The translations under genes and the position numbers were made by a program. Shown here piece after piece: positions 1-64,000 of a stretch of 64,000 nt of DNA; the first letter of the stretch is position 1; each line of letters begins with the position of its first letter. Origin of the DNA: a virus; the IMG/VR virus record IMGVR_UViG_3300027908_000004. One strand, 5' to 3'. The notes under the pieces were generated by a model. The model made no database searches. It was not told the origin of the DNA and was given only the letters and a program-made list of their open reading frames with translations.

Positions 1-245
1 GTTACGTGTTCATGGGAGGGCACCAAACGTGCATCGGTGCCCGCATGGCAACCAAATTGGGCATAACTGAGTATAGCGCTCGGAAATACTTCGTGATGGG
101 GCAAAGCATCTCACATGGCCCTTATGAAAGCTTGTTCTTCCCACCCGGCAACCAAATCATCAATTGGTTTCTCCCGATTCGCAAGCGGGCAATCAGGGCC
201 ATCGACAGGTTCCTGGCTGGTGAGAAGCCCTGGGTGCGGGCATGA
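1..245 (+). CDS. hypothetical protein, C-terminal fragment (5' end probably outside window)
   Basis: Frame of ORF 6..245 is open to the left edge. Its stop overlaps the next start (ATGA at 242-245). Confidence 0.4.
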   Translation, partial: YVFMGGHQTCIGARMATKLGITEYSARKYFVMGQSISHGPYESLFFPPGNQIINWFLPIRKRAIRAIDRFLAGEKPWVRA

Positions 246-421
246 AGCCCGAACTGGACGCTTGCTGGCTGGAAGGCATACGTGCCTTTGAAAACGGGGT
301 GCCAAGAACCGACAACCCCTATTCATCCGGCCAGCGCACCACTGACAAAGCGGTGAATTGGTTTGGTGGTTGGGATATGGCCCAGATCATCATAGATTTT
401 AAGCCCAATCAGGCTGCCTAA
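242..421 (+). CDS. 59-aa Rmf/CrpP-like small protein
   Basis: Hand-translated ORF just under the 60-aa track cutoff: MKPELDACWLEGIRAFENGVPRTDNPYSSGQRTTDKAVNWFGGWDMAQ... The pattern G-x-x-A-x-x-x-G...NPY...W-x-GGW recalls ribosome modulation factor-type small proteins. ATGA coupling to the upstream ORF. Confidence 0.45.
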   Translation: MKPELDACWLEGIRAFENGVPRTDNPYSSGQRTTDKAVNWFGGWDMAQIIIDFKPNQAA

Positions 422-497
422 TGTTCCTACACTGCCCAGCCTAATCCGTTGGGCAGTAAGGAGCACTGGTGCTCCAATTCAACAGAAGGAGAAAGCT
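422..497 (+). repeat. early intergenic cassette, diverged copy (two hairpins plus RBS)
   Basis: After the stop: TGTTCCTACA. Hairpin 433-441/448-456 (CTGCCCAGC/GTTGGGCAG). Hairpin GGAGCA-CTGG-TGCTCC at 460-475. Then AACAGAAGGAGA before ATG 498. Confidence 0.6.
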
Positions 498-695
498 ATG
501 ATTAAAGTTAATTTCCAATGGTTGGCCGATACCAAGGGTGCGGTACGCTTCCAGGAGGTCGGTGACGATGGTCGCCCTAAGAAGTCAGACGCTGATGGGG
601 CTGTCATTGGCAGCCTCTATTTGCGCAAGGCCGCCCTCAAAGAGCTGGGCATCAGCAATCTGAAGGGCTTCACGGTCACGGTCACCGCTATCTGA
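498..695 (+). CDS. hypothetical protein (65 aa)
   Basis: ORF track entry. AAGGAG RBS 6 nt upstream. Flanked by cassette copies. Confidence 0.6.
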   Translation: MIKVNFQWLADTKGAVRFQEVGDDGRPKKSDADGAVIGSLYLRKAALKELGISNLKGFTVTVTAI

Positions 696-761
696 CGTCT
701 TACGCCCTGCCCCTAGCTAATCTGGGGGCAGTGGTGAGACGTTACTAAACAGGAGGAGAAC
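696..761 (+). repeat. early intergenic cassette, diverged copy
   Basis: Hairpin CTGCCCC 707-713 / GGGGCAG 725-731, extended by ACGTCT 695-700 / AGACGT 736-741. AACAGGAGGAGA at 748-759. Confidence 0.55.
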
Positions 762-1268
762 ATGACACTAACAATGATGCCCTATCTAGATAAGCTGAAG
801 CCTGTGCAGCAAGACTACATAGTTTGGTGCGTGAGGGAATTCAGTTTGAAACCTTACGGGCCGGACTTCCATAGGGGTTTGTTGCCGTTCCTTGCTGCTG
901 AAGAAGCCGCTTGGTATCTTGAATGCCGCAAACAGCAAATCGCAAGCGCCTATGGTTTTGTCTCAAGTGTGGGGGCCACTTCCACGTTGGACACCCTAAA
1001 GGGTACCCGATTCATAGAGTCCATCTTGGATGTGTTCCGGTTCGACCTTCCACGCGCTCCAGGGGCCAATCAAGTTATCTGGTTGAGTGATGAAAAACTA
1101 CGAAAAGCAAACAGGCGGCGGTATGCAGTCAAGATGACCATGAAACTGCCTGCGCTTAAAAATGAATTAGTGCAGTTGGAGCGCATCTCAAAAAACAATT
1201 GGAAAGTCACGGCATACAGGAATTTGCTGCCTCAAGCCCTAACAATACTTTCCGACCAATACGCCTGA
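762..1268 (+). CDS. hypothetical protein (168 aa)
   Basis: ORF track entry. Exact AACAGGAGGAGA RBS upstream. Confidence 0.65.
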   Translation: MTLTMMPYLDKLKPVQQDYIVWCVREFSLKPYGPDFHRGLLPFLAAEEAAWYLECRKQQIASAYGFVSSVGATSTLDTLKGTRFIESILDVFRFDLPRAPGANQVIWLSDEKLRKANRRRYAVKMTMKLPALKNELVQLERISKNNWKVTAYRNLLPQALTILSDQYA

Positions 1269-1338
1269 TGTTTCCACTCTGTAGCCTAACGGGCTACAGC
1301 AGGAAGCACCGATGCTTCACATGAACAGGAGGTAGATA
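1269..1338 (+). repeat. early intergenic cassette copy
   Basis: TGTTTCCACT after the stop. Hairpin CTGTAGCC 1279-1286 / GGCTACAG 1292-1299. Hairpin GAAGCA-CCGA-TGCTTC 1303-1318. Then AACAGGAGGTAGA. Confidence 0.65.
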
Positions 1339-1872
1339 ATGGCTAAGAAAGCCACGAGACGTTCTATCAAATCCAAAAAGGTCATCTTGCCCAAAAAGAT
1401 GTCCAAGCTGATAAAGGTCGCCTTACGTGACATGCGCAAGGCGGAAGCCAAGCCGGACAAATACGTAATCAACATGTCTGAGTGGTATAACCCAGACCAA
1501 ACCGTTGATTGTGTCCTGAGTGGTGATAACAACATTGTCATCGAGTCAAAGCCAGTCTGCGTAATGTGTGCCGCAGGGAGTGTCATGGCCTTCACACTGA
1601 AAGCCACGAAGGCTGCTGACGGCCCGGAACATTTTCCAGACAATGAACACCAATTGTCGGCCATCGATGATTTGCGATGTGGCCAAGTTGGGGCAGCGGC
1701 TGCTGAATTGGGATTGCATGAGACGGAGTGGGACGAAAGCACATGCTCCTACAAACCAAATCAGTTCGAGCGTTACAATACCCACATCCCTGAGTATGAC
1801 AGGGATAAGCCGGAACCTTTCCACAAAGCCATGGAAAAGCTCCAAGCCAAGCTTGAGAAAGCTGGGCTGTAA
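1339..1872 (+). CDS. hypothetical protein (177 aa)
   Basis: ORF track entry. RBS AGGAGG upstream. Overlapping track ORFs in other frames and on the other strand are shorter and lack an RBS. Confidence 0.65.
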   Translation: MAKKATRRSIKSKKVILPKKMSKLIKVALRDMRKAEAKPDKYVINMSEWYNPDQTVDCVLSGDNNIVIESKPVCVMCAAGSVMAFTLKATKAADGPEHFPDNEHQLSAIDDLRCGQVGAAAAELGLHETEWDESTCSYKPNQFERYNTHIPEYDRDKPEPFHKAMEKLQAKLEKAGL

Positions 1873-1874
1873 AT

Positions 1875-1942
1875 GTTTCTGTCCTGAGCCTTAACAAGGC
1901 TCAGTGAGAAGCATTTATGCTTCAAAACAGGAGGAGAAAACT
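1875..1942 (+). repeat. early intergenic cassette, canonical copy
   Basis: TGTTTCTGTCCTG 1875-1887. Hairpin CTGAGCC 1884-1890 / GGCTCAG 1898-1904. TGA. Hairpin GAAGCA-TTTA-TGCTTC 1908-1923. AACAGGAGGAGA 1926-1937. Confidence 0.75.
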
Positions 1943-2821
1943 ATGAGCAACTTAAACGAACGTGCAATGTTAAGCAGTCTTCACATATCGACCTGGTCAG
2001 GAATGATGATTGACCGGGCCGTGACAGACGAAGTCAATGAAAGCCACAAGGCAGCTAAGGATGCCGGGCGCTACAACAAGCGCTTGGTAGCCACCAAGTT
2101 CCTCAGTGGCATCTCACAAGCCCATAGCAATGCAAGGGCCGCCCACAGGCTTCTGACATTGCCGTGGGAGGATGACGGTACGCGCATTCTGGCAACCGTA
2201 GGCTACGAAGCCTACGTGCGCAAGATGCGTGAATGCCGCCTGAAGGCCGAAGCTGAAGTCAAGACCTTCTTGGAAAGCCCTGATGCCTATGTGCAGGAAG
2301 CCAAGCAGCGGCTGGCACAAATGTTCGACATCAATGACTACCCTGACACTTCCACGCTGGCCACCAAGTTCGGCTTTGACGTGGAAATCAAGCCGATGCC
2401 TGACGCGGCTGACTTCCGCGCCAAGCTGAGCGACGCCAGTGTGGCAGCCATCACCAAGGACATCGAAAGGCGCACCAATCAGCGCCTTGAAACGGCCATG
2501 AATGATGTCTTTAACCGGGTTGTAGAACTTGTAGGGCGCATGTCCAAGCGGTTACGTGACTATGTGCCACCCAAGGACGGCAACCGGGCGGAAGGCATCA
2601 TCCGTGATTCTGTGGTCTACGACATCAGCGAACTGGCAACGGAAGTGTTGCCAGTGCTGAACGTGACCGATGACCCACGGATAACCGCACTCCAGAAGCA
2701 ATTGCTGGACGAGCTGGTTGAGCACTCGCCTGAAATCTTGCGGGCGGATGCCAAGGTGCGGGCTGCTACGCTGAGCAAAGCAGATCGCCTGCTTAAAAAG
2801 GTCCAAGGATATTTAACGTGA
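1943..2821 (+). CDS. hypothetical protein (292 aa)
   Basis: Same frame as track ORF 1904..2821. The start was moved to ATG 1943 because the conserved RBS lies 5 nt upstream and the earlier start falls inside the cassette hairpins. Confidence 0.7.
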   Translation: MSNLNERAMLSSLHISTWSGMMIDRAVTDEVNESHKAAKDAGRYNKRLVATKFLSGISQAHSNARAAHRLLTLPWEDDGTRILATVGYEAYVRKMRECRLKAEAEVKTFLESPDAYVQEAKQRLAQMFDINDYPDTSTLATKFGFDVEIKPMPDAADFRAKLSDASVAAITKDIERRTNQRLETAMNDVFNRVVELVGRMSKRLRDYVPPKDGNRAEGIIRDSVVYDISELATEVLPVLNVTDDPRITALQKQLLDELVEHSPEILRADAKVRAATLSKADRLLKKVQGYLT

Positions 2822-2884
2822 GGCGGTTTATCCGGCGTCTCATGGCAGCTTGGAATCAACTACGTTGGTGGTGGGGCCATTGAA

Positions 2885-2969
2885 TGTTTCTGTCCTGCCC
2901 TAGTTAATTCTAGGGCAGTGAGAAGCATTACTGCTTCAGGGTCTATCAAACAGGAGGAGATAAGATAAA
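2885..2969 (+). repeat. early intergenic cassette, canonical copy
   Basis: TGTTTCTGTCCTG 2885-2897. Hairpin CTGCCCTAG 2895-2903 / CTAGGGCAG 2910-2918. TGA. Hairpin GAAGCA-TTAC-TGCTTC 2922-2937. AACAGGAGGAGA 2949-2960. Confidence 0.75.
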
Positions 2970-4007
2970 ATGAGCACTTCAACTACTACTGGAACTACGG
3001 CTGTCCGTACTGAAACAATCCAAGGTGCAAAAGAGCTGGCCAGGGTATATCGGGAAAAAGACATCCCGTTATACCTTCACAGCGCACCCGGCATTGGCAA
3101 GTCGGACATAATGCGGCAACTGGCTGCTGAGAGTGGTTCAGGCTTCATTGATATCCGCGTGGGTACCATGCTGCCTGAAGACCTCACTGGCATCCCGGTG
3201 CCTGATCTGGAGAAGCGGCTGGCGGTATGGCTGCGGGCTACGTTCTGGCCTGAAGTCAACCGAGATGGTGCCCACGGTATCATCGCGTTTGATGAATTGG
3301 CTGACGCCAACCGTCAACTGCAATCGTGCATCTACCGGGTTATCTTGGATCGTCAAATTGGCGATTACAAGTTGCCACCCGGTTGGTGGCCGATGGCTGC
3401 TGGCAACCGTAGGGAAGACCGGGCTGCGGCCCAGTCAATTTCTACGGCCCTAGCCAACAGGTTTGCCCACGTCCACGTCCGTGCTGATGACAAGGCATGG
3501 ACTGAGTGGGCTAATCTGAATGGCATCAGCCCGCTTCTGATTGGTTTCATCAAGTTCAGGCCCGGCCTCCTTCATTCAATGGAAGGGGCTGACTTGTTGG
3601 CGTTCCCATCACCACGTTCTTGGGCTAAGGCGTCCAAGGTGTTTGATATTGGTGACGCACATTTACGGTTCCGGCTGGTGGCTGGCATCGTAGGTGAGGG
3701 GGCGGCAACCGAGGTTGAGACCTTCTTCAAGGCGCTCGATCTGCCTGAAATTGAGGACATACTCAGGGATCCGCTCAAAACCCATATCCCTGATGATCCG
3801 GGTTCCCGCTATGCTTTGACCAGCTTGCTTGCCCGCAAGATGGACAAGGAAAACTTCCCGCAAATCTACAAATACATCAAGCGCGATGACTTCGGTGCCG
3901 ACTACAGCACCGTGGTGGTGCTTGATGCCACCAAGCGGGATAGCACCCTCTGTGAAACCAAAACCTTTGTTGATTGGGCAAAATCCAACAAAAGTCTCCG
4001 TCTTTAG
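2970..4007 (+). CDS. MoxR/CobS-like AAA+ ATPase
   Basis: Walker A SAPGIGKS and Walker B IIAFDELAD. Size (345 aa) and layout are typical of MoxR-class AAA_5 ATPases. Confidence 0.8.
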   Translation: MSTSTTTGTTAVRTETIQGAKELARVYREKDIPLYLHSAPGIGKSDIMRQLAAESGSGFIDIRVGTMLPEDLTGIPVPDLEKRLAVWLRATFWPEVNRDGAHGIIAFDELADANRQLQSCIYRVILDRQIGDYKLPPGWWPMAAGNRREDRAAAQSISTALANRFAHVHVRADDKAWTEWANLNGISPLLIGFIKFRPGLLHSMEGADLLAFPSPRSWAKASKVFDIGDAHLRFRLVAGIVGEGAATEVETFFKALDLPEIEDILRDPLKTHIPDDPGSRYALTSLLARKMDKENFPQIYKYIKRDDFGADYSTVVVLDATKRDSTLCETKTFVDWAKSNKSLRL

Positions 4008-4072
4008 CATTTCTGTCCTACGGCCTTACGGGGCCGTAGTGAGAAGCGCTAAGTTTCAAACAGGAGGAGAAA
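4008..4072 (+). repeat. early intergenic cassette copy
   Basis: CATTTCTGTCCTA. Hairpin CTACGGCC 4018-4025 / GGCCGTAG 4032-4039. TGAGAAGCG, with the second hairpin degenerate. AACAGGAGGAGA 4059-4070. Confidence 0.7.
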
Positions 4073-4243
4073 ATGAATGCACATAAATTAATGTGGTTAC
4101 AAATCTGTGCATGTGGGCTGTTAATACCCTCCATCGCAGTAAATGCGATCAACGGGGGTGTAGTCTGGTTAGGCGTAGACGTTATCCTATTTGCCGCAAA
4201 CGGAGCAATGGCGGTTGACAATTTCCGCAGGAGGCGGTCATGA
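4073..4243 (+). CDS. 56-aa small membrane protein (below ORF-track cutoff)
   Basis: Hand translation: MNAHKLMWLQICACGLLIPSIAVNAINGGVVWLGVDVILFAANGAMAVDNFRRRRS. Two hydrophobic segments. Canonical RBS 3 nt upstream of the ATG. The stop overlaps the next start (ATGA at 4240). Confidence 0.5.
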   Translation: MNAHKLMWLQICACGLLIPSIAVNAINGGVVWLGVDVILFAANGAMAVDNFRRRRS

Positions 4244-4584
4244 AGAAAGCCATTGAACGTGATCTGGCTGACCTCGTTGTCATCCTTGAAGATCTGACTG
4301 ACAGCATAGATGATATGCCTCAGGCAGATCTGATTGACATGGCAGCGCGGCTAAAGCCAGTCGCCAAAGCCTGCAAGGTGATTGACGAGTTCACCAAAGA
4401 ATTCGTCAAAAAGAAACTCAAAGGCAAGGGAGGGAGCGTCCCTGGTGCGTTGTTCAAGGCCAACCTGACCATCGTGCCAGTAGAACGGTTTCAGCAAAAA
4501 CTGTTCAAGGAGTCCGAGCCTGAAACCTACGCCGAATACACTAAAACTGATCAGGACCAAAGGGTCACCTTTGAAGTAAGATAA
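4240..4584 (+). CDS. hypothetical protein (114 aa)
   Basis: ORF track entry. RBS GCAGGAGG. Translationally coupled to the upstream small ORF. Confidence 0.6.
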   Translation: MKKAIERDLADLVVILEDLTDSIDDMPQADLIDMAARLKPVAKACKVIDEFTKEFVKKKLKGKGGSVPGALFKANLTIVPVERFQQKLFKESEPETYAEYTKTDQDQRVTFEVR

Positions 4585-4698
4585 ACCAATGCGGGTGTAA
4601 GTCGCTGCGTATCCTGAAATAGGGGTAGGCGTAGCCCGTCGCCGGAAGCAAGTTTGACCCACCTCTACTTCCGGCTCCCAATTCAACAGGAGGAGAAA

Positions 4699-5220
4699 AT
4701 GGCAACTGGAATTGAACTAATCCTTGGTGTTATGGGAAGATCCAAAATTGATGAAGTAGTCAAAGCCTTGGACCTTGCAATCACTTGGGATGAAAATGGG
4801 GCTGACCTACCCGAAACAACTATGGGGCACTACCTTGATAGGCGGCTCCAAACGGTCCATCAAGCCGCCCTTACCGAAGTGGGGCTGCATGTCGAACCAC
4901 CAAAAGACCCTATCTATGACTACCTTTTAGTCAAGGGGTTGGATGGGATAGCCCGCAAAACTGCAAGCTTCGGGTTGAGTCTTTACTACGATCCGTATGA
5001 AATGGGTGACGAGCCAGAAACCGCTGTCTTTGGGGTATCTCTGATCAGTAGGTACTTCCCAGTATTTCTTGATTGGCAAAAAGAAAGCGGTGGTTCAGGG
5101 GATACCATAGTCTTGGACCCTGAAACCCTAAAGCTGATTGAAATTGGCCGTCGCCACATTTCATCCGTCTTACCGTTCATTGAAACGGCTCCAATCATAG
5201 TAAAAGAACTGTTCTACTGA
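4699..5220 (+). CDS. hypothetical protein (173 aa)
   Basis: Same frame as track ORF 4654..5220. Start set at ATG 4699, directly after AACAGGAGGAGA (4685-4696). Confidence 0.65.
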   Translation: MATGIELILGVMGRSKIDEVVKALDLAITWDENGADLPETTMGHYLDRRLQTVHQAALTEVGLHVEPPKDPIYDYLLVKGLDGIARKTASFGLSLYYDPYEMGDEPETAVFGVSLISRYFPVFLDWQKESGGSGDTIVLDPETLKLIEIGRRHISSVLPFIETAPIIVKELFY

Positions 5221-5221
5221 G

Positions 5222-5288
5222 TGTTTCTGTCCTGCCCTAGCAATAGGGCAGTGAGAAGCACCTAGCTTCAAAACAGGAGGAGAGCAAT
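5222..5288 (+). repeat. early intergenic cassette, canonical copy
   Basis: TGTTTCTGTCCTG 5222-5234. Hairpin CTGCCCTA 5232-5239 / TAGGGCAG 5244-5251. TGA. Hairpin GAAGC-ACCTA-GCTTC 5255-5269. AACAGGAGGAGA 5272-5283. Confidence 0.75.
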
Positions 5289-6539
5289 ATGAGCAAGATA
5301 AAGGATAAAGCTGCGCGAGAGAAAGTTGTGGCTGCCCGAACAAATCTTTTAGTTTCGAATGGGTTTTTCGGGTTCCTTGCGTTACAACTACGCTTGGAGG
5401 AAGCCACTGACGTTGGCGGCCATGAGATACCCACCATGGGTGTGGACGGGGTTACCATATTCTACAACCCCACGTTCGTTCACTCTCTGAATGAACGGGA
5501 AATTGAAGCAGTAGAAGCGCATGAGGTAATGCACTGCTGTTTCAAACACTTTTCCCGCCGTGGCGATCGGGATCCTAAGCTGTGGAACATGGCTGGTGAT
5601 TACGTCATCAACAACGATCTCACAGCCTCGGGTTTCACCCTGCCGTGGAAGCCCTGCACTTTTGACATGTTGGTCAATTCCCGTGGCCAGTTGCCCAAAG
5701 GTGAAAAGTTTCATCTGGCTGATCCAGCGCTGGATGGGATGACCACTGAGGAAATCTATGACAAGCTGTACCAAAAGGCCACCAAAATCCAAATTCAAAT
5801 GGGTGACGGTGGTGATCCTGGCGGTTGCGGTGAAGTTCTGGATGCCCCCGGAGGGGCGGCGGGGCAGGAAGCTGCCAAGCAAACGTGGGAAACTGCGGTA
5901 CGGCAGGCGGTGGCTGTCGCAGCGGCCAACAATGCCGGGTCAATCCCCGGCAGCCTGAAGCGGCTGATTGATGATCTGAGCAAGCCCAAGGTTTCGTGGA
6001 AGGACCTGACGCGGGCCTTCATAGACCAAAGCCTGATCAAGGACATCAGTTGGTCACGGATCAGCCGTCGCAGCACTGCACTAGGGACGTTGTTGCCGGG
6101 CCTGATTTCTGACCGGCTCAACCATCTGGTCTTTGTGGTTGATACGTCAGGCAGTGTGGATGCCAAACTGCTCAACGAGTTCATGAGCGAGGTGGCTGGT
6201 GCATTGGATCAGGGCACTGCCGATCAGCTATCAGTTCTGTATGCTGATACCCGTGTTCATGACGTCGATGAGTTTGTACCGGGCGATCTGGTGACCGCCC
6301 GTGAGTTGTCAAACGGAGGGGGTGGTACTGATTTTGAAGACTCCTTCAAGTGGATCAAGGAGAAAATCCCTGATGCAAGTTGTGTCATCTACCTGACTGA
6401 CTTGCAGGTCTACAACTTTGGTGAGGACCCCGGTTGCCCGACCTTGTGGGCTGTGTTCGGGCCTTCATCCTACTACCCGCAGTTGGCTGACAAGGTGCCC
6501 TTCGGCACCCCAATACATGTATCTGGGGTCTACGAGTGA
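5289..6539 (+). CDS. VWA-domain protein with N-terminal HExxH metallopeptidase-like domain
   Basis: HEVMH motif (EAHEVMHCCFKH) in the N-terminal half. MIDAS-like DTSGS (VVDTSGSV) in the C-terminal half. This is the usual partner type for a MoxR ATPase. Confidence 0.75.
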   Translation: MSKIKDKAAREKVVAARTNLLVSNGFFGFLALQLRLEEATDVGGHEIPTMGVDGVTIFYNPTFVHSLNEREIEAVEAHEVMHCCFKHFSRRGDRDPKLWNMAGDYVINNDLTASGFTLPWKPCTFDMLVNSRGQLPKGEKFHLADPALDGMTTEEIYDKLYQKATKIQIQMGDGGDPGGCGEVLDAPGGAAGQEAAKQTWETAVRQAVAVAAANNAGSIPGSLKRLIDDLSKPKVSWKDLTRAFIDQSLIKDISWSRISRRSTALGTLLPGLISDRLNHLVFVVDTSGSVDAKLLNEFMSEVAGALDQGTADQLSVLYADTRVHDVDEFVPGDLVTARELSNGGGGTDFEDSFKWIKEKIPDASCVIYLTDLQVYNFGEDPGCPTLWAVFGPSSYYPQLADKVPFGTPIHVSGVYE

Positions 6540-6703
6540 ATTACACATGGCCGGGCAGGGTGCACATAATCGTGCACCCTCCCTACTATTATTTCACTCT
6601 GTGGGCTTTTGGACGCCGGTACCACAAAAGCAACATGACGTTCACGCCTTCCAGCCTTCGCGATTAGGCTGGAATGGTGAACGACATTTAACAGGAGGAG
6701 AAA

Positions 6704-7258
6704 ATGCACAATATTGCTAAACAGGCTGAATTGGCACAAGCGGCTATCGGTGGTGCCAAGCAATGGATTGAGGATCCCGATGCCACAAACGAGGGTATTT
6801 CTAAGGCCCTTGGTATAGCCAAGACTACAATGTCCCATGCCCGCATGATCCTTGAGTACGGGACAGCCATTGAACTGGTGGAAGTGACCAGCGGAAAAGT
6901 AGGTCTCGGGGCGGCAGCTAAAACCATACGTGCGCGGCTCAGCCCCGAGGATGTAAAAAAGGTCAAGATACGAAAAGCTGGCTGGAATAACCAGCGTCGT
7001 AAAAACCTTCAAAATGAATCTGTCATTTGGGTCAAACTTGGGGCAGCGTTATCCGCACTTACGGAGTTGCCAAGTCCAAAAGACGTTGTCCCCCTTGTAA
7101 AGAAAAACTATATGAGGGAAGTTACCACAAATCAGCACATCTATGCTGCATCAAACTGGATGGAGGAGTTTGTTCATGAATGGTCAAGATACCAGTCCGC
7201 AAAATCTGCGAAAAATACTTCTGACTCCGGAGGAAGCGACGCGGCTTCTGGAGCATAA
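6704..7258 (+). CDS. hypothetical protein with HTH-like segment (184 aa)
   Basis: ORF track entry. Exact AACAGGAGGAGA at 6690-6701. The segment ISKALGIAKTTMSHARMIL looks like a helix-turn-helix. Confidence 0.55.
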   Translation: MHNIAKQAELAQAAIGGAKQWIEDPDATNEGISKALGIAKTTMSHARMILEYGTAIELVEVTSGKVGLGAAAKTIRARLSPEDVKKVKIRKAGWNNQRRKNLQNESVIWVKLGAALSALTELPSPKDVVPLVKKNYMREVTTNQHIYAASNWMEEFVHEWSRYQSAKSAKNTSDSGGSDAASGA

Positions 7259-8021
7259 TACGCTGAATAGACCGTTGAGCGATCAGCACGTCAAGCGAAT
7301 TGCCGGTCAGATCATCGACGGCAAATGGAAGTTCAACGGCGACACCATCAAAATATCTAGTGATGGTGGGGTGCTGGATGGCCAGCACCGGCTTTGGGCT
7401 GTGGTGGAGTCAAAAATTTCAATTGAAACCATCATTGTCAGGGGTATTGCCCGTGATGCCTTTGCCACCATTGACACACTGCGCAAGCCCCGCAGCGGGG
7501 CTGACGTGCTGGCCCTTAGTGGTGCCACGCGGCACCGTGCTATCACATCAGCGGCCTTGCAATGGCTGTTGCGGTACCAGCGCGGCATACTTGAAACCTA
7601 CAGCAAGCCCATCAACAAGATTGAAAACTCAGACATTGAATCTATGTTTGAGAACAATCCTGGCATTGAACGTGCCGTGGCTCGCGTCATGGGGTTGCGG
7701 GGGCTGGCTAACCCCTCACTGGTCGGTTTCTTCTACTACATACTGACCAACCGGAGCCCTGAACTGGCTGAGCGGATGGTGTTCACGCTGGAAAACCCAG
7801 CAGGGGTATCCATCACCGACCCGTTCTTCAGGCTGAGGATGTACTTCTCAAGTGATCATCTGAAGCGCAAGGACCCGGTAGTGACCATTGCCTTGATGGT
7901 GAAAGCGGCGAACGCTGCCTACCACAATCAGGAAATCAAGGCATTGGTCTGGAGAAATCAGGGGGCTTCACCTGAGAAGTTCCCCAAACTGGAGGTTGCC
8001 TCATCGGGCAGCCCAATATGA
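7176..8021 (+). CDS. ParB-like nuclease domain (DGQHR-type) protein
   Basis: Motif LDGQHRLWAV. Start moved to ATG 7176, which has GGAGGAG 8 nt upstream. The 3' end of the previous gene overlaps it. Confidence 0.65.
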   Translation: MNGQDTSPQNLRKILLTPEEATRLLEHNTLNRPLSDQHVKRIAGQIIDGKWKFNGDTIKISSDGGVLDGQHRLWAVVESKISIETIIVRGIARDAFATIDTLRKPRSGADVLALSGATRHRAITSAALQWLLRYQRGILETYSKPINKIENSDIESMFENNPGIERAVARVMGLRGLANPSLVGFFYYILTNRSPELAERMVFTLENPAGVSITDPFFRLRMYFSSDHLKRKDPVVTIALMVKAANAAYHNQEIKALVWRNQGASPEKFPKLEVASSGSPI

Positions 8022-8036
8022 GAGGAGAAGTGAACT

Positions 8037-8393
8037 ATGTTATGGAAAATTGAGTATATTGTGGAAGGCAAGCACCTTGAGAAGGCGTTGGAAGCCGTAG
8101 CTGGGATTGCACTCAATATGCAGCCCCCGCAACCCGTCACCAATGGGATTGTGCGGGAAAAGACGGTCAAACAAGCCAAGGAGTCGGTTGCACAACACAA
8201 TCAAGTCCGTGAGCGCCTGATGCAGTGGGGCAAGAAGCCGGGTGACATCATTGCAAGTGGCGTAGTGCGTAACGCGATGCAGGAACTTGGCTTTTCACAC
8301 AATAACTACAGTTCCATCATCACCAATCTCAAGAAACAGAACTACTTGACCACAACTGAACGACGTGGCCAATTGCGGCTCCTTGACCATTAA
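8037..8393 (+). CDS. hypothetical protein (118 aa)
   Basis: ORF track entry. RBS GAGAGGAGAAG upstream. Confidence 0.55.
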   Translation: MLWKIEYIVEGKHLEKALEAVAGIALNMQPPQPVTNGIVREKTVKQAKESVAQHNQVRERLMQWGKKPGDIIASGVVRNAMQELGFSHNNYSSIITNLKKQNYLTTTERRGQLRLLDH

Positions 8394-8402
8394 GCTTTTC
8401 GG

Positions 8403-8467
8403 CAGAGACTGGTATATCCAGTCTCTAGCGAAGTGCTTTAGACACTTCTTAACAGGAGAACTATTAC
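8403..8467 (+). repeat. early intergenic cassette, diverged copy
   Basis: Hairpin AGAGACTGG 8404-8412 / CCAGTCTCT 8418-8426. Hairpin GAAGTG 8430-8435 / CACTTC 8443-8448. Then TTAACAGGAGAA. Confidence 0.55.
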
Positions 8468-8746
8468 ATGCCTCGTGGATTTATTAGGTACAAGGCCTAC
8501 CCCTTCCAGGAGAAGGACCCCATCCTTAGTGTTCTGTGGGCCATCAAGCGGAACCAGAAAATCAAGGACAGCGAGATCAAAGCCGCTGGAGGCCCGGCTA
8601 CGGGTACCCTGCGCAATTGGTGGCCGGATGGAAAAACCCGCAGGCCGCAGTTCGCTACAGTAGCGGCGGCTGCTATCGCCATGGGGCTGTCAGATTTGCC
8701 CATTACTTCTGAGGGCAGGCAGAAACTGAAAAATAAGTTCGGCTAG
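8468..8746 (+). CDS. hypothetical protein (92 aa)
   Basis: ORF track entry, preceded by a cassette copy. Confidence 0.55.
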   Translation: MPRGFIRYKAYPFQEKDPILSVLWAIKRNQKIKDSEIKAAGGPATGTLRNWWPDGKTRRPQFATVAAAAIAMGLSDLPITSEGRQKLKNKFG

Positions 8747-8849
8747 ACAAACGAACCCTTCTTGACAGAAGGGTTCCCACCCACTAGCAGAAACTCTGTT
8801 AGATACCACCGCATCCTATAGAAAGGATGCCAACAGTAGAGCAGAGTTT

Positions 8850-9293
8850 ATGGCAGACGTAGTAACAGAAGTTGAAGAGAGCCGCCCGGCCAAACCCAAG
8901 CGGGCGGCTAAGGCTAACGGGCAAGCCCCTGTAAAGGCCGCTGGTAAGGGTGCAGCCAAAACAGTCAAGGCTAAGGCTGGCGCTGAAAACGCACCCAAGG
9001 CCACGGCAAGCCCAGCAAAAGGCATGTCAAAGGCTAAGGGTACCAAAGCCAAGCCTAAAATGGTTGAAAAGGACCAATTTGGCTTACGCAAGGGGAGTAC
9101 CAAGTCACGGGCTGCAATGCTCTATGCCCGCAAATCAGGCGCTACCCTAGCGGAAGTCAAAAACGTGCTCGGTACCGTGCAGCTTAACGTCCTTGTTGGG
9201 CTGGAAGCTGATGGTTACCGGGTAACCCGTGAGTCTGAAAAGCGGGATGGCAAACGCCCCGTCACCCGCTACAGGCTTTTCCCCAAAACCTGA
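8850..9293 (+). CDS. Lys/Ala-rich histone-H1-like DNA-binding protein (147 aa)
   Basis: The N-terminal 70 aa are AKP-rich low complexity (KPKRAAKANGQAPVKAAGKGAAKTVKAKAG...). The C-terminal part is globular. An intrinsic terminator follows the gene. Confidence 0.5.
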   Translation: MADVVTEVEESRPAKPKRAAKANGQAPVKAAGKGAAKTVKAKAGAENAPKATASPAKGMSKAKGTKAKPKMVEKDQFGLRKGSTKSRAAMLYARKSGATLAEVKNVLGTVQLNVLVGLEADGYRVTRESEKRDGKRPVTRYRLFPKT

Positions 9294-9343
9294 TTGGATG
9301 GCGTCTTGGGCACCTGCGTGCAGGTTCCTACGTCCATCTGATA

Positions 9344-9384
9344 CCCCGCCGCACCTGCCCGGTAGCGGCGGGGTTTTTGTCTTT
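9344..9384 (+). terminator. rho-independent terminator
   Basis: Stem CCCCGCCGC 9344-9352 / GCGGCGGGG 9365-9373, followed by TTTTTGTCTTT. Confidence 0.65.
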
Positions 9385-9394
9385 GGAGGCTGCA

Positions 9395-9631
9395 ATGGCC
9401 ATTGGGTTCCGTCTTAGGTTACAAGATTGGTATAAGGAAGGAAAGCCTCTTCCCGGATATGAATACATGAATGGCGGCCCATACCTTGCTTGGTTATTGG
9501 GCAAATCCAAAAGCCCATCACACTATGATGTAGGGGATTTCCCCCTGCTTGAAGAAAGCAATCCAGCCTTGGAAGGGCCAAACGGCTGGACGGTGCTCCA
9601 AATGCTAATTGCCAGAAAGGGCTTAAAATGA
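9395..9631 (+). CDS. small protein, GPNG-tail paralog family
   Basis: ATG 9395 has GGAGG 6 nt upstream. C-terminal LEGPNGWTVLQMLIARKG matches the family tail. Confidence 0.55.
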   Translation: MAIGFRLRLQDWYKEGKPLPGYEYMNGGPYLAWLLGKSKSPSHYDVGDFPLLEESNPALEGPNGWTVLQMLIARKGLK

Positions 9632-9972
9632 AGGAAATAAGAGGGCGGCAGCACGTGTCGCACCGTAAAAGCAACCCCGCAGGAGGAAGCGTTGGCCTTC
9701 CTGACTTCCATACGTGGAAGGAGAGGGATACCTATTTTGCTGAGCACGCTGAGTATTTCACAACTGTGAAAAAAGATGGTGTCGGCCATTACGACCGCGA
9801 TGATCATAAAACGCTTGCGCAGGCTGAGGCCGCCGTTAAACTTAAGCAAAACGTAGGAGGGGGAAATTATTTGATCTATGCGGTCATAGGAGAACAGTCA
9901 GCTTTGGTCAAACCCATGCCTTACCAACCTAAGAGGGACAATGCCCAAACCAGCCAACATACTGATACATGA
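9628..9972 (+). CDS. hypothetical protein (114 aa)
   Basis: ORF track entry. ATGA overlap with the upstream gene. Confidence 0.5.
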   Translation: MKEIRGRQHVSHRKSNPAGGSVGLPDFHTWKERDTYFAEHAEYFTTVKKDGVGHYDRDDHKTLAQAEAAVKLKQNVGGGNYLIYAVIGEQSALVKPMPYQPKRDNAQTSQHTDT

Positions 9973-10147
9973 ATTTGATCCAGCCATCCAATCTGTTACA
10001 GATGATGATGGTGATGAAGTTCTAGGGTTCTACTATGAGTTCATAGATGAAAATGAAACCCCAATTGGCTACATGATTGGCCCCTACAGGGACGGCCCTT
10101 CTGCTGAAAAGGCTGCCCTGAGGGCATGGAAATTGAACGACTTCTAA
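9941..10147 (+). CDS. hypothetical acidic protein (68 aa)
   Basis: ORF track entry. Overlaps the upstream gene by 32 nt. Only a weak resemblance to the family tail (MIGPYRDGPSAEKAALRAWK). Confidence 0.4.
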   Translation: MPKPANILIHEFDPAIQSVTDDDGDEVLGFYYEFIDENETPIGYMIGPYRDGPSAEKAALRAWKLNDF

Positions 10148-10372
10148 AGTTCCGTTTGACTTCTGAAAATGCTTTAACCTACCGTGCGCTGGCTCGGGTG
10201 TAACAAAGGGTGATCTCCTCACAGCCGTGGTAGCAACGGGTGAATAATTCAAGGGAAGTTTCGGGGCTTTGTTACACAAAGGGCAATCATCCCTGTGAAA
10301 ACTTCCAAGCTATCGATTTGACGCCGCTATAAGCCCCCAAATTCCCCCTTGGGGCCTGCCGCGTCGAAGAGC

Positions 10373-10420
10373 GGGCCGTTGAGTTTAGGATCTCCTCCTG
10401 TTTCTCAACGGCCCGTACTT
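10373..10420 (+). ncRNA. hairpin with anti-RBS loop in the tRNA leader (candidate regulatory RNA element)
   Basis: Stem GGGCCGTTGAG 10373-10383 / CTCAACGGCCC 10404-10414. The 20-nt loop contains TCTCCTCCTGTT (10391-10402). Followed by GTACTTTTTCC, and the tRNA starts at 10429. Confidence 0.4.
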
Positions 10421-10428
10421 TTTCCATT

Positions 10429-10505
10429 GCACCCATAGCTCAACTGGATAGAGCAGTGGATTTCTAATCCACAGGTTGCTGGTTCGAATCCATCTGGGTG
10501 CGCCA
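10429..10505 (+). tRNA. tRNA-Arg (anticodon UCU), CCA encoded
   Basis: Manual cloverleaf: acceptor GCACCCA/TGGGTGC, D stem GCTC/GAGC, anticodon stem GTGGA/TCCAC with loop TTTCTAA, T arm GCTGG-TTCGAAT-CCATC (one C-T mismatch), discriminator G, CCA. Confidence 0.85.
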
Positions 10506-10522
10506 CCATAGAGGAACATCAC

Positions 10523-10849
10523 ATGCACAGACACGGTGAAGCAGCCGAGATAATTCTGGCTGCACAAAAACTCAAACAAGGGCACCACAAGAAGGTGTTG
10601 GGGGCTCTCTATGAAACAGCCCATGACAACGTGTATGTCGGCTTTGCGCGGCTGATGGACATAACCGGCTTTGATCGGGCGCTCGTCCGCAGGACAGTGC
10701 GTTTGCTGGCCCGTAGAGGGCTGGCTGAATACAGCAACGGGCTGTTTCATGACGACGGCACCGTAGCAGGGTCAGGGTACGCCATCACCATTCGGGGTAT
10801 AGATGTGTGGGAAATCCTAGAAGAGGGGCCAAACAATGCCCGTGATTGA
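10523..10849 (+). CDS. winged-helix-like DNA-binding protein (108 aa)
   Basis: ORF track entry. The segment ITGFDRALVRRTVRLLARRGLAEYS resembles a MarR/wHTH recognition region. Confidence 0.5.
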   Translation: MHRHGEAAEIILAAQKLKQGHHKKVLGALYETAHDNVYVGFARLMDITGFDRALVRRTVRLLARRGLAEYSNGLFHDDGTVAGSGYAITIRGIDVWEILEEGPNNARD

Positions 10850-11114
10850 TTACCCTACTTTTGAACGCGCAGGTAACAATTGGGATAAAGCTTGGGGAAT
10901 AGCCTGTGGTTATGTTTCGTGGGGTGGGCTATCCGGTAATGCAAACGGGCTTACCTACTTCTTGGGTGCCAATCCGCAAGCGCTAAAATGGGCTGATGTC
11001 GGACGTACCCTTGTTGAACTGCCTAATGAAGAAGTAAAGCGGAAGATGGAACTTCTTGCTGGCCCATACTACGAGACCATCATTAAGGCGTGGAAGGCCA
11101 TTCACGTCAAATAA
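10836..11114 (+). CDS. small protein, GPNG-tail family (diverged tail)
   Basis: C-terminal LLAGPYYETIIKAWKAIH. Confidence 0.5.
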   Translation: MPVIDYPTFERAGNNWDKAWGIACGYVSWGGLSGNANGLTYFLGANPQALKWADVGRTLVELPNEEVKRKMELLAGPYYETIIKAWKAIHVK

Positions 11115-11126
11115 GAGGAGCTAGAA

Positions 11127-11459
11127 ATGACCAAGATTTTGTATTCGCCGGGCTACGGTGCTGGATGGTCGACTTGGATGAGTGGTAGCCAGGAATTCAT
11201 CAAATGGGCATTGACCTATCAGCCCATAATTGACGCCTTAGAACGGGGCGAAAAGTTAAATCCTGAAGCTAAAAAGAAGCATCCGGCACTCGTTCGATTC
11301 CTCAAAGAATCGAAGGAGAAGTTTGGGGTCAAAGATCCCTACTTGGGCGGGGCAGGCCAACTCCAAGTCTACGAAGTTTCCGGTCCATTCAGGATAGATG
11401 AATATGACGGACGCGAGTCGGTCATTGAGGCCTCCCAAGAGGCCTACATTAGCATCTGA
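11127..11459 (+). CDS. hypothetical protein (110 aa)
   Basis: ORF track entry. RBS GAGGAG upstream. Confidence 0.55.
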   Translation: MTKILYSPGYGAGWSTWMSGSQEFIKWALTYQPIIDALERGEKLNPEAKKKHPALVRFLKESKEKFGVKDPYLGGAGQLQVYEVSGPFRIDEYDGRESVIEASQEAYISI

Positions 11460-11500
11460 CTAGTTCAAATAAGAACTGTTTGAAATCTTTGAATTTGTCA

Positions 11501-11543
11501 GTTACAAAGGAAAAAGGCCGCCCCAGCGTGAACCGGAGCGGCC
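11501..11543 (-). terminator. rho-independent terminator oriented for minus-strand transcripts
   Basis: Stem GGCCGC 11516-11521 / GCGGCC 11538-11543. On the minus strand the stem is followed by TTTTTCCTTTGT. There is no T-run on the plus-strand side. Confidence 0.5.
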
Positions 11544-11877
11544 TGTCAGAATACTTGTTCAGAGCAAGATTCTGGAATTCGCTGCTGCCGCAGCTAGGGA
11601 TTGAATAACCCAACCTTCGGCGCACGTCCAGAGCCTTCTGAAGCAAATATGCTGGCCATAGCCAGCTCGTTGTATGAGCCGACACCATGGGCAAGACCGT
11701 GGGTGCAAGCGCGGAAGGGCATCCGTCAGTAAAACTCAAGGCTTCGCGCTGTGAAGCGCCAGTTGCCAGGAGAAGGCTCCGGGTTGCCCCGTCCTTCAGG
11801 CAGTTACTTCCACGATGGTTCTTGGAAGTAGCACACGCCAGCGCCAGTGCGAGACATGCCGCCAGCCAGACCCCGGC

Positions 11878-11893
11878 CACTTCCTAGGAAGTG
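11878..11893. promoter_or_regulatory. perfect 16-bp palindrome, candidate operator
   Basis: CACTTCCTAGGAAGTG. The same ACTTCC/GGAAGT half-sites recur as TACTTCCA-N10-TGGAAGTA at 11805-11830. Confidence 0.35.
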
Positions 11894-12050
11894 TAATGTT
11901 CTTGAACCATCAACCCGGCTCCGTTGTTCATGCCGTATTAGCTTCTGCTCTAGGGATTTCTGTTCTACTAAGAAGTCCCTAGCTAAAGCTATTCCCTCAC
12001 CGTTGTTCATGCTATATATCAATGTTCTCTGCTGTTTCTGGGTATTTCTA

Positions 12051-12230
12051 ATGAAAAAACAGGAAATGAAGGCATTAACCGAACAATGGCTGGCTAAACA
12101 TGATCCAATTAAGAAATTTAAACAATCTCCACGCTATAAGAACCGTCAGAAGCAGAAATTAGGCTGGATAAAGGCTTCTAAACAGAAGAAATACCAAGAT
12201 TTGGTTCTTAGACGGAAAGGTCTGAAATAA
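12051..12230 (+). CDS. 59-aa highly basic protein (uncertain)
   Basis: Distal part of track ORF 11847..12230, starting at ATG 12051 (MKKQEMKALTEQWLAKHDP...). No clear SD sequence. Confidence 0.35.
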   Translation: MKKQEMKALTEQWLAKHDPIKKFKQSPRYKNRQKQKLGWIKASKQKKYQDLVLRRKGLK

Positions 12231-12231
12231 A

Positions 12232-12432
12232 ATGAGAACTAAAGAAGGTTATAAGCCATGTGTTTGTGTGTTGTGCACCAAACTACGTGCAATCCCTGGG
12301 ATAGAACTAAACCAGGAGCTGGAAGATTCCATTGCTGAATTTCTGAACCGGAAAGGTTTGGCAGGCGCAGATGGCTACGCACTTCCATTGGTTCTGGCAT
12401 ATCTCATCAACCTTGGACACGGACCCAAATGA
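12232..12432 (+). CDS. GPNG-tail family, CxCxxC subtype
   Basis: N-terminal PCVCVLC. Diverged tail LAGADGYALPLVLAYLINLG. Confidence 0.6.
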   Translation: MRTKEGYKPCVCVLCTKLRAIPGIELNQELEDSIAEFLNRKGLAGADGYALPLVLAYLINLGHGPK

Positions 12433-12626
12433 ATCCAGATAAAGAAATACCCAAATTTGTATATGGATGTGAGTGCGTTTGGTGCCTAGTAACCAGGGAT
12501 TTGGGGTTAACCGAGGACGAGTTGCATCACTTAATTGCTGAAGATAGAGGGTTCTTGGAGAGGTTGGCGGGGCCTAATGGCCACACACTTCTTCAAATCT
12601 ACAGAATCAGGAAAGGAAAAACCTAA
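12429..12626 (+). CDS. GPNG-tail family, CxCxxC subtype
   Basis: GCECVWC. Tail LAGPNGHTLLQIYRIRKG. ATGA overlap with the upstream gene. Confidence 0.65.
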   Translation: MNPDKEIPKFVYGCECVWCLVTRDLGLTEDELHHLIAEDRGFLERLAGPNGHTLLQIYRIRKGKT

Positions 12627-12815
12627 ATGAGCATGTTCGGTGGCTGTACTTGCCCTCTGTGCCAGAAAATGGCCCCAATGACCACAAAACTTACCCAAAC
12701 TGAAAAGACCAATCTGGAACTAGCCCTCAATACGCGGCCTGAATTGTATAAGCTGTTTGCAGGGCCGCATGGGGAGGCGCTGCTGCGGGCCTATCTGATC
12801 AAGCACGGAGATTAG
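12627..12815 (+). CDS. GPNG-tail family, CxCxxC subtype
   Basis: GCTCPLC. Tail FAGPHGEALLRAYLIKHG. Confidence 0.65.
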   Translation: MSMFGGCTCPLCQKMAPMTTKLTQTEKTNLELALNTRPELYKLFAGPHGEALLRAYLIKHGD

Positions 12816-12818
12816 GCC

Positions 12819-13043
12819 ATGTGCTGGTATTGTGAGGCAAGAGAAAGAATCAGAGGCACCAATCAGTACAGCTTGGAGGAATCCTATAAGTGTCAATCTT
12901 ATCTCCGTGAGGCAAGCAGTAATCCAAGTGAGCCTTGGCCGCTATATGTCCCCGCTGCCGTTGAAGATTTACTTGCCAAATTAATTGGCCCCAACGGCAG
13001 AACTATCTTTGCCATCCTTGAAATAAGGAACAAACCAGAATGA
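12819..13043 (+). CDS. GPNG-tail family, CxxC subtype
   Basis: MCWYC. Tail LIGPNGRTIFAILEIRNK. Confidence 0.65.
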   Translation: MCWYCEARERIRGTNQYSLEESYKCQSYLREASSNPSEPWPLYVPAAVEDLLAKLIGPNGRTIFAILEIRNKPE

Positions 13044-13588
13044 AGCTTTGGCAGGATTTTATCTATTGGCTGACTATTAGGCCCAGATTGGCCATGTTGA
13101 GGTGGCAGTTTCCGGATGTTGAGATAAGCCCTGCGGGATCACGCTATGTGTGTAACCCCCCAAGCCTGCTAACCGATGTTGATTTCTTGGTTTATACCGA
13201 GGCACCGATTGAGGCCGCGCTTATGGCATTGGGCTACAAAGAATCCCAATTCATAGAATATGCCAATTGCCATTTGCAAGGGTTAGAGTTCAAATCCTGG
13301 AGGAAGAAAAAGGTAAACCTGATAGTGTCTTCCTCTAGGTTGTTTTCTGATTGCTACAACGTAGCCACCCACATCTGTAAAACCTATAATTTGCGATATA
13401 AGCACCACAGAGTGTTAGTGCATGAAGTGGTCAGGAACCCAACTGCCAACATTGTGATGCTAGACTCCATCTATGAGGATTTTGATCCGGGAGTTAAGAA
13501 TCTATTACGCACTTTAACTGGGCCACACGCCGCAACCATGCGCGAAGCCTACAAAGCCAAACACATGAGCAATCAGGAGTCACCATGA
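13040..13588 (+). CDS. GPNG-tail family member with larger N-terminal domain (possible minimal nucleotidyltransferase signature)
   Basis: Tail LTGPHAATMREAYKAKH. The N-terminal AGSRYVCNPPSLLTDVDFLV fits a GS-x11-DxD Pol-beta-type NTase pattern. That NTase call is weak and rests on the motif alone. Confidence 0.55.
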   Translation: MKLWQDFIYWLTIRPRLAMLRWQFPDVEISPAGSRYVCNPPSLLTDVDFLVYTEAPIEAALMALGYKESQFIEYANCHLQGLEFKSWRKKKVNLIVSSSRLFSDCYNVATHICKTYNLRYKHHRVLVHEVVRNPTANIVMLDSIYEDFDPGVKNLLRTLTGPHAATMREAYKAKHMSNQESP

Positions 13589-13866
13589 CCACTGAGGAAT
13601 TCGCAGGATATTACCGGCCAGCGGTGTACAATTTCCTGAAATTAGGCCTTGTTCGGGTAAGTGACAATGCTGATCAGTATCGTCCCTATCGTGACATGGA
13701 AAGGTTGCTGGGTTACCCAATTTTCAGCACATGGCAAGGTCAGACGGCAGAACTAGACAAGCCTATGGATGCCGCGACAAAGAACTTGTTAGGGCTTTTG
13801 GTAGGTCCACATGCGGTTACCATCTTGAAGGCCTATCAGGCAAAGAAGGGGATTAAAAATGACTGA
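13585..13866 (+). CDS. GPNG-tail family, YW-PAR subtype
   Basis: N-terminal AGYYRPAVYNF. Middle LLGYPIF. Tail LVGPHAVTILKAYQAKKG. Confidence 0.65.
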   Translation: MTTEEFAGYYRPAVYNFLKLGLVRVSDNADQYRPYRDMERLLGYPIFSTWQGQTAELDKPMDAATKNLLGLLVGPHAVTILKAYQAKKGIKND

Positions 13867-14161
13867 GGCAGAGGGCAACCGATACTGGAAACCTGCCAGA
13901 TGCCGGGTTGCGTCAATATTACCTGATGAAGATTTAGACCCCGCTTATGGTGGTGCCAAAACGTTAGGGGGCTTGCTCGGCCTTAATTATTCCTATCCAG
14001 GAAAATGGCGCGACACTGAATTAACAGACGAGCTAAAAAACACACTGGAGCTGATAAACGGCCCAAACGGCCACGCAATCATAAAAATCCTACAACTACG
14101 ACAGCAGGGAGAGACACTTGAAGAAAAACATCTACAAGATATTGGGGGAGCTAGTAGCTGA
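13859..14161 (+). CDS. GPNG-tail family, YW-PAR subtype
   Basis: NRYWKPARCRV. LGGLLGLNYSYP. Tail LINGPNGHAIIKILQLRQQG. Confidence 0.65.
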   Translation: MTEAEGNRYWKPARCRVASILPDEDLDPAYGGAKTLGGLLGLNYSYPGKWRDTELTDELKNTLELINGPNGHAIIKILQLRQQGETLEEKHLQDIGGASS

Positions 14162-14342
14162 GAGACGCCAAAACCTCGGTATGACCCAACAAGAGCTGGC
14201 TGACGCACTTAAGATGAGCAGGCCAGCCATTATCAATATGGAAGCGGGCCGACAGCGCATCTTGGTGCACCGTCTGATGGAGCTGGAAACAGCCCTTTCC
14301 AACTATCCGCTCTATAAGACCCTCAGGAAGGAATGCAAATGA
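14118..14342 (+). CDS. XRE-family HTH transcriptional regulator
   Basis: LGMTQQELADALKMSRPAIINMEAGRQ is a classic HTH_3 segment. TTG start per the track. Overlaps the tail of the previous gene. Confidence 0.7.
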   Translation: MKKNIYKILGELVAERRQNLGMTQQELADALKMSRPAIINMEAGRQRILVHRLMELETALSNYPLYKTLRKECK

Positions 14343-14434
14343 TCAGTAGCAATGAAGTTGCATTCATCGCGGGGGCTGTGTTTGCGATTGGGTTTGGGAT
14401 GGCTCACTTCTTGATCTGGCTCAACAAGAAATGA
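14339..14434 (+). CDS. 31-aa single-pass membrane peptide (below track cutoff)
   Basis: Hand translation: MISSNEVAFIAGAVFAIGFGMAHFLIWLNKK. ATGA overlaps at both ends (14339-14342 and 14431-14434). Confidence 0.4.
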   Translation: MISSNEVAFIAGAVFAIGFGMAHFLIWLNKK

Positions 14435-14892
14435 CTAAAGATGAAATATTGGCGGCCCTGCCAAAACTCAAGCAGGCGGACTTAGAGGCCGTTCATGCCC
14501 TAGCGGGGCACTTGCTGGGGCTTGTGCCAGCCAATGCGGCTCAAGGGGGCGGCCCAGCGTTTGACGCATTGGTGACCGCCCTAGGCCTTTCAATGGCCTA
14601 TCAAACCCTCATGGGTACCAAGGCCGGGCAAATATTCAATAAACGGGTGCCAGAGCTGGTAAAATACCTAGATTCACACTTTGCCGGTTGGGATGACAAC
14701 AAACTGTCACAATTGGCCTTTTTACAATTCCTGTACGGGCTGATTATTACTGACCTAAAAGAAAGAAACGTCACGGCGTCAGTGGGTATGGTAATCAGTA
14801 ACATGAGCCGTATTCCGGAACTGCTGGAAAACGCTTTTCCGGGCTATCTCAGATCAGGTATGGGCGAGGTTATTTTGAGACAGTTTTCATGA
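14431..14892 (+). CDS. hypothetical protein (153 aa)
   Basis: ORF track entry. Translationally coupled on both sides. Confidence 0.6.
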   Translation: MTKDEILAALPKLKQADLEAVHALAGHLLGLVPANAAQGGGPAFDALVTALGLSMAYQTLMGTKAGQIFNKRVPELVKYLDSHFAGWDDNKLSQLAFLQFLYGLIITDLKERNVTASVGMVISNMSRIPELLENAFPGYLRSGMGEVILRQFS

Positions 14893-15062
14893 TCGAAGCG
14901 CTAATTCAACTGATCCGTAGATTTTTCAATTTCTGGAACTCTCCTCAACAGGCCGGATGCTGCCATCAATGGGATAATGGGATGGTGGACGATAATGGAA
15001 ATTTGAAGGTTTCATGTAAACGTCAGTGTGGTGCGTCCTATCTACTTGCACGGGAGCCCTGA
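14889..15062 (+). CDS. 57-aa Cys-rich protein (below track cutoff)
   Basis: Hand translation: MIEALIQLIRRFFNFWNSPQQAGCCHQWDNGMVDDNGNLKVSCKRQCGASYLLAREP. ATGA overlap with the upstream stop. Confidence 0.4.
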   Translation: MIEALIQLIRRFFNFWNSPQQAGCCHQWDNGMVDDNGNLKVSCKRQCGASYLLAREP

Positions 15063-15064
15063 TA

Positions 15065-15247
15065 ATGGAATTTCTAGTTCTTTTAGGTTGTTTGACAGCT
15101 ACTAGCTGCCCGCTTCAAGGCAGGGTTATTGAATTTAAGATTCATGCAACTTCGGTGGCTAATTGCAAATCCATTGTTGCCAAGGGCATTATCGATCACG
15201 GCTATAAGCCCGCTACTTTTAATGTTCGGTGCCTGCCCAATAAATAA
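15065..15247 (+). CDS. 60-aa possible lipoprotein
   Basis: MEFLVLLGC has a lipobox-like LLGC. The n-region is very short and uncharged, so the signal is weak. Alternative GTG start at 15026. Confidence 0.4.
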   Translation: MEFLVLLGCLTATSCPLQGRVIEFKIHATSVANCKSIVAKGIIDHGYKPATFNVRCLPNK

Positions 15248-15256
15248 GGTTTTCCT

Positions 15257-16678
15257 GTGTCAGTAAGCTTATCAGCAGTACAGGAAAACCTGATTTGTCT
15301 GCTCGCCTACGACGACAAGCATTGTGGTTCTATCCGCAACCTGGTTGAGGTTGAGTGGTGGGGTGGCCCATTCCGTGAAATTGCACGGCGCATCTATGAG
15401 TATGTAGACCGCTACAAGAGAGCTCCAAAAGATCACATAGCTGATCTTATGGCTGATAAGTTGGATTCAAAAAAGGGCAGTGAATCCACCCTTTACACTG
15501 ACATCCTGACCAGCATTAGAGACCAGCGAGAAATGGTCAATGCTGAGTATGCAATGAGCCAGCTAGGGCTCTACATCAAACGCCAGTCACTCCGTTCAGT
15601 GGCCATTGATCTAGCCAAAGCCCTTCAACGGGACACCGATGAATCCCTTGAAGAGGCAGAACGTCTAATCAAGACGGCCACGGTTCAGGCAGCAACCGTG
15701 TTTGATCCTGGGCTTCGGTTGTCCGATAAGGACAGAGTACTTGAATTCCTGGACCAGGGCACAAGCTGCTTCCCCACCGGGATACCAGAGTTTGATAAAC
15801 GGGGGTTTGGGCCAACCCGGAAAGAACTGTGGCTTTACATAGCTGCGGCAAAACGCGGCAAGACCTGGATGCTGATCCAATTGGCCAAGATGGCCATCGT
15901 GCACAGACTTCGGGTTGTGCACATAACCCTTGAAATGTCTGAAGATAGATCGGCACAGCGCTACATGCAGGCCCTGTTTGCCATGTCCAAGCGGCCCGAC
16001 AAGGCCATTGTCACCAAGTTTGAACGGGATCAGCTAGGTCGCCTTACCGGCTTTGACGAAGCTGAAGTCTACCCCAAACTGTCACTGGGTGACCCTGATA
16101 TTCGTGAGAAACTGGAGCAGAAAATTGACCAATTTGGATCCCGGCTTCTTAGTAATATATTTGTCAAGCAGTTTCCTACTGGGTCTCTTACTGTCAGGCA
16201 ATTGGAAGGCTACTTGGATAGCCTTAATTCTTCTGAGTGTTTTGTACCTGATCTGCTCATCGTTGACTACCCTGATTTGATGAAGCTGGACAAGGACAAT
16301 TATCGGCTTGCCATAGATGCGGTCTACAAGGACCTTCGAGGCATTGCGGTAGAGCGCAACTTGGCATTAGCCGTGGTCAGCCAAGGCAATCGCTTATCCG
16401 AGAAAGCCAAGAACGTAGGAAGCGGCCATGTGGCCGAGGCATGGAGCAAAATAGCCCATGCTGATTGCATCATTACCTACAACCAGACGGAATCCGAGAG
16501 AAGCATGGGTTTGGCTAGGCTGTATGTTGCAGGCGGTCGAAATGATGAAGATAAGATAACCCTTTGCATATCGCAAAACTATGCACTTGGGTCCTTCGTG
16601 GTCGACTCAATATTGATGTCGGCTAGCAATTATTGGCCGAATCTTCCAAACGGAGATCAAGAAAATGAGGATGCGTAA
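15257..16678 (+). CDS. dnaB: DnaB-like replicative DNA helicase
   Basis: Walker A AAAKRGKTW and Walker B LLIVDYPDL in the C-terminal RecA-like half. The N-terminal domain is the length seen in DnaB. GTG start. Confidence 0.8.
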   Translation: MSVSLSAVQENLICLLAYDDKHCGSIRNLVEVEWWGGPFREIARRIYEYVDRYKRAPKDHIADLMADKLDSKKGSESTLYTDILTSIRDQREMVNAEYAMSQLGLYIKRQSLRSVAIDLAKALQRDTDESLEEAERLIKTATVQAATVFDPGLRLSDKDRVLEFLDQGTSCFPTGIPEFDKRGFGPTRKELWLYIAAAKRGKTWMLIQLAKMAIVHRLRVVHITLEMSEDRSAQRYMQALFAMSKRPDKAIVTKFERDQLGRLTGFDEAEVYPKLSLGDPDIREKLEQKIDQFGSRLLSNIFVKQFPTGSLTVRQLEGYLDSLNSSECFVPDLLIVDYPDLMKLDKDNYRLAIDAVYKDLRGIAVERNLALAVVSQGNRLSEKAKNVGSGHVAEAWSKIAHADCIITYNQTESERSMGLARLYVAGGRNDEDKITLCISQNYALGSFVVDSILMSASNYWPNLPNGDQENEDA

Positions 16679-16853
16679 ACAGCTAGTTACCCAACCAGTA
16701 CGCAGACCAAATGACTATTTCAGATTGCGGTATTATTGGCTAAACGAGCTTTGCTGGCTCAGGGCCAAATGCCGCAATGGCACCGCGTCTAAGGGGGACG
16801 TGAAAATAGTTCAGAAAGAGCTAGTACGGTTAAGGCATGAGGAGAGGCTTTGA
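16665..16853 (+). CDS. hypothetical basic protein (62 aa)
   Basis: ORF track entry. Overlaps its neighbours by 14 nt and 4 nt. Confidence 0.45.
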   Translation: MRMRKQLVTQPVRRPNDYFRLRYYWLNELCWLRAKCRNGTASKGDVKIVQKELVRLRHEERL

Positions 16854-17095
16854 TGACGGGGCACGAGATTAACAATTACTGGCTTCCGGCTAGAAAAGTA
16901 GTGTGGGGTGGGGAACCAGAAGGACATTGGTATGAAGCCTCACAGAAGCTAGCTGCGCTGCTTGGCATCTCATACCCCACACTCAATTACACGGCTGACT
17001 TTGTTTTGACTGATAAGATAAAACATCAACTCGAGCTGATAAAAGGCCCAAACGGTAAAACCGTGGTGAAAATACTAGAGGCGAGGCAGAAATGA
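16850..17095 (+). CDS. GPNG-tail family, YW-PAR subtype
   Basis: NNYWLPARKVV. LAALLGISYP. Tail LIKGPNGKTVVKILEARQK. Confidence 0.65.
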   Translation: MMTGHEINNYWLPARKVVWGGEPEGHWYEASQKLAALLGISYPTLNYTADFVLTDKIKHQLELIKGPNGKTVVKILEARQK

Positions 17096-17388
17096 CCCGT
17101 GAACAGTTGATAAAATATTGGAATCCTGCCCGTTCGGCAGTATTTGGCAGAATAGTAGAAGAGGAAGATCGTTACCAAGCTACGTTACAGTTAGCTTCTT
17201 TGTTGGGGGTCTACTATCCGAGACCGGAATATTGGCACGAGGTTCCGTTTACCCAGGAATTGAAGCGTAGTTTGGAATTGATCGTGTCTTCAAACGGTCA
17301 CACAATCATAAAAATGCTGGAGGTGAAACGTGGCCACTCTGTGGAAAAGGGCACTTCCGCAACAGTATCGCATGATGCGGATTGTTAG
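17092..17388 (+). CDS. GPNG-tail family, YW-PAR subtype
   Basis: IKYWNPARSAV. LASLLGVYYP. Tail LIVSSNGHTIIKMLEVKRG. Confidence 0.6.
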   Translation: MTREQLIKYWNPARSAVFGRIVEEEDRYQATLQLASLLGVYYPRPEYWHEVPFTQELKRSLELIVSSNGHTIIKMLEVKRGHSVEKGTSATVSHDADC

Positions 17389-17782
17389 GGGTGCGGTTTT
17401 AAATGCGGCCCATGCCCACGGTTTGCCACCCTCTAAAGGGTTTGCTAACAGTGTGGCTAAACGGGCTATAGGAACACTGACCGGCCAATGGCCGGAAGTG
17501 TTGGCGGCGGCTCACCACCGTCGCCAATTGGGCCAGAGCAAAAGGACCGACTTGCGTGGCCTCATGGCATCTTATCTCCGCTTAGATGCTGTGAAAGGGG
17601 GCCGCCTCAGGTATGTAAGGCGGTCCCCACTTGTTCAGTGTTGGAAGTTTATGTCGGCCCAAATGACCTTCATCAAGCACAACGGCTCTTCTGAGGAATA
17701 TGAAATGATGCAGCGGGTGCTGCGGTTGCTAGATCAGGCTCAGAAAGAATATGAAACCTTTCACGGAAAGGAAGCAAAATGA
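17330..17782 (+). CDS. hypothetical basic protein (150 aa)
   Basis: GTG 17330 is preceded by GGAGGTG. Alternative ATG start at 17372. Confidence 0.5.
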   Translation: MATLWKRALPQQYRMMRIVRGAVLNAAHAHGLPPSKGFANSVAKRAIGTLTGQWPEVLAAAHHRRQLGQSKRTDLRGLMASYLRLDAVKGGRLRYVRRSPLVQCWKFMSAQMTFIKHNGSSEEYEMMQRVLRLLDQAQKEYETFHGKEAK

Positions 17783-18006
17783 CCCACCAAGAAGCTTGTC
17801 AATATTGGTTTCCAGCTAGAGATAATGTTGGGGCGTCTGATGTTAGGGGGTCCAGAGACCTAGCAAAATTGCTTGGATACAAGTATCCGGTGGCTGGATA
17901 TCATGCTTGGATTAAACTGCCCCCAAATCTTAAAAACGTACTCAGAGGATTAGCAGGCCCTAACAAGGAATTTGTACTCAAGGTATTAGAGACACAACGC
18001 AAATGA
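17779..18006 (+). CDS. GPNG-tail family, YW-PAR subtype
   Basis: CQYWFPARDNV. LAKLLGYKYP. Tail LAGPNKEFVLKVLETQRK. Confidence 0.65.
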   Translation: MTHQEACQYWFPARDNVGASDVRGSRDLAKLLGYKYPVAGYHAWIKLPPNLKNVLRGLAGPNKEFVLKVLETQRK

Positions 18007-18278
18007 CCGATACAGAAAAGACCGTTTCCCGCACCAAGGCTGAAATCATCATTCAGATGACCAAAGAAGCCAAACAAATAGAACGCCGTACCGGGGCTAA
18101 GGCTTGTGTGGTGATTTGTTTCTTTGAAGAGGGTGAAGAAGCAGGCAAAAACATCACAGTCCAGGATGCCGGGCGCTTCCCAATGCCGCCAACTGAATTC
18201 TATGAGTTGATGGTACAAGCCCACAGTCAGGGTTTGCTAGATACAAAGCCTAAGTCCAAGATAATCAGGCCACACTAG
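18003..18278 (+). CDS. hypothetical protein (91 aa)
   Basis: ORF track entry. ATGA coupling. Confidence 0.5.
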   Translation: MTDTEKTVSRTKAEIIIQMTKEAKQIERRTGAKACVVICFFEEGEEAGKNITVQDAGRFPMPPTEFYELMVQAHSQGLLDTKPKSKIIRPH

Positions 18279-18473
18279 ATGACAAAGCATGAGCACGTAT
18301 GGGCTGATACGGGAAAAGAGGGGCATCACAACACCCCGTTTCCTGTGTGCTACGTGCGGTGTCAGATTTGCCAGCAAAACGGTTACCGCATCAGGCCCCC
18401 AGCACCGCCCCGATCACCTGATTTGGTCTATACGTGGCTTGATGAAGATCCGCCTGTTACCGAGCGTGGATGA
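18279..18473 (+). CDS. hypothetical protein with CxxxCxxC segment (64 aa)
   Basis: ORF track entry. Contains VCYVRCQICQQ. Confidence 0.45.
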   Translation: MTKHEHVWADTGKEGHHNTPFPVCYVRCQICQQNGYRIRPPAPPRSPDLVYTWLDEDPPVTERG

Positions 18474-20047
18474 TAAATCAGAAAACAGTAGACGCGTTCC
18501 TAGTCCGCAAGCTTGACAATCACGATTGGCTCAAGCGGCTGGGTAAGCGTGAACTGTTCGCTGAGTTAAAGGAAGAGCTGAAGCTCATTCCAAATTTCCA
18601 TAATTTGTGGACCCACCAGCTCGTCTGCTTCTTGCTCGTCACTTCCCTGAAACGCTTCATGCTTCATATTGACCTCGGCGGAGGCAAGACCCTCATCACC
18701 CTATACTCCATACTTCTGAGGAAGCTAAAAGGCGAAAAGCCCAAGGCCATTGTTTTTGTACCCTATGTCACCGCCGTGGATACCTGGATTCAGGAGTGTA
18801 AAAAACACACCCCAGATTTAAAATTGGTTCCTTTGATAGGCACCACAATTGAGAATCTGCGGCTGCTTGAGGAAGGGTCAGGTGATGTCTACGTTATTTG
18901 CTACGCCAGCAGTGTCGCAATGTTGGCGGAGAGTGCGCCAGGTCCAACCAGGCGCACTCGTAAAAAATGGACAATAGACCCAAAACGAACACGAAAGGTG
19001 TTCGCCGGGTTTGATACATTCGTGGCCGATGAGATACACAAGTGCAGCGATATTGGTACTCTGACCTACAAGATGTGCCGCACCATCAGCTATACCTGCG
19101 AGTACGGCATAGGCCTCTCAGGCACCCCGTTTGGCAAAGAAGTGGCTGACGTTTGGGCGCAGTTCTATTTGATAGATTTTGGTGCTACGTTGGGCGAAAC
19201 CAAGGGCTTGTTCCAGGAAGCGTTTTTCACTCAAAAGCTAAATTACTTTAGCGGCTTCAAAGAATACAAATTTGACACTTCTAAGTTGCCTATCCTGAAA
19301 CAGGCCATCAAACACAATTCCATCCACTATTCATCTAGTGAGATGCACGATTTACCGCCAAAGAACTATTTACGGATCAAATTGCCGCTTCCTACCGCTA
19401 TAGAGGGTTATGTCAGTGTTGCCGCAGCCAAGTTTATTGCTGCCTTGCGAAGCACTGACACGGCCAACCGTTTCAGGGTAGCCGAGGCCTCCTACCTGCA
19501 ACTGCGCCAACTAGCATCCGGTTTTATGACCGTGGACGGTCAAAATGACGCCAAAATTAAAGTGTCATTTGACAACAACCCAAAACTTGATCTTCTAGAA
19601 GAAAAGATCACTGCCATGCCGACGCAATCTAAGATGGTGGTGTTCCATCATTTTGTGCACACCAACACGTTGATAAGCGAACGGTTAACCAAGCTTAAGA
19701 TAGGACATGCCAGAGTTTGGTCAGGTCAAAAGAATCCAATGGAGGAACTAAGGAAGTTCAGAGATGAATACGATTGCCGGGTTCTGGTCCTTAATGACCA
19801 ATCAGGCTCAGCATCCTTAAATTTACAACACGCCAATTACATGTACTTCTTTGAACAACCTGATTCGCCCATAAATCGTCAACAAGGCGAGGGGCGCATC
19901 TGGAGGCCCGGTCAAACCAAACCGGTTTTCTATATAGACCCGGTTATGCAAGGAACCGTGGATGAACGCATTCTTAATGCGAACTTGCAAGGCAAGAAAC
20001 TGCTAGACGAACTACTGAAGGGTACGGTGAACTTACATGACAAATGA
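18470..20047 (+). CDS. SNF2-family (DEAD-like) helicase
   Basis: Motif I DLGGGKT, motif II VADEIHK, and a C-terminal helicase domain with QQGEGRIWRPGQ. Confidence 0.85.
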   Translation: MINQKTVDAFLVRKLDNHDWLKRLGKRELFAELKEELKLIPNFHNLWTHQLVCFLLVTSLKRFMLHIDLGGGKTLITLYSILLRKLKGEKPKAIVFVPYVTAVDTWIQECKKHTPDLKLVPLIGTTIENLRLLEEGSGDVYVICYASSVAMLAESAPGPTRRTRKKWTIDPKRTRKVFAGFDTFVADEIHKCSDIGTLTYKMCRTISYTCEYGIGLSGTPFGKEVADVWAQFYLIDFGATLGETKGLFQEAFFTQKLNYFSGFKEYKFDTSKLPILKQAIKHNSIHYSSSEMHDLPPKNYLRIKLPLPTAIEGYVSVAAAKFIAALRSTDTANRFRVAEASYLQLRQLASGFMTVDGQNDAKIKVSFDNNPKLDLLEEKITAMPTQSKMVVFHHFVHTNTLISERLTKLKIGHARVWSGQKNPMEELRKFRDEYDCRVLVLNDQSGSASLNLQHANYMYFFEQPDSPINRQQGEGRIWRPGQTKPVFYIDPVMQGTVDERILNANLQGKKLLDELLKGTVNLHDK

Positions 20048-21179
20048 AGTCAGACAAAACGTTGAGAATGAAAAACAAAAGATATGGGCAAATCTCTTCA
20101 AAATGCCCCACAGCACGTTCCAGGATACGGGGTTATACCAGCAAATTCATCAACAGTTTATTGCTGACAATCCTGGGGATATTTTCTTTGAGCGGGTTCT
20201 GGTGGCCCTTACCAAGAAGCCTGACACGTTCAGGGAAACGGTAATTGGGATAAAAAATCATCTGGCGGACGGCCGGGTGATAATGCCGCGTGAATTGCGT
20301 GAGGTTGCCATCTTTGGTTCGTACATGGGGCACAATGTGCTAATTTGGATTGATGCTCGGGAATACTCTGAGGCATTCAGGTTCCAGATTGACATTATCA
20401 CTCATCCTGATGCCACTGCCGCCCTCAAAAAGATCATTTGCAGTGATCTGGAGGCAGAAAGGCTTCCGGTGATCAAATGGTGGTACAAGGGGCGTCACGG
20501 TGAAGAAACCCGCGACTTCTACCTCCCGGTTGAAAAAACCGAATTGCTGCCTGAGTTCTACCCAGACCTTGGCAATCCAGTTACCTATCTGGATGAATAC
20601 ATGGACTCCAATGAAAGCATATTGCTCATTGCAGGCCCCCCAGGAACTGGCAAAACCACGCTATTGCGGCATCTGATTAGCCGGTACAAGCTGAGCGCCC
20701 ACGTTATCTACGACGAACGCCTGATGGATGCCGATGGCCCGTTTCAAAGCTTCTTGTTTGATGGTGAAATGTCACCCAGAGCCCCCTCAATTGACTATGA
20801 GGAAAGTGAAACTTCTGCCTCTAGCGTCATGATCATTGAGGATGCAGACACCATCCTGACCAGCCGAGAAAAGGACGGGAACAAGCTAATGTCCCGTTTC
20901 CTGAACATATCGGACGGTTTGATCAAGCTGCCTAACAAGAAGCTAGTGTTTACCACCAACGTCCTTGATTTTGGCAACGTAGACCATGCCCTGATAAGGC
21001 CGGGCCGGTGTTTTGGGGTCATGAAAACCCGAGAGCTCAATCTGACTGAGGCACAAGCTGTGGCACGAGCCGCTGACTTACCCATTCCAATGGAAAAGAA
21101 AGAATACTCATTGGCCGAGATCTTCAACAAAGGAAAGACGGCGCATGTCCGCAAAATCGGATTTGGAACAAGACATTGA
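20037..21179 (+). CDS. AAA+ ATPase
   Basis: Walker A IAGPPGTGKTT, Walker B VMIIEDAD, and RPGRC in the second region of homology. Confidence 0.75.
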   Translation: MTNEVRQNVENEKQKIWANLFKMPHSTFQDTGLYQQIHQQFIADNPGDIFFERVLVALTKKPDTFRETVIGIKNHLADGRVIMPRELREVAIFGSYMGHNVLIWIDAREYSEAFRFQIDIITHPDATAALKKIICSDLEAERLPVIKWWYKGRHGEETRDFYLPVEKTELLPEFYPDLGNPVTYLDEYMDSNESILLIAGPPGTGKTTLLRHLISRYKLSAHVIYDERLMDADGPFQSFLFDGEMSPRAPSIDYEESETSASSVMIIEDADTILTSREKDGNKLMSRFLNISDGLIKLPNKKLVFTTNVLDFGNVDHALIRPGRCFGVMKTRELNLTEAQAVARAADLPIPMEKKEYSLAEIFNKGKTAHVRKIGFGTRH

Positions 21180-21438
21180 AGATTTTGATTACACTATTCC
21201 TGTCCCCCCTGGGGTAACGGAAGCAATGCACTATTGGCAGGGCCTGTGGAGGGTGGCTGAGAGAAATGTGGGAAGTACTGCGGAATTAATGAGGATTCTA
21301 ACGATTACTCGATCCATTCCGTGGAAAATCTGGCTTTCATCGAAGTGTCTAAAACGGCGGGAACTTCTACGGAAATTGGGAAGCCACCATGGTGAGACAA
21401 TTTACAAGGCAATAAAGGCAGCCAATGGATACGATTGA
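21145..21438 (+). CDS. GPNG-tail family (diverged)
   Basis: MHYWQGLWRVA. Tail LGSHHGETIYKAIKAANG. Confidence 0.5.
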   Translation: MSAKSDLEQDIEDFDYTIPVPPGVTEAMHYWQGLWRVAERNVGSTAELMRILTITRSIPWKIWLSSKCLKRRELLRKLGSHHGETIYKAIKAANGYD

Positions 21439-21667
21439 AATCACTGATGTAAGGCACCCAGATTTTAAGAATTACTGGTATAAAGTATGGGGCGCTGCAT
21501 ATGCCAATGTTGGGTATCCGCGTGCGATACACTTGCTTGGGTACTCCGGGTATTTTGCTGACAACTGGAATCACGATCCAAAAGTAGTAAAGAGGTTATT
21601 ACAGTTTGCGGGTCCTCATGGCAAAACAATAGCCAGAGCCATTGAGGCAGCCAATGGATTGGATTAG
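21425..21667 (+). CDS. GPNG-tail family
   Basis: KNYWYKVWGAA. Tail FAGPHGKTIARAIEAANG. Confidence 0.6.
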   Translation: MDTIEITDVRHPDFKNYWYKVWGAAYANVGYPRAIHLLGYSGYFADNWNHDPKVVKRLLQFAGPHGKTIARAIEAANGLD

Positions 21668-22724
21668 GTTTCTAGACGAAAACAATATTCACTACGTTAC
21701 CCGATCTCAAAATACGAAAAAGGGCGAAGTTAGTGTCTGTTGCCCGATTTGTGCTGAGGATGACCCAAGCACTCACATGGGTATCAGCCTTGAATCTGAG
21801 AATTGGGGCTGCCTCAGGGATCAAAGCCATAGGGGCAAATCACCCCGCACCTTAATCAAGTACATCTTAGGTGTTTCTAGCCATGAAGCTGGGGCCATTG
21901 TCCGTCAATACAGCCACGCTGACCCGGACTCGCTAGAGGGGGCGTTAGCCTCACTTCTTGATAAAGGGGAGCCAGATTTGGCTGCACAAGCAAGCCGTCA
22001 ATCATGTGAACTGCAATTCAGGGATTTCAGCAAGATAACCCCCCGTGGGGTCACCAAGCGCTTCTTTCAGGCCTTAATTGATCGGGGCTACGATGACCCC
22101 TCAGAGCTTATCCGTAAGTATGACCTTAAGTGTGCTCTGACGGGCCGCTACAAGGATAGGATTATTATCCCGGTTACCCTCAATGGTGAATTATTGGGAT
22201 GGACCAGCAGGGCCATTGGCAATCCTATAAATGCCCCACGCTACTTGATGTCCGCAGACGAGGTAAAATCAACCATCCTTGATTATGACGAACTGAAGAA
22301 GGGCGGCGATAGGCTATTTGTCACCGAGGGGCCGTTTGACGCCATGCGGTTAGGAAGTACGACGGCTAAATTCACGTCTCCGCTTAGAGTAAAAGCCACC
22401 TGTACGTTTGGTACGTCTGTGACACCGAGCCAACTATGCCTTCTAAGGGGCCTAAAAAAGCAATTTAAGCAGGTTTATGTCCTGTTCGATAGGGGGGCTG
22501 AGGGGCCAGCCCAGCACCTAGCTGATTGGATAGGCAGTGAAATAGCTACGCTGCCCGGTGGGGTAAAAGATCCAGGTGAACTGGGTGAACAGTTCCTTCA
22601 GGGCATCTACAGGCCGGGCTTTGATGGCATCTTTTCCTATTGGTACAATGATATTCTAAGACAGCCGTATCCTTCAAAACGGGGGAATCGGCCTCTGGCC
22701 CCCTTGACTAGAAAAGGCCCCTAG
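21654..22724 (+). CDS. DNA primase (zinc finger plus TOPRIM)
   Basis: CCPICAEDDPSTHMG...GCLRDQSH zinc-binding region. TOPRIM-like FVTEGPFDAMRL and VLFDRGAEG. ATG 21654 chosen over the track's TTG 21642. Confidence 0.8.
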   Translation: MDWIRFLDENNIHYVTRSQNTKKGEVSVCCPICAEDDPSTHMGISLESENWGCLRDQSHRGKSPRTLIKYILGVSSHEAGAIVRQYSHADPDSLEGALASLLDKGEPDLAAQASRQSCELQFRDFSKITPRGVTKRFFQALIDRGYDDPSELIRKYDLKCALTGRYKDRIIIPVTLNGELLGWTSRAIGNPINAPRYLMSADEVKSTILDYDELKKGGDRLFVTEGPFDAMRLGSTTAKFTSPLRVKATCTFGTSVTPSQLCLLRGLKKQFKQVYVLFDRGAEGPAQHLADWIGSEIATLPGGVKDPGELGEQFLQGIYRPGFDGIFSYWYNDILRQPYPSKRGNRPLAPLTRKGP

Positions 22725-22731
22725 CCCAGAA

Positions 22732-23391
22732 ATGCCCTCCAACCTAAATTCTGAGGGCATCATGCACGACATTGAACGTGAATTAGTCGAAGCCACAGGA
22801 TATGAAGTCAAGCGCAAATTTGCCAATAGGCAAGATTACTTGGGTTCCATCCTCAACGCTGTCCTGAAATTGTCAAATGAAGACTTTGATGAGTTGACTG
22901 ATGAGGCCGCTGCGTGGGCTAATGCCGCAGTGGAAGCAAAAAATGCAAGAAGTCAGGAACTGCCTGACTTTGATGAAGTTGAACCTGATGATGGAGAGGG
23001 CGATGACGCTGCTGACGATGAGTCTGATTCTGCTGGGGGCGAGCCTGACGGGACTGATATTGACCCTGAGGCGCAACCGGAAGCGGTTGAAGTAGCACCA
23101 ACCAAAGCCAAGAAAGCCCCCAAACCCAAGAAAACAGAACCTGAGCTAGATGAAGAGGACGTTGTTCTGGACAAATGGGGCTCCATGGAAGGCAGCAAGA
23201 ACTCCCAGGCCTTGGCCATGTTTGAGAAGGGCGCTACCACCAAAGAGGTGAAGGACGCCATCGGGGGCACCTATTACAACATACTCAAGAAGGCGGTTGA
23301 GAAAGGCCACAAACTTGAGAAAGAGGGGTCGTTGCTGAAGTTAACCCATTCCAGCGATCTCGGTACTAAGCCAAAGAAAAAGGGTAAGTAA
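22732..23391 (+). CDS. acidic protein with D/E-rich linker (219 aa)
   Basis: ORF track entry. The central stretch EVEPDDGEGDDAADDESDSAGGEPDGTDIDPE is extremely acidic. Confidence 0.6.
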   Translation: MPSNLNSEGIMHDIERELVEATGYEVKRKFANRQDYLGSILNAVLKLSNEDFDELTDEAAAWANAAVEAKNARSQELPDFDEVEPDDGEGDDAADDESDSAGGEPDGTDIDPEAQPEAVEVAPTKAKKAPKPKKTEPELDEEDVVLDKWGSMEGSKNSQALAMFEKGATTKEVKDAIGGTYYNILKKAVEKGHKLEKEGSLLKLTHSSDLGTKPKKKGK

Positions 23392-23405
23392 ACTAGGAGA
23401 AGCAA

Positions 23406-23807
23406 ATGACTAAGACTATCACTATGCCTAAAATCGAAACTGAGAAACTGTTTCAGGATTTAAGCAAACCTTCGTTGCACGTACTGAGCTACGCTCTTAG
23501 GCACCCGGATACGTGGCCTGAGGGATTTAACTGGAATTTTGATAATTGCAGGGAGTGTGCAATGGGGCTCGCACATAGATTGTGGGCTTCAATCCCTGAA
23601 GCCAAAAACACCGCCACGTGCTCAACCGGCCCTTCAATAATGGGCCGCGCCTTCGCCATGCCGTATGAAACGGCCCGAGACATATTTATGGGCGAGGGGG
23701 AGTGGACCAGAACGGGCCTTATCTTCAAGACCCAAATTGACTTCAAAAAGGTCACACCTGAAATGGTGGCCGATCAGATCGACAAATACCTAGAGACAGT
23801 CGAGTAA
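23406..23807 (+). CDS. hypothetical protein (133 aa)
   Basis: ORF track entry. RBS AGGAGAAG upstream. Confidence 0.6.
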   Translation: MTKTITMPKIETEKLFQDLSKPSLHVLSYALRHPDTWPEGFNWNFDNCRECAMGLAHRLWASIPEAKNTATCSTGPSIMGRAFAMPYETARDIFMGEGEWTRTGLIFKTQIDFKKVTPEMVADQIDKYLETVE

Positions 23808-24706
23808 TGCTGTTCAAATCCTACGATAAGGCGAGTGGCAAAGTTTTAAAAACCACTCGCCCGCTCCTTATTACCCCCCAGCAAGCCTATGTTCGGCCAC
23901 AAATTGGTGACAAGGATTGGTGGGGGTCAACTACTACAATATGGCAAGTCGACGAATTTATAAAACGCCGTGTCAGGGATTGGCGCAGGCTGACCGGAGA
24001 AACAGGCCATGATGGTACCCGTAATGAGACGTTCAGGGCAGACCATGACAGCCTATACACCGGATCACACTCGGTTTTTCCAGCCCCACTGATGGAGATG
24101 ATCATTGCTAGATATGCAGGTGAAGTTGGTAGTACAATTCTGGATGCTTTCGCTGGAGGCCCACCGCGCGGCCTTGTCAGTGCTATCATGGGGCACCCCT
24201 ATCTGGGATTTGAGATCAGACAGGAACAAATTGACGAGAACAAAGCCCTACTTGATCGTCTCAAATTAAAGGGAGCCGAATATGTCTTGGGAGATGGTCG
24301 TTTTCTGGATACTGACCGCATGTTCGATGTGGGCATTACTTGCCCACCATATCATAACCTGGAAGTCTACAGCTCCCAACCTAATGACCTTAGCGCTTTT
24401 GCTACTTACAGCGAGTTCAACGCTAGTATGTGGTTATGTGCTAATGCTTACCGTCAGCGGATGAAGCCGGGAGCCTTTGTTTGCATCGTGGTGGGCCTGT
24501 TTCGCGACAAAAAGACGGGTGAGCTAATTGACTTTCCCGCACACACCGTGGAGAACTTCCGTGAAGCCGGTTTTATCTATTGGCAGCATATCATCCTATC
24601 TAAGAACTTTGCCTCTGCCGCAGTACGTGCGGGTACGAGCTGGGCGGGTAAAAAATTGGTTCCTAGACATGAGAATCTTCTCATATTTCGCGCACCTGAG
24701 AGCTAA
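23807..24706 (+). CDS. DNA methyltransferase (N6-adenine or N4-cytosine)
   Basis: Motif I ILDAFAGGPP is followed about 65 aa later by motif IV TCPPY. Target specificity cannot be called from sequence. Confidence 0.8.
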   Translation: MLFKSYDKASGKVLKTTRPLLITPQQAYVRPQIGDKDWWGSTTTIWQVDEFIKRRVRDWRRLTGETGHDGTRNETFRADHDSLYTGSHSVFPAPLMEMIIARYAGEVGSTILDAFAGGPPRGLVSAIMGHPYLGFEIRQEQIDENKALLDRLKLKGAEYVLGDGRFLDTDRMFDVGITCPPYHNLEVYSSQPNDLSAFATYSEFNASMWLCANAYRQRMKPGAFVCIVVGLFRDKKTGELIDFPAHTVENFREAGFIYWQHIILSKNFASAAVRAGTSWAGKKLVPRHENLLIFRAPES

Positions 24707-24755
24707 ACGGCGGCAGTTCTACTACGACCGTGTGAGGATAACCGTCAGCCTGAGA

Positions 24756-25004
24756 ATGCGCCCACGCAACTGGTCAGGGCTTAAACGGCATAAACCCGAC
24801 ATACCAGTATACAGCCTCAATAATGACATTGAAGATATGCGCATCTGGCTAGCTAACGATGCGTGGGGTCTGGATTTTTCAGTTGAAGGTAGGAAATATG
24901 GCATGAATTTTTGGGGAGAACTTATTCCATGGAGAAGAAAACTGCTTAAGACCGGCATCGAAGCAAGTCAGCACCCATCATGCCATCTATGGGGGAATCT
25001 GTGA
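24756..25004 (+). CDS. hypothetical protein (82 aa, uncertain)
   Basis: Distal part of track ORF 24528..25004, beginning after the methyltransferase stop. Its stop overlaps the GTG of the clamp gene (GTGA at 25001-25004). Confidence 0.35.
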   Translation: MRPRNWSGLKRHKPDIPVYSLNNDIEDMRIWLANDAWGLDFSVEGRKYGMNFWGELIPWRRKLLKTGIEASQHPSCHLWGNL

Positions 25005-26017
25005 ACAGAGTAGAACTAATAAAAACACTAGAATTGGTAAAGCCAGCGCTGGCAACCACCAACCAAATTCCCATATTCCAATGCTTCATATTCAAGCCAG
25101 GATTTGTAGAGGCCTATGACGACCAGATAGCCATCACCGGCCCGTGTGACGGTGAGCAGGAATTTGCTGTTCCAGGCAATACGTTGCTTGGACTGCTATC
25201 GAATAGTGGGGCAGAAGAAATAAGCCTTGACCTGAAATCAGATATCCTAGTTTTGACCATGAGCAAATCGGTCAGCAAGCTGGCTTTTCAGCCGCCCGAG
25301 AGCTTCATATTTCAGGAACCTGACCCTAAATGGAACCTGACCCTTCCCTTCACCACCAGTTTGGCTGAGGCTGTAGAAGTCTGTCTAGGGTCTGTGTCAA
25401 AGGACACCACCCAACCCGCGCTCAATGGCATAAGCTTTGAAGGCAACAAGCTCTACGCCTGTAATGGCGATTCGCTGACTAGGTTCACCATTGAACACAC
25501 TGCCAAGGCACGGGTGCTCCTGCCTACGGCATTTTGCAGCGCCGTACTCAAGCTTTGGAAAGCGTTGGATGTAATCAAAGGCGAACTGTTGATCAGCGAC
25601 GAGTGGGTAAGTGCACAATTCGGGGCTTGGGCTGTCTATGGCCAAATCCTTGAAATCAAAGATCCCATAGACTTCGAACAACTGATTACACAAAATGTTA
25701 AAACGAAAATACCGCTGCTCCCTGTGCCGGAAGGTCTTTCCGAGGGACTCGGGCGTGCTCGAATACTGTCTGATCCCGAGAGCCAGAAAACTGTTATATC
25801 GATTGTGGGTAAAAAAATCACCCTTCACACTCAAACCCATGTGGGCGCAACCACCGATAAATTCGTATTTGGGGGGTCCCATCCCGACGTGGTGGCCAAT
25901 GTCAATGCAGCTCACCTGCAAGATGCCCTGTCCAAATGTGACCGGGTCGCTTTTCATGAAAACTGCTGCCTCCTTGCAAAAGATCCGAGCTTGTTGATGT
26001 TACTTAGCAATATGTAA
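25001..26017 (+). CDS. dnaN: DNA polymerase III beta-type sliding clamp
   Basis: The N-terminus VNRVELIKTLELVKPALATTNQIPIFQCFIF and the overall length match the DnaN pattern. An ATG start at 24980 is also possible. Confidence 0.7.
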   Translation: MNRVELIKTLELVKPALATTNQIPIFQCFIFKPGFVEAYDDQIAITGPCDGEQEFAVPGNTLLGLLSNSGAEEISLDLKSDILVLTMSKSVSKLAFQPPESFIFQEPDPKWNLTLPFTTSLAEAVEVCLGSVSKDTTQPALNGISFEGNKLYACNGDSLTRFTIEHTAKARVLLPTAFCSAVLKLWKALDVIKGELLISDEWVSAQFGAWAVYGQILEIKDPIDFEQLITQNVKTKIPLLPVPEGLSEGLGRARILSDPESQKTVISIVGKKITLHTQTHVGATTDKFVFGGSHPDVVANVNAAHLQDALSKCDRVAFHENCCLLAKDPSLLMLLSNM

Positions 26018-28605
26018 TGTCGTTTTTCTTTACCAAGTCAAAGCCCAAACCAACTGTCTCTGCCAAACCCGCGCAAGCGGGTAACGCATCTAAGGCGTCC
26101 ATGAATCGTTTGGGCTGCCGGGTATGCCCCCTTGATCGGGTGGAAAACCACACACCCAAGATGGCCCCTGAACTCAGGGCTGATACAGACATCTATTTTC
26201 TAGGTGATGCCCCATCCAAAGGGGACGATGAAAAGGGTAAACCGTTTAGCGACAAAGCCGGAAAACTCTTACGCTCACTTGTTGCCCAGGGAATTGTCTG
26301 TTCGTTCGACAACGTAATCAGAGATTACAAGGACACCCCCAGCAGCCCGCCGTGGCAAGCTATGGAATGCTGCCGTAACCTGATTACCAAATCCATTGAA
26401 GAAGCCAAACCCAGGATAATCATTGGCTTGGGCATCCAGCCGCTTCAATGGGCACTGAATTCCAGTGACATGGTTGGGCTGCGGGGCCGGGTGTTCGCCA
26501 TTCAGGTTGGCAATCATCCTTGTTGGTTTTTACCGACCTACCATCCACAGTATATCATTGAAACTGCGTTTAATGCGGCCACTCCCCTTAGGAGCAAATT
26601 AGGGCATTGCCTCAAGTTTGACATTGCCAAGGCCGTTTCCATGCTGCCGGGGCTTGCCCAGCCCGTTATTGATACCCCACAAAGCGCTAGGGCGGCTGTA
26701 CAGGCGTTTGACGGCACCAAGCCGGGTCACCTAGCCCAAGTTTTAGCCCTTATCAGTGAAGCCCGCAGGGCCTCAGAAAAGGCCATTGATGTCGAAACAA
26801 GCACACTACGCCCTTATGCGGCGGGATCACAGCTCCTGTGCATGGCACTCAGTTACAACAATATCAACTTCTCATTTGCCTTGGATCATCCAAACGCTGG
26901 CTGGTCAAAGTCCGATCTGGCTTCTATCGATTTTGCTGTTGAGAGCCTGCTTTCGGATGAAACAAGAATAATCGCCCACAACGCTTCCTTTGAAATCGAA
27001 TGGCTAATTGCCCGGTATGGCAAAGGGGCCATTTTCCATGACGTGTGGGAATGCACCATGATGCAGGCCCACTTCCTAGATGAACGCCGGGGGAAAAGAG
27101 GCGGTAATGATGACCAATTTCAGCCAAATCCTTATCAGGCCTTGGACTTTCTTGTTAAACAATATTTTGGACTTTCTTATAAAGGCCTATTTCGTCTGGA
27201 TCGTAAAAATATGTCCAAGGCCGATTTGGGCGAGACACTCACCTATAACGGTGCGGATACTAAATACACACTACGACTGTATTCTCACCAGAAGCAGCTC
27301 CTTAAACAGGCCGGTTTACTTGCTGCATATTCAGAGGCCCGGCAGCGTCAGCCTACAGTTGCTTTGATGCAATCTTTGGGCATTGACGTGGATCAAGCCC
27401 AAACCAAAGAAATGCAGGAGAAGTTAAGTGGTGAAATTGAAGCGATCGAAACAAAAATAAGAGGATATCATGAGGTTCAAAAGTTTGTTGCAGACCGAAA
27501 AACCTTCAATATCGCATCTACGCAAGATGTACTCAAGTTACTTAAAAACTATGTCAGGAGCGGGACCTCACTCATTAACGCCGATGGAAAGGAAAGCGTT
27601 GACAAAGGAGTACTTGAAAAACTCAATCATCCTATTGGAAAAGATATTGAAGAATTTAGAAACCGATCAAAACTGAAGTCTACCTATGTAGACGCGTTTG
27701 AGTATGGGAAGGGTACCTTTATCTGGCCTGATGGCAAGATTCACCCATCGTTCAATACTACCTTTGCTGAAACTGGGCGTACTTCCAGCGATGAGCCTAA
27801 CCAACAGAATTGGCCTAGCAGAAACGACAAATGGGTGCGCAAACAAATAATACCCGCACCGGGCCATGTTTTGGTTGCCTTTGACTACGGACAGTTAGAA
27901 GCTTGCACCGCTGCTATGTGCACCCATGACGGGGTGCTGGTTAAAGCACTGTGGGATGACTACGACATTCACATGGAATGGTCGGTCAAAGCGGCCCATA
28001 GGCACCCAGCCAGCATAGGCGGTCTTGAGTTTCTAAAAGATAAAGCCGTCATGAAGGCTTTCAGAAGCAAGATCAAGAACAAGCTGGTATTCCCAGCCAT
28101 GTTCGGAGCTTCAAACGAATCCGTAGCTGGTTACCTCAATATACCAATAGAGCCGGTTAATAAGCTGATGGATGAGTTCTGGGAAACCTTCCACGGAATG
28201 TACGGTTGGCAAAAGGAGCTGATGAATGAGTATTATACTACCGGGCACGTTAGCAGCCTTACTGGACGTCGTAGGCATTATCCTCTTACTAAGAATCAAG
28301 CCATTAACTATCCGATTCAGAGCGTGGCGTGTGATCTCGTTTGCACTGCTATGGTCGAACTTTCTATTCGCGCTACTGGAAGTGGGTTATGGTATCTGCA
28401 CCCTATCATGAACATTCATGACGACCTTTCGTTCAGTATCCCTGATGATCCTAAAATATTGGAAGAGGCCATTGAGACGATTTACAAAGTGATGCTAGCT
28501 CCCTCGTATGATTTCATAAATGTTCCGCTATCAGTCACTTGTTCTGTAGGAAACAATTGGCTGGAAATGACAGAAATAGATAAGTTCTGGAGTCACAAAA
28601 TATGA
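26017..28605 (+). CDS. family A DNA polymerase with 3'-5' exonuclease and an N-terminal family-4 UDG-like domain
   Basis: UDG-like: CRVCPL, GDAPSKGDDEKGKPFSDKAGKLL, YHPQYII. Exonuclease: DVETS, HNASFEIEW, YNGADTKY. Polymerase: motif A FDYGQLE, motif B RSKIKNKLVFPAMFG, motif C NIHDD. Confidence 0.9.
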   Translation: MSFFFTKSKPKPTVSAKPAQAGNASKASMNRLGCRVCPLDRVENHTPKMAPELRADTDIYFLGDAPSKGDDEKGKPFSDKAGKLLRSLVAQGIVCSFDNVIRDYKDTPSSPPWQAMECCRNLITKSIEEAKPRIIIGLGIQPLQWALNSSDMVGLRGRVFAIQVGNHPCWFLPTYHPQYIIETAFNAATPLRSKLGHCLKFDIAKAVSMLPGLAQPVIDTPQSARAAVQAFDGTKPGHLAQVLALISEARRASEKAIDVETSTLRPYAAGSQLLCMALSYNNINFSFALDHPNAGWSKSDLASIDFAVESLLSDETRIIAHNASFEIEWLIARYGKGAIFHDVWECTMMQAHFLDERRGKRGGNDDQFQPNPYQALDFLVKQYFGLSYKGLFRLDRKNMSKADLGETLTYNGADTKYTLRLYSHQKQLLKQAGLLAAYSEARQRQPTVALMQSLGIDVDQAQTKEMQEKLSGEIEAIETKIRGYHEVQKFVADRKTFNIASTQDVLKLLKNYVRSGTSLINADGKESVDKGVLEKLNHPIGKDIEEFRNRSKLKSTYVDAFEYGKGTFIWPDGKIHPSFNTTFAETGRTSSDEPNQQNWPSRNDKWVRKQIIPAPGHVLVAFDYGQLEACTAAMCTHDGVLVKALWDDYDIHMEWSVKAAHRHPASIGGLEFLKDKAVMKAFRSKIKNKLVFPAMFGASNESVAGYLNIPIEPVNKLMDEFWETFHGMYGWQKELMNEYYTTGHVSSLTGRRRHYPLTKNQAINYPIQSVACDLVCTAMVELSIRATGSGLWYLHPIMNIHDDLSFSIPDDPKILEEAIETIYKVMLAPSYDFINVPLSVTCSVGNNWLEMTEIDKFWSHKI

Positions 28606-28874
28606 CTGCCCACGATCCAAAAGGAAAGTTCTGCCGGATGACTGAAAACATCATTGACTTGGGGGCCGCACGGCCTGTTTCTAATAGGGTTCCTCAATTT
28701 CTCATTGGGGACAAGGTCCATAAGCCCGAGGGCTACAGATTCCCGGGTGAGATACGGGCCGCCTTCACTACCAAGGCCGGAAAATGGCGATTTGTAGTGG
28801 AGCATGATGAGTGTCAAGGGTTACTACACATATTCAATGCTGAGCAACTCAGAGCCGTAATCACGCCCATCTGA
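28602..28874 (+). CDS. hypothetical protein (90 aa)
   Basis: ORF track entry. ATGA overlaps on both sides. Confidence 0.55.
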   Translation: MTAHDPKGKFCRMTENIIDLGAARPVSNRVPQFLIGDKVHKPEGYRFPGEIRAAFTTKAGKWRFVVEHDECQGLLHIFNAEQLRAVITPI

Positions 28875-29821
28875 TGACCTCTCTCCATACGAAATATCGT
28901 CCTGCCACCTTTGACGAAGTGCTGGGGCAGGATGCAACTGTCAAGTCACTTAAAAAGGTGATTAAGGATAAGCGTGCCCGTACCTTCTTGTTTGTGGGGC
29001 CATCAGGTACCGGCAAGACCACCTTAGCCAGAATTGTCGCACATGAGGTAATTGGCCCCACCTGCACCGCCGCCAACCTGATTGAATATGATGGGGCATC
29101 TAAGTCAGGAGCAGACGACATTAGGGAACTGATAACTTCCCTCAATTACCGCGCCATTGGCGGAAGCCCCGTCAAATTTGTAATCTTGGACGAGGTACAC
29201 AAACTGTCATCGGCTGCGTGGACCGTGCTTCTTAAGCCAACAGAGGAACCCCCTTCCCATGTCTATTTTGCATTTTGCACTACGGAAGTGGGCAAAATAC
29301 CAAAGGCAATCCTCACTCGCGTATTACGTTATAACATTAAAGATGTCGCTGAGGAAAGCCTGCAAGATTTGCTTGTTACAGTGGTCGATAAGGAGAGCCT
29401 CACAATTGATGACGCTATCATCGAAACTATCGCTGAGGCCGCCATGGGCAGCCCACGGCAAGCACTCGTCTATCTTGAAGCGTGTTTGGGATGTGCAAAC
29501 TTGGCTGACGCGCGAATGGTCATGCGCGCGGTGGGGCAATCAAAGGAAGTAGTTGATTTGGCCCGATGGCTCGTCGTCGGCAAAGGGCTGAACTGGATAG
29601 AAGCCCTTAAATATTTACAGCCACTTGCCGGGCAGGAAGCCGAAAGTTGTAGGATCATGCTGGTCAACTATTTTGCGGCAGTTCTGTTAAAAACCAAGAA
29701 TGGTGACGTGGCCAAACGCCTACTCGGTCTCATGGAAGCCTTCAAGACCCCCTACCCGCAATCAGACAAAATTGCCCCCTTGCTATTCTCAGTGGGGCTT
29801 GCTTTAAACATGGATCAGTAA
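28874..29821 (+). CDS. clamp-loader AAA+ subunit (gamma/tau-like)
   Basis: Walker A GPSGTGKTT, Walker B ILDEVHKL, and LTRV at the SRC position. Confidence 0.8.
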   Translation: MTSLHTKYRPATFDEVLGQDATVKSLKKVIKDKRARTFLFVGPSGTGKTTLARIVAHEVIGPTCTAANLIEYDGASKSGADDIRELITSLNYRAIGGSPVKFVILDEVHKLSSAAWTVLLKPTEEPPSHVYFAFCTTEVGKIPKAILTRVLRYNIKDVAEESLQDLLVTVVDKESLTIDDAIIETIAEAAMGSPRQALVYLEACLGCANLADARMVMRAVGQSKEVVDLARWLVVGKGLNWIEALKYLQPLAGQEAESCRIMLVNYFAAVLLKTKNGDVAKRLLGLMEAFKTPYPQSDKIAPLLFSVGLALNMDQ

Positions 29822-29824
29822 ACA

Positions 29825-29971
29825 ATGTGGAATGTGCAAGAATACATAGTTGCCGACCGCCAATGGCCGCGCAATCTCAGGATAGCCCACGCCAAATCAC
29901 GGCTACAGGCGGCCAAGACCCATCAAGAGAAAACCTTCTGGCAGGCCGTCCTAGACGCAAATCAGGATTAA
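29825..29971 (+). CDS. 48-aa protein (below track cutoff, uncertain)
   Basis: Hand translation: MWNVQEYIVADRQWPRNLRIAHAKSRLQAAKTHQEKTFWQAVLDANQD. It fills the gap better than track ORF 29827..30015 in another frame. Confidence 0.35.
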   Translation: MWNVQEYIVADRQWPRNLRIAHAKSRLQAAKTHQEKTFWQAVLDANQD

Positions 29972-29974
29972 ACC

Positions 29975-30178
29975 ATGAAGTTGCTTACGAAATTGGTAGT
30001 CATTACCGATGGTGAGAGCTATCTCGTCCACGGCTCAAGCAATGAAGATGCGGCGGCCATGTTCAAGACCATGCAGCCCCTCTGGGCTTTTGATCCTGAA
30101 AAGGAAACCGTGCATGTGATGGACGTCAGTCTAGATATTGAAGATAGGCCGCTTCCGAAGCTTGATTTTGACGAATGA
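29975..30178 (+). CDS. hypothetical protein (67 aa)
   Basis: ORF track entry. ATGA coupling to the next gene. Confidence 0.55.
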   Translation: MKLLTKLVVITDGESYLVHGSSNEDAAAMFKTMQPLWAFDPEKETVHVMDVSLDIEDRPLPKLDFDE

Positions 30179-30651
30179 CCGACCACGCTGACCTAGCCAT
30201 AGATAAATCAGTGCTTGATGATGAAGTTATCAGGCAGCCTGTCTTGTTCTATGAAGTCAGCGAGCAGTTAGTTACTGCATTGGCAGAACGGGACGGAGCC
30301 AAGGAAGAGCTGGCTACAGTTGATGCCAAACTTTCGGCGCATTGGCGTAAGCAATTAAGCGGTGGCAAGGATAGGGTCACTGATAAGCGGATAGACACCT
30401 ATGTCCAAACCAGCGATGAACATGAGGCGGCTTTCAACGTTTATCTGGCCGCCAAAGAAAGGGCAGACAAATTACAGGTGCTAAAAGAGGCATTTCAGCA
30501 AAGAAGTTATATGCTTCGTGACCTTGTAGCGTTATACACCGCCAACTATTATGAGGCCTCTTCCATCAAGCCTTCCAAGGCCCAGGAAGCTTCCCATTAC
30601 GCGGCAAACCGCGCCAGGATGGCTAATGCAAGGGAGGCCAGAAGCAAGTAG
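30175..30651 (+). CDS. hypothetical helical protein (158 aa)
   Basis: ORF track entry. Confidence 0.6.
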   Translation: MTDHADLAIDKSVLDDEVIRQPVLFYEVSEQLVTALAERDGAKEELATVDAKLSAHWRKQLSGGKDRVTDKRIDTYVQTSDEHEAAFNVYLAAKERADKLQVLKEAFQQRSYMLRDLVALYTANYYEASSIKPSKAQEASHYAANRARMANAREARSK

Positions 30652-30695
30652 TTGGAGGAGATTAAAATGAAAACATTTCAGAGAGAGGTGAAGTA

Positions 30696-31796
30696 ATGGC
30701 TAAGGCCCCAGAACGCGGTTTTCGATATCAAGAGCGCTCCCGTGATGATTTGAAAGAACGGGCCAACATGCGCGGTGGTAATTTTGATACCATCTTCAAA
30801 CCCAAATTTAAGCAGTGGAAGCCCAAAGACGGCAAAAACCTGATTCGTGTGCTGCCCCCTACGTGGAAGGACGCGCGGCACTACGGTTTGGACATTTTCG
30901 TCAATTACAATATTGGCGCAGACAATCAATCTTACCTGTCACTCAGCAAGCATGAGAAGGGGGCTGATCCACTTGAAGAAGCAAAGCGCGGAGCGCAACT
31001 GGAGGGCGGCAAGGCCCTCGCCAAAGCCCTCACCCCGACCCAGAGAATCCTTTACTGGATCATCGACCGAAGTGACGAGGGTGAAGGCCCCCTCCTATGG
31101 GCTGCGCCATTCACATTTGATAAGTCACTCAGCAATCTTTGCATTGATGAGGATACCAAGGATGTGATGTTCATTGACAGCCCTGAGACGGGCCGGGATG
31201 TACGCTTCTATAAAGAGGGCACCGGGCTAGCCACCAAATATGATTCCAGCAAGATGAAGGTGCTGGCCGAAAGCCTCATTCACGAGGATGAGGGCCTTGA
31301 GAAGGAATGGCTCGATTACATTTACGAACACCCCCTCCCAGAAGTTTTGAACTTCTACGAATACGACCATATCAAAGCGGTTTTCGGTGGTCAGGCAGGA
31401 AGACGTGATGACGATCAAGATAACGAATTACCTGAGAGGCCCCCGGTACGAGGGGGTGATACTTCGCGCATGGCTGGCCGAGAGCGCCCTAGTAATCGAA
31501 GCCCGAGGGTTCCTGAGACAGAAGCCCTTCCTTGGGAAGATGATGATGCACGAAATGACGTTGTCCCTGCAACTGTATCACGACATAAGACCCCTAATGA
31601 CAATGGGGGTAACCGTGCCCGCTCTAGGGCCGCCGTGGTGGACGAGGGGGAGGTTGACCCAGGCGGTGAACCGGCTGTACGGCCTAGACGTGGCGCAATG
31701 CCAGAAGCTGATGCCGAACCTCCTGTAAGGGAAGGCCGCAGCCTGCGTGAACGCCTAGCTGCGAGGCGTAGAAGTCCAAGCACCGACGACGAATAG
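30696..31796 (+). CDS. gp32-like ssDNA-binding protein with Arg/Asp/Glu-rich C-terminal tail
   Basis: The blocks KNLIRVLPP, LDIFVNYNI, ILYWIIDRS and LLWAAPFTFDKSL occur in the same order as the T4 gp32 blocks IRFLP, ILVNHGF, SYWANILV and FKYRFGKKIWDKI. This alignment is from memory. Confidence 0.55.
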   Translation: MAKAPERGFRYQERSRDDLKERANMRGGNFDTIFKPKFKQWKPKDGKNLIRVLPPTWKDARHYGLDIFVNYNIGADNQSYLSLSKHEKGADPLEEAKRGAQLEGGKALAKALTPTQRILYWIIDRSDEGEGPLLWAAPFTFDKSLSNLCIDEDTKDVMFIDSPETGRDVRFYKEGTGLATKYDSSKMKVLAESLIHEDEGLEKEWLDYIYEHPLPEVLNFYEYDHIKAVFGGQAGRRDDDQDNELPERPPVRGGDTSRMAGRERPSNRSPRVPETEALPWEDDDARNDVVPATVSRHKTPNDNGGNRARSRAAVVDEGEVDPGGEPAVRPRRGAMPEADAEPPVREGRSLRERLAARRRSPSTDDE

Positions 31797-31975
31797 GCGC
31801 AATGAATTAATCAGAAGGGCGGGTAAAGATCATGTTCAGATCGATACCCGCCCGCTTACTGAGATTTTAGGAGACGAACTGCCCTATTTACGTTGGGCAA
31901 AAGAACAGGCACTTATTGTCCGTACAGGCCACCGTACTTGGGCCGAATTACTTAAAGCAAGATTTGAGGCAAAGA

Positions 31976-32254
31976 ATGCCAAAAGTAAAACTGAACGGAA
32001 GTAAGCCCCCATCCAATGTTGACCCCCATTACGAGCTGACCAAGCAGATACTTAATGAATTGCGTGAGTTTTGGATGGATCAAAACAAATCAAATAGGGC
32101 TGATGAAATCACCTTCTCTAGGCTGTCCGTTGTAGCCTACACACAATTCTCAGCCATGGTAGCAGTAGATTCTGGCATGGGTGAGGATCAGTTTGTCAAT
32201 ATTTGCCGCCTTCAATTCGAAGAGGCATTCCGCAGGGCACCGAAATGGTCTTGA
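31976..32254 (+). CDS. hypothetical protein (92 aa)
   Basis: Same frame as track ORF 31916..32254. ATG 31976 is preceded by GAGG. Confidence 0.5.
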   Translation: MPKVKLNGSKPPSNVDPHYELTKQILNELREFWMDQNKSNRADEITFSRLSVVAYTQFSAMVAVDSGMGEDQFVNICRLQFEEAFRRAPKWS

Positions 32255-32383
32255 TATGTTTAATTTACATCGCATTCTATCGGGATCACCAGCAACCAGA
32301 AAAGAACTAGTTGGGGCAGGTTTGTTCGTACTTCTTTGGTTTCTAATGGATTTGGCGCAGTTCGTAGATTGGTTAATTTCCAA

Positions 32384-33409
32384 ATGGTAAAACGTGTCAG
32401 GGCAGAAGTTGCAAAACCAAAGAACAATTATTTCACGGATACCAAAGAAAACATACAATTCGTCAGCACTGGATGCGCTGTGCTGGATTGTGCTTTGGGT
32501 GGAGGCCTCGCTTTGGGCCGCACGGCTAACGTGGTGGGGGATAAAAGCACGGCTAAGACGGGCACTGCCACCGAGGTAATGATCAATTTCACCATGCAGT
32601 ACCCTGAAGGGGCGGTGGCCTACCGGGAAGTAGAAGCCGCATGGGATGATGCCTATGCCGCCGCCATGGGCCTGCCACTAGATAAAATTGACTTTGGCGA
32701 TCCAGATAAGCCACTACAAACAGTGGAAGACTTTATCAGGGATTTCACTGCCTTTGTTGAACAGCAGCTAAAGGCCAAGAAGCCTGGTGTGTACATCCTT
32801 GATTCCTTAGATGCATTGTCTGATGACGAGGAGATGGAACAGGACATTGGCAAGGGCACCTATGGCATGGCTAAAGCCAAGAAGCTTAGTATCATGTTCA
32901 GGACAATGACCCGCAAACAGGAACAGGCAAATGTTCTCCTGCTTATTGTTTCTCAGGTACGCGATAATATTGGAGCTGGGATGTTTGGGGAGAAGTACAA
33001 GAGAAGTGGCGGAAAAGCTTTGGATTTCTACTCCTCACAAGTTGTGTGGCTGGCCAATATGGGGATGCTAAAACGTACAATTGACAAGGTAGAAAGACCT
33101 TACGGGATAAAACTAAAGGCCACAGTGAAGAAAAATAAGGTCGGGCTTCCGTTCAGGGAAGCAAGTTTTACATTCGAGTTTGGGTACGGCACTAACAATG
33201 TGCTGGCCAGCCTTGGGTGGTTGAAGGAAGTAGGGAAACTGGATCGTGTTCCTTTGAAAGAATCTGAAATAAAGGACTATTTAAAGGATTTAGATAACTC
33301 AACTGACGATGATTTCTCGATTCAAACAGCAAAATTAACCGAGGCGGTGAAACGTGCTTGGTCGGAAATTGAGCAAGCTTTTATTCCAAAAAGGCGCAAA
33401 TATGTCTGA
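32384..33409 (+). CDS. RecA/UvsX-like recombinase with atypical P-loop
   Basis: LDCALGGGLALGRTANVVGDKSTAKTG aligns with RecA LDxALGGGxPxGRxxEIxGPESSGKT. Walker B is VYILDSLDAL. The start is uncertain (TTG 32336 or ATG 32384). Confidence 0.7.
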   Translation: MVKRVRAEVAKPKNNYFTDTKENIQFVSTGCAVLDCALGGGLALGRTANVVGDKSTAKTGTATEVMINFTMQYPEGAVAYREVEAAWDDAYAAAMGLPLDKIDFGDPDKPLQTVEDFIRDFTAFVEQQLKAKKPGVYILDSLDALSDDEEMEQDIGKGTYGMAKAKKLSIMFRTMTRKQEQANVLLLIVSQVRDNIGAGMFGEKYKRSGGKALDFYSSQVVWLANMGMLKRTIDKVERPYGIKLKATVKKNKVGLPFREASFTFEFGYGTNNVLASLGWLKEVGKLDRVPLKESEIKDYLKDLDNSTDDDFSIQTAKLTEAVKRAWSEIEQAFIPKRRKYV

Positions 33410-33878
33410 AAGAATAAGAAGGTCTGACTATGGTTTTTGCACTTATAACATTTGGCAAGCCATGCGTGATAGATGCCTAAACAAGAATAATCCGTATTAT
33501 AAAAATTATGGCGGCCGTGGCATTACCATATGTGAGCGTTGGGATAGTTATGCGAATTTTAAGCAAGATATGGGAGAACGTCCTTACAGATACACATTGG
33601 AGAGAAAAGATAACAATAGGGGGTATTCAAAGCGAAATTGTAGATGGGCCACGTATCTGGAACAAAATCGAAACAAGCGGAATACCAAACTCAATATTTA
33701 TAAAGCTATGATGATAATTCGAGCGCGAATGCGTACCCCAAAATTGAAGATTACTGAATTGACTGAACTCTACAACGTCAGTACAACCACGATATTTAGG
33801 GTACTTTCGGGCCATCAATGGCCTGAGGCCCAAAGTTTGGCAAAAAGATCAAAATACAACTTCGACGGCTTATCTTGA
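33402..33878 (+). CDS. homing-endonuclease-like DNA-binding protein
   Basis: The signature NYGGRGITICERW...ERKDNNRGYSKRNCRWATYLEQNRN is common in free-standing phage endonuclease-like genes. C-terminal HTH ITELTELYNVSTTTIFRVLSG. ATG 33402 overlaps the recA-like stop. Confidence 0.55.
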   Translation: MSERIRRSDYGFCTYNIWQAMRDRCLNKNNPYYKNYGGRGITICERWDSYANFKQDMGERPYRYTLERKDNNRGYSKRNCRWATYLEQNRNKRNTKLNIYKAMMIIRARMRTPKLKITELTELYNVSTTTIFRVLSGHQWPEAQSLAKRSKYNFDGLS

Positions 33879-33887
33879 AGCAGAAAT

Positions 33888-34337
33888 ATGCCTGAAGCAC
33901 ACAAGTGGGATTTACGTTTTCTTGGGATGGCCAAGCTTGTGGCAAGCTGGAGCAAGGACCCAAGCACACAAACGGGGGCGGTAATCACACGGCCTGACCG
34001 CACCATAGCGAGCGTGGGCTACAATGGCTTTGCTAGGGGGTGCGATGATAACCCTTCTTTGTATGCCAATAGGCCCGTGAAATACGCTAAAATAATCCAT
34101 TGTGAAATGAATGCTATCTTGGCCAGCAGAGAACCCTTATTGGGGTATGCCCTGATTGTGTGGCCGTTCCTGACGTGTGACCGCTGTGCGGTTCATGTTA
34201 TCCAGTCAGGCATTAAATACGTCGTAGCCCCAGTTTGCCCTTCACATCTAAAAGAGCGTTGGGAAGAGACGTTTGTGCGGGCTCGCCAATACTACCGCGA
34301 GGCCGGAGTTGAGGTTAACGAGATCGATTTTGCGTAA
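33888..34337 (+). CDS. dCMP deaminase
   Basis: Zinc motifs HCEMNAI and TCDRCA (C-x2-C). Size is typical of ComEB/dCMP deaminases. Confidence 0.85.
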   Translation: MPEAHKWDLRFLGMAKLVASWSKDPSTQTGAVITRPDRTIASVGYNGFARGCDDNPSLYANRPVKYAKIIHCEMNAILASREPLLGYALIVWPFLTCDRCAVHVIQSGIKYVVAPVCPSHLKERWEETFVRARQYYREAGVEVNEIDFA

Positions 34338-34348
34338 GAGAAGCAAAC

Positions 34349-34987
34349 ATGCGTGAGATTTGGAAAAAGATAACAGACTTGGATGCCCCCGACTATTATG
34401 AAGTCAGTAATCTAGGAAGGGTACGCTCACTGCCCTATGTCGACAAACGTGGTTGGCGACGGAAACTTTATAATTTTAGGTTCAAAAATGCAGAGATAGG
34501 ATTGACTCTGGAAAATGGGACAAAAAGAAGATTTCCAGTGGCGCAATTAGTTTTGCGTGCGTTTATTGGCCCTCCAAACGAGGGCCAATATCTGGCTCGT
34601 CACCTTGATGACAATCGACAAAACAACCACGTAGACAATCTTGCGTGGGGAAATGACGCAGACAACCGGGCAGATGCCATTAGGAATGGGAGATCGTTTA
34701 TAAGTTTGGGGCATCTAGGAAAAAGACACTCAGAGGAAACAAAACGAGTATTGCGAGAACAGAGGCTTGGAAAGCCAACAGGTCATAAAATGACCCCAGA
34801 ACATAGGGCAGCTATCTGGAACGGGTATAGGAAGAAATTTCCTGAGAAAACTCTCATGGCACAAAACTGTGCCTGTGGTTGTGGGCAAAGCACTAAACCT
34901 GGCCGATCTTTTATCCATGGCCACGCCGGGGGTGCCAGATTCGCCGCTCTTAACAAAAGTAGAATTGGAAAACCAAGGGCATGGTGA
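34349..34987 (+). CDS. HNH homing endonuclease
   Basis: NUMOD4-like WKKITDLDAPDYYEVSNLGRVRS. HNH_3-like HLDDNRQNNHVDNLAWGNDADN. C-terminal basic repeat region. Confidence 0.85.
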   Translation: MREIWKKITDLDAPDYYEVSNLGRVRSLPYVDKRGWRRKLYNFRFKNAEIGLTLENGTKRRFPVAQLVLRAFIGPPNEGQYLARHLDDNRQNNHVDNLAWGNDADNRADAIRNGRSFISLGHLGKRHSEETKRVLREQRLGKPTGHKMTPEHRAAIWNGYRKKFPEKTLMAQNCACGCGQSTKPGRSFIHGHAGGARFAALNKSRIGKPRAW

Positions 34988-35487
34988 ATTCCAAACAAAA
35001 GGGCGCTTCTTTTGAACGCGAAGTTTGTGTCGCACTATCCTTATGGCTCAGTGATGGGGCACAAGAGGACGTGTTTTGGCGATCGGCTATGAGTGGAGGC
35101 CGTTCTACCGTGGCCTTTAAACGGGGGAAGCGCCTAGCCACACAAGTTGGGGACATCACCTGCATCCATCCACTTGGCCAGAAATTGGTTGATGCCTTTG
35201 CGTTGGAATGCAAAGCATATTCCTCACTGGATTATCAGGGGTTGTTAACTGGAAAAGGCAACCTTCTTGCCTTTTGGGCAGAAATCACAGAACAAGCGCG
35301 ACGTTACGAAAAACAACCCATGCTGTTTGCTCGGCAAAATAGATTGCCGACTACTGTTTGCCTGACGCTTGATGGCCTAAATACCCTAGGTCTCGGTTTG
35401 CACAAAACCGTCCTTATCAGCAGGCCCCACGATATCTACATACTTCTTGCTGGTAAGTTCTTTTCCGAGTGCATCAAATTCGTATAA
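34981..35487 (+). CDS. PD-(D/E)XK nuclease, Holliday-junction-resolvase-like
   Basis: KGASFEREV near the N-terminus, and GDITCIHP...FALECK giving a D...E-x-K arrangement. Confidence 0.55.
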   Translation: MVNSKQKGASFEREVCVALSLWLSDGAQEDVFWRSAMSGGRSTVAFKRGKRLATQVGDITCIHPLGQKLVDAFALECKAYSSLDYQGLLTGKGNLLAFWAEITEQARRYEKQPMLFARQNRLPTTVCLTLDGLNTLGLGLHKTVLISRPHDIYILLAGKFFSECIKFV

Positions 35488-35493
35488 CAGAAC

Positions 35494-36501
35494 ATGTATC
35501 TTCTGGTAGGTGACACACATTTCACCGATAAGGCTTCCGAGTCTTACAGGTTTGATTTGTTCCCATGGATTAGGCAGCAACAGGCCAAAAAACCTGTTGC
35601 TGCTACCTATCTCCTTGGAGACATTACAGAGAATAAGGACCGGCATTCAGCGGCCCTAGTCAATCAAATTGTCAGTGGCCTGGTTTCGCTGCGTCCACCA
35701 GTCTACATTGTTCGCGGCAATCACGACTACCGCGCTGATCAAACCAGCCCCTTTTTTGACTTCCTGAACCACATAGACGGACTAACATTTGCAGTTGAAC
35801 CGATGTCAGTTTCAGGCGTTATGCTTATCCCGCACTATAGAACTCAGGAGGAATTTGATGATGCAATACGTCGCACTCGCCGTAATGATACCAACTGCCT
35901 TCTTTGTCATCAGACTTTTGAAGGCGCTATAGCCGAGTCAGGCATACGTTTATCTGGCCTACGGCCTTCACTGGTTGAGTCCATGAGGCTGCCCCTAGGG
36001 GTGTACGCTGGCGACGTACACCGCCCCCAGACCCAAGGTAAGGTCACCTATGTGGGTTGCCCCTATCAGGTGCGATTCGGCGATAATTTCGAGCCGCGCT
36101 GCCTGTGGCTCGCTGAGGACGGAAAAACCACTGACCTCTATTTTGATGCGCCGCGCAAATGGTCACTAACGGTCAGGGAAGCTGATGATATTCTCAGCAA
36201 CCAAGAACTGTTTGAAGGGGATCAAGTAAAACTAACCATTCAGTTGGGGCGTGAAGAAGCCGTTGACTGGAAAAAAATAAGGCAGGAAGTGCTTGCTGCC
36301 TGCAAGAGCCTTAAACTTGACGTGTTTGGTGTGACAGTGGAGGTAGCTTCGGCATCTGCTCATAAAAATAAAGGGACAGGGTTAAGCCGGAACCCTTGCG
36401 TTATCTTTGATCAATTTTGTAAGGTTGAAAATGTGGCGTCTAATATCAGAAAAATTGGTGAACGATTGCTTAGCGAAAATACAGAAGGACAGGGCGGCTA
36501 A
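35494..36501 (+). CDS. sbcD: SbcD/Mre11-type nuclease
   Basis: Metallophosphoesterase motifs VGDTHF, LGDITEN and VRGNHD. Sits next to a Rad50-like ATPase. Confidence 0.8.
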   Translation: MYLLVGDTHFTDKASESYRFDLFPWIRQQQAKKPVAATYLLGDITENKDRHSAALVNQIVSGLVSLRPPVYIVRGNHDYRADQTSPFFDFLNHIDGLTFAVEPMSVSGVMLIPHYRTQEEFDDAIRRTRRNDTNCLLCHQTFEGAIAESGIRLSGLRPSLVESMRLPLGVYAGDVHRPQTQGKVTYVGCPYQVRFGDNFEPRCLWLAEDGKTTDLYFDAPRKWSLTVREADDILSNQELFEGDQVKLTIQLGREEAVDWKKIRQEVLAACKSLKLDVFGVTVEVASASAHKNKGTGLSRNPCVIFDQFCKVENVASNIRKIGERLLSENTEGQGG

Positions 36502-36502
36502 C

Positions 36503-36811
36503 ATGGCAACTAGAATATTCTGTGACCACTGCGGCAACACCATCCGTGACCCCATTGTATTCTGTTTTGGCCCCCACAAGGCTGTCCAAGATCAAATTGA
36601 CGTTTATCGCCAGATGCATGTTCAGCATCAGTATGCACAACAAGGTATTGCCTGGACTACAGCGAGTGTGACGACGACCTCTGGGTATGTCCCAACCCCA
36701 CCTCCGCCGCAGGCCACGATTTCATCTCTGGAAAAAATTGACTTATGCCAGCACTGCGTCTCGACTTGGATGTCCCGTGTACGCAATTTGACAAAAGAGT
36801 CAGATGCTTGA
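36503..36811 (+). CDS. hypothetical protein with CxxC pairs (102 aa)
   Basis: Same frame as track ORF 36407..36811, starting at ATG 36503 (MATRIFCDHCGN...CQHC). Confidence 0.5.
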   Translation: MATRIFCDHCGNTIRDPIVFCFGPHKAVQDQIDVYRQMHVQHQYAQQGIAWTTASVTTTSGYVPTPPPPQATISSLEKIDLCQHCVSTWMSRVRNLTKESDA

Positions 36812-38582
36812 CCTGCATGAAATTTCCTTAAACAATTTCAGGTCCTATAAAGGCAAGCACCACTTCAAGTTCCCTACTGAGAACGGCCTATATTTTCTCA
36901 CTGGCCTCAACGAGGTTGAGCCTTCACTCGGCTCAAACGGTGCCGGTAAGTCCACCTTGCTGGATGCCATTACCTGGATTCTGTATGGGCGAACGACACG
37001 GGGGCTTAAAGCCAACGAGGTAGTGTCCTGGGGCGCTACTAGCTGCCACGCTGAGCTAGATTTGACCATACGTGAGCGCTTTACGGTCAAACGTACCCAG
37101 AAACCTAACGGCATCTTCCTAGACGGCACTCCTATCAGCCCAGAAGACTTGCAAGCCAAGCTTGGCCTCACTTTTGAAGCCTTTGTCTCGTCCGTGATCA
37201 ACCCTCAATTTGGGCTATCGTTTTTTGCCCGCCCACCTGCGGCTAAACTGACGCTGTTCTCTGAGATCATGAACTTAGATTATTGGCTTGCCAAGAGCGA
37301 CACAGCACACATAGCTGAAGTGGCCTTAGTGGCCGAACTTTCAAGCGTAGAGCGGGCCATTTCCAAACAGCAGAACTTGCTGGATGCGGTTAACGGTGAC
37401 TTGGCTTGGCTGAAACAAGTTAAGGATAAGTTTGAAGCCGATAAACGCGCGGAGCTTGCGGCCCTAGCAGGGGAAATTACTGACCTGGAAAAAAGTACCC
37501 CGCTAGAGAATCTACCCAAGATATCTGAAGGCCTTAAAATAAGGATAGAGAAGGCAGAAGTGGCTCGAGACAAGGTACTCCACGAACTAATGGCGCTGGC
37601 TAAGGATAAGTCAAAAGCCGAGGGGGGGATTGAAGTCGTAAAGCAGCAATTGGATGACCTGGGCACTCTTAAAGGCAAGTGCCCCACTTGTTACCAAAAA
37701 ATTGACACAGATGTTGTCGGGCATGAATCGGACCAGCGCCACCGGCAGCATCAATCGCTTAAAGCTTTAATTAGGGAGTGCGGGGAAGCCCTTGAAAGGG
37801 CAAAACGAAATTTGGTCAAGGCTAACCTCTACATTGACCGGCTGTTGAGTGACCTAGAGGCTTGTTTGGACAAAGAATCTGAATTGGTGGTGACCAAGAC
37901 CGAGATAAAGCGATTAAAAGAAAAGCACGTTGAACTAAAAGAACAAGAAAATCCGCACACAGACCTTTACGCCAGGAAGCAAATTCAACGCGGGGCGCTG
38001 CTAATAGACCTCAACCAATTTGACGTTGCCAAGCGCCAGCTAGAAGCTGACCAAGCCGCCACCTCGTTTTGGGTGAAGGGTTTTAAACAGATCCGTTTAT
38101 TCATCATTGAGCAGGCCTTTGCTACGCTAGAGTTGGAAGTTAACAACTGCCTAGCCCAGTTGGGTATGCCAGAGTGGCAGGTATCATTTGATGTAGAGCG
38201 GGAAAACAAGGCTGGTGGGGTCACCAAGGGCTTTATTGTGCTAATTCAGCACGCCACTTGCCTTGATCCGGTTAGGTGGGAGAACTGGTCCGGTGGGGAA
38301 TCGCAAAGACTACAGTTAGCTGGAGACCTGGGTTTATCCAACTTAATCATGCACCAAGCAGGCCTTAGTAATGCCGTGGAGTTTTATGATGAAGCTTCGA
38401 CACATCTATCACCGGAGGGAATGCTTGACCTAGCCAATACACTACACCAACGGGCAATTTCCGAAAATAAAAAGATATGGATAGTGGATCACAGCTCCAT
38501 AGCTAATTTCGGGGATTTTAAGGGCATAATCACAGCCAGAAAGACCGAAAATGGATCAGATCTCACCTACGAATCCTGCTGA
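36804..38582 (+). CDS. sbcC: SbcC/Rad50-type ATPase
   Basis: Walker A GSNGAGKST. Long coiled coil with a CPTC zinc hook. Signature SGGESQR. Walker B VEFYDEAS. Confidence 0.85.
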   Translation: MLDLHEISLNNFRSYKGKHHFKFPTENGLYFLTGLNEVEPSLGSNGAGKSTLLDAITWILYGRTTRGLKANEVVSWGATSCHAELDLTIRERFTVKRTQKPNGIFLDGTPISPEDLQAKLGLTFEAFVSSVINPQFGLSFFARPPAAKLTLFSEIMNLDYWLAKSDTAHIAEVALVAELSSVERAISKQQNLLDAVNGDLAWLKQVKDKFEADKRAELAALAGEITDLEKSTPLENLPKISEGLKIRIEKAEVARDKVLHELMALAKDKSKAEGGIEVVKQQLDDLGTLKGKCPTCYQKIDTDVVGHESDQRHRQHQSLKALIRECGEALERAKRNLVKANLYIDRLLSDLEACLDKESELVVTKTEIKRLKEKHVELKEQENPHTDLYARKQIQRGALLIDLNQFDVAKRQLEADQAATSFWVKGFKQIRLFIIEQAFATLELEVNNCLAQLGMPEWQVSFDVERENKAGGVTKGFIVLIQHATCLDPVRWENWSGGESQRLQLAGDLGLSNLIMHQAGLSNAVEFYDEASTHLSPEGMLDLANTLHQRAISENKKIWIVDHSSIANFGDFKGIITARKTENGSDLTYESC

Positions 38583-38601
38583 AGTACGGCCCGCTGACCA
38601 G

Positions 38602-39063
38602 ATGCCCCAAGAAAAGGTGGATCTCCTTGTTGAACTTTTTCAAAAGGGGTATAGCTACGGGCACATAGCCAAGGAAATTGGCAAAACACGAAATGCGGTA
38701 GCAGGACAAGTTTTCAAACTCCGTAAACGGGGGGTGATTTTGGAAAACAGGCCGCCAGCTATTATCAGGGTAAAGAAAGCTAAGGAAAGGGCCGCACCCA
38801 AAACTAGGGTAAGGCTAACCCCCACTACTGTCCCCGAGCAACCAGAACCAAAGAGAGTACGTTTACAATTGATTGAGAGCCCCACAGCAGTGACGTTTGG
38901 GGAACTAGCCCCGCATCACTGCAAGTTCCCTATTGGTGACCCACGCCGTTCAGACTTCAGGTTTTGCGGTGGGCAGAGGCTTGCCAATAAGCCGTATTGT
39001 GCCGAACACGTAAAACTGACTGAGCAGCCTACGCTAGTCAGACTTCGCGCCTCTAGGTATTGA
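38602..39063 (+). CDS. gcrA: GcrA-like cell-cycle regulator
   Basis: N-terminal KVDLLVELFQKGYSYGHIAKEIGKTRNAVAGQVFKLR and C-terminal HHCKFPIGDPRRSDFRFCGGQRLANKPYCAEH match the two conserved GcrA blocks. Start set at ATG 38602, after the sbcC stop. Confidence 0.8.
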   Translation: MPQEKVDLLVELFQKGYSYGHIAKEIGKTRNAVAGQVFKLRKRGVILENRPPAIIRVKKAKERAAPKTRVRLTPTTVPEQPEPKRVRLQLIESPTAVTFGELAPHHCKFPIGDPRRSDFRFCGGQRLANKPYCAEHVKLTEQPTLVRLRASRY

Positions 39064-39783
39064 GTAACCCTCTTCAGCCTCAAGTTCCTCTTGAAGTAAG
39101 GCCAACGCCCTCCAAGCTAATTGGGCGGTATGCCGGTTGCCGTCAATGTCCCTGAAACCGTGCTCGGTCAGGTGCCTGATACAACAATCCGCATGGTCCA
39201 TAGATTTACCGCGAGCCCAGTGGGTTGGCTGCCCCGGATTGTGTTTTTGGTTGCCCAGATACGATATATGTGCCACCTCGGCCAAAGCGTCGGGGAAATA
39301 GTCAAGTAACCCGGTGCACATGGGGAACTGCTTCCTGTCTGCACTGCCTGTTGGCAAGTGGCGTTTGACTGGGAGTGTTGGCCCAGGCATCTTTTTTACG
39401 GATGGGGCCGGTGTTATGCGCGGCACGTTCAAACGAAGCCAATCAACCAGGGATGGAAACACGGTAACCTTGGGGTGGTCATGAAAGACGTTTTCACGGT
39501 CACCAATTAGAACTACTTGCTTCCCTTTGGCCAAGGCATAACCAAACTCAACATGCCTCCCGCCCCCCTTAGTGGCTGTCCCATTTGGGTGGGTAAAGGA
39601 GAGAACAATGTCGGCCCTATCCACGTCCTCAAGATCAAGCAGGGCTATCTGCTCACGGGTTAGGCCTTCTTCACCACCATAAACCCAGCGGGCAGTAACC
39701 TCATGACCATAATCCTTGATTAGGTCAGCGTGTTGTTCCATTTCAGCACGACGAGAGAAAAGCGCGGCCAAGTAAACCTTCAT
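39034..39783 (-). CDS. fusion: nucleoside 2-deoxyribosyltransferase-like domain plus DUF5664-like (dNTP pyrophosphohydrolase-associated) domain
   Basis: N-terminal half: KVYLAALF...GGGRHVEFGYALAKGKQVVLIG, resembling the NDT-fold motif D-x-GT-x-x-E-x-G-x-A-x-x-x-GK. C-terminal half: LLDYFPDALAEVAHISYLGNQKH...HADCCIRHL...HTAQLAWRALALLQ. ATG 39783 overlaps the GNAT stop. Confidence 0.55.
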   Translation of the reverse strand: MKVYLAALFSRRAEMEQHADLIKDYGHEVTARWVYGGEEGLTREQIALLDLEDVDRADIVLSFTHPNGTATKGGGRHVEFGYALAKGKQVVLIGDRENVFHDHPKVTVFPSLVDWLRLNVPRITPAPSVKKMPGPTLPVKRHLPTGSADRKQFPMCTGLLDYFPDALAEVAHISYLGNQKHNPGQPTHWARGKSMDHADCCIRHLTEHGFRDIDGNRHTAQLAWRALALLQEELEAEEGYSIPRGAKSD

Positions 39784-40235
39784 CACATTCCCTTTAATGT
39801 AAGTGTGCCCAACCACAAAGACATTAGCTTCCAGCTTCCATAACTTTTGGCAATTTCAAATCCAAACTTACTGAAATAGGCTGGCGATTGGGTCATCAAA
39901 TGAACAACGCTGCCGTTGCAGCGCTTTATTTCGTTAAGACGGTACTCCATCAATTTCTTACCAATACCCTCCCTCTGAAACTCCTTCTTTACGTTTGACC
40001 AGATTAAATCCCACACACCATCCATCAAAAAAGATGCCATCATCCCCGCAAAGGCAACCACTTCACCGTGTTCGTTGTCAGCCACGTAATAGGAAGGGGG
40101 CATTTCCATATCCATAGCCCACGCATGGGTTACCTCAGTTAGGAATCGTTTCCCAACTTCCTTGTTCCAATTCTCACAGACAATACGGTGGCAGGAATCA
40201 ACGTCCGATGGACGGATATTACGGATTTCAATCAT
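39783..40235 (-). CDS. GNAT-family N-acetyltransferase
   Basis: Acetyl-CoA motif FQREGIGKKLMEY. 150 aa. Confidence 0.75.
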   Translation of the reverse strand: MIEIRNIRPSDVDSCHRIVCENWNKEVGKRFLTEVTHAWAMDMEMPPSYYVADNEHGEVVAFAGMMASFLMDGVWDLIWSNVKKEFQREGIGKKLMEYRLNEIKRCNGSVVHLMTQSPAYFSKFGFEIAKSYGSWKLMSLWLGTLTLKGM

Positions 40236-40243
40236 GTTACGCT

Positions 40244-40474
40244 CTAGGTTTCTTTGGTGAATTTGAAAGGCCTTCTGGCAGCAGCCGTAGCCCTATTATC
40301 TACCGTAGCTTTGAATTGAAGGGTGTTATTCTCAATCACCCTATAGTCCGTTTTGTGTATTAATCCACATCCGCAGCACTGTTCCTTGAAACCGCGCCAT
40401 GGGATTGAGACCCACTCCCCATCAATTACTTGGTAGTAGCCCTTTTGGGGTGTTTTCTTTTTGGAGGCGGTCAT
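40244..40474 (-). CDS. hypothetical protein (76 aa)
   Basis: ORF track entry. ATGA coupling to the upstream gene. Contains CCGCG. Confidence 0.5.
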   Translation of the reverse strand: MTASKKKTPQKGYYQVIDGEWVSIPWRGFKEQCCGCGLIHKTDYRVIENNTLQFKATVDNRATAAARRPFKFTKET

Positions 40475-41424
40475 ACTTTCAAAATCTCACCGCGAAATTG
40501 TACTGAATTCTTATCCCAGACGGACACTAACTCTGGGTACATTAGCCGCCCATTGTGAAATTTCAACACAACAAAGCCTGATATCCAATTCTTGGGGTTG
40601 TCCTCAGTATAGCCCACAAATGCCGCATGGTTGGGGTTTGCTACGCAGCCGGTATCTATGCCGTACCTAGTTCCATTGTAGTCAGTGAGTGGTGTAACGC
40701 GCTGGGAGTGCAAGTGGCCCGTCACCATGGTCTTGCCTGCCCACAAGGTATTGTTGTGGGTAGCATGTATACCTCCCTTGAATCGGTGCTTGACTACGAC
40801 GTCATCATTTATCCAGCAAGACCAAGCCTTTTGCCAAAGACCAAAATGATCAGCTAGATGGACACCGTGGACCCCCCTCATTTGGGGTGCATTCTTGGCT
40901 ATAAAGGTTTCAAATCGAGCATCATGATTGCCGAGGGGCCATATCTTGTGTGCCCGCCCACATGCCTTGGCAATGTCATTGAGATGGTCTTGGGCCGCTT
41001 CTAGCTCATCAACGGGGAAGGGTGTGTTTTCCCACATGATGGATGGATGACGTGATATTTGCGGAAAATCCAGTACGTCACCATTTAGAATAACTGCGGC
41101 TGGTTTTAGATCTTTGCAGAGTTTCTTGAAGGCCCGTAATGCAGTGGATTCAGTTCCTGGCCATATATGAAAATCAGAACCTACGATAACGACGCCGTTA
41201 GTTATTTTTAGTTCTGCTCTGTGTGGGTACTCGATGGCATCTTGTTGATTAGTTGGGGCTACAATTGGCGGTGAATGTTTTTCCAGGTTTTTTTTACGCT
41301 TGAATACCGCACTGATTGTGCATCGAAGTATCCTAGCAGCCTCCTGCCCACCATATGTTTCATATAACGCCCTGAACTCTTCATCTGAACAACGCTTTGT
41401 ATTAAATCCAATTTTCTGAGCCAT
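40471..41424 (-). CDS. calcineurin-like metallophosphoesterase with N-terminal HTH-like segment
   Basis: Motifs GSDFHIWPG, LNGDVLDF, LGNHDARF and TGHLHSQ. Confidence 0.75.
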   Translation of the reverse strand: MAQKIGFNTKRCSDEEFRALYETYGGQEAARILRCTISAVFKRKKNLEKHSPPIVAPTNQQDAIEYPHRAELKITNGVVIVGSDFHIWPGTESTALRAFKKLCKDLKPAAVILNGDVLDFPQISRHPSIMWENTPFPVDELEAAQDHLNDIAKACGRAHKIWPLGNHDARFETFIAKNAPQMRGVHGVHLADHFGLWQKAWSCWINDDVVVKHRFKGGIHATHNNTLWAGKTMVTGHLHSQRVTPLTDYNGTRYGIDTGCVANPNHAAFVGYTEDNPKNWISGFVVLKFHNGRLMYPELVSVWDKNSVQFRGEILKV

Positions 41425-41518
41425 TAGTATCCTGCTTCCAGCATGTGTGTTGGAACTTACAGAACTAAGCTAGCCCTATAGCATACTTTTAGACTGAAAA
41501 GGTTAAGGCTGCTGCTAA

Positions 41519-41929
41519 TTATGCAAGTGGACCCGGAAAGAAGCACCGCACGGTAGCCCCAATGGTTCCATAAGTGGGCCAAACCAGCGTGGTTCCGTCT
41601 TTGTTTTGACCCTCTATTACTGCGTCGTCGGGTACGTTAACCCAAATGGTTTCTACCTCTTTGCCTTCAATCAGGGCACGGTAATAACTTTCGGCATCCT
41701 TTGGTATTTTTACCTTGAAATGACTGGTTGGGTAGTTCTGGGTTGCCCAATCAACATCACTCAGATGCAGCGCCTCTGATCCGTCACAGCACCACTGACC
41801 CCCTTTACTATGGAGGTCGTGAAACCATTGATTTAGTTCGGGGTGCAGATGATCATGGGCTAAAACATTTGCTGACACCATTACCATCAGCAAGGTTAGT
41901 GAGACGAGTTCCCGAACCATTTTCTGCAT
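41519..41929 (-). CDS. secreted protein (signal peptide), Cys/His-containing
   Basis: MQKMVRELVSLTLLMVMVSANVLA is followed by HDHLHPE...WCCDGSE. Start trimmed to ATG 41929. Confidence 0.5.
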   Translation of the reverse strand: MQKMVRELVSLTLLMVMVSANVLAHDHLHPELNQWFHDLHSKGGQWCCDGSEALHLSDVDWATQNYPTSHFKVKIPKDAESYYRALIEGKEVETIWVNVPDDAVIEGQNKDGTTLVWPTYGTIGATVRCFFPGPLA

Positions 41930-42114
41930 CTGGTACTCACTCTTTTGAATGTGTCGGTTTCGTAAATTTGCACTGCGTACCAAAGTATGGCCAAAAACGA
42001 CCCTACAATCGATAGGGCGGTTGGTAACCAGCCCAAGAAAGAGCTGATAATTGTCGCAGCGCCCAAAGCATCAAATGTAGCCTTGGTTACGGGATGGTTA
42101 ACGGGGTCGGCCAT
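41896..42114 (-). CDS. 72-aa two-TM membrane protein (holin-like)
   Basis: Hydrophobic segments GAATIISSFLGWL and ALSIVGSFLAILWYAVQI. Located in the lysis region. Confidence 0.45.
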   Translation of the reverse strand: MADPVNHPVTKATFDALGAATIISSFLGWLPTALSIVGSFLAILWYAVQIYETDTFKRVSTRCRKWFGNSSH

Positions 42115-42136
42115 TTTGCTACGCCCCTTTTAAGTA

Positions 42137-42748
42137 TTATGGAAGAGTCAACGCCGGGAGTGCCGGAAGGATAGTTGTAGCGGGTAACAACCCAGCGACA
42201 CCGCCTGTGGCAACGGTAATACCAACCGCCCCCATCAGCTTCACAAATATCTGGATTTCATCACCGAGAAGAGCGGCACAACCAACCTTTAGATAAGAAG
42301 GCAGCCCAGCCTGAATTTGACTGATGAAATCCCGCTTTTGCTGAAAGAGTTGAACCCCAATTAGGGTTCCAGTCAGGGGCTTTGCAGTGGGCAAAGTTTG
42401 TAGGAACTGAATGGCCGCAGGGTAACAAGCGTGAGAGATTGGATCCTTGACCACTGCGGGGGCCGTGGCAGTAGCAGGCGTGATGACTGTACCTGCATCC
42501 GCATCAGCGGCAGTAATATCCGCAACAACATCCGTTACTGTCTTTGCCTGAATGGCTTCCAACTTCGCCATGAACTGATCGATAGTAGTCACAATGTTGG
42601 GGTTGGATGCTACGGGGGCACCCGTGGCCTTGGCGGCTATTTTCGCATTAAAGGCTTTCAATTTAGCAGCGGCATCAGCAACCGGGTCGGCTTGGGCAGT
42701 TCCGGTAAGCAGAATCAATGCCGAGGCTACAATGAGTAATTTCTTCAC
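42137..42748 (-). CDS. secreted protein (203 aa)
   Basis: GTG 42748 is preceded by AAGGAGA. Signal peptide VKKLLIVASALILLTGTAQA. GTGA overlap with the upstream stop. Confidence 0.55.
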   Translation of the reverse strand: MKKLLIVASALILLTGTAQADPVADAAAKLKAFNAKIAAKATGAPVASNPNIVTTIDQFMAKLEAIQAKTVTDVVADITAADADAGTVITPATATAPAVVKDPISHACYPAAIQFLQTLPTAKPLTGTLIGVQLFQQKRDFISQIQAGLPSYLKVGCAALLGDEIQIFVKLMGAVGITVATGGVAGLLPATTILPALPALTLP

Positions 42749-42945
42749 TTTGTATCTCCTTCTGGTACCTTTTTCATATTCCAATGATCATAAACGCCGT
42801 AACCAAAGACAAGTAGGTCAGCAAGATCGGTGGCGACCGCTGAGATGGACGTAGCGCCCAAATTTTGATGCAGCGCGGCAGCAAGCGCCGAAAGTCCGAC
42901 TATCAGGGCCTTGATAATGACTGCCTTGATTTCATCATTATTCAC
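42745..42945 (-). CDS. 66-aa membrane protein (holin-like)
   Basis: Hydrophobic segments AVIIKALIVGLSALAAAL and LADLLVFGYGVY. Confidence 0.5.
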   Translation of the reverse strand: MNNDEIKAVIIKALIVGLSALAAALHQNLGATSISAVATDLADLLVFGYGVYDHWNMKKVPEGDTK

Positions 42946-43594
42946 TAGAATTACTCCTTGCTACTGATGTCTGATACAACTCAATGTGGTGATAAGCGAA
43001 TAAACTGCACTTATCTATAAAATTAGCCGTTAGTTTTACCGGAACCGACGTTAATTCAGTTGGATGCACAAAATTGAACGGAGGAAGAAGTTTCAGTGGC
43101 ACGTCTGTAACATAATCATGTCGTACCAATCCAATATTACGATAGCTGACTGCGGGGATTTCTGCAATTAACTTTGCAAAATCGGCCATCCCAGGCCGTG
43201 GTTCGCCAAATACCACCCTTCGGGCGGGCAAAACACCGTCTAAGGCCATCAGACCACACAGAATGTCAGCGCGGGCTGCCCCAAGGCTGTGGCCAGTTAC
43301 GATAACTGGTTGGGTCAGTTTTGGTTTCAATTCCGCCCATGCTTTTGGCATATCGGCATGGAAACCAGAATGTACAGTACCAACTGTGGTCTTTATTGGA
43401 TCAGCCCTGAAATCTACAACCCAATCATGGAAAACAATAGACCCCCTAAAAACAACCACGTCACAACCGTCAAGCTTCTTGATGGCTACACAAATTTCAT
43501 CGTCAAAACCTGGATCAAAATAGTCCCATTGGCCCCCATCGTGATAAATGGCCGCTGCCAAATTGACCAACTCAGCATCAGTCGGGAGAGTCAT
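42938..43594 (-). CDS. class-3 lipase-like alpha/beta hydrolase
   Basis: Nucleophile elbow VTGHSLGAA, preceded by VVFRGS...DW and VHSGF. This is the typical Lipase_3 motif order. Confidence 0.7.
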   Translation of the reverse strand: MTLPTDAELVNLAAAIYHDGGQWDYFDPGFDDEICVAIKKLDGCDVVVFRGSIVFHDWVVDFRADPIKTTVGTVHSGFHADMPKAWAELKPKLTQPVIVTGHSLGAARADILCGLMALDGVLPARRVVFGEPRPGMADFAKLIAEIPAVSYRNIGLVRHDYVTDVPLKLLPPFNFVHPTELTSVPVKLTANFIDKCSLFAYHHIELYQTSVARSNSSE

Positions 43595-43818
43595 TTCTTG
43601 TCTTCAAAGAATTGAATTAGGCCAATTGCAACCGGCAGCACCTTTGCCAAGTCGGGATATGCCTTCTGGAGGAGCGGAGTGGCTTGCTTGATAAGTGGCT
43701 CAAGCTGTTTCCAGTCAGCTATCAACCGTTGAAACTCAGGGGTAAGGGCGTCCAAGCTATCAATGAGTTGATCCGGAACACCTTCTAGGCCTAAGCCCAT
43801 TCTAAGAAGACCCTTCAT
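43591..43818 (-). CDS. hypothetical protein (75 aa)
   Basis: ATG 43818 is preceded by ACAGGAGGCA. ATGA overlap with the endolysin stop. Confidence 0.5.
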   Translation of the reverse strand: MKGLLRMGLGLEGVPDQLIDSLDALTPEFQRLIADWKQLEPLIKQATPLLQKAYPDLAKVLPVAIGLIQFFEDKK

Positions 43819-44462
43819 GCTGCCTCCTGTGGGAATTTTATTGTGTCGTCCAAGGCCATCATTGTTGCCAGAAGTGGGGCACAACCTTCCTGCACGTCAA
43901 CGGCGGTGGCGCTGAATACCCCATCGGCAATGTACTTGCCACTGACATATTGGTCGCTCCCCGACCAAACATACGCACTTGGGATACCTCGGGCTGCGTA
44001 GCCAAGACCATTGTACTCCTCGAAGAGGGTCAGGGTGCCGCCTACAGTCCATGTTTGCCACTTCCCGGCAAAGGGAGCCGAGTTAAGCAAAACCTCAACA
44101 CAACAACGTGTCCACGGATCATTGCCGGGGGTTGTATCCCCCAGCTTGGGCAGGTACGGCCCCATGTTACGTGGAACGTGACGTGAGGGCTGGTTTAGAG
44201 GATCACCCTGACCTAGTTGCCTATCCCAATGGGGTGGGCCACCGTACTCCCTTTCAGAAACAATGGCTATAAACCACCACGGAACCGCATACGCACCCGC
44301 TATCTCAGAGAGCCTATCGGTGACACCTTGATAGCGAGCTTTGGCGTCTGGAGCCCCCAAACGCACTGCTGTTGCATGAAAGGCCGCGAGTTTGTCGGCC
44401 TTTACGTGCATGTTTGCCCAACGATGGGCATTCAGCGTCTCAAGGGTTAGGATGTTCGTCAT
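43815..44462 (-). CDS. lysozyme-family peptidoglycan hydrolase (endolysin candidate)
   Basis: The blocks VPWWFIAIVSEREYGG, FEEYNGLGYAARGIPSAYVWSGSDQY and GKYIADGVFSATAVDVQEG resemble, from memory, the COG5526-type lysozyme family common in alphaproteobacterial phages. Confidence 0.6.
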   Translation of the reverse strand: MTNILTLETLNAHRWANMHVKADKLAAFHATAVRLGAPDAKARYQGVTDRLSEIAGAYAVPWWFIAIVSEREYGGPPHWDRQLGQGDPLNQPSRHVPRNMGPYLPKLGDTTPGNDPWTRCCVEVLLNSAPFAGKWQTWTVGGTLTLFEEYNGLGYAARGIPSAYVWSGSDQYVSGKYIADGVFSATAVDVQEGCAPLLATMMALDDTIKFPQEAA

Positions 44463-44697
44463 TTTTTGGTTCAGGCTTCTTTTGATCAGTTAATTCCTTA
44501 ACTTGCGCAGTCAGTTTGGCAATTTGTTCCTTGGCTTCGGCCAGGTTGCCCTCACAAATAACTTGTGCGTTGAGGGCGGCGTTTCGTTGGAGCGCGATGC
44601 TCTCAATGTAATGGCTTGCGGGTGATTGTATCTTATCCTGGGCCACCACACTCGTAACTAGAAATAACGAACTCAACACAAACAAGACATAACGCAT
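44440..44697 (-). CDS. secreted coiled-coil protein (85 aa)
   Basis: Signal peptide MRYVLFVLSSLFLVTSVVAQ, then a heptad-like region AEAKEQIAKLTAQVKELTDQ. Confidence 0.5.
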   Translation of the reverse strand: MRYVLFVLSSLFLVTSVVAQDKIQSPASHYIESIALQRNAALNAQVICEGNLAEAKEQIAKLTAQVKELTDQKKPEPKNDEHPNP

Positions 44698-44711
44698 TTG
44701 CGTACTCCTTC

Positions 44712-46235
44712 TTACTGAATTCTGTGTCCGTAGATTGAACTGTCGGACGAAAGGCCTGACACGTTGAACTTGATCTTACCGCTGGTGCTGGTGATGTCTT
44801 TGCAACTAATTCTAATGTTGCCCGCTGGTGAGCTAATGTTCCCAGAGAGTGTCATGGTGAAGGTATCGCCAGCACCTATTGTGCTGGCCGCCGCGCTGGC
44901 AACCGCCGCGTTAGTTCCATCCCAGAGTTTGCAGTAGATGTTAGCTCCTGAGGAGGTGTCGGTGATGGTCACTGTTCCGTAAGCAGCCCACACACCAGAA
45001 GTGCCTTGAGCCATGCTCGGGCCATCAAAGTAATTTGACACATTGGAAAGTGAAACATCACCCCCTAATATGTTGCTGGAAGTCGTGAGACTCACGGCGA
45101 TCGTTACGGTGGTTGTTCCGGTCACCGATATGCCAGCGCCCGCACCGATGAACGCACTGGCCGTTGTGCAACCAAGCACCGCAGTAACGCTGTAAAGAAT
45201 ATCACCGTTGGGGCAAGTGCCGCCAATCGTGGTTGACCCCTGTGTGATGGACCCAGCCGAGCTACCCGCCTGCCACGAGGGAAGCCCGGTGTTGACCTGA
45301 AGAACCTGTCCACTTGTACCAATACCAAGTCGGGTCAGCACACCACTAGAATTGCGATAGTAAATGTCGCCCGTAGCATCAGAGCCCAACGTCATGGTGA
45401 CTCCGCCGAGTACGTCGGTGGTGGACGCTAGAGTTTTATTGGTCAGGGTTTGTGTTGCGGCGAGCGCTACCAACGTGTCGGTCACACCAGGGAATGTTAT
45501 CGTAGTGTTGCCGCCACCCGGAACCCATTGTTGCTTCACACCAGAGGCATTGTAGACGTTGAGTGCTGTCAGCCCGTTGCTTGAATTGGCGATGTTAACC
45601 GTGATGCCCAAGGTTGTAGCATTTGTATCGCCGATATTGATGACACTAGCGATGGAGCCACTGCTGGGCGGATTACCAATGTTAACTGTCGAGCCAAATA
45701 GATTGAGGATATCGCCACTTGGCGCGCTGTTACTGGTGGAGGCCACTGTGTTAGTAGAATTTGTGTTGGGGCCTCCATAATAATCCGGTGCAGTGAAGGA
45801 CGATGATGCGGTAACAGCACCTCCCAATCCTACCTTGAATTTGCTGCTGCTACCAACCTGAAGATCAAATAGGCTCGAGCCAGCTCCCACCGCTGTATTG
45901 GTTATGTTGGCAAAGAAGGAGGCACCGTCCACCACACCAGTGGTATTCAGAGTTCCAGATACAGACGGCCCAAGGATGGTGGTTCCGGACCCGGTGGTGG
46001 AACCACCCGTTAGGGTCAATGGGACGGTATTTGCCGCTGAATTAATGGTTAGGCTTGTCAGCGTAGTTTGGGCCAATATCTGCTGGATGGTGGCCCCGGT
46101 GGCTGGTTGCTGGGAACCATTAGGATTGCCCCAGACTTGGCCCGGCTGGAGCTGCCCCACAGATTGAGCCGAGGACGGCGAAATCAAGCCGCCCCACAAT
46201 AGGCCAATAAGAGCTAGTTTAAGGAGTACCCTCAT
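44712..46235 (-). CDS. Ser/Thr/Gly-rich fibre-like protein with signal-peptide-like N-terminus
   Basis: 507 aa with low-complexity beta-rich STGN composition. N-terminus MRVLLKLALIGLLWGGLISPSSAQS. ATGA overlap with the upstream fibre gene. Confidence 0.55.
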   Translation of the reverse strand: MRVLLKLALIGLLWGGLISPSSAQSVGQLQPGQVWGNPNGSQQPATGATIQQILAQTTLTSLTINSAANTVPLTLTGGSTTGSGTTILGPSVSGTLNTTGVVDGASFFANITNTAVGAGSSLFDLQVGSSSKFKVGLGGAVTASSSFTAPDYYGGPNTNSTNTVASTSNSAPSGDILNLFGSTVNIGNPPSSGSIASVINIGDTNATTLGITVNIANSSNGLTALNVYNASGVKQQWVPGGGNTTITFPGVTDTLVALAATQTLTNKTLASTTDVLGGVTMTLGSDATGDIYYRNSSGVLTRLGIGTSGQVLQVNTGLPSWQAGSSAGSITQGSTTIGGTCPNGDILYSVTAVLGCTTASAFIGAGAGISVTGTTTVTIAVSLTTSSNILGGDVSLSNVSNYFDGPSMAQGTSGVWAAYGTVTITDTSSGANIYCKLWDGTNAAVASAAASTIGAGDTFTMTLSGNISSPAGNIRISCKDITSTSGKIKFNVSGLSSDSSIYGHRIQ

Positions 46236-46660
46236 GGATGAAGTATCCAGCCACCCGTAACAGGAAAAAGATTATAGCCGCCGTATGCGACGTTTATCAC
46301 AATAGAGGTCAACCCCTCAATAGTATCACTGCCGTTTCTGGCTATCGTAATGTTATTGGTTTGGGCTGCCCCTGACGTATCCTTGATTGAGATGGGGTAA
46401 CCGCTTCTAGAAGAAGCTGCGGGCAAATTGATGGTAACGGCCCCCGAATAGTCTACCAACAACAGGGAGTCAGTTGAAACGGGCGCATAGGTGGCCGCCG
46501 CGACAGCCGTGCTCCCATAGAGCTGTTGTCCCAATAGGGTTAGAGCTGAAGACAGGTCAGTGAAGATAGAGTTCCAAATCGCCGAGCGAATAACTTCGCC
46601 TGGGCTGGCATTGGTGGCCCCAGTAGGTGGCGTGTACACCCCTCCCGCATTAAACCCCAT
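46232..46660 (-). CDS. tail-fibre-like protein (142 aa)
   Basis: The N-terminus GGVYTPPTGATNASPGEVIRSAIWNSIFTDLSSALT parallels the N-terminus of the adjacent collar-domain fibre. Confidence 0.55.
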   Translation of the reverse strand: MGFNAGGVYTPPTGATNASPGEVIRSAIWNSIFTDLSSALTLLGQQLYGSTAVAAATYAPVSTDSLLLVDYSGAVTINLPAASSRSGYPISIKDTSGAAQTNNITIARNGSDTIEGLTSIVINVAYGGYNLFPVTGGWILHP

Positions 46661-46662
46661 GC

Positions 46663-47550
46663 TTAAATCCCCGCATAAATAATTTTGCTCATCAAGATCG
46701 TGGGCTGCACGTTTCCATGAGGGTTGCCACCCGTATTGTTGGATGTGACATTGACCGACCCAATGGCGATGGTACCCGTAGCTGTTGGCGTTATGGCCCC
46801 GGTACCCGAAACTTGGGAACCGCCCGCCGTGGCACTCCCCGACGCATTTGGAGCTGACTGATTGCCCGTCACATTTACTGTTATCGCGGCGGTATTCGCT
46901 GCCGTAATGCCTGTTGGTATTTGCGACAAAGAAAGGGTTTCGGATTGACCGCCACCTTGGGCACCAAGCACGTCTGGGTTCGTGCCAAAATAGATAGATG
47001 TAAGGGTACCTTTTATCGTTCCGCCCATGTTATCTTGGCCACCAACAACGAGGCCGCGAAGATCGGGCAAGTTAAAGGTGGTTACCCCATCACCAGAACC
47101 GTAGGTAGTTCCTATGACGGCAAAAAGGGCCGAATAAGTGGTTCTGCTAACGGCTTGCCCATAGCAAAGATACCACTTTGAAGGTGCAGTTGATCCTGCA
47201 AAGTCAGACACGGTGCCCACTGGGATAACTAATGGCGTGGGGCCTTCAAAACCGTTGGAATCAATATAGGCAACTTGAGTGCCTTGGATAACAATGCCAA
47301 TCTGGCCTGTCCCGGCCCTAATAAATCCGGTATTGGTTTCGTTGGTGAAGGCAATCGATGGATTAATGGTAGAACCGTCAACGTTCCGCAACTGGCCCGT
47401 CATAGGAGCGGTACCGTTAACGGGAAGGGAGCCGGTCAGCGCGGAGGCAATGTCGCTCAAATCCCCATTCATGGCCACAGACGAGATCACCGTCCCTGTG
47501 ACGAATGGAGGGTTTGGCAAGCTATACACCCCTGAGCCGTTTCGAGGCAT
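46663..47550 (-). CDS. tail fibre protein with phage tail-collar domain
   Basis: Collar signature WYLCYGQAVSRTTYSALFAVIGTTYGSGDGVTTFNLPDLRG. N-terminal fibre motif NGSGVYSLPNPPFVTGTVISSVAMNGDLSDIASALT. Confidence 0.75.
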   Translation of the reverse strand: MPRNGSGVYSLPNPPFVTGTVISSVAMNGDLSDIASALTGSLPVNGTAPMTGQLRNVDGSTINPSIAFTNETNTGFIRAGTGQIGIVIQGTQVAYIDSNGFEGPTPLVIPVGTVSDFAGSTAPSKWYLCYGQAVSRTTYSALFAVIGTTYGSGDGVTTFNLPDLRGLVVGGQDNMGGTIKGTLTSIYFGTNPDVLGAQGGGQSETLSLSQIPTGITAANTAAITVNVTGNQSAPNASGSATAGGSQVSGTGAITPTATGTIAIGSVNVTSNNTGGNPHGNVQPTILMSKIIYAGI

Positions 47551-47580
47551 TCAATACAACCTGAGGTAAAGGAGTAAACC

Positions 47581-47841
47581 ATGTGGTACGCTTTACAGGT
47601 AACCGTCTTCTCGACAGTTACATATTACTACATCACGGAGATTGCTCCGGAAGCGCACGTCTGGCAAATCCTGGGATTTGCCTATCTTCTAACTTACCTA
47701 GTTACCAAAATACTCAGTGTTCTTCTAGACCTTGTTTTACTTCCCAGGCCCGGCAATGGCCGGATGCTGGGGAGAGGCAGCCAGCAAACGAACCAAAGTC
47801 GCCATATCCGGAGGGGCAGACGCCCCCCCTGGCCTCCATAA
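47581..47841 (+). CDS. small membrane protein on the opposite strand (uncertain)
   Basis: AAGGAG lies 6 nt upstream of ATG 47581. There are two hydrophobic segments. The last 105 nt overlap the 3' end of the minus-strand 578-aa gene. Confidence 0.4.
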   Translation: MWYALQVTVFSTVTYYYITEIAPEAHVWQILGFAYLLTYLVTKILSVLLDLVLLPRPGNGRMLGRGSQQTNQSRHIRRGRRPPWPP

Positions 47842-49473
47842 TTGGTTTTTCAGATAAGCTTGGGCGGCAGGGTGGGCCACAACACGCCCAGCGGCATCCC
47901 GGACAGCGTTAATAGCTGGTTCGGCCCCAAATAAACCACCTAGAAAACCTTCACCCGCACCAGCGAGGCCCGCAGGTGCCCCACCATAGTGATAACCGGC
48001 CCCTCCGTGCGCCAGCGAGTTGGCGACAGCCGAACCAATCTGAACAAGAGGTGACACATGGGTGTTTGGCTCTGGTAGTGGGGTCATTACCGATGCTGAA
48101 TTGGTGGCGTGTGACTCTAAATCACTTCCCCGAGGTGCCCTTCCAAAAACCTGATTGGGGGTAATGGTGTTTTGGTCGGCTTTTGCCGGGATATCCTTGA
48201 TAGTATGGTAATTTGAGTTTTGTTGATCCAATTCCCTCAAGCGCGCGGCCTCATCAGGCGGCATTGACCTTTGAAAAGCATCCTTCAAATCCTGACGGGC
48301 ACCGTAGAGGGCGGTTTCAACGTCAGAGGGGGCTGCCCCCTGTGCCGCAGCTTGGGCTTGCTTTTTGAGCACACCAAAGCGATCACCCGGCATGTCGGTT
48401 GGATGCAGCGGCGATCTACCTGTGGGGAAACCTGGAACCCCCCTATTGGGGCCAAGCCTTACATCCTCTTTAAAGTTGAAGAAAGGTTTTGAGGCCTCGT
48501 ACCCGGCATGGCTGGATAGATCCACGTAATCCTGTCTAAGCTTTTGATTAAGGAGCGCGTACTCCGCAGGTGACATGGTGTAAGCGTTCTGGAGCGCGTC
48601 CAACTGCGCTCCGGTCTGCTTCGCCTGTGCGAGACCTGGGGTATCAAACATGCCGTTCGATCCCGCTTGGCGCATAACCCCCTGCGTGTAGGCCGATGCC
48701 TGCCTGTCAGGAAGATCGGCCATACGGGGTGATCGTCCTTCCAAGGCGGCCACGCGGGGGCTCTGTGTTAGTTGACCAGCCGTACTTTCCTGAACTAACT
48801 CTGGATTTACGTTTTTCAAAGCATTGACGGTTGCAAGGCGCGCGTCTGTCATCGGCAGCGGCGTTACCCCACGCCTAGCCAGTGCTGGCAAGCCAGTTCC
48901 AGCCATTGCGCCAACACCCCGTGCAACATCTTCAGCTTTATCCGGTACCGCATCAGGGAATTTGGATTTTAGCCAAGCAGCGGCATTACCTAACCCCTCA
49001 GACCCAAAACCGGCCCCCACTGCCTTGGCAACGGTAGGGATTACCCCCTCACCGCCTGCTGCAAGAGCGGGTGCGGTTTCTAGCGCAGTTTGGACAATCC
49101 GACCCGGCCCCGTCTTGGCTTCATACATAGGCCCGGTGTAATTCTTCTCCACCATGCCTTTCATTTCGTCATAAGTTGGAAATGAGGTACCGAGCCCTAA
49201 ATCAGACTCATGGAATTTCTTGACTGCATCGGCAATGGGTTGTGGCGCTACCTTCTGAGCCGCCCAATTGACGCCTGCGCCAGCCAGATCACTGATGGAT
49301 CGGGGGGCAGTTAATAGGCCAATTGCACCACGCTCGAGGCTTGGAACTACTGTCTGGGCCACGTCAGCACTTGGTAAAACGGGGGGTTCCTTCTTTGCAG
49401 CCCAAGGCGCTTGAGGATGATTAGTGTCATCCTCAACTGGTTGCGCCCACGGTGCTTCTTGCAGTTCTGCCAT
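47737..49473 (-). CDS. structural-module protein (578 aa), function unknown
   Basis: Long ORF. ATGA-type junction with the upstream gene at 49473. Confidence 0.65.
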   Translation of the reverse strand: MAELQEAPWAQPVEDDTNHPQAPWAAKKEPPVLPSADVAQTVVPSLERGAIGLLTAPRSISDLAGAGVNWAAQKVAPQPIADAVKKFHESDLGLGTSFPTYDEMKGMVEKNYTGPMYEAKTGPGRIVQTALETAPALAAGGEGVIPTVAKAVGAGFGSEGLGNAAAWLKSKFPDAVPDKAEDVARGVGAMAGTGLPALARRGVTPLPMTDARLATVNALKNVNPELVQESTAGQLTQSPRVAALEGRSPRMADLPDRQASAYTQGVMRQAGSNGMFDTPGLAQAKQTGAQLDALQNAYTMSPAEYALLNQKLRQDYVDLSSHAGYEASKPFFNFKEDVRLGPNRGVPGFPTGRSPLHPTDMPGDRFGVLKKQAQAAAQGAAPSDVETALYGARQDLKDAFQRSMPPDEAARLRELDQQNSNYHTIKDIPAKADQNTITPNQVFGRAPRGSDLESHATNSASVMTPLPEPNTHVSPLVQIGSAVANSLAHGGAGYHYGGAPAGLAGAGEGFLGGLFGAEPAINAVRDAAGRVVAHPAAQAYLKNQLWRPGGASAPPDMATLVRLLAASPQHPAIAGPGK

Positions 49474-51563
49474 TAGGGCTTAGGCCCCCATTTGGTACCA
49501 TCCCAAACACCACGGACAGTTTTACCGTTCAGAGTGAAGTCCTTCTCTTCACCTACCTGAGTGCCGGGGGCAACCTCGGATTTAGTTGCTGGCGGTGCTT
49601 TCCCGCTTTGTGGTGTCCCAGCGTCAAATAACACCTTCTTGTAATTTTCCGCTTCTTCAGGTGTGGTGGTGGGGTTTTCATTGACAAATTTACGAGCCAA
49701 TTTGTCAAAGCCTGCATCAAGGCCCCGACGCGGCTCGACTTCGCCGTTCCGGTTAAGGTTTGCCTTTAGCAATACTTCCCCGGTCACAGGATTAACTACC
49801 TCATCACCAGCCTGATAGGCCTGCCCCATCTGGTCTATTCTATCTAACTGGGTTAACCCGCGCCTTGATATTTCAATAAGGGCTCGGTTAGCAGCGGGTG
49901 TGTTCGCGGCACTGGCGGTAGCCTGTTCCAACAGCCTGATCTCAGCCACACGAACCTGACCGAGACCACCTAGGGCAGTTTTCATATTATCAAGAATGCT
50001 GCCCGCGATAACTTTGCCGAAGGCTTCGTTGGGCGCGGCGGCATAGGCTGCATCCTTACCAAAAATGGATGGAAAAGCTGCCTTTAGTCTATTCCATGCC
50101 AATACCTCATTTGAACCAAGTCCTGAGTAGAAATTCGGATCCTTCATTAAGGCATCAGCAATGTTTAGATTGGGCATGAGTTTGCGGGCAGTCGTGGCCT
50201 GCGAACTCAATGTGTCGTATTTCTTCATTGCATTATCGACGCCCTTAACCCCAGCCTCTTTGTCTAAGGCATTCTGGCGTTCAAGGTCTTGGTAGCCAGT
50301 AATGCTATCCCAATCCTCCTGTGAGTAATCACTAGACGGCGGTTTGGTCCTGATTGCCTGTGCAAGCGGGTTTGTTTGGGCCATCACAGAATTGGCCGGT
50401 GCTTGCGGGGCTGCTTGTGCGGGCGGCGCGGCGGCCCCTACGCCAGCGGCGGGGTCAAGTGAGGCGACCCTGACAGGGGCAGCCGGAACCGCGCTGGGGG
50501 GCGCTGCCCCAGCCGCAAGTTGAGGCGGGACAACCGGCGTAGCCGGGGGTGCATCAGCGTTTTGGGCAACCGGATTAATTGCCGGTGCAACGGGGGGCGC
50601 AGCCTCACTACGAGGGCCGGGGGCTGGTGCCACGGCCCCCGGATTGACATTGATACCGGGGCCTCCTGGCACGGGCGATACAGTATACGGTGCCGGTTTT
50701 TCCAAGCCCCCAGGAAGCTTCTTGATGCCTGTCTGAAGGTCCGGAATAAATTGCTGACGTGTGGGATTAAGTGGGTCTATCACCACCTTCCCACCTGCAT
50801 AAGGCACCACAATGGGTTGGTTTTGCTGGTAGTATTGCTGCAAAACCTGGCTTTTAACTTCCTCAGAAGCCCATGGGTTGGCAAGCAGCCCCCGCACCTG
50901 TTCTTCGGTATGTTGGGGAACACGCTGCACCAGCTTAGGGTCCACATAAATTTGTCCTGTCATTGCAGGTTCTGGGACCCTGTTTTGACCAGAGGGCATA
51001 GGCGCAGCACCCCGCCCAGCCGCCACTTGAATATTCTCAGCCATTTGCGGATTGCCCTTAAGGGCCGCACTCATGGCTTGGACAATGGGGGGCTGGTTAT
51101 CAGTTGCAGCCAAACCAAGAGCTTTGTCCGCATCCACACCTTTGCGCCATGTTTCGGTTTCTTGAGGCAACATTCGGAATGGCTCTTCCTTAGAAGCGTC
51201 AGCTTCTTTAGATTGGCCATCATCTGATTTTTTGCGGCCCTCAGATGAAGGGCCTTCACTAAAAGACGGTGGTGTAACTGCCGAGGGTTGTGCCACTTGA
51301 GGAGTGGGCACGTTCCCTGTGTTTGGTGCAAATTGCTGGGCTGCTCTGGCCTGAAGGCCTGCGAGTTCAGCATTATTGGCTTGGTTCAGCGTGCTCCTGC
51401 CAAGGAGCGCATTGACCATGTTGCTAACACCCTGCGTCCAGCTCTGGACTTTAGGCTGTTGCTGGTTGCCATACAGAAGTGCCTTTGCATAATCCCGCTG
51501 CGCAGCAAGCTGTGCCGGGGTGGCATAGCCTTCTGGCGTTGAGAGTGTATCTTCAAGTGCCAT
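49473..51563 (-). CDS. structural-module protein (696 aa) with Pro/Ala-rich central region
   Basis: Long ORF. The central section has runs such as APAPGPRSEAAPPVAPAINPVAQNADAPPATPVVPPQLAAGAAPP. Confidence 0.65.
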   Translation of the reverse strand: MALEDTLSTPEGYATPAQLAAQRDYAKALLYGNQQQPKVQSWTQGVSNMVNALLGRSTLNQANNAELAGLQARAAQQFAPNTGNVPTPQVAQPSAVTPPSFSEGPSSEGRKKSDDGQSKEADASKEEPFRMLPQETETWRKGVDADKALGLAATDNQPPIVQAMSAALKGNPQMAENIQVAAGRGAAPMPSGQNRVPEPAMTGQIYVDPKLVQRVPQHTEEQVRGLLANPWASEEVKSQVLQQYYQQNQPIVVPYAGGKVVIDPLNPTRQQFIPDLQTGIKKLPGGLEKPAPYTVSPVPGGPGINVNPGAVAPAPGPRSEAAPPVAPAINPVAQNADAPPATPVVPPQLAAGAAPPSAVPAAPVRVASLDPAAGVGAAAPPAQAAPQAPANSVMAQTNPLAQAIRTKPPSSDYSQEDWDSITGYQDLERQNALDKEAGVKGVDNAMKKYDTLSSQATTARKLMPNLNIADALMKDPNFYSGLGSNEVLAWNRLKAAFPSIFGKDAAYAAAPNEAFGKVIAGSILDNMKTALGGLGQVRVAEIRLLEQATASAANTPAANRALIEISRRGLTQLDRIDQMGQAYQAGDEVVNPVTGEVLLKANLNRNGEVEPRRGLDAGFDKLARKFVNENPTTTPEEAENYKKVLFDAGTPQSGKAPPATKSEVAPGTQVGEEKDFTLNGKTVRGVWDGTKWGPKP

Positions 51564-51579
51564 TTGATTACCTCCTAAC

Positions 51580-52059
51580 CTAGATTATAAGCCCAGCAGG
51601 CTTATAATACGCATAAGGATCCGGATTTTGCAGAGCCTGAACCATTGGGTTTGCTCCATTCGGAGTGCCAGGTACCCCCCCCGGCGACGTTGTAGGGCTT
51701 GCAGGAAGTGAACCCAAACCACCCGTTAATGGACCAGGATCAGTTACCTGCATTGGCCCAATTGACTGTCCTGCGGTTGGTGTGTTGTCTCCTACACCGG
51801 GTGCTGGAGATTGTGGAGTTGTATTCGGTGCCATTTGAGCAGGGCTGCTCGCATAAGGATTTACCAACGGTGCATCCCCGCCAGATGGGGGTGGTGCCCC
51901 TACTGCCGAACCTTGACTTGGGGTTTGGGCAGGAGGAGCCGACCCACCCACACCGGATGCAGGGGTAGAAGTACCGGCTGCACCGCCAGTGCCCCAGTTG
52001 TTCCAACCCTGATCCCAGTTTTGCCAAGGATCCCCTTGAGCAGTTGGCGACGATCCCAT
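51580..52059 (-). CDS. Gly/Pro/Ser/Ala-rich low-complexity protein (159 aa)
   Basis: ORF track entry. Member of the low-complexity cluster. Ends with PMVQALQNPDPYAYYKPAGLII. Confidence 0.55.
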   Translation of the reverse strand: MGSSPTAQGDPWQNWDQGWNNWGTGGAAGTSTPASGVGGSAPPAQTPSQGSAVGAPPPSGGDAPLVNPYASSPAQMAPNTTPQSPAPGVGDNTPTAGQSIGPMQVTDPGPLTGGLGSLPASPTTSPGGVPGTPNGANPMVQALQNPDPYAYYKPAGLII

Positions 52060-52265
52060 TAACTACCTGCCATTGGGGCAGCGCCCCGCAATGCTTGCAA
52101 CACAGACGAAGGTTGTAACGCTAAACCACCCGGGCCTGTCATGATCTGACTGTCACCCGTTGACGAAGCCCCCGGTACAGCGGCTTCTAATGAAGCCATG
52201 GTAGGTTGTGCAGCCGGGGTCATGCTGACTGTAGAAGTATCAGTTGTAGTAGGTGACGAACTCAC
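52059..52265 (-). CDS. low-complexity protein (68 aa)
   Basis: ORF track entry. Ends with SSVLQALRGAAPMAGS. Confidence 0.45.
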   Translation of the reverse strand: MSSSPTTTDTSTVSMTPAAQPTMASLEAAVPGASSTGDSQIMTGPGGLALQPSSVLQALRGAAPMAGS

Positions 52266-52570
52266 TGACCGCTCGGAGGAATCTGCGAAAACAGAGCAGC
52301 TATGGCTGGATCTTGTGCACCGGGGGGCATTTGTTGCGCCCCAGGACCCATAGGCTGCATCGCTTGGCCCGGCATGGCCGGTTGCCCGCCTGCGGCCATC
52401 TGAGCGCCCAACCCACCAGTCATGTTCCCCGGAGCTGTAAGAGGGCTGGGGGGCATTGCCTGTGGCGTCGGGGCCACACCGCCTGCCGCGCCACTCTTGA
52501 TGGCCTGCAAAATTAGGGCATTTTGCAATGCTTGAGGGTCCTGCCCCATCGCTTGTGTTGTCGGATCCAT
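52262..52570 (-). CDS. Pro/Gln/Ala/Met/Gly-rich protein (102 aa)
   Basis: ORF track entry. Contains PQALQNALILQAIKSGAAGG. Confidence 0.5.
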   Translation of the reverse strand: MDPTTQAMGQDPQALQNALILQAIKSGAAGGVAPTPQAMPPSPLTAPGNMTGGLGAQMAAGGQPAMPGQAMQPMGPGAQQMPPGAQDPAIAALFSQIPPSGQ

Positions 52571-52580
52571 TTAGATCTCC

Positions 52581-53540
52581 TTAAATAAGCCCAGCATCCT
52601 GCAAGGCGTCCTGCTGGGCATTAGATAACCCATTGTAATTAGACGTGCTCAAGTTGTACCCAAGGCCGCCGCTTCCAGCGCCCGTTAATCCACTTAGGCC
52701 GCCTAGACCACCAAGAAGCCCGAGGCTGAGGCCGCCCGTAAACGGTGCAGCAAGTGCGCCGAGGGCGGCAGTGCCAATACCAAATAGACCAGAATTGAAT
52801 GCAGTAGATTGCTGCAACTGATCTTGATAAGATTGCTGTTGTGCGGTTTGGGCATTCGCCACAGCACCAGTAAGGTTCGCAGGTTGAATGTTAAGGCTCG
52901 GCGTTGTGGTAAGATTAGAATTAATATTGGCGGGAGCACCCAATGCTTCCAGCGATCCAGCCAATTGTGCAGGTAACTCGTAAGTAGAAGTTGCCTGCTG
53001 ATACATCTGAGGCTCAATGTTGGCAAGGAAACCAGTTTCAGTCTGCCCCTGACTTTGGAGCAGATTGTTCATGGCTTGGTCGTAGCCAGGAGTACCGGGA
53101 TTGAAGCCCTCACTCTCGAGCTGGGTGTTTTCCTGCGCTATCTGGGGTTGGAAAAATGGCTGTAAGTAACTTTCTTCCTGCTGAACGGCCTGCCCCGTCA
53201 AACCTGACGTCTCATTGCCAATGGCTTGAGCCGCAGGAATAGAACCGTAGTTAGCTCCGCCAAGAATTTGCCCCGCAGCCGTACCTGCTGTTTGCTGGGT
53301 CCCCTCTTGGGTATTCAGCAACGCCTGTTGGGTTGGGGATAGGTTTTCGGTAGCCGAATACATCGGCGTACCGTTCGAAGAAGTGCCGGTCTGTGTGTAA
53401 CTAAGGCTCCCATAGGGGTTGAACTGGTTGACCATTGATCCCTGTTGGGATTGTTCACCAGCGGTTGTGTTATACTGCTGTTGGCCCGCTGCAACTGTGT
53501 TCGGATCTTCTACAGTTGGGGGCGTCGGGCTAGAAGCCAT
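52581..53540 (-). CDS. Gln/Gly/Thr/Asn-rich protein (319 aa)
   Basis: ORF track entry. The C-terminus has a Gly/Leu-rich stretch GALAAPFTGGLSLGLLGGLGGLSGLTGAGSGGLG. Confidence 0.6.
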   Translation of the reverse strand: MASSPTPPTVEDPNTVAAGQQQYNTTAGEQSQQGSMVNQFNPYGSLSYTQTGTSSNGTPMYSATENLSPTQQALLNTQEGTQQTAGTAAGQILGGANYGSIPAAQAIGNETSGLTGQAVQQEESYLQPFFQPQIAQENTQLESEGFNPGTPGYDQAMNNLLQSQGQTETGFLANIEPQMYQQATSTYELPAQLAGSLEALGAPANINSNLTTTPSLNIQPANLTGAVANAQTAQQQSYQDQLQQSTAFNSGLFGIGTAALGALAAPFTGGLSLGLLGGLGGLSGLTGAGSGGLGYNLSTSNYNGLSNAQQDALQDAGLI

Positions 53541-53542
53541 CT

Positions 53543-53740
53543 TTAGGCTCCCTTCAAAGCTTTAATCATGCTTGCCACGCCAGCGCTTCCCGGAGCTGTG
53601 GTGTTCATGGCCGGGGGATTCATGATCGGTGCACCCGTAGATTGTATCTGAGGGTTGCCCAGCAAACTGTTATTCTGCTGGAGCATGGAAGAAGTGGTAA
53701 AACCACTACCTGTTTGAGGGCCTGCGGTCTGTGGAAACAT
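53543..53740 (-). CDS. low-complexity protein (65 aa)
   Basis: Track ORF 53543..53812 trimmed to ATG 53740, which follows the upstream stop. Ends with GVASMIKALKGA. Confidence 0.45.
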   Translation of the reverse strand: MFPQTAGPQTGSGFTTSSMLQQNNSLLGNPQIQSTGAPIMNPPAMNTTAPGSAGVASMIKALKGA

Positions 53741-53742
53741 TC

Positions 53743-54189
53743 TTAAGCAACCTTTGTAGTTTTGATCGCCGCCAGACGCTCCATATCTTCTCTGAAAACT
53801 ACAAATCGGCAACCCGTATGGCGGGGCGAATCGGTGTGCCCGTAGTGCCTACGCTGAATACCCTCGTACCTAAAACCAAATTTAGGTAGCTTTTTCAGGA
53901 GAAAACTCGGTCGTTTGGCGACGATAACGGTACATCTAGCCAAACGCAACTCATAAAGAGCTATCTTGGCTATGGCACGAATTATCCCAAGGGAGACCGT
54001 GTTCTTTCCGTAGTAGGATAATTCGGCGTTAATGCTATTGTAGGAAGTAAACAAGATTGCCCCAACTAACTTCTTTTCCTCATCAATTACCCCAAATGCC
54101 CTATCAACGTGCATGGGAACACGTTTGTAGGCAGCGAATGCCCATGCAGCCACGGCTTCATCAGCATTAAGAAGCAATCCTTTGGCCAT
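53743..54189 (-). CDS. possible GNAT-like acetyltransferase (148 aa)
   Basis: The length and hydrophobic pattern (LVGAILFTSY...GIIRAIAKIALYELRLARCTVIV...FGFRYEG) resemble a GNAT fold, but no clean acetyl-CoA motif is visible. Confidence 0.4.
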   Translation of the reverse strand: MAKGLLLNADEAVAAWAFAAYKRVPMHVDRAFGVIDEEKKLVGAILFTSYNSINAELSYYGKNTVSLGIIRAIAKIALYELRLARCTVIVAKRPSFLLKKLPKFGFRYEGIQRRHYGHTDSPRHTGCRFVVFREDMERLAAIKTTKVA

Positions 54190-55862
54190 CAGATAAAACC
54201 CCCTAATTCAAGGATGGAATTAAAGGCATTGACCTGAAGGGTCACTGGATTGGTATTGGCCAAGGAAGTGTCAAACTGGGCTGTGTCAAAGAAGGAAAAG
54301 TCAAAAATGCCCTGCGCTGCCCCCGTAACCGCCGAGGTAGCCACGTTGACCGTCAGGTGGATGGCTAGCGCATGGCCCACTGCCTCCGCGCTTAACCAGT
54401 TGATGGTTTGAGAAACTGAACCAAACCATACAGACGTATCCCAAATAGCCGAATCCCAGGTAGCGCCACCGTCAAGGATTTGAATAGGCGCGGTCTGGGT
54501 TTGAATGACAAAATCAGCATCCACTGAGATTTGCGGGGTAATAGTCTGAGCAGCCGTCAAGAAAGGCTGCACCATCGTCATGCGCTTAAGTCTGCCCGGC
54601 GCATCAAAATAGTTATAGGCGCATTGCATGTCGGCTAGAATAGAGTTGGTGAAGTCAAGGGAACCAACAAAGCATTCATTGACATCCCCCACATTGCCAC
54701 CAAAGTAGAGGGTATCGTTATAGACTTCAAAACAATTGGCGTTCCATCCAGTGAACTGGCACCATGCCCCAGTCAGTGTGTTCATGACGTACTGAACTTG
54801 GGTAGAGTTCTCAACCTGCGGAACATTTAAGATAGCTAGTTGCTGTGGGGCGAATGTAATCAACTGCCACCCAAACAGATTCATGCCCATGGCGGCGGAT
54901 TGAGCCATGGCGTTCTGAATTCTAGCAGTAATGGCTACGCTGCGCTCAGAACTGGGATCAAATGGAAGCGCCTGAGATATTGGCACAACACCCTGTTGAA
55001 GAATAAGGCCAACATCTGAGCCAATTTTGGTGGCGCAGCGCGAACCAATGGGGGGTGATAGATCAAACGTACCAACTAACGTCCACGCGGTGGCGCTGGT
55101 AGGGTCAGTGCCTGAGAAGATAGTGGCCTGTCCACGATTGGACAGAAACACCATGTAGTCTTGAGGGCCATTGCCGCCATCTACTGTCCAATCTGAGATA
55201 GAAATAAGGTAACCACCCTTGTACCACTCCGAGCCAAGGTCTAATGTGCCCGCAATTGCCCCCGTAATGGAGCCGGTGGGCATAAAAGCGCACACGGTGG
55301 AACCACCACCCGCGCCATCGGTCAGCACATACCAGAGCCTGTTTTTCTGCGCCCAGATGTTGATAATGGCCGATGTGCTAAGGCTGTTGGGCAGGCCGGT
55401 TATGGTTGGAACCGTCCAGGTTGTGCCGTCGAACATCTGAAGTTCGTCAATACCATTGACTAACTGAATAACTGTGGTTCCAAGAGGCGGTGTGAAATTG
55501 ACGTATTGCCAACGGTCCGAGTTAAGGCCCGTGACCACCGCGTCAATTACAGCAGTATCCGAAACATTATAGATTGTGCCGCCTGATGCGGCAAACATCT
55601 GCTCAACGCCTTCAGCCCTTCTAACCATCAGGGTTTCAACTGGGGTGGTAAGGTCGGAAAGCAGTGTCCACGGCTGATAACCAAGGCGCAGTTCTACCCA
55701 ACCGGGTCGCGGTATCCAGTTGTTTAGAATAGGCGCACGCTTTGGGTCCATAGACGCCAGCGGCGATATCGCATCCCAACCGTCAGTTGGCGCTGGGACA
55801 ACTTTAGTCTCGACATCTGGTGCCGGAAACGAAACCTTATCTACTGATTTTGCCTTTCTCAT
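54189..55862 (-). CDS. structural-module protein (557 aa), function unknown
   Basis: Long ORF. ATGA-type overlaps at both ends. Confidence 0.65.
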   Translation of the reverse strand: MRKAKSVDKVSFPAPDVETKVVPAPTDGWDAISPLASMDPKRAPILNNWIPRPGWVELRLGYQPWTLLSDLTTPVETLMVRRAEGVEQMFAASGGTIYNVSDTAVIDAVVTGLNSDRWQYVNFTPPLGTTVIQLVNGIDELQMFDGTTWTVPTITGLPNSLSTSAIINIWAQKNRLWYVLTDGAGGGSTVCAFMPTGSITGAIAGTLDLGSEWYKGGYLISISDWTVDGGNGPQDYMVFLSNRGQATIFSGTDPTSATAWTLVGTFDLSPPIGSRCATKIGSDVGLILQQGVVPISQALPFDPSSERSVAITARIQNAMAQSAAMGMNLFGWQLITFAPQQLAILNVPQVENSTQVQYVMNTLTGAWCQFTGWNANCFEVYNDTLYFGGNVGDVNECFVGSLDFTNSILADMQCAYNYFDAPGRLKRMTMVQPFLTAAQTITPQISVDADFVIQTQTAPIQILDGGATWDSAIWDTSVWFGSVSQTINWLSAEAVGHALAIHLTVNVATSAVTGAAQGIFDFSFFDTAQFDTSLANTNPVTLQVNAFNSILELGGFI

Positions 55863-56866
55863 TTTAGATGCCTTAGTGATTTAACCAAGTCGGTATTTGG
55901 ATCATACACTAACTGATTTGCATAGGGGGTATCCATTGAAGACGAGTACCAAGGGGGTATCTGCCTTGCATTGTGATTGGCAAGCTGTTGGAGGTGACGC
56001 TCTTGCACATTCCTAGCCTCCACCTCTCCTGCTAGTCGCTGATACATCTGCTGCGGGTCACTTTGTAACTCTGTAAGAGGCAGCTTCTGTGGAAAAGTTT
56101 CTTTAAGGCGCGCAAACGTGCTCGGTTGGCCACCGGGCGCGAAATTTTCAAATCCTTGGACCGCGTGCTGAAGCTCGTGAAGCATCACGCTTTGCATTCG
56201 CAGTTTATCTGGAGCTGCCGCTTCAATTACTTTAGCCCCAATAGGATTGGGGTCATAAGACCCCCGCCCGATACCATTCTTGGGATTTTGGTAAACGGTG
56301 TTGTAGACCTTATTATACTTTAGCAATGGATAGGCTTGATACAGATCTGGATGATCAAACATGGCCTCCGAGGGGCCAGCATAAAAACTTCCCTCTTTGG
56401 TGTAATCAAGGCCGTGACTTGCTACTTTTGAACTTGTGTCCGGTATTTCAAAACGCCATTTGCTATCTGTCGGGCTCTTAAACCACCCAGTATCATTCCA
56501 TATTCTTTCAGATGGCTCTCCCAATTCACGCATCTTGTTGGCTTCAATTAGCGCAGGAATATCAGCCGTCTTAGCCAGCTTACCCCCAAAGATACCAGCC
56601 GCGCCCGCTTCGGCACCCGGTGCCCCGGTTCCTGCCAATGTCATCGCAGTATCAGCAGCAGCCTTATAGAGAGGAGCGTTTGGCTCTGGCGCGTTTGGAT
56701 TGTCAGTTACGTCCTCTTTTCTGAGGCCCGGCACGGCTTCAGCAGAGGCATCAATAAGATGTTTAGGAATATTCAAAAGCCCGGCAATCAAATTGCCAAC
56801 AAGGGGCGATGCCGAAACTTCAGGTTCAGCAGGGCCACCCACACCAAAAGGGAGTGCATCAGGCAT
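55859..56866 (-). CDS. structural-module protein with HExxH motif (335 aa)
   Basis: MLHELQHAVQ in the C-terminal half. Confidence 0.55.
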   Translation of the reverse strand: MPDALPFGVGGPAEPEVSASPLVGNLIAGLLNIPKHLIDASAEAVPGLRKEDVTDNPNAPEPNAPLYKAAADTAMTLAGTGAPGAEAGAAGIFGGKLAKTADIPALIEANKMRELGEPSERIWNDTGWFKSPTDSKWRFEIPDTSSKVASHGLDYTKEGSFYAGPSEAMFDHPDLYQAYPLLKYNKVYNTVYQNPKNGIGRGSYDPNPIGAKVIEAAAPDKLRMQSVMLHELQHAVQGFENFAPGGQPSTFARLKETFPQKLPLTELQSDPQQMYQRLAGEVEARNVQERHLQQLANHNARQIPPWYSSSMDTPYANQLVYDPNTDLVKSLRHLK

Positions 56867-57548
56867 TTGTTCCGGGGGCTGCTTTTAGCAGTTGCAATAA
56901 GGTTGCTGGGGGTACGACATTCTTATCCTGGGTATGAAAATCGTTAATTTCAGGATCCATATCCATGTTGTCATTGGGCATCGTAGGTGGCCCGCGCAAT
57001 GCCCTGACGGTTGCCCCCGGACGCATAGAAATAGGCGAACCATTGAGCATATCCCAGGTCTCAGGGTTATAGGTCTGTGGTGGCTCAAGGTGCTGGTTCC
57101 AGCGGTAGAAATCTTCCATAGCGTGGGCGGGGGATTGCCCAGTACCCATTGGGTTGGGATCACCGGGCTTGTTGATCTGATAACCCCTTGATCCAGGATT
57201 TATTTCCAAACCCTCAGGCAAATGAGATGCAGGGCCGCCACCTGTCTCTTCCCCACGGCCAACTCCTCGGCCAAAATCAAACGGATTCATCAGATCCTTT
57301 GTGTATTTGTTATTGGGATAGGCCACCGTTACATCGTTTATCTTCCTGACCAAGGCGGGTGACGTATCAGCGGGCTTCTTTAGGTCATTCAAGATGCCAG
57401 CCGGGGGTAAGTTGCCAAACCGACTGTTAAAATCCTGCTCTGGGTTATGATTGTCAGGAAACGGCATGGCCTTTTGCGCCGGGCTTACATATGGCGATAG
57501 CAGGGAACCTACTATTTGGGATGAAATGTCAGGCATTATTGCCCCCAA
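56859..57548 (-). CDS. structural-module protein (229 aa)
   Basis: ORF track entry. Overlaps both neighbours. Confidence 0.55.
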   Translation of the reverse strand: MGAIMPDISSQIVGSLLSPYVSPAQKAMPFPDNHNPEQDFNSRFGNLPPAGILNDLKKPADTSPALVRKINDVTVAYPNNKYTKDLMNPFDFGRGVGRGEETGGGPASHLPEGLEINPGSRGYQINKPGDPNPMGTGQSPAHAMEDFYRWNQHLEPPQTYNPETWDMLNGSPISMRPGATVRALRGPPTMPNDNMDMDPEINDFHTQDKNVVPPATLLQLLKAAPGTNA

Positions 57549-57901
57549 TCCGCCTGATTAGGCTTGGCGATGCCCGTTGCCACTTGCTGAATACGTGCCT
57601 TTTCTTTGGCCAAGTTAGGGTTTAGGTTGGCTGGGGCAGGGGCATAGGCTGGATGCACGATTGCCGGGGCTACGGGGGCACCCAGTTGGGGGAACTGAGC
57701 TAGGCGGAGGGCATTGACCATTTGCTGGACATGCGCCTGTGGGCGTTGCGCGGGCTGCACCTGTTGCGGGTAACCGGGAGGGTATGGATTCATGTCAAGC
57801 GCCATAGCTGGTAGTTGTGGGGGCAGAATGGGCGCAGCCAGCGCAGGCTGGGGCTGTGCGGCCTGTTGTGCCAACGCTTGCCATGTTGTGTCGTCGGCCA
57901 T
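57536..57901 (-). CDS. Pro/Gln/Ala-rich protein (about 121 aa)
   Basis: Track ORF 57536..57949. ATG 57901 is preferred, but neither candidate start has a clear SD sequence. Confidence 0.45.
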   Translation of the reverse strand: MADDTTWQALAQQAAQPQPALAAPILPPQLPAMALDMNPYPPGYPQQVQPAQRPQAHVQQMVNALRLAQFPQLGAPVAPAIVHPAYAPAPANLNPNLAKEKARIQQVATGIAKPNQADWGQ

Positions 57902-57961
57902 TGAGTGCCCATTTGTGTCAAAAAGACGTAAACGCCACGAAGATAACACAGTTCAGTCGAG

Positions 57962-58957
57962 TTATACGCCCGCGTTTGGCCCAACCGGACCTGGGAAAAA
58001 TCCATCCTGGACGTTACTCGGCGACAGAAATATTGGGCTGGCACGCTTGGCTAGTTGGAGCGTGGGGGCAGCGCCATCACGAGCAATAAGGCGGTCAACA
58101 TAATCAACCCAGCGGTTTTGAAGGGTAACGTAACTACCAAATCCCTTAATTTCCCAAAACATCCACTTGATGCCCATAACAATAGCTTGGTCATCAAGAA
58201 GTGGGGTATCTGTGTCATTGGCGAAATACTGCGCATAGGTTGGGGTGCTGGGTGCGGGGGATGCACCTCCCTGCACATTGACCGCATCAATGGATAGATA
58301 CTCAAACACAAGCTGAAGTGGCTCTGTTAGCTCAGTAGGCGGCGGCCAAATCCTGAAATTGTTTGCAAACGGACCAAGTTGGCGGAAATGCCTGCGCGGG
58401 CCAGTAGTGACAATGCCGGAGCGGTGCCACTGATCTACTTGTGGGCTGTCAGGCCCAATTAGCTCCCAGCGGTTGGTTCTATCCCACATAGTACGATTCT
58501 GGAACCAGTCAAAACCGGGTGGCTCAGGAAAGGTATCTTGTGCAAACACAAACGTGCCACCAGTGACGGCGGCAGTGTTCGTGGCCAGCATAGTCATGAC
58601 CACGGTGTTAGCATCCGTCACAGATGCAACACGAGCCGCCTGTGCCACATCGGGGCCGGACACTGAAAAATAATTGGCAAGAATGCCAGTAGTGCTGGGG
58701 ATGCTAGTGATAGTGTTGGTATTGGCCGCAGTCAGATTCCCGGTGGTAGTGATGGGAACTGGGACGGCCAGATCGTACTCAAACTGCATGGCCGTCCAAC
58801 CCGTAGGGTTGCACCGCCTTAGTTCGTCTAGCACACGGTTGGAGAGCGCAAACATCTGAACGGTAGTTGGATCAGTGTTTCCAACTACTGTAGATGCTTG
58901 CGGCAGGCCCAGTTCAGCCTGAGCCGCCTGCACGATCTGCAACAGTGTAAGGGGCAT
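57962..58957 (-). CDS. virion structural protein (331 aa); capsid versus adaptor not resolved
   Basis: Long ORF lying downstream of a scaffold-like gene and a 122-aa gene. There is no diagnostic motif. Confidence 0.6.
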   Translation of the reverse strand: MPLTLLQIVQAAQAELGLPQASTVVGNTDPTTVQMFALSNRVLDELRRCNPTGWTAMQFEYDLAVPVPITTTGNLTAANTNTITSIPSTTGILANYFSVSGPDVAQAARVASVTDANTVVMTMLATNTAAVTGGTFVFAQDTFPEPPGFDWFQNRTMWDRTNRWELIGPDSPQVDQWHRSGIVTTGPRRHFRQLGPFANNFRIWPPPTELTEPLQLVFEYLSIDAVNVQGGASPAPSTPTYAQYFANDTDTPLLDDQAIVMGIKWMFWEIKGFGSYVTLQNRWVDYVDRLIARDGAAPTLQLAKRASPIFLSPSNVQDGFFPGPVGPNAGV

Positions 58958-58972
58958 TCAAGTGGTAGCCCC

Positions 58973-59341
58973 TTACTTGTTGGTCCAGTTCTTAGGCTTG
59001 TACATCCAGATGATGGCGGAAGCACCCGTGGCAATAACAACGCTGCCATTGGCTACGCCATTCAGGGTATGACCCGACGGCACAAAAACGTAGGCCGAGT
59101 TGGTACCTTGCTGGTTGGTCAAATAGTAGGGGTTCATTACCTTTGCATCACTAGGGATAATGAACGAGTTGGTAGTAACCGCAGTCGGGCTGAGTTCGGC
59201 AGCACGGCTGATAATGTTGGCAGCGGCACTCTGAAGAGTAGCACCGGCACCAACAATCTTCGCAACAGGGGCAGCGATCAGGGAAGATTGCTGAGCCGAA
59301 AAGCCATAGCCTGTGGCGTCGTCAGAATTGCAAGTAGGCAT
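58973..59341 (-). CDS. small structural-module protein (122 aa)
   Basis: ORF track entry. RBS AGGAGA upstream. Confidence 0.6.
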   Translation of the reverse strand: MPTCNSDDATGYGFSAQQSSLIAAPVAKIVGAGATLQSAAANIISRAAELSPTAVTTNSFIIPSDAKVMNPYYLTNQQGTNSAYVFVPSGHTLNGVANGSVVIATGASAIIWMYKPKNWTNK

Positions 59342-59362
59342 TTAAGATTCTCCTAAAAGGAA

Positions 59363-60139
59363 TTAAACAACGCGGGCTCTGGAACGCTTGATGGGCTTTT
59401 TAACCAGATCGGCAGTCGCATGGGTTGCGTTGATTTGCGCCGATTGAGAGTCAAAGTTTGCGTTGGGGGAACCTACAAAGGTAGGCCGCCTACCCTGACC
59501 GCCATTCTGAGCAAGAAGCTTTTGAACATCAGCCATGCTCACCGCGTTATTCTGAGTGTCACGAATAGCGTGAAGTTCTTCCTTCATCAAGTCAATTGTG
59601 TGCTTGAGGGAGTTGATCTCACGGTCCTTATCTTCAAGGGCGGCCTTCAATTGGCTGGCTTTGACGCCTTTGTTCGCTACCTCGAGGTAGCGTTTGGCAT
59701 CATTGACCCAATTCTGAGCGCCCATACCGATAGTCTCAATGGCATGGGCTGACAGATTTGCACACTGTTCAACAGTGTGTACACCAGAGGCCTGAAGAGC
59801 GGCAGCGGTAGCAGGGTTCGCTGCGAACAGCATTTCAACCGGGGTACCGTCAGAAACCTGAGGGGAATTTTGCTGGAATTGTGCCCACTGAATTGGGAAG
59901 CGCCGCCTGTCAGAGTCATTGGCTTCCCGATCAACAATGTTGAGGCGTTCGCCGGGGGGATGAATTTTGACAAAAACCTTGTTATCAAAGAACGGCCTTC
60001 CCTCTTCCACCGACTTGGCCATATTACGAACCGGCTTATGGTAGAACATCACTACCATGGAGGGGTCACCGCCGCCGTACTGCACGACACCCACGTCGCC
60101 GTTCCACTTGATGCCTACGTGTGACTGAAACTCGTCCAT
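59363..60139 (-). CDS. scaffold-like protein with C-terminal coiled coil (258 aa)
   Basis: RBS AAGGAG upstream. The C-terminal segment KASQLKAALEDKDREINSLKHTIDLMKEELHAIRD is heptad-like. Confidence 0.6.
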   Translation of the reverse strand: MDEFQSHVGIKWNGDVGVVQYGGGDPSMVVMFYHKPVRNMAKSVEEGRPFFDNKVFVKIHPPGERLNIVDREANDSDRRRFPIQWAQFQQNSPQVSDGTPVEMLFAANPATAAALQASGVHTVEQCANLSAHAIETIGMGAQNWVNDAKRYLEVANKGVKASQLKAALEDKDREINSLKHTIDLMKEELHAIRDTQNNAVSMADVQKLLAQNGGQGRRPTFVGSPNANFDSQSAQINATHATADLVKKPIKRSRARVV

Positions 60140-60181
60140 TACTAAAGCTCCTTTGAAGATGTGGATGAAAGATAGCCCAGA

Positions 60182-61618
60182 CTAAGTTACTTTGCTAGAG
60201 GCCAAGTATAATCTGGGCTTGTTCTTACTTTTAACGAAGTCGGTCAATTCCTTGGTCACAATCTCAAGGGTTTCATTCCACTGACCGGGTTTCTTTTGAA
60301 CAAACTGGCGCAGTGACGGATACCACGGGCTATCTTCACGGTCACCAAACCAGCGCCAGCACCCATCCCAACGGCTTAGCATCCAAGTTGGTTTGCCAAT
60401 GGATGCAGCGGCATGACAGACAGCGGTATCAACCGTAATAATCAGATCACACTGTTCCATTGCGCAGCATGTCTCGTAGAAGTCATACATTTCTTCGGTA
60501 TAGTCAACAATGGACATCTGTGCAGGGGGCGTCCGTATTTGATCAGCGGGTGGCCCTTTTTGAAATGAAACCCAAGTGATGCCGGGTATCTTTGCTAGTT
60601 CAGAAAAATCGGCAAGTTGGAGGGAACGGACTTCGTCCACCTTCAGGGCTACGGGTTGGTTCATGCGGGCCATACCTGCCCAGCAGATGCCAACCTTGAC
60701 TCGATTCCTGTATTCGTCAGGCAACGCTGCAAACCTGTTAGCCCAGACTTCTATCGACTCAGGGTTAAGGTTGAATTGCCGTTCCCGTGCCGGGATATCC
60801 CCGACGGTTGGGGTAAGCAACCCCCCAAGTGAAATCATGGGGATGCAGTAGTCAACTACCGGAACTTTCTCACCGAAGTTGATTACCGCGTAAACTTCAG
60901 GAATTGACTCCATGAGCCGCTTAACTTGGTGTTTACCCTCCACAATAACCTTAGCGGTTGGGTACTTCTCAGCCAAGGTACGGGCATAGCGGCCAAATTG
61001 CAGGATATCCCCAAGTCCTTGTTCGCCGTATACGAGAATGGATTTATGGGTTAGGTCCTCACCATTCCATTGTGGGAATTTAAGGCCACGGGGCACAAGT
61101 TGTTCTGATTTCCACCGCCATTCAAACTCTTTCCAGCCTTCTTCAAGCTGGCCCATCTTCAGAAGCATCATGCCAAGGGCTAGGTGGCCATCCACGTAGT
61201 CAGGGCCTACACGCACCGTTTCCCTATACGAAGCTAAGGCCTCGTCATAGCGTTTGCGCCATTTGTAGCTATGGCCCATGTTCATGTGAATCTGGGGGAA
61301 TGAGGGGTCTAGCTTAAGGGCTTTGTCAAAGTAGGTAAGGGCTTCCTCATGTTTATCCAGGTCTTGGTAGCAGGCACCCAGATTGCAATAATGAATAGCC
61401 GATTCGTCGTAATCTAGAGCACGTTGGTGGTTCAGGATTCCATCCAATGGATGGTTCATGCGCTGAAGGCCAATGCCCCTGTTGCCCCACAGGCCCGGTT
61501 GGGCGGGATCTTCCCGTAGAAGCTCGGTAGACCAAACAACAACGTCATTCCAGTTACCGGCACGCAACGCTTGCGCATACAGTTCTTGACACTCTTCAAC
61601 AGACTTATACTTCGCCAT
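60182..61618 (-). CDS. TPR-repeat protein fused to a GT9-like glycosyltransferase domain
   Basis: The N-terminal ~170 aa are TPR-like repeats (ALDYDESAIHYCNLGACYQDLDKHEEALTYFDKALKLDP...). The C-terminal part ITVDTAVCHAAASIGKPTWMLSRWDGCWRWFGDREDSPWYPSLRQF is typical of heptosyltransferase-like GT-B domains. Confidence 0.8.
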   Translation of the reverse strand: MAKYKSVEECQELYAQALRAGNWNDVVVWSTELLREDPAQPGLWGNRGIGLQRMNHPLDGILNHQRALDYDESAIHYCNLGACYQDLDKHEEALTYFDKALKLDPSFPQIHMNMGHSYKWRKRYDEALASYRETVRVGPDYVDGHLALGMMLLKMGQLEEGWKEFEWRWKSEQLVPRGLKFPQWNGEDLTHKSILVYGEQGLGDILQFGRYARTLAEKYPTAKVIVEGKHQVKRLMESIPEVYAVINFGEKVPVVDYCIPMISLGGLLTPTVGDIPARERQFNLNPESIEVWANRFAALPDEYRNRVKVGICWAGMARMNQPVALKVDEVRSLQLADFSELAKIPGITWVSFQKGPPADQIRTPPAQMSIVDYTEEMYDFYETCCAMEQCDLIITVDTAVCHAAASIGKPTWMLSRWDGCWRWFGDREDSPWYPSLRQFVQKKPGQWNETLEIVTKELTDFVKSKNKPRLYLASSKVT

Positions 61619-61636
61619 TTAAAACTCCAAATTTAC

Positions 61637-61672
61637 ACAAAGAAATAGGGGCGGATTTTAACCCGCCCCTAT
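61637..61672 (-). terminator. rho-independent terminator (minus strand) after the 190-aa gene
   Basis: Stem ATAGGGGCGG 61645-61654 / CCGCCCCTAT 61663-61672. On the minus strand it is followed by TTCTTTGT. Confidence 0.6.
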
Positions 61673-61691
61673 GGTTAAGCAATCATGCTGC

Positions 61692-62264
61692 TTAAGTCGC
61701 GGTGAAGAGTACTGGGTAATTAAGAATCGCGGTATTGGGGCCAGCAGCCGAACCAGTGGCTTGGCTGATGACGATGCCGGAAACCTGATTGCCCGAGCCA
61801 GTGCCGGGGGTGGTTGAAAACAATTCACCAGCGGTAGCGGCAACGGTATAAAGCAGCGCGTTCTTGGTGGTGGAAGCGGCGGTGGTGACGTTCGGGCAGT
61901 TACCTGCGCGCTGCACCCAGAAGTAGGTAGCAGTCTGCGAGCCGGTGGGGGCGGGCACCACAATGGAACCAGTGGAACCACCGACAACGCCAAGCAGTGA
62001 GCCATACGCGCCCGCCGCAGCGGAGCCGCCAACCAGAGCCACCGACCAAGTGTTGGGGACGTTACTGATGGCTACGACGTTACCAGCAGTAATGGTGATG
62101 CTGGCGGTGCAGTAAACCCACTCAGAACCGTCAGTGCCCCAAGCAAGGGTGCCGACGTGGAACGGGGGGTTGGGGTACTCAGGGGTAGCCGTGCTGAGGA
62201 TGAACACCGAGTTGATATCGATGCCAGACTCGTTGGTTGTGCTATAGATTGCTGTAACAGCCAT
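61692..62264 (-). CDS. Ser/Thr/Gly/Ala-rich structural-module protein (190 aa), probably highly expressed
   Basis: ORF track entry. Has its own 150-bp upstream intergenic region with AACAGGAA before the ATG, and a terminator immediately downstream. Confidence 0.65.
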   Translation of the reverse strand: MAVTAIYSTTNESGIDINSVFILSTATPEYPNPPFHVGTLAWGTDGSEWVYCTASITITAGNVVAISNVPNTWSVALVGGSAAAGAYGSLLGVVGGSTGSIVVPAPTGSQTATYFWVQRAGNCPNVTTAASTTKNALLYTVAATAGELFSTTPGTGSGNQVSGIVISQATGSAAGPNTAILNYPVLFTAT

Positions 62265-62414
62265 TTCAGAATTCCTGTTGCTGAGTTGTGAAAATTACCG
62301 GCGCTCAGCGTATGGATGGGTTTCCACGGAAGCTAGGCAGCCAATCTACGCCACTATTCCATGTGATTGGTTTCACATGCTTCTTCTACTAAAGATAGAC
62401 CATTGGGTCAAGCA

Positions 62415-63578
62415 TTAACGATTCATCAGATTTCCGACATTTCCAATAAACTTGACGATGTGATCATATGGCAAGTTTACGGGCGGTGGCAGAAGTATGG
62501 CTCCGTTTATGTCAGGCTGCACAATTGGTAGGGGCAATGGCCCACGGGGATTCGGCCAATCTGTTCTATAGAACGGCGGGTACAGCTTAGGCAGCGGAAG
62601 CGGGGTAGCTAACTCAAACTGAAGCGGTGCTAGCCGTTGCGCCCCTCTGGGGTTCGGGAAATCAATAGGTGTGAATGGTACGAGGGTGACCAGCCCCTTG
62701 TAATTAGAGTACTCAAATTGAACCGGAAGTGGCCGTGCCCCTTTAGGGATAGGCCAATCCAGCAACGAAAAAGGTTGTGCTCCAGTATTAAGAAATGCTG
62801 GGGTTGACAGATTCTCAAACTGCGGATTCCTAGTGTACCCTTTAGGAACGGGCCAATCAGCTTGCGCAAACGGTGCAGCCGGAACGAGTGCCAGAAATTG
62901 GGCATATTCAAACTGAATTGGAATGGGCCGCGCGCCTTTTGGCACCGGCCAATCAGACTGGGCAAAAGGTTCCGCACCTGTGATCAGGAATGACGGGGAG
63001 TAACCAAATTCAAACTGCGGATTACGGGTTGGGCCTTTAGGAACGGGCCAGTCAAGCTGGTAGAACGGCTCCGTGCCCGTATTCAAATACGACGGCAGGC
63101 TGCCTTGCTGGTATTGAACAATTGCCTTGGTGGCAATTACTGGATTAGGCCACGAAGTCTGGGCAAACGGATAGATTACATTCGTTAGGGCTAGTGGGCT
63201 TGCCGCATCAAATTGAACCGGAAGTGGCCGTGGCCCCTTTGGAACCGGCCAATCCAACTGAACGAAGGGTTCAACGCCCTTTAGCAGAAATGCGGGAGTT
63301 GACGGGTTCTCAAACTGGGGGTTACGTCTGTACCCTTTAGGAACGGGCCAGTCGCTTTGCAGGAACGGCTTAGTACCTGTTACCAAGAATGACGGGAATG
63401 CGGCCTGCTCAAATTGAATCGCGGGTCGCGCAGTTACTCTAGGATTCGGAAAATCTACAGGGAGAAACGGAGTTGCCACGACCGCTGTGAGCAGGGCAAG
63501 TGGGGCCGCATAGGAAAAAGATTGGTCTAACCCACGGGCAGACGGTAGTTCAGTTCTATTTAGTGGGCGAAACGTCAT
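62415..63578 (-). CDS. tandem-repeat protein (10 PF-x-Q-x-DWP-x-P-[KR]-G units)
   Basis: Repeat units read from the translation: PFLQSDWPVPKG, PFVQLDWPVPKG, PFYQLDWPVPKG, PFAQSDWPVPKG, PFAQADWPVPKG, PFSLLDWPIPKG, plus four diverged copies. Confidence 0.65.
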   Translation of the reverse strand: MTFRPLNRTELPSARGLDQSFSYAAPLALLTAVVATPFLPVDFPNPRVTARPAIQFEQAAFPSFLVTGTKPFLQSDWPVPKGYRRNPQFENPSTPAFLLKGVEPFVQLDWPVPKGPRPLPVQFDAASPLALTNVIYPFAQTSWPNPVIATKAIVQYQQGSLPSYLNTGTEPFYQLDWPVPKGPTRNPQFEFGYSPSFLITGAEPFAQSDWPVPKGARPIPIQFEYAQFLALVPAAPFAQADWPVPKGYTRNPQFENLSTPAFLNTGAQPFSLLDWPIPKGARPLPVQFEYSNYKGLVTLVPFTPIDFPNPRGAQRLAPLQFELATPLPLPKLYPPFYRTDWPNPRGPLPLPIVQPDINGAILLPPPVNLPYDHIVKFIGNVGNLMNR

Positions 63579-64000
63579 TTACATCCACACTTGCGGGTAC
63601 AGAACATCTCCGACGCTAGCGGGATTAAGGAAGAACGCAACCGTCGCCCACTCAAACCCAGTTCCTATTGTTCCAGAAGGCGCAAAGGCTCCAGTAATGC
63701 CTGTCGCGGAATAGACAATTGCAGGACCGAAATAGTACGGAGAAGTGGACTGCTCTTGGTTTACAGCTGGAGACCCAGGATCAGTGGTACTGCCAGAGCC
63801 CGCGTCTATCAGAGCAACACCGACCCACACCGAACCGGAGCCGGGAGATGTCTGCGAAGCAAAGGTAAATGTAGTCGCACTCGAAGAGTTAAATCCGGGA
63901 CCGGTTGCGAAGGGACTTGAAGTGTTCACGCCGCTCCAGGCAGCGCCGGACCACTGTTCAATGAAACCATCCTGGCAAGTTATCGTCCAGCTTTGACCCC
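63579..64000 (-). CDS. Ser/Thr/Gly-rich protein, probably 5'-truncated by the window edge
   Basis: The frame of track ORF 63579..63929 stays open upstream to position 64000. The GTG at 63929 may therefore be internal. Confidence 0.5.
   Translation of the reverse strand, partial: GQSWTITCQDGFIEQWSGAAWSGVNTSSPFATGPGFNSSSATTFTFASQTSPGSGSVWVGVALIDAGSGSTTDPGSPAVNQEQSTSPYYFGPAIVYSATGITGAFAPSGTIGTGFEWATVAFFLNPASVGDVLYPQVWM

What the first reader, a model, noticed from the sequence alone, without database searches (positions are those of the whole stretch)
12232..14161. Tandem array of seven small genes sharing a C-terminal GP[NH]G-helix tail
Seven back-to-back, mostly overlapping genes (12232, 12429, 12627, 12819, 13040, 13585, 13859) all end in the same motif.

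The motif is approximately [LF]-x-G-P-[NH]-[GA]-x-[TA]-[ILV]-[ILF]-x-[IA]-[LY]-x-x-[RK]-x-G. Examples are LAGPNGHTLLQIYRIRKG, FAGPHGEALLRAYLIKHG, LIGPNGRTIFAILEIRNK, LTGPHAATMREAYKAKH, LVGPHAVTILKAYQAKKG and LINGPNGHAIIKILQLRQQG.

The same tail is attached to three different N-terminal modules:
- A CxCxxC knuckle (CVCVLC, CECVWC, CTCPLC, CWYC).
- A YW-x-PAR plus LLG-x-x-YP module.
- In the 182-aa member, a larger domain with a GS-x11-DVD pattern reminiscent of minimal nucleotidyltransferases.

One tail on unrelated heads suggests a docking peptide for a common partner. I do not recognise this family.
Basis: seen in the sequence. Interest (0 to 1): 0.7.

Follow-up and report, generated by a model that had tools for sequence, protein, structure and literature searches.

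The report
Shared helical hairpin on phage proteins
An uncultivated soil phage carries fourteen small early genes, seven of them in this array, that end in the same 30-residue two-helix hairpin joined to at least three unrelated front ends (one with a nucleotidyltransferase-like fold); the family matches nothing described so far and its function is not known.

Summary
All seven ORFs exist. Six carry a statistically supported C-terminal helix / G-P-[HNY]-[GA] / helix hairpin. The seventh (12232) is a paralog of 12429 with a decayed hairpin. Seven more members lie at 9.4-21.7 kb, giving 14 in the window.

In canonical members the hairpin is the C-terminal half of an ~80-aa five-helix domain (MT..E...YW.PAR / LA.LLG..YP / LT.ELK..L..LAGPHG.TIIK.L..RK). 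An exhaustive search found 338 cluster representatives of this domain. Every genomic context I examined was a phage-like metagenomic contig, usually with several copies upstream of DnaB.

The same hairpin also follows two other heads. One is a Pol-beta-type nucleotidyltransferase-fold head (13040), whose tail-less homologs occur in Agrobacterium phage 7-7-1. The other is a short G-CxCxxC head, also found in an unrelated viral contig.

The family has no match in Pfam, PHROGs, NCBIfam, PDB sequences or Foldseek. Resemblances to LEM, HhH and sigma-r4 were tested and not supported.

Best reading: a new portable hairpin module that brings different heads to one shared partner. That function is inferred, not shown.

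The parts
9395..9631 (+). Divergent family member (78 aa as called publicly; a TTG start at 9377 would give 84 aa). Hairpin at nt 9536-9622, LEGPNGWTVLQMLIARKG.
   Evidence: The tail HMM hits it at E 0.016 and A3 at 3.4e-6. Its closest relative is an ortholog in another phage, L007, at 45% identity, E 3e-14.
10836..11114 (+). Family member, 92 aa, with a divergent head. Hairpin at nt 11022-11108 (LLAGPYYETIIKAWKAIH).
   Evidence: The A3 HMM gives E 4.8e-10. Leave-one-out gives E 0.036. A cross-phage ortholog in L013 matches at E 6e-12.
12232..12432 (+). Cys-type member, 66 aa. Head PCVCVLC; decayed hairpin at nt 12325-12411 (LAGADGYALPLVLAYL).
   Evidence: It fails the leave-one-out and A3 HMM tests. 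BLASTP against 12429 gives E 9e-5, 42% identity over 45 aa.
12429..12626 (+). Cys-type member, 65 aa. Head GCECVWC; hairpin at nt 12531-12617. Not called as a gene in the public records.
   Evidence: Leave-one-out E 1e-7. A3 HMM E 1.5e-6, tail only. It is absent from the gene calls of L001 and L002.
12627..12815 (+). Cys-type member, 62 aa. Head GCTCPLC; hairpin at nt 12723-12809.
   Evidence: Leave-one-out E 1.6e-5. A3 HMM E 8e-5.
12819..13043 (+). Cys-type member, 74 aa. Head MCWYC (CxxC only); hairpin at nt 12948-13034. Not called as a gene in the public records.
   Evidence: Leave-one-out E 8.6e-4. A3 HMM E 4.3e-5. The CxxC aligns with the other Cys-type heads.
13040..13588 (+). 182-aa fusion. 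A Pol-beta-type nucleotidyltransferase-fold head (residues ~1-135: G33-S34, D46-x-D48) is joined through a variable linker to the hairpin at nt 13481-13567 (residues 148-176).
   Evidence: The head matches phrog_15166 at E 1.3e-17. There are 11 homologs of ~180 aa, all with the tail. The AF2 model has pLDDT 84.8 and pTM 0.82. Foldseek hits are GrpB, Cid1, GLD-2, TUT1/7, Pol mu and CutA. The A3 HMM hits the tail at E 2.3e-5.
13585..13866 (+). Canonical-type member, 93 aa (YYRPAV, LLGYP). Hairpin at nt 13765-13851.
   Evidence: A3 HMM E 8e-22. Leave-one-out E 1.7e-8.
13859..14161 (+). Canonical member, 100 aa (YWKPAR, LLGLNYSYP). Hairpin at nt 14021-14107, followed by a 16-residue low-confidence extension.
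   Evidence: A3 HMM E 1.3e-26. The AF2 five-helix model has pLDDT 86.5.
16853..17095 (+). Canonical member, 80 aa (MTGHEINNYWLPAR...), downstream of DnaB. Hairpin at nt 17006-17092.
   Evidence: A3 HMM E 8.7e-29. It is protein P0007.
17092..17388 (+). Canonical member, 98 aa. The turn is SSNG instead of GPNG. Hairpin at nt 17248-17334.
   Evidence: A3 HMM E 7e-30. The tail HMM gives 7.6e-5.
17779..18006 (+). Canonical member, 75 aa. Hairpin at nt 17917-18003 (LAGPNKEFVLKVLETQRK).
   Evidence: A3 HMM E 9e-27.
21145..21438 (+). Probable divergent member, 97 aa. Hairpin-like end at nt 21340-21426 (LGSHHGETIYKAIKAAN).
   Evidence: A3 HMM E 4.5e-4. It is 33% identical to its neighbour 21425. A 49-nt DNA repeat at 73% identity is shared with that neighbour's tail.
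21425..21667 (+). Divergent member, 80 aa. Hairpin at nt 21572-21658 (FAGPHGKTIARAIEAANG).
   Evidence: A3 HMM E 6.8e-11.

Best explanation
The seven genes are part of a 14-member paralogous family in the early/replication region of a ~92-kb uncultivated soil phage.

The shared 'tail' is a ~30-residue alpha-helical hairpin: helix, tight G-P-[H/N/Y]-[G/A] turn, helix. In canonical members it forms the C-terminal half of an ~80-residue five-helix domain. The N-terminal half of that domain is the MT..E...YW.PAR helix plus the LA.LLG..YP helix.

The hairpin has also been moved as a module onto two unrelated heads:
- a Pol-beta-type nucleotidyltransferase-fold domain (13040), a fusion kept in at least five related phage contigs and embedded in their arrays;
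- a short G-CxCxxC head (12232-12819), an architecture also present in a quite different viral contig.

The conserved positions are the hydrophobic core, the turn, and a strip of basic or polar residues (K60, H70, T73, K76, R81, K82 in 13859 numbering).

My inferred mechanism is that the hairpin is a shared recognition module. It brings different heads (an enzyme, a Cys motif, a helical head) to one common, probably negatively charged, partner early in infection. That partner could be nucleic acid or a hub protein of the replication or transcription machinery. Stand-alone small members would then act as binders, competitors or regulators at the same site.

Shown: the family, its modularity, its conservation and its synteny. 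Inferred: docking, and the nature of the partner.
For: Family and hairpin:
- HMM and leave-one-out statistics support the family.
- The exhaustive profile search gives 338 representatives at E<=1e-3 and 65 at E<=1e-10, nearly all 75-110 aa and full length.
- The AF2 model has five helices, with the hairpin at H57-67/H71-82 and pLDDT 94-97 there.

Modularity:
- hhalign of Cys-type against canonical members is 96.5%, over the tail only.
- The NTase-like head occurs alone in phrog_15166, in Agrobacterium phage 7-7-1 (124 aa) and in L014.
- All 12 proteins of ~180 aa carry the tail behind a gap-rich, lower-confidence linker.
- CxCxxC-plus-tail genes recur in L021.

Linkage:
- The NTase-tail gene lies inside the arrays in the window, L007, L008, L010 and L013, and upstream of the array in L006. 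Starts and stops often overlap.
- The position is syntenic, upstream of XRE-HTH, DnaB, SNF2 and AAA+ genes.

Old, maintained paralogs:
- Cross-phage orthologs are closer than window paralogs for 9377, 10836, 13040 and 13585.
- DNA-level similarity is confined to short patches.

Conserved basic strip: K60 is K/R in 83% of sequences, H70 is H/Y/N in 99%, K76 is K/R in 95%, and R81/K82 are basic in ~75%.
Against: - No partner has been identified.
- In canonical members the hairpin is modelled as part of a compact domain, so it may not be a free docking element.
- The basic strip is not universal. Position 76 is Q, R, A and E in the window's 12429, 12627, 12819 and 13040.
- Family pI is mixed: median 8.0, with 16% below 6.
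- No similarity to any DNA-binding or docking family was detected by Pfam, hhalign, PDB profile search or Foldseek.
- The third catalytic acid of the NTase head is not conserved (E68 in 7 of 12 sequences), so the 'enzyme' may be inactive.
Confidence: 0.45

Rival explanations
1. The hairpin is a self-association module. Hairpin-on-hairpin packing (four-helix bundles) would make homo- or hetero-oligomers among the paralogs and with the NTase-fold protein. The small proteins could then be its regulators, adaptors or substrates, loosely as in minimal-NTase/HEPN pairs.
For: - The NTase-tail gene is embedded among small members in five relatives and in the window, often with overlapping stops and starts.
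- The tail of 13040 is 58% identical over 26 aa to that of its neighbour 13585.
- Cys-type heads conserve only CxxC or CxCxxC. That is too few ligands for a monomeric Cys4 site, but enough across a dimer (inference).
- Fused two-domain proteins exist: P0009, P0097 and P0123.
Against:
- The canonical domain is modelled confidently as a monomer, with the hairpin packed on its own head.
- There is no HEPN Rx4-6H motif, and no Foldseek match to HEPN or NTase-partner structures.
Confidence: 0.22
2. There is no special shared function. The hairpin is simply the slowest-evolving structural core of one fast-evolving small phage domain. The 'different heads' are mostly eroded versions of the same head, and each paralog does something different.
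For: - Most conserved positions are hydrophobic or turn residues.
- Many divergent members keep an LA.LLG-like helix.
- 12819 aligns to the A3 profile over positions 16-85.
- Paralogs are old and individually conserved.
Against: - The NTase-fold head is clearly a different domain with tail-less relatives.
- The Cys-type profile aligns to the family only over the tail.
- The CxCxxC head is conserved in a different phage.
Confidence: 0.2
3. The hairpin is a divergent member of a known two-helix nucleic-acid or chromatin-binding motif (helix-hairpin-helix, LEM/HeH, or an HTH such as sigma-70 region 4), so these are small DNA-binding proteins.
For: - By eye, LAGPHGkTIIKmLE.R resembles the HhH pattern L.GIG.ktA..Il..R and the LEM pattern GP...tTRklYEKK (my recollection; the emerin sequence was verified).
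- There is a basic strip.
- The genes lie in the replication module.
- One 182-aa homolog has a weak Ogg-HhH hit at E 0.1.
Against: - No Pfam HHH, LEM, SAP or HTH hit in 125 members at E<=0.01, or in the nine window proteins at E<=1.
- The tail profile finds no HhH or LEM chain in the PDB at E<=10, although emerin and LAP2 are in that set.
- hhalign against LEM gives probability 1.6%.
- hhalign against the neighbouring sigma-r4-like proteins gives 0.2%.
- The turn is G-P-x-G, not G-[IV]-G.
- Foldseek finds nothing.
Confidence: 0.1
4. The small Cys-rich genes are precursor peptides of a ribosomally made natural product. The variable Cys-rich N-terminus would be the core, and the conserved C-terminus a 'follower' recognised by a modifying enzyme.
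For: - The arrangement is a tandem array of short genes with a conserved end and a variable Cys-containing end.
- There is a weak PDB hit to a Nif11-domain protein, E 0.53.
Against: - The Nif11 hit is not significant.
- No RiPP-modifying enzyme family was seen among the 20 larger window proteins scanned against Pfam.
- Most members are folded ~80-aa domains without cysteines.
- The same tail sits on a 135-aa enzyme-like domain.
Confidence: 0.03

Closest known systems
phrog_15166 / Agrobacterium phage 7-7-1 gp29-type hypothetical proteins (relevant to the 13040 head only)
   Same: Residues 24-133 of 13040 match phrog_15166 at E 1.3e-17. tblastn finds 28-34% identical proteins in Agrobacterium phages 7-7-1, OLIVR4 and Milano and in two Xanthomonas phages.
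   Different: Those proteins are about 124 aa and stop before the hairpin. They are annotated only as hypothetical. The fusion to the hairpin is specific to the window's phage clade.
Pol-beta-type nucleotidyltransferase superfamily (GrpB, Cid1/GLD-2/TUT terminal transferases, Pol mu, MenT-type toxins, minimal NTases)
   Same: The 13040 head has an invariant G-S followed 11 residues later by D-x-D on the next strand. Its Foldseek hit list is almost all NTase-fold proteins, the best being GrpB 2nrk at E 9.6e-4 and probability 1.0.
   Different: - There is no Pfam or PDB sequence match.
- TM-scores are only 0.3-0.46.
- No third invariant acidic residue is present.
- The C-terminal helices end in the family hairpin rather than a PAP-associated or HEPN-like domain.
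Minimal NTase + small helical partner modules (MNT-HEPN toxin-antitoxin pairs; from general knowledge)
   Same: A small NTase-fold protein is encoded next to small all-helical proteins, in tight and often overlapping gene pairs.
   Different: - The family has no Rx4-6H motif.
- There is no structural match to HEPN.
- The context is a lytic-type phage replication module with many paralogs, not a two-gene cassette.
- The partners share a hairpin with the NTase, which MNT-HEPN pairs do not.
Helix-hairpin-helix and LEM/HeH two-helix motifs
   Same: Both are two short helices around a Gly/Pro-containing turn, with a Thr and basic residues on the second helix and a similar length.
   Different: - Tested and not supported: hhalign against LEM gives 1.6%.
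- No Pfam or PDB-profile hit was found.
- The turn is a 3-residue G-P-x, not the G-h-G hairpin or the long LEM loop.
Multi-copy small early-protein families of large viruses (e.g. the SPO1 host-takeover module, poxvirus Bcl-2-like families; from general knowledge)
   Same: Many small, fast-diverging, mostly helical paralogs are clustered in the early region of a virus genome.
   Different: There is no sequence or fold relationship. In this case one short module is demonstrably shared with an enzyme-like domain and with a Cys-motif head.

Membership tests
Pol-beta-type nucleotidyltransferase fold (13040 head) | hG[GS] after strand 1, and [DE]h[DE]h on strand 2 | tested here: met
   G33-S34 and D46-V47-D48 are invariant in 12 of 12 homologs. 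In the AF2 model they sit after strand 28-32 and at the start of strand 47-52.
Pol-beta-type nucleotidyltransferase fold (13040 head) | Structural similarity to solved NTase-fold proteins | tested here: met
   The Foldseek PDB hit list is almost all NTases: GrpB, Cid1, GLD-2, TUT1/4/7, Pol mu, TdT, CutA, URT1 and MenAT1. The scores are weak, however: best E 9.6e-4, TM 0.43-0.46.
Pol-beta-type nucleotidyltransferase fold (13040 head) | Third catalytic carboxylate (h[DE]h) on a following strand | tested here: inconclusive
   The invariant residues in the later strands are R88 and N93, neither of which is acidic. E68 on strand 67-69 is present in only 7 of 12 sequences.
Pol-beta-type nucleotidyltransferase fold (13040 head) | Sequence match to a curated NTase family (e.g. 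Pfam NTP_transf_2, GrpB) | tested here: not met
   No such hit at E<=1 in any of the 12 homologs. The PDB profile search also found none.
phrog_15166 | Profile match over most of the model | tested here: met
   E 1.3e-17, protein residues 24-133 against profile positions 13-125 of 141. The function of the PHROG is unknown.
Helix-hairpin-helix (HhH) motif | Two helices joined by a G-[IVL]-G hairpin; match to the HHH profiles | tested here: not met
   - The turn is G-P-[HNY]-[GA].
- There is no Pfam HHH-family hit in 125 members or in nine window proteins at E<=1.
- There is no HhH chain in the PDB profile searches.
LEM / HeH domain | Profile similarity to LEM domains (emerin, LAP2) | tested here: not met
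   hhalign of tail profile A7 against emerin plus LAP2 LEM (the LAP2 sequence was entered from memory and not checked) gives probability 1.6%. Emerin and LAP2 chains are in the PDB set but are not hit at E<=10.
HTH (XRE or sigma-70 region 4 type) | Profile similarity to HTH families, including the sigma-r4-like small proteins encoded next to the arrays in related phages | tested here: not met
   No Pfam HTH hit. hhalign of A3 against A6 gives probability 0.2%.
Zinc knuckle / zinc ribbon (Cys-type heads) | Four metal ligands in a CCHC or C4 pattern; match to a zinc-finger profile | tested here: inconclusive
   Only CxxC is invariant and CxCxxC is present in five of six sequences. No conserved fourth ligand is seen. 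The only zinc-finger profile hit is zf-WRNIP1_ubi at E 0.93.
HEPN (partner of minimal NTases) | Four-helix bundle with an Rx4-6H motif | tested here: not met
   No such motif appears among the conserved columns. No Foldseek hit to HEPN structures.
Nif11-type RiPP leader | Significant similarity to the Nif11 domain | tested here: not met
   The PDB Nif11-domain chain 9zn4_A scores only E 0.53. There is no Pfam or NCBIfam hit.

The most novel reading that the evidence does not exclude
The GP[HN]G hairpin is a previously unknown portable 'address tag' domain of a clade of soil phages. Through it, an NTase-fold enzyme, Cys-motif proteins and about ten small helical proteins would all converge on one host or phage hub (replisome, RNA polymerase or a nucleic-acid structure). 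Alternatively, they would assemble with each other into a combinatorial complex in which the NTase modifies the hub or its hairpin-bearing partners. Either way, this would be a new organising principle for phage host take-over.
Probability: 0.25. Interest if true: 0.75.

Novelty: new variant of a known kind. Interest (0 to 1): 0.55.

Why it matters
Phage early regions are full of small unannotated genes, and few organising principles are known for them.

In this case one short, statistically solid module ties together 14 genes of one phage and hundreds of metagenomic proteins. It is also shared with an enzyme-like domain. That gives a concrete experimental handle: the hairpin can be used as bait.

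If the hairpin is a docking or assembly element, finding its partner would assign a site of action to a whole family at once. It would also point to what the attached nucleotidyltransferase-fold protein modifies.

The work also defines a new family suitable for Pfam or PHROG curation. It shows too that two of the seven genes were missed by the public gene calls.

Tried and rejected
Similarity searches that found nothing:
- DNA similarity to GenBank phages: none.
- tblastn of a family consensus against GenBank phages: none.
- The first word-seeded protein search found only the window's own proteins. The second found 49 unnamed metagenomic proteins. Cluster look-up gave no names.
- Pfam, PHROGs and NCBIfam on 125 members: nothing.
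- PDB profile searches with the full domain, the tail only and the 182-aa family: nothing significant.
- Foldseek of the five-helix model against PDB and BFVD: best E about 1, TM below 0.4.

Resemblances tested and rejected:
- LEM resemblance, by hhalign at 1.6%.
- Relationship to the neighbouring sigma-r4-like proteins, at 0.2%. The window itself has no such protein.

Searches for further loci:
- The search for related loci with alignments A3 and A4 failed because there was no stretch conserved enough.
- The search for related loci with 12429 found no relatives.
- A degenerate DNA pattern scan of 185,579 species genomes gave four hits, all chance matches. So there is no evidence of prophage or cellular copies. 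The pattern would catch only about 7% of members.

Other checks:
- ORF 17488-17694, which contains 'AWPHG', is not a member.
- Promoter and terminator scans gave nothing beyond shuffled expectation.
- Rfam found only the tRNA.
- One literature search returned nothing relevant.
- The host could not be identified. The closest cultured polymerase is Edwardsiella phage ZHS at 32.5%.
Full report
**1. The observation**

They are packed head to tail. Three junctions overlap by 4 nt, one overlaps by 8 nt, one pair abuts and one pair has a 3-nt gap. Most starts are preceded by purine-rich RBS-like sequence.

The quoted C-terminal strings and the head motifs are all present:
- CVCVLC, CECVWC, CTCPLC and CWYC;
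- YWKPAR;
- G-S, 11 residues, D-V-D.

A 33-column HMM of the tails was searched against all 1491 six-frame ORF segments of the window. It puts only such ORFs at the top. In leave-one-out tests six of the seven remain significant, with E from 6e-9 to 3e-3.

The exception is 12232. Its turn is GADG and its leave-one-out E is 180. It is still a paralog of 12429, with BLASTP E 9e-5 and 42% identity over 45 aa running from CxCxxC into the decayed tail.

**2. The set is larger than reported**

The same HMMs find further members on the same strand:
- 9395-9631
- 10836-11114
- 16853-17095
- 17092-17388
- 17779-18006
- 21425-21667
- probably 21145-21438

That makes fourteen genes between 9.4 and 21.7 kb. 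None lie elsewhere in the window or on the other strand.

The public gene calls for this contig missed 12429-12626 and 12819-13043.

**3. What the canonical members are**

Eight window members align over their whole length. An exhaustive HMMER search with a window-only profile found 338 cluster representatives at E<=1e-3 and 65 at E<=1e-10. Almost all are 75-110 aa and match end to end.

The consensus is MT..E...YW.PAR - variable loop - S..LA.LLG..YP...W..I.LT.ELK..L..LAGPHG.TIIK.L..RK.

AlphaFold2 with only eight sequences gives a confident five-helix model: pLDDT 86.5 and pTM 0.75, with helices at 3-20, 28-39, 49-52, 57-67 and 71-82.

So for this class the tail is half of one domain, not an appended peptide.

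**4. The hairpin is nevertheless a module**

*(a) Cys-type proteins.* Their profile aligns to the canonical profile with 96.5% probability (E 8e-10), but only over the 30 tail columns. A family HMM that contains none of them hits their tails at 1.5e-6 to 8e-5.

*(b) The 182-aa protein 13040.*
- It has eleven homologs of ~180 aa at 37-45% identity, all ending in the hairpin behind a gap-rich linker.
- Its head matches phrog_15166 at E 1.3e-17.
- Tail-less homologs exist as a 124-aa hypothetical protein in Agrobacterium phage 7-7-1, as matches in four other cultured phages (lengths not checked), and in locus L014.
- Its AF2 model (pLDDT 84.8, pTM 0.82) is an alpha/beta head followed by helices. 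The hairpin lies at 150-158 and 164-175.
- The Foldseek PDB hit list is almost all Pol-beta-type nucleotidyltransferases: GrpB, Cid1, GLD-2, TUT1/7, Pol mu, CutA and MenAT1. The scores are weak, with best E 9.6e-4 and TM 0.43-0.46.
- G33-S34 and D46-x-D48 are invariant, but no third acidic residue is.
Catalytic competence remains open.

*(c) The G-CxCxxC head elsewhere.* A different viral contig, L021 (64.8 kb), has six hairpin genes within 3.5 kb. Two of them begin with CxCxxC (CDCSGC and GCGCAIC), so the Cys-head-plus-hairpin architecture is conserved too.

**5. Context**

The window is a ~92.3-kb contig recovered from soil metagenomes. It looks like a phage. The features seen are:
- tRNA-Arg;
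- a DUF2201 peptidase-VWA protein;
- DnaB;
- an SNF2 helicase;
- an AAA+ protein;
- a methylase;
- a UDG-exonuclease-PolA fusion;
- a clamp-loader-like ATPase;
- RecA;
- SbcCD-like genes.

Its closest cultured polymerase is only 32.5% identical.

Homologs of the family sit in syntenic relatives: L003, L006, L007, L008, L010 and L013. The small-gene cluster there lies between the DUF2201 gene and XRE-HTH/DnaB/SNF2. Each 6-20 kb locus holds 4-8 copies.

The NTase-hairpin gene is embedded in the arrays in the window, L007, L008, L010 and L013. In L006 it lies about 2 kb upstream of the tandem canonical members.

Several window members have cross-phage orthologs closer than any window paralog. DNA-level similarity between copies is limited to short patches. 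The paralogs are therefore old and individually maintained.

**6. Comparison with known families**

- Pfam, PHROGs and NCBIfam give no family for any of 125 members.
- PDB sequence profiles give nothing better than E 0.17.
- Foldseek of the five-helix model finds nothing in PDB or BFVD.
- A tblastn search with a family consensus sequence finds no match in GenBank phage genomes.
- A limited pattern scan of 185,579 species genomes found only chance matches.

By eye the hairpin recalls HhH and LEM motifs, so I tested this:
- The emerin sequence was verified against the PDB.
- hhalign of the tail profile against emerin plus LAP2 LEM (the LAP2 sequence was entered from memory and not checked) gave 1.6%.
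- No HhH or LEM chain appears in the profile searches.
- The sigma-r4-like small proteins next to the arrays in relatives are unrelated, at 0.2%.

**7. Mechanism**

Column statistics show a hydrophobic core plus conserved polar positions:
- E5 and R14 in the head;
- K60, H70, T73, K76, R81 and K82 in the hairpin.

The periodicity of helix 5 puts K76 on the face opposite the hydrophobic stripe (my inference). Together these give a conserved basic strip.

Combined with the modular distribution and the tight linkage to an NTase-fold protein, I favour a shared recognition module. It would take different heads to one anionic partner, either nucleic acid or a hub protein of the replication or transcription machinery.

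This is inference, and there are points against it:
- No partner is known.
- The basic strip is not kept in all window tails.
- Family pI is mixed.

The main rivals are hairpin-mediated self-assembly of the paralogs and the NTase, and 'conserved structural core only'. A RiPP-precursor reading is unlikely.

**8. Verdict**

This is a real, statistically solid and previously undescribed phage protein family. It has a portable C-terminal hairpin and is expanded to 14 copies in this window.

The docking idea is plausible but untested.

Interest is moderate to high because the family provides a clear experimental handle, but nothing yet shows an unusual mechanism.

Noticed in passing
window 11460-12231: A ~770-nt stretch directly upstream of the array has no called gene in the public records. 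It contains a strong GC-rich stem-loop (11515-11544, 13 pairs) and several short inverted and direct repeats. It could be an early promoter or regulatory region, or an origin. Rfam finds nothing there.
   Followed up: partly
window 12429-12626 and 12819-13043: Two of the seven family genes are absent from the public gene calls of the same contig (L001 and L002), although both carry a significant hairpin.
   Followed up: yes
window 10429-10505: tRNA-Arg (anticodon TCT) lies among the small early genes. It is the only RNA family hit in the window.
   Followed up: yes
window 26017-28605: The 862-aa DNA polymerase is a three-part fusion: a uracil-DNA-glycosylase-superfamily domain, a 3'-5' exonuclease and family A polymerase. 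Its closest cultured relative is Edwardsiella phage ZHS at 32.5% identity.
   Followed up: partly
window 34349-34987: A NUMOD4/HNH homing-endonuclease-like gene sits between the RecA-like gene (32336-33409) and the SbcD/SbcC-like pair (35494-38582).
   Followed up: no
window 5289-6539: A DUF2201 putative metallopeptidase plus VWA-like protein is conserved upstream of the small-gene cluster in the related loci L006 and L007. Its role in a phage is unclear.
   Followed up: no
L003 421-753, L006 11363-11593, L008 5431-5691, L010 2719-2955: Related phages encode a small sigma-70 region-4-like protein right after the XRE-HTH gene next to the arrays. The window phage has no detectable counterpart.
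   Followed up: yes
window 14333-14434: A 33-aa ORF with a hydrophobic, membrane-helix-like sequence lies between the XRE-HTH gene and the 153-aa gene that precedes DnaB. The public annotation calls a 31-aa gene within it.
   Followed up: no
L021 2215-2478 and 3486-3749; L021 2511-3164: In a different 64.8-kb viral contig the hairpin array is interleaved with a 217-aa gene of unknown family. One Cys-type member there has a very Cys-rich N-terminus (CWCC..C..CDCSGC).
   Followed up: partly
proteins P0009, P0097, P0109, P0123 (metagenomic): Some homologs are 138-174 aa and contain two family domains or two hairpins in one polypeptide. These could be natural tandem fusions or unrecognised frameshifts.
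   Followed up: no
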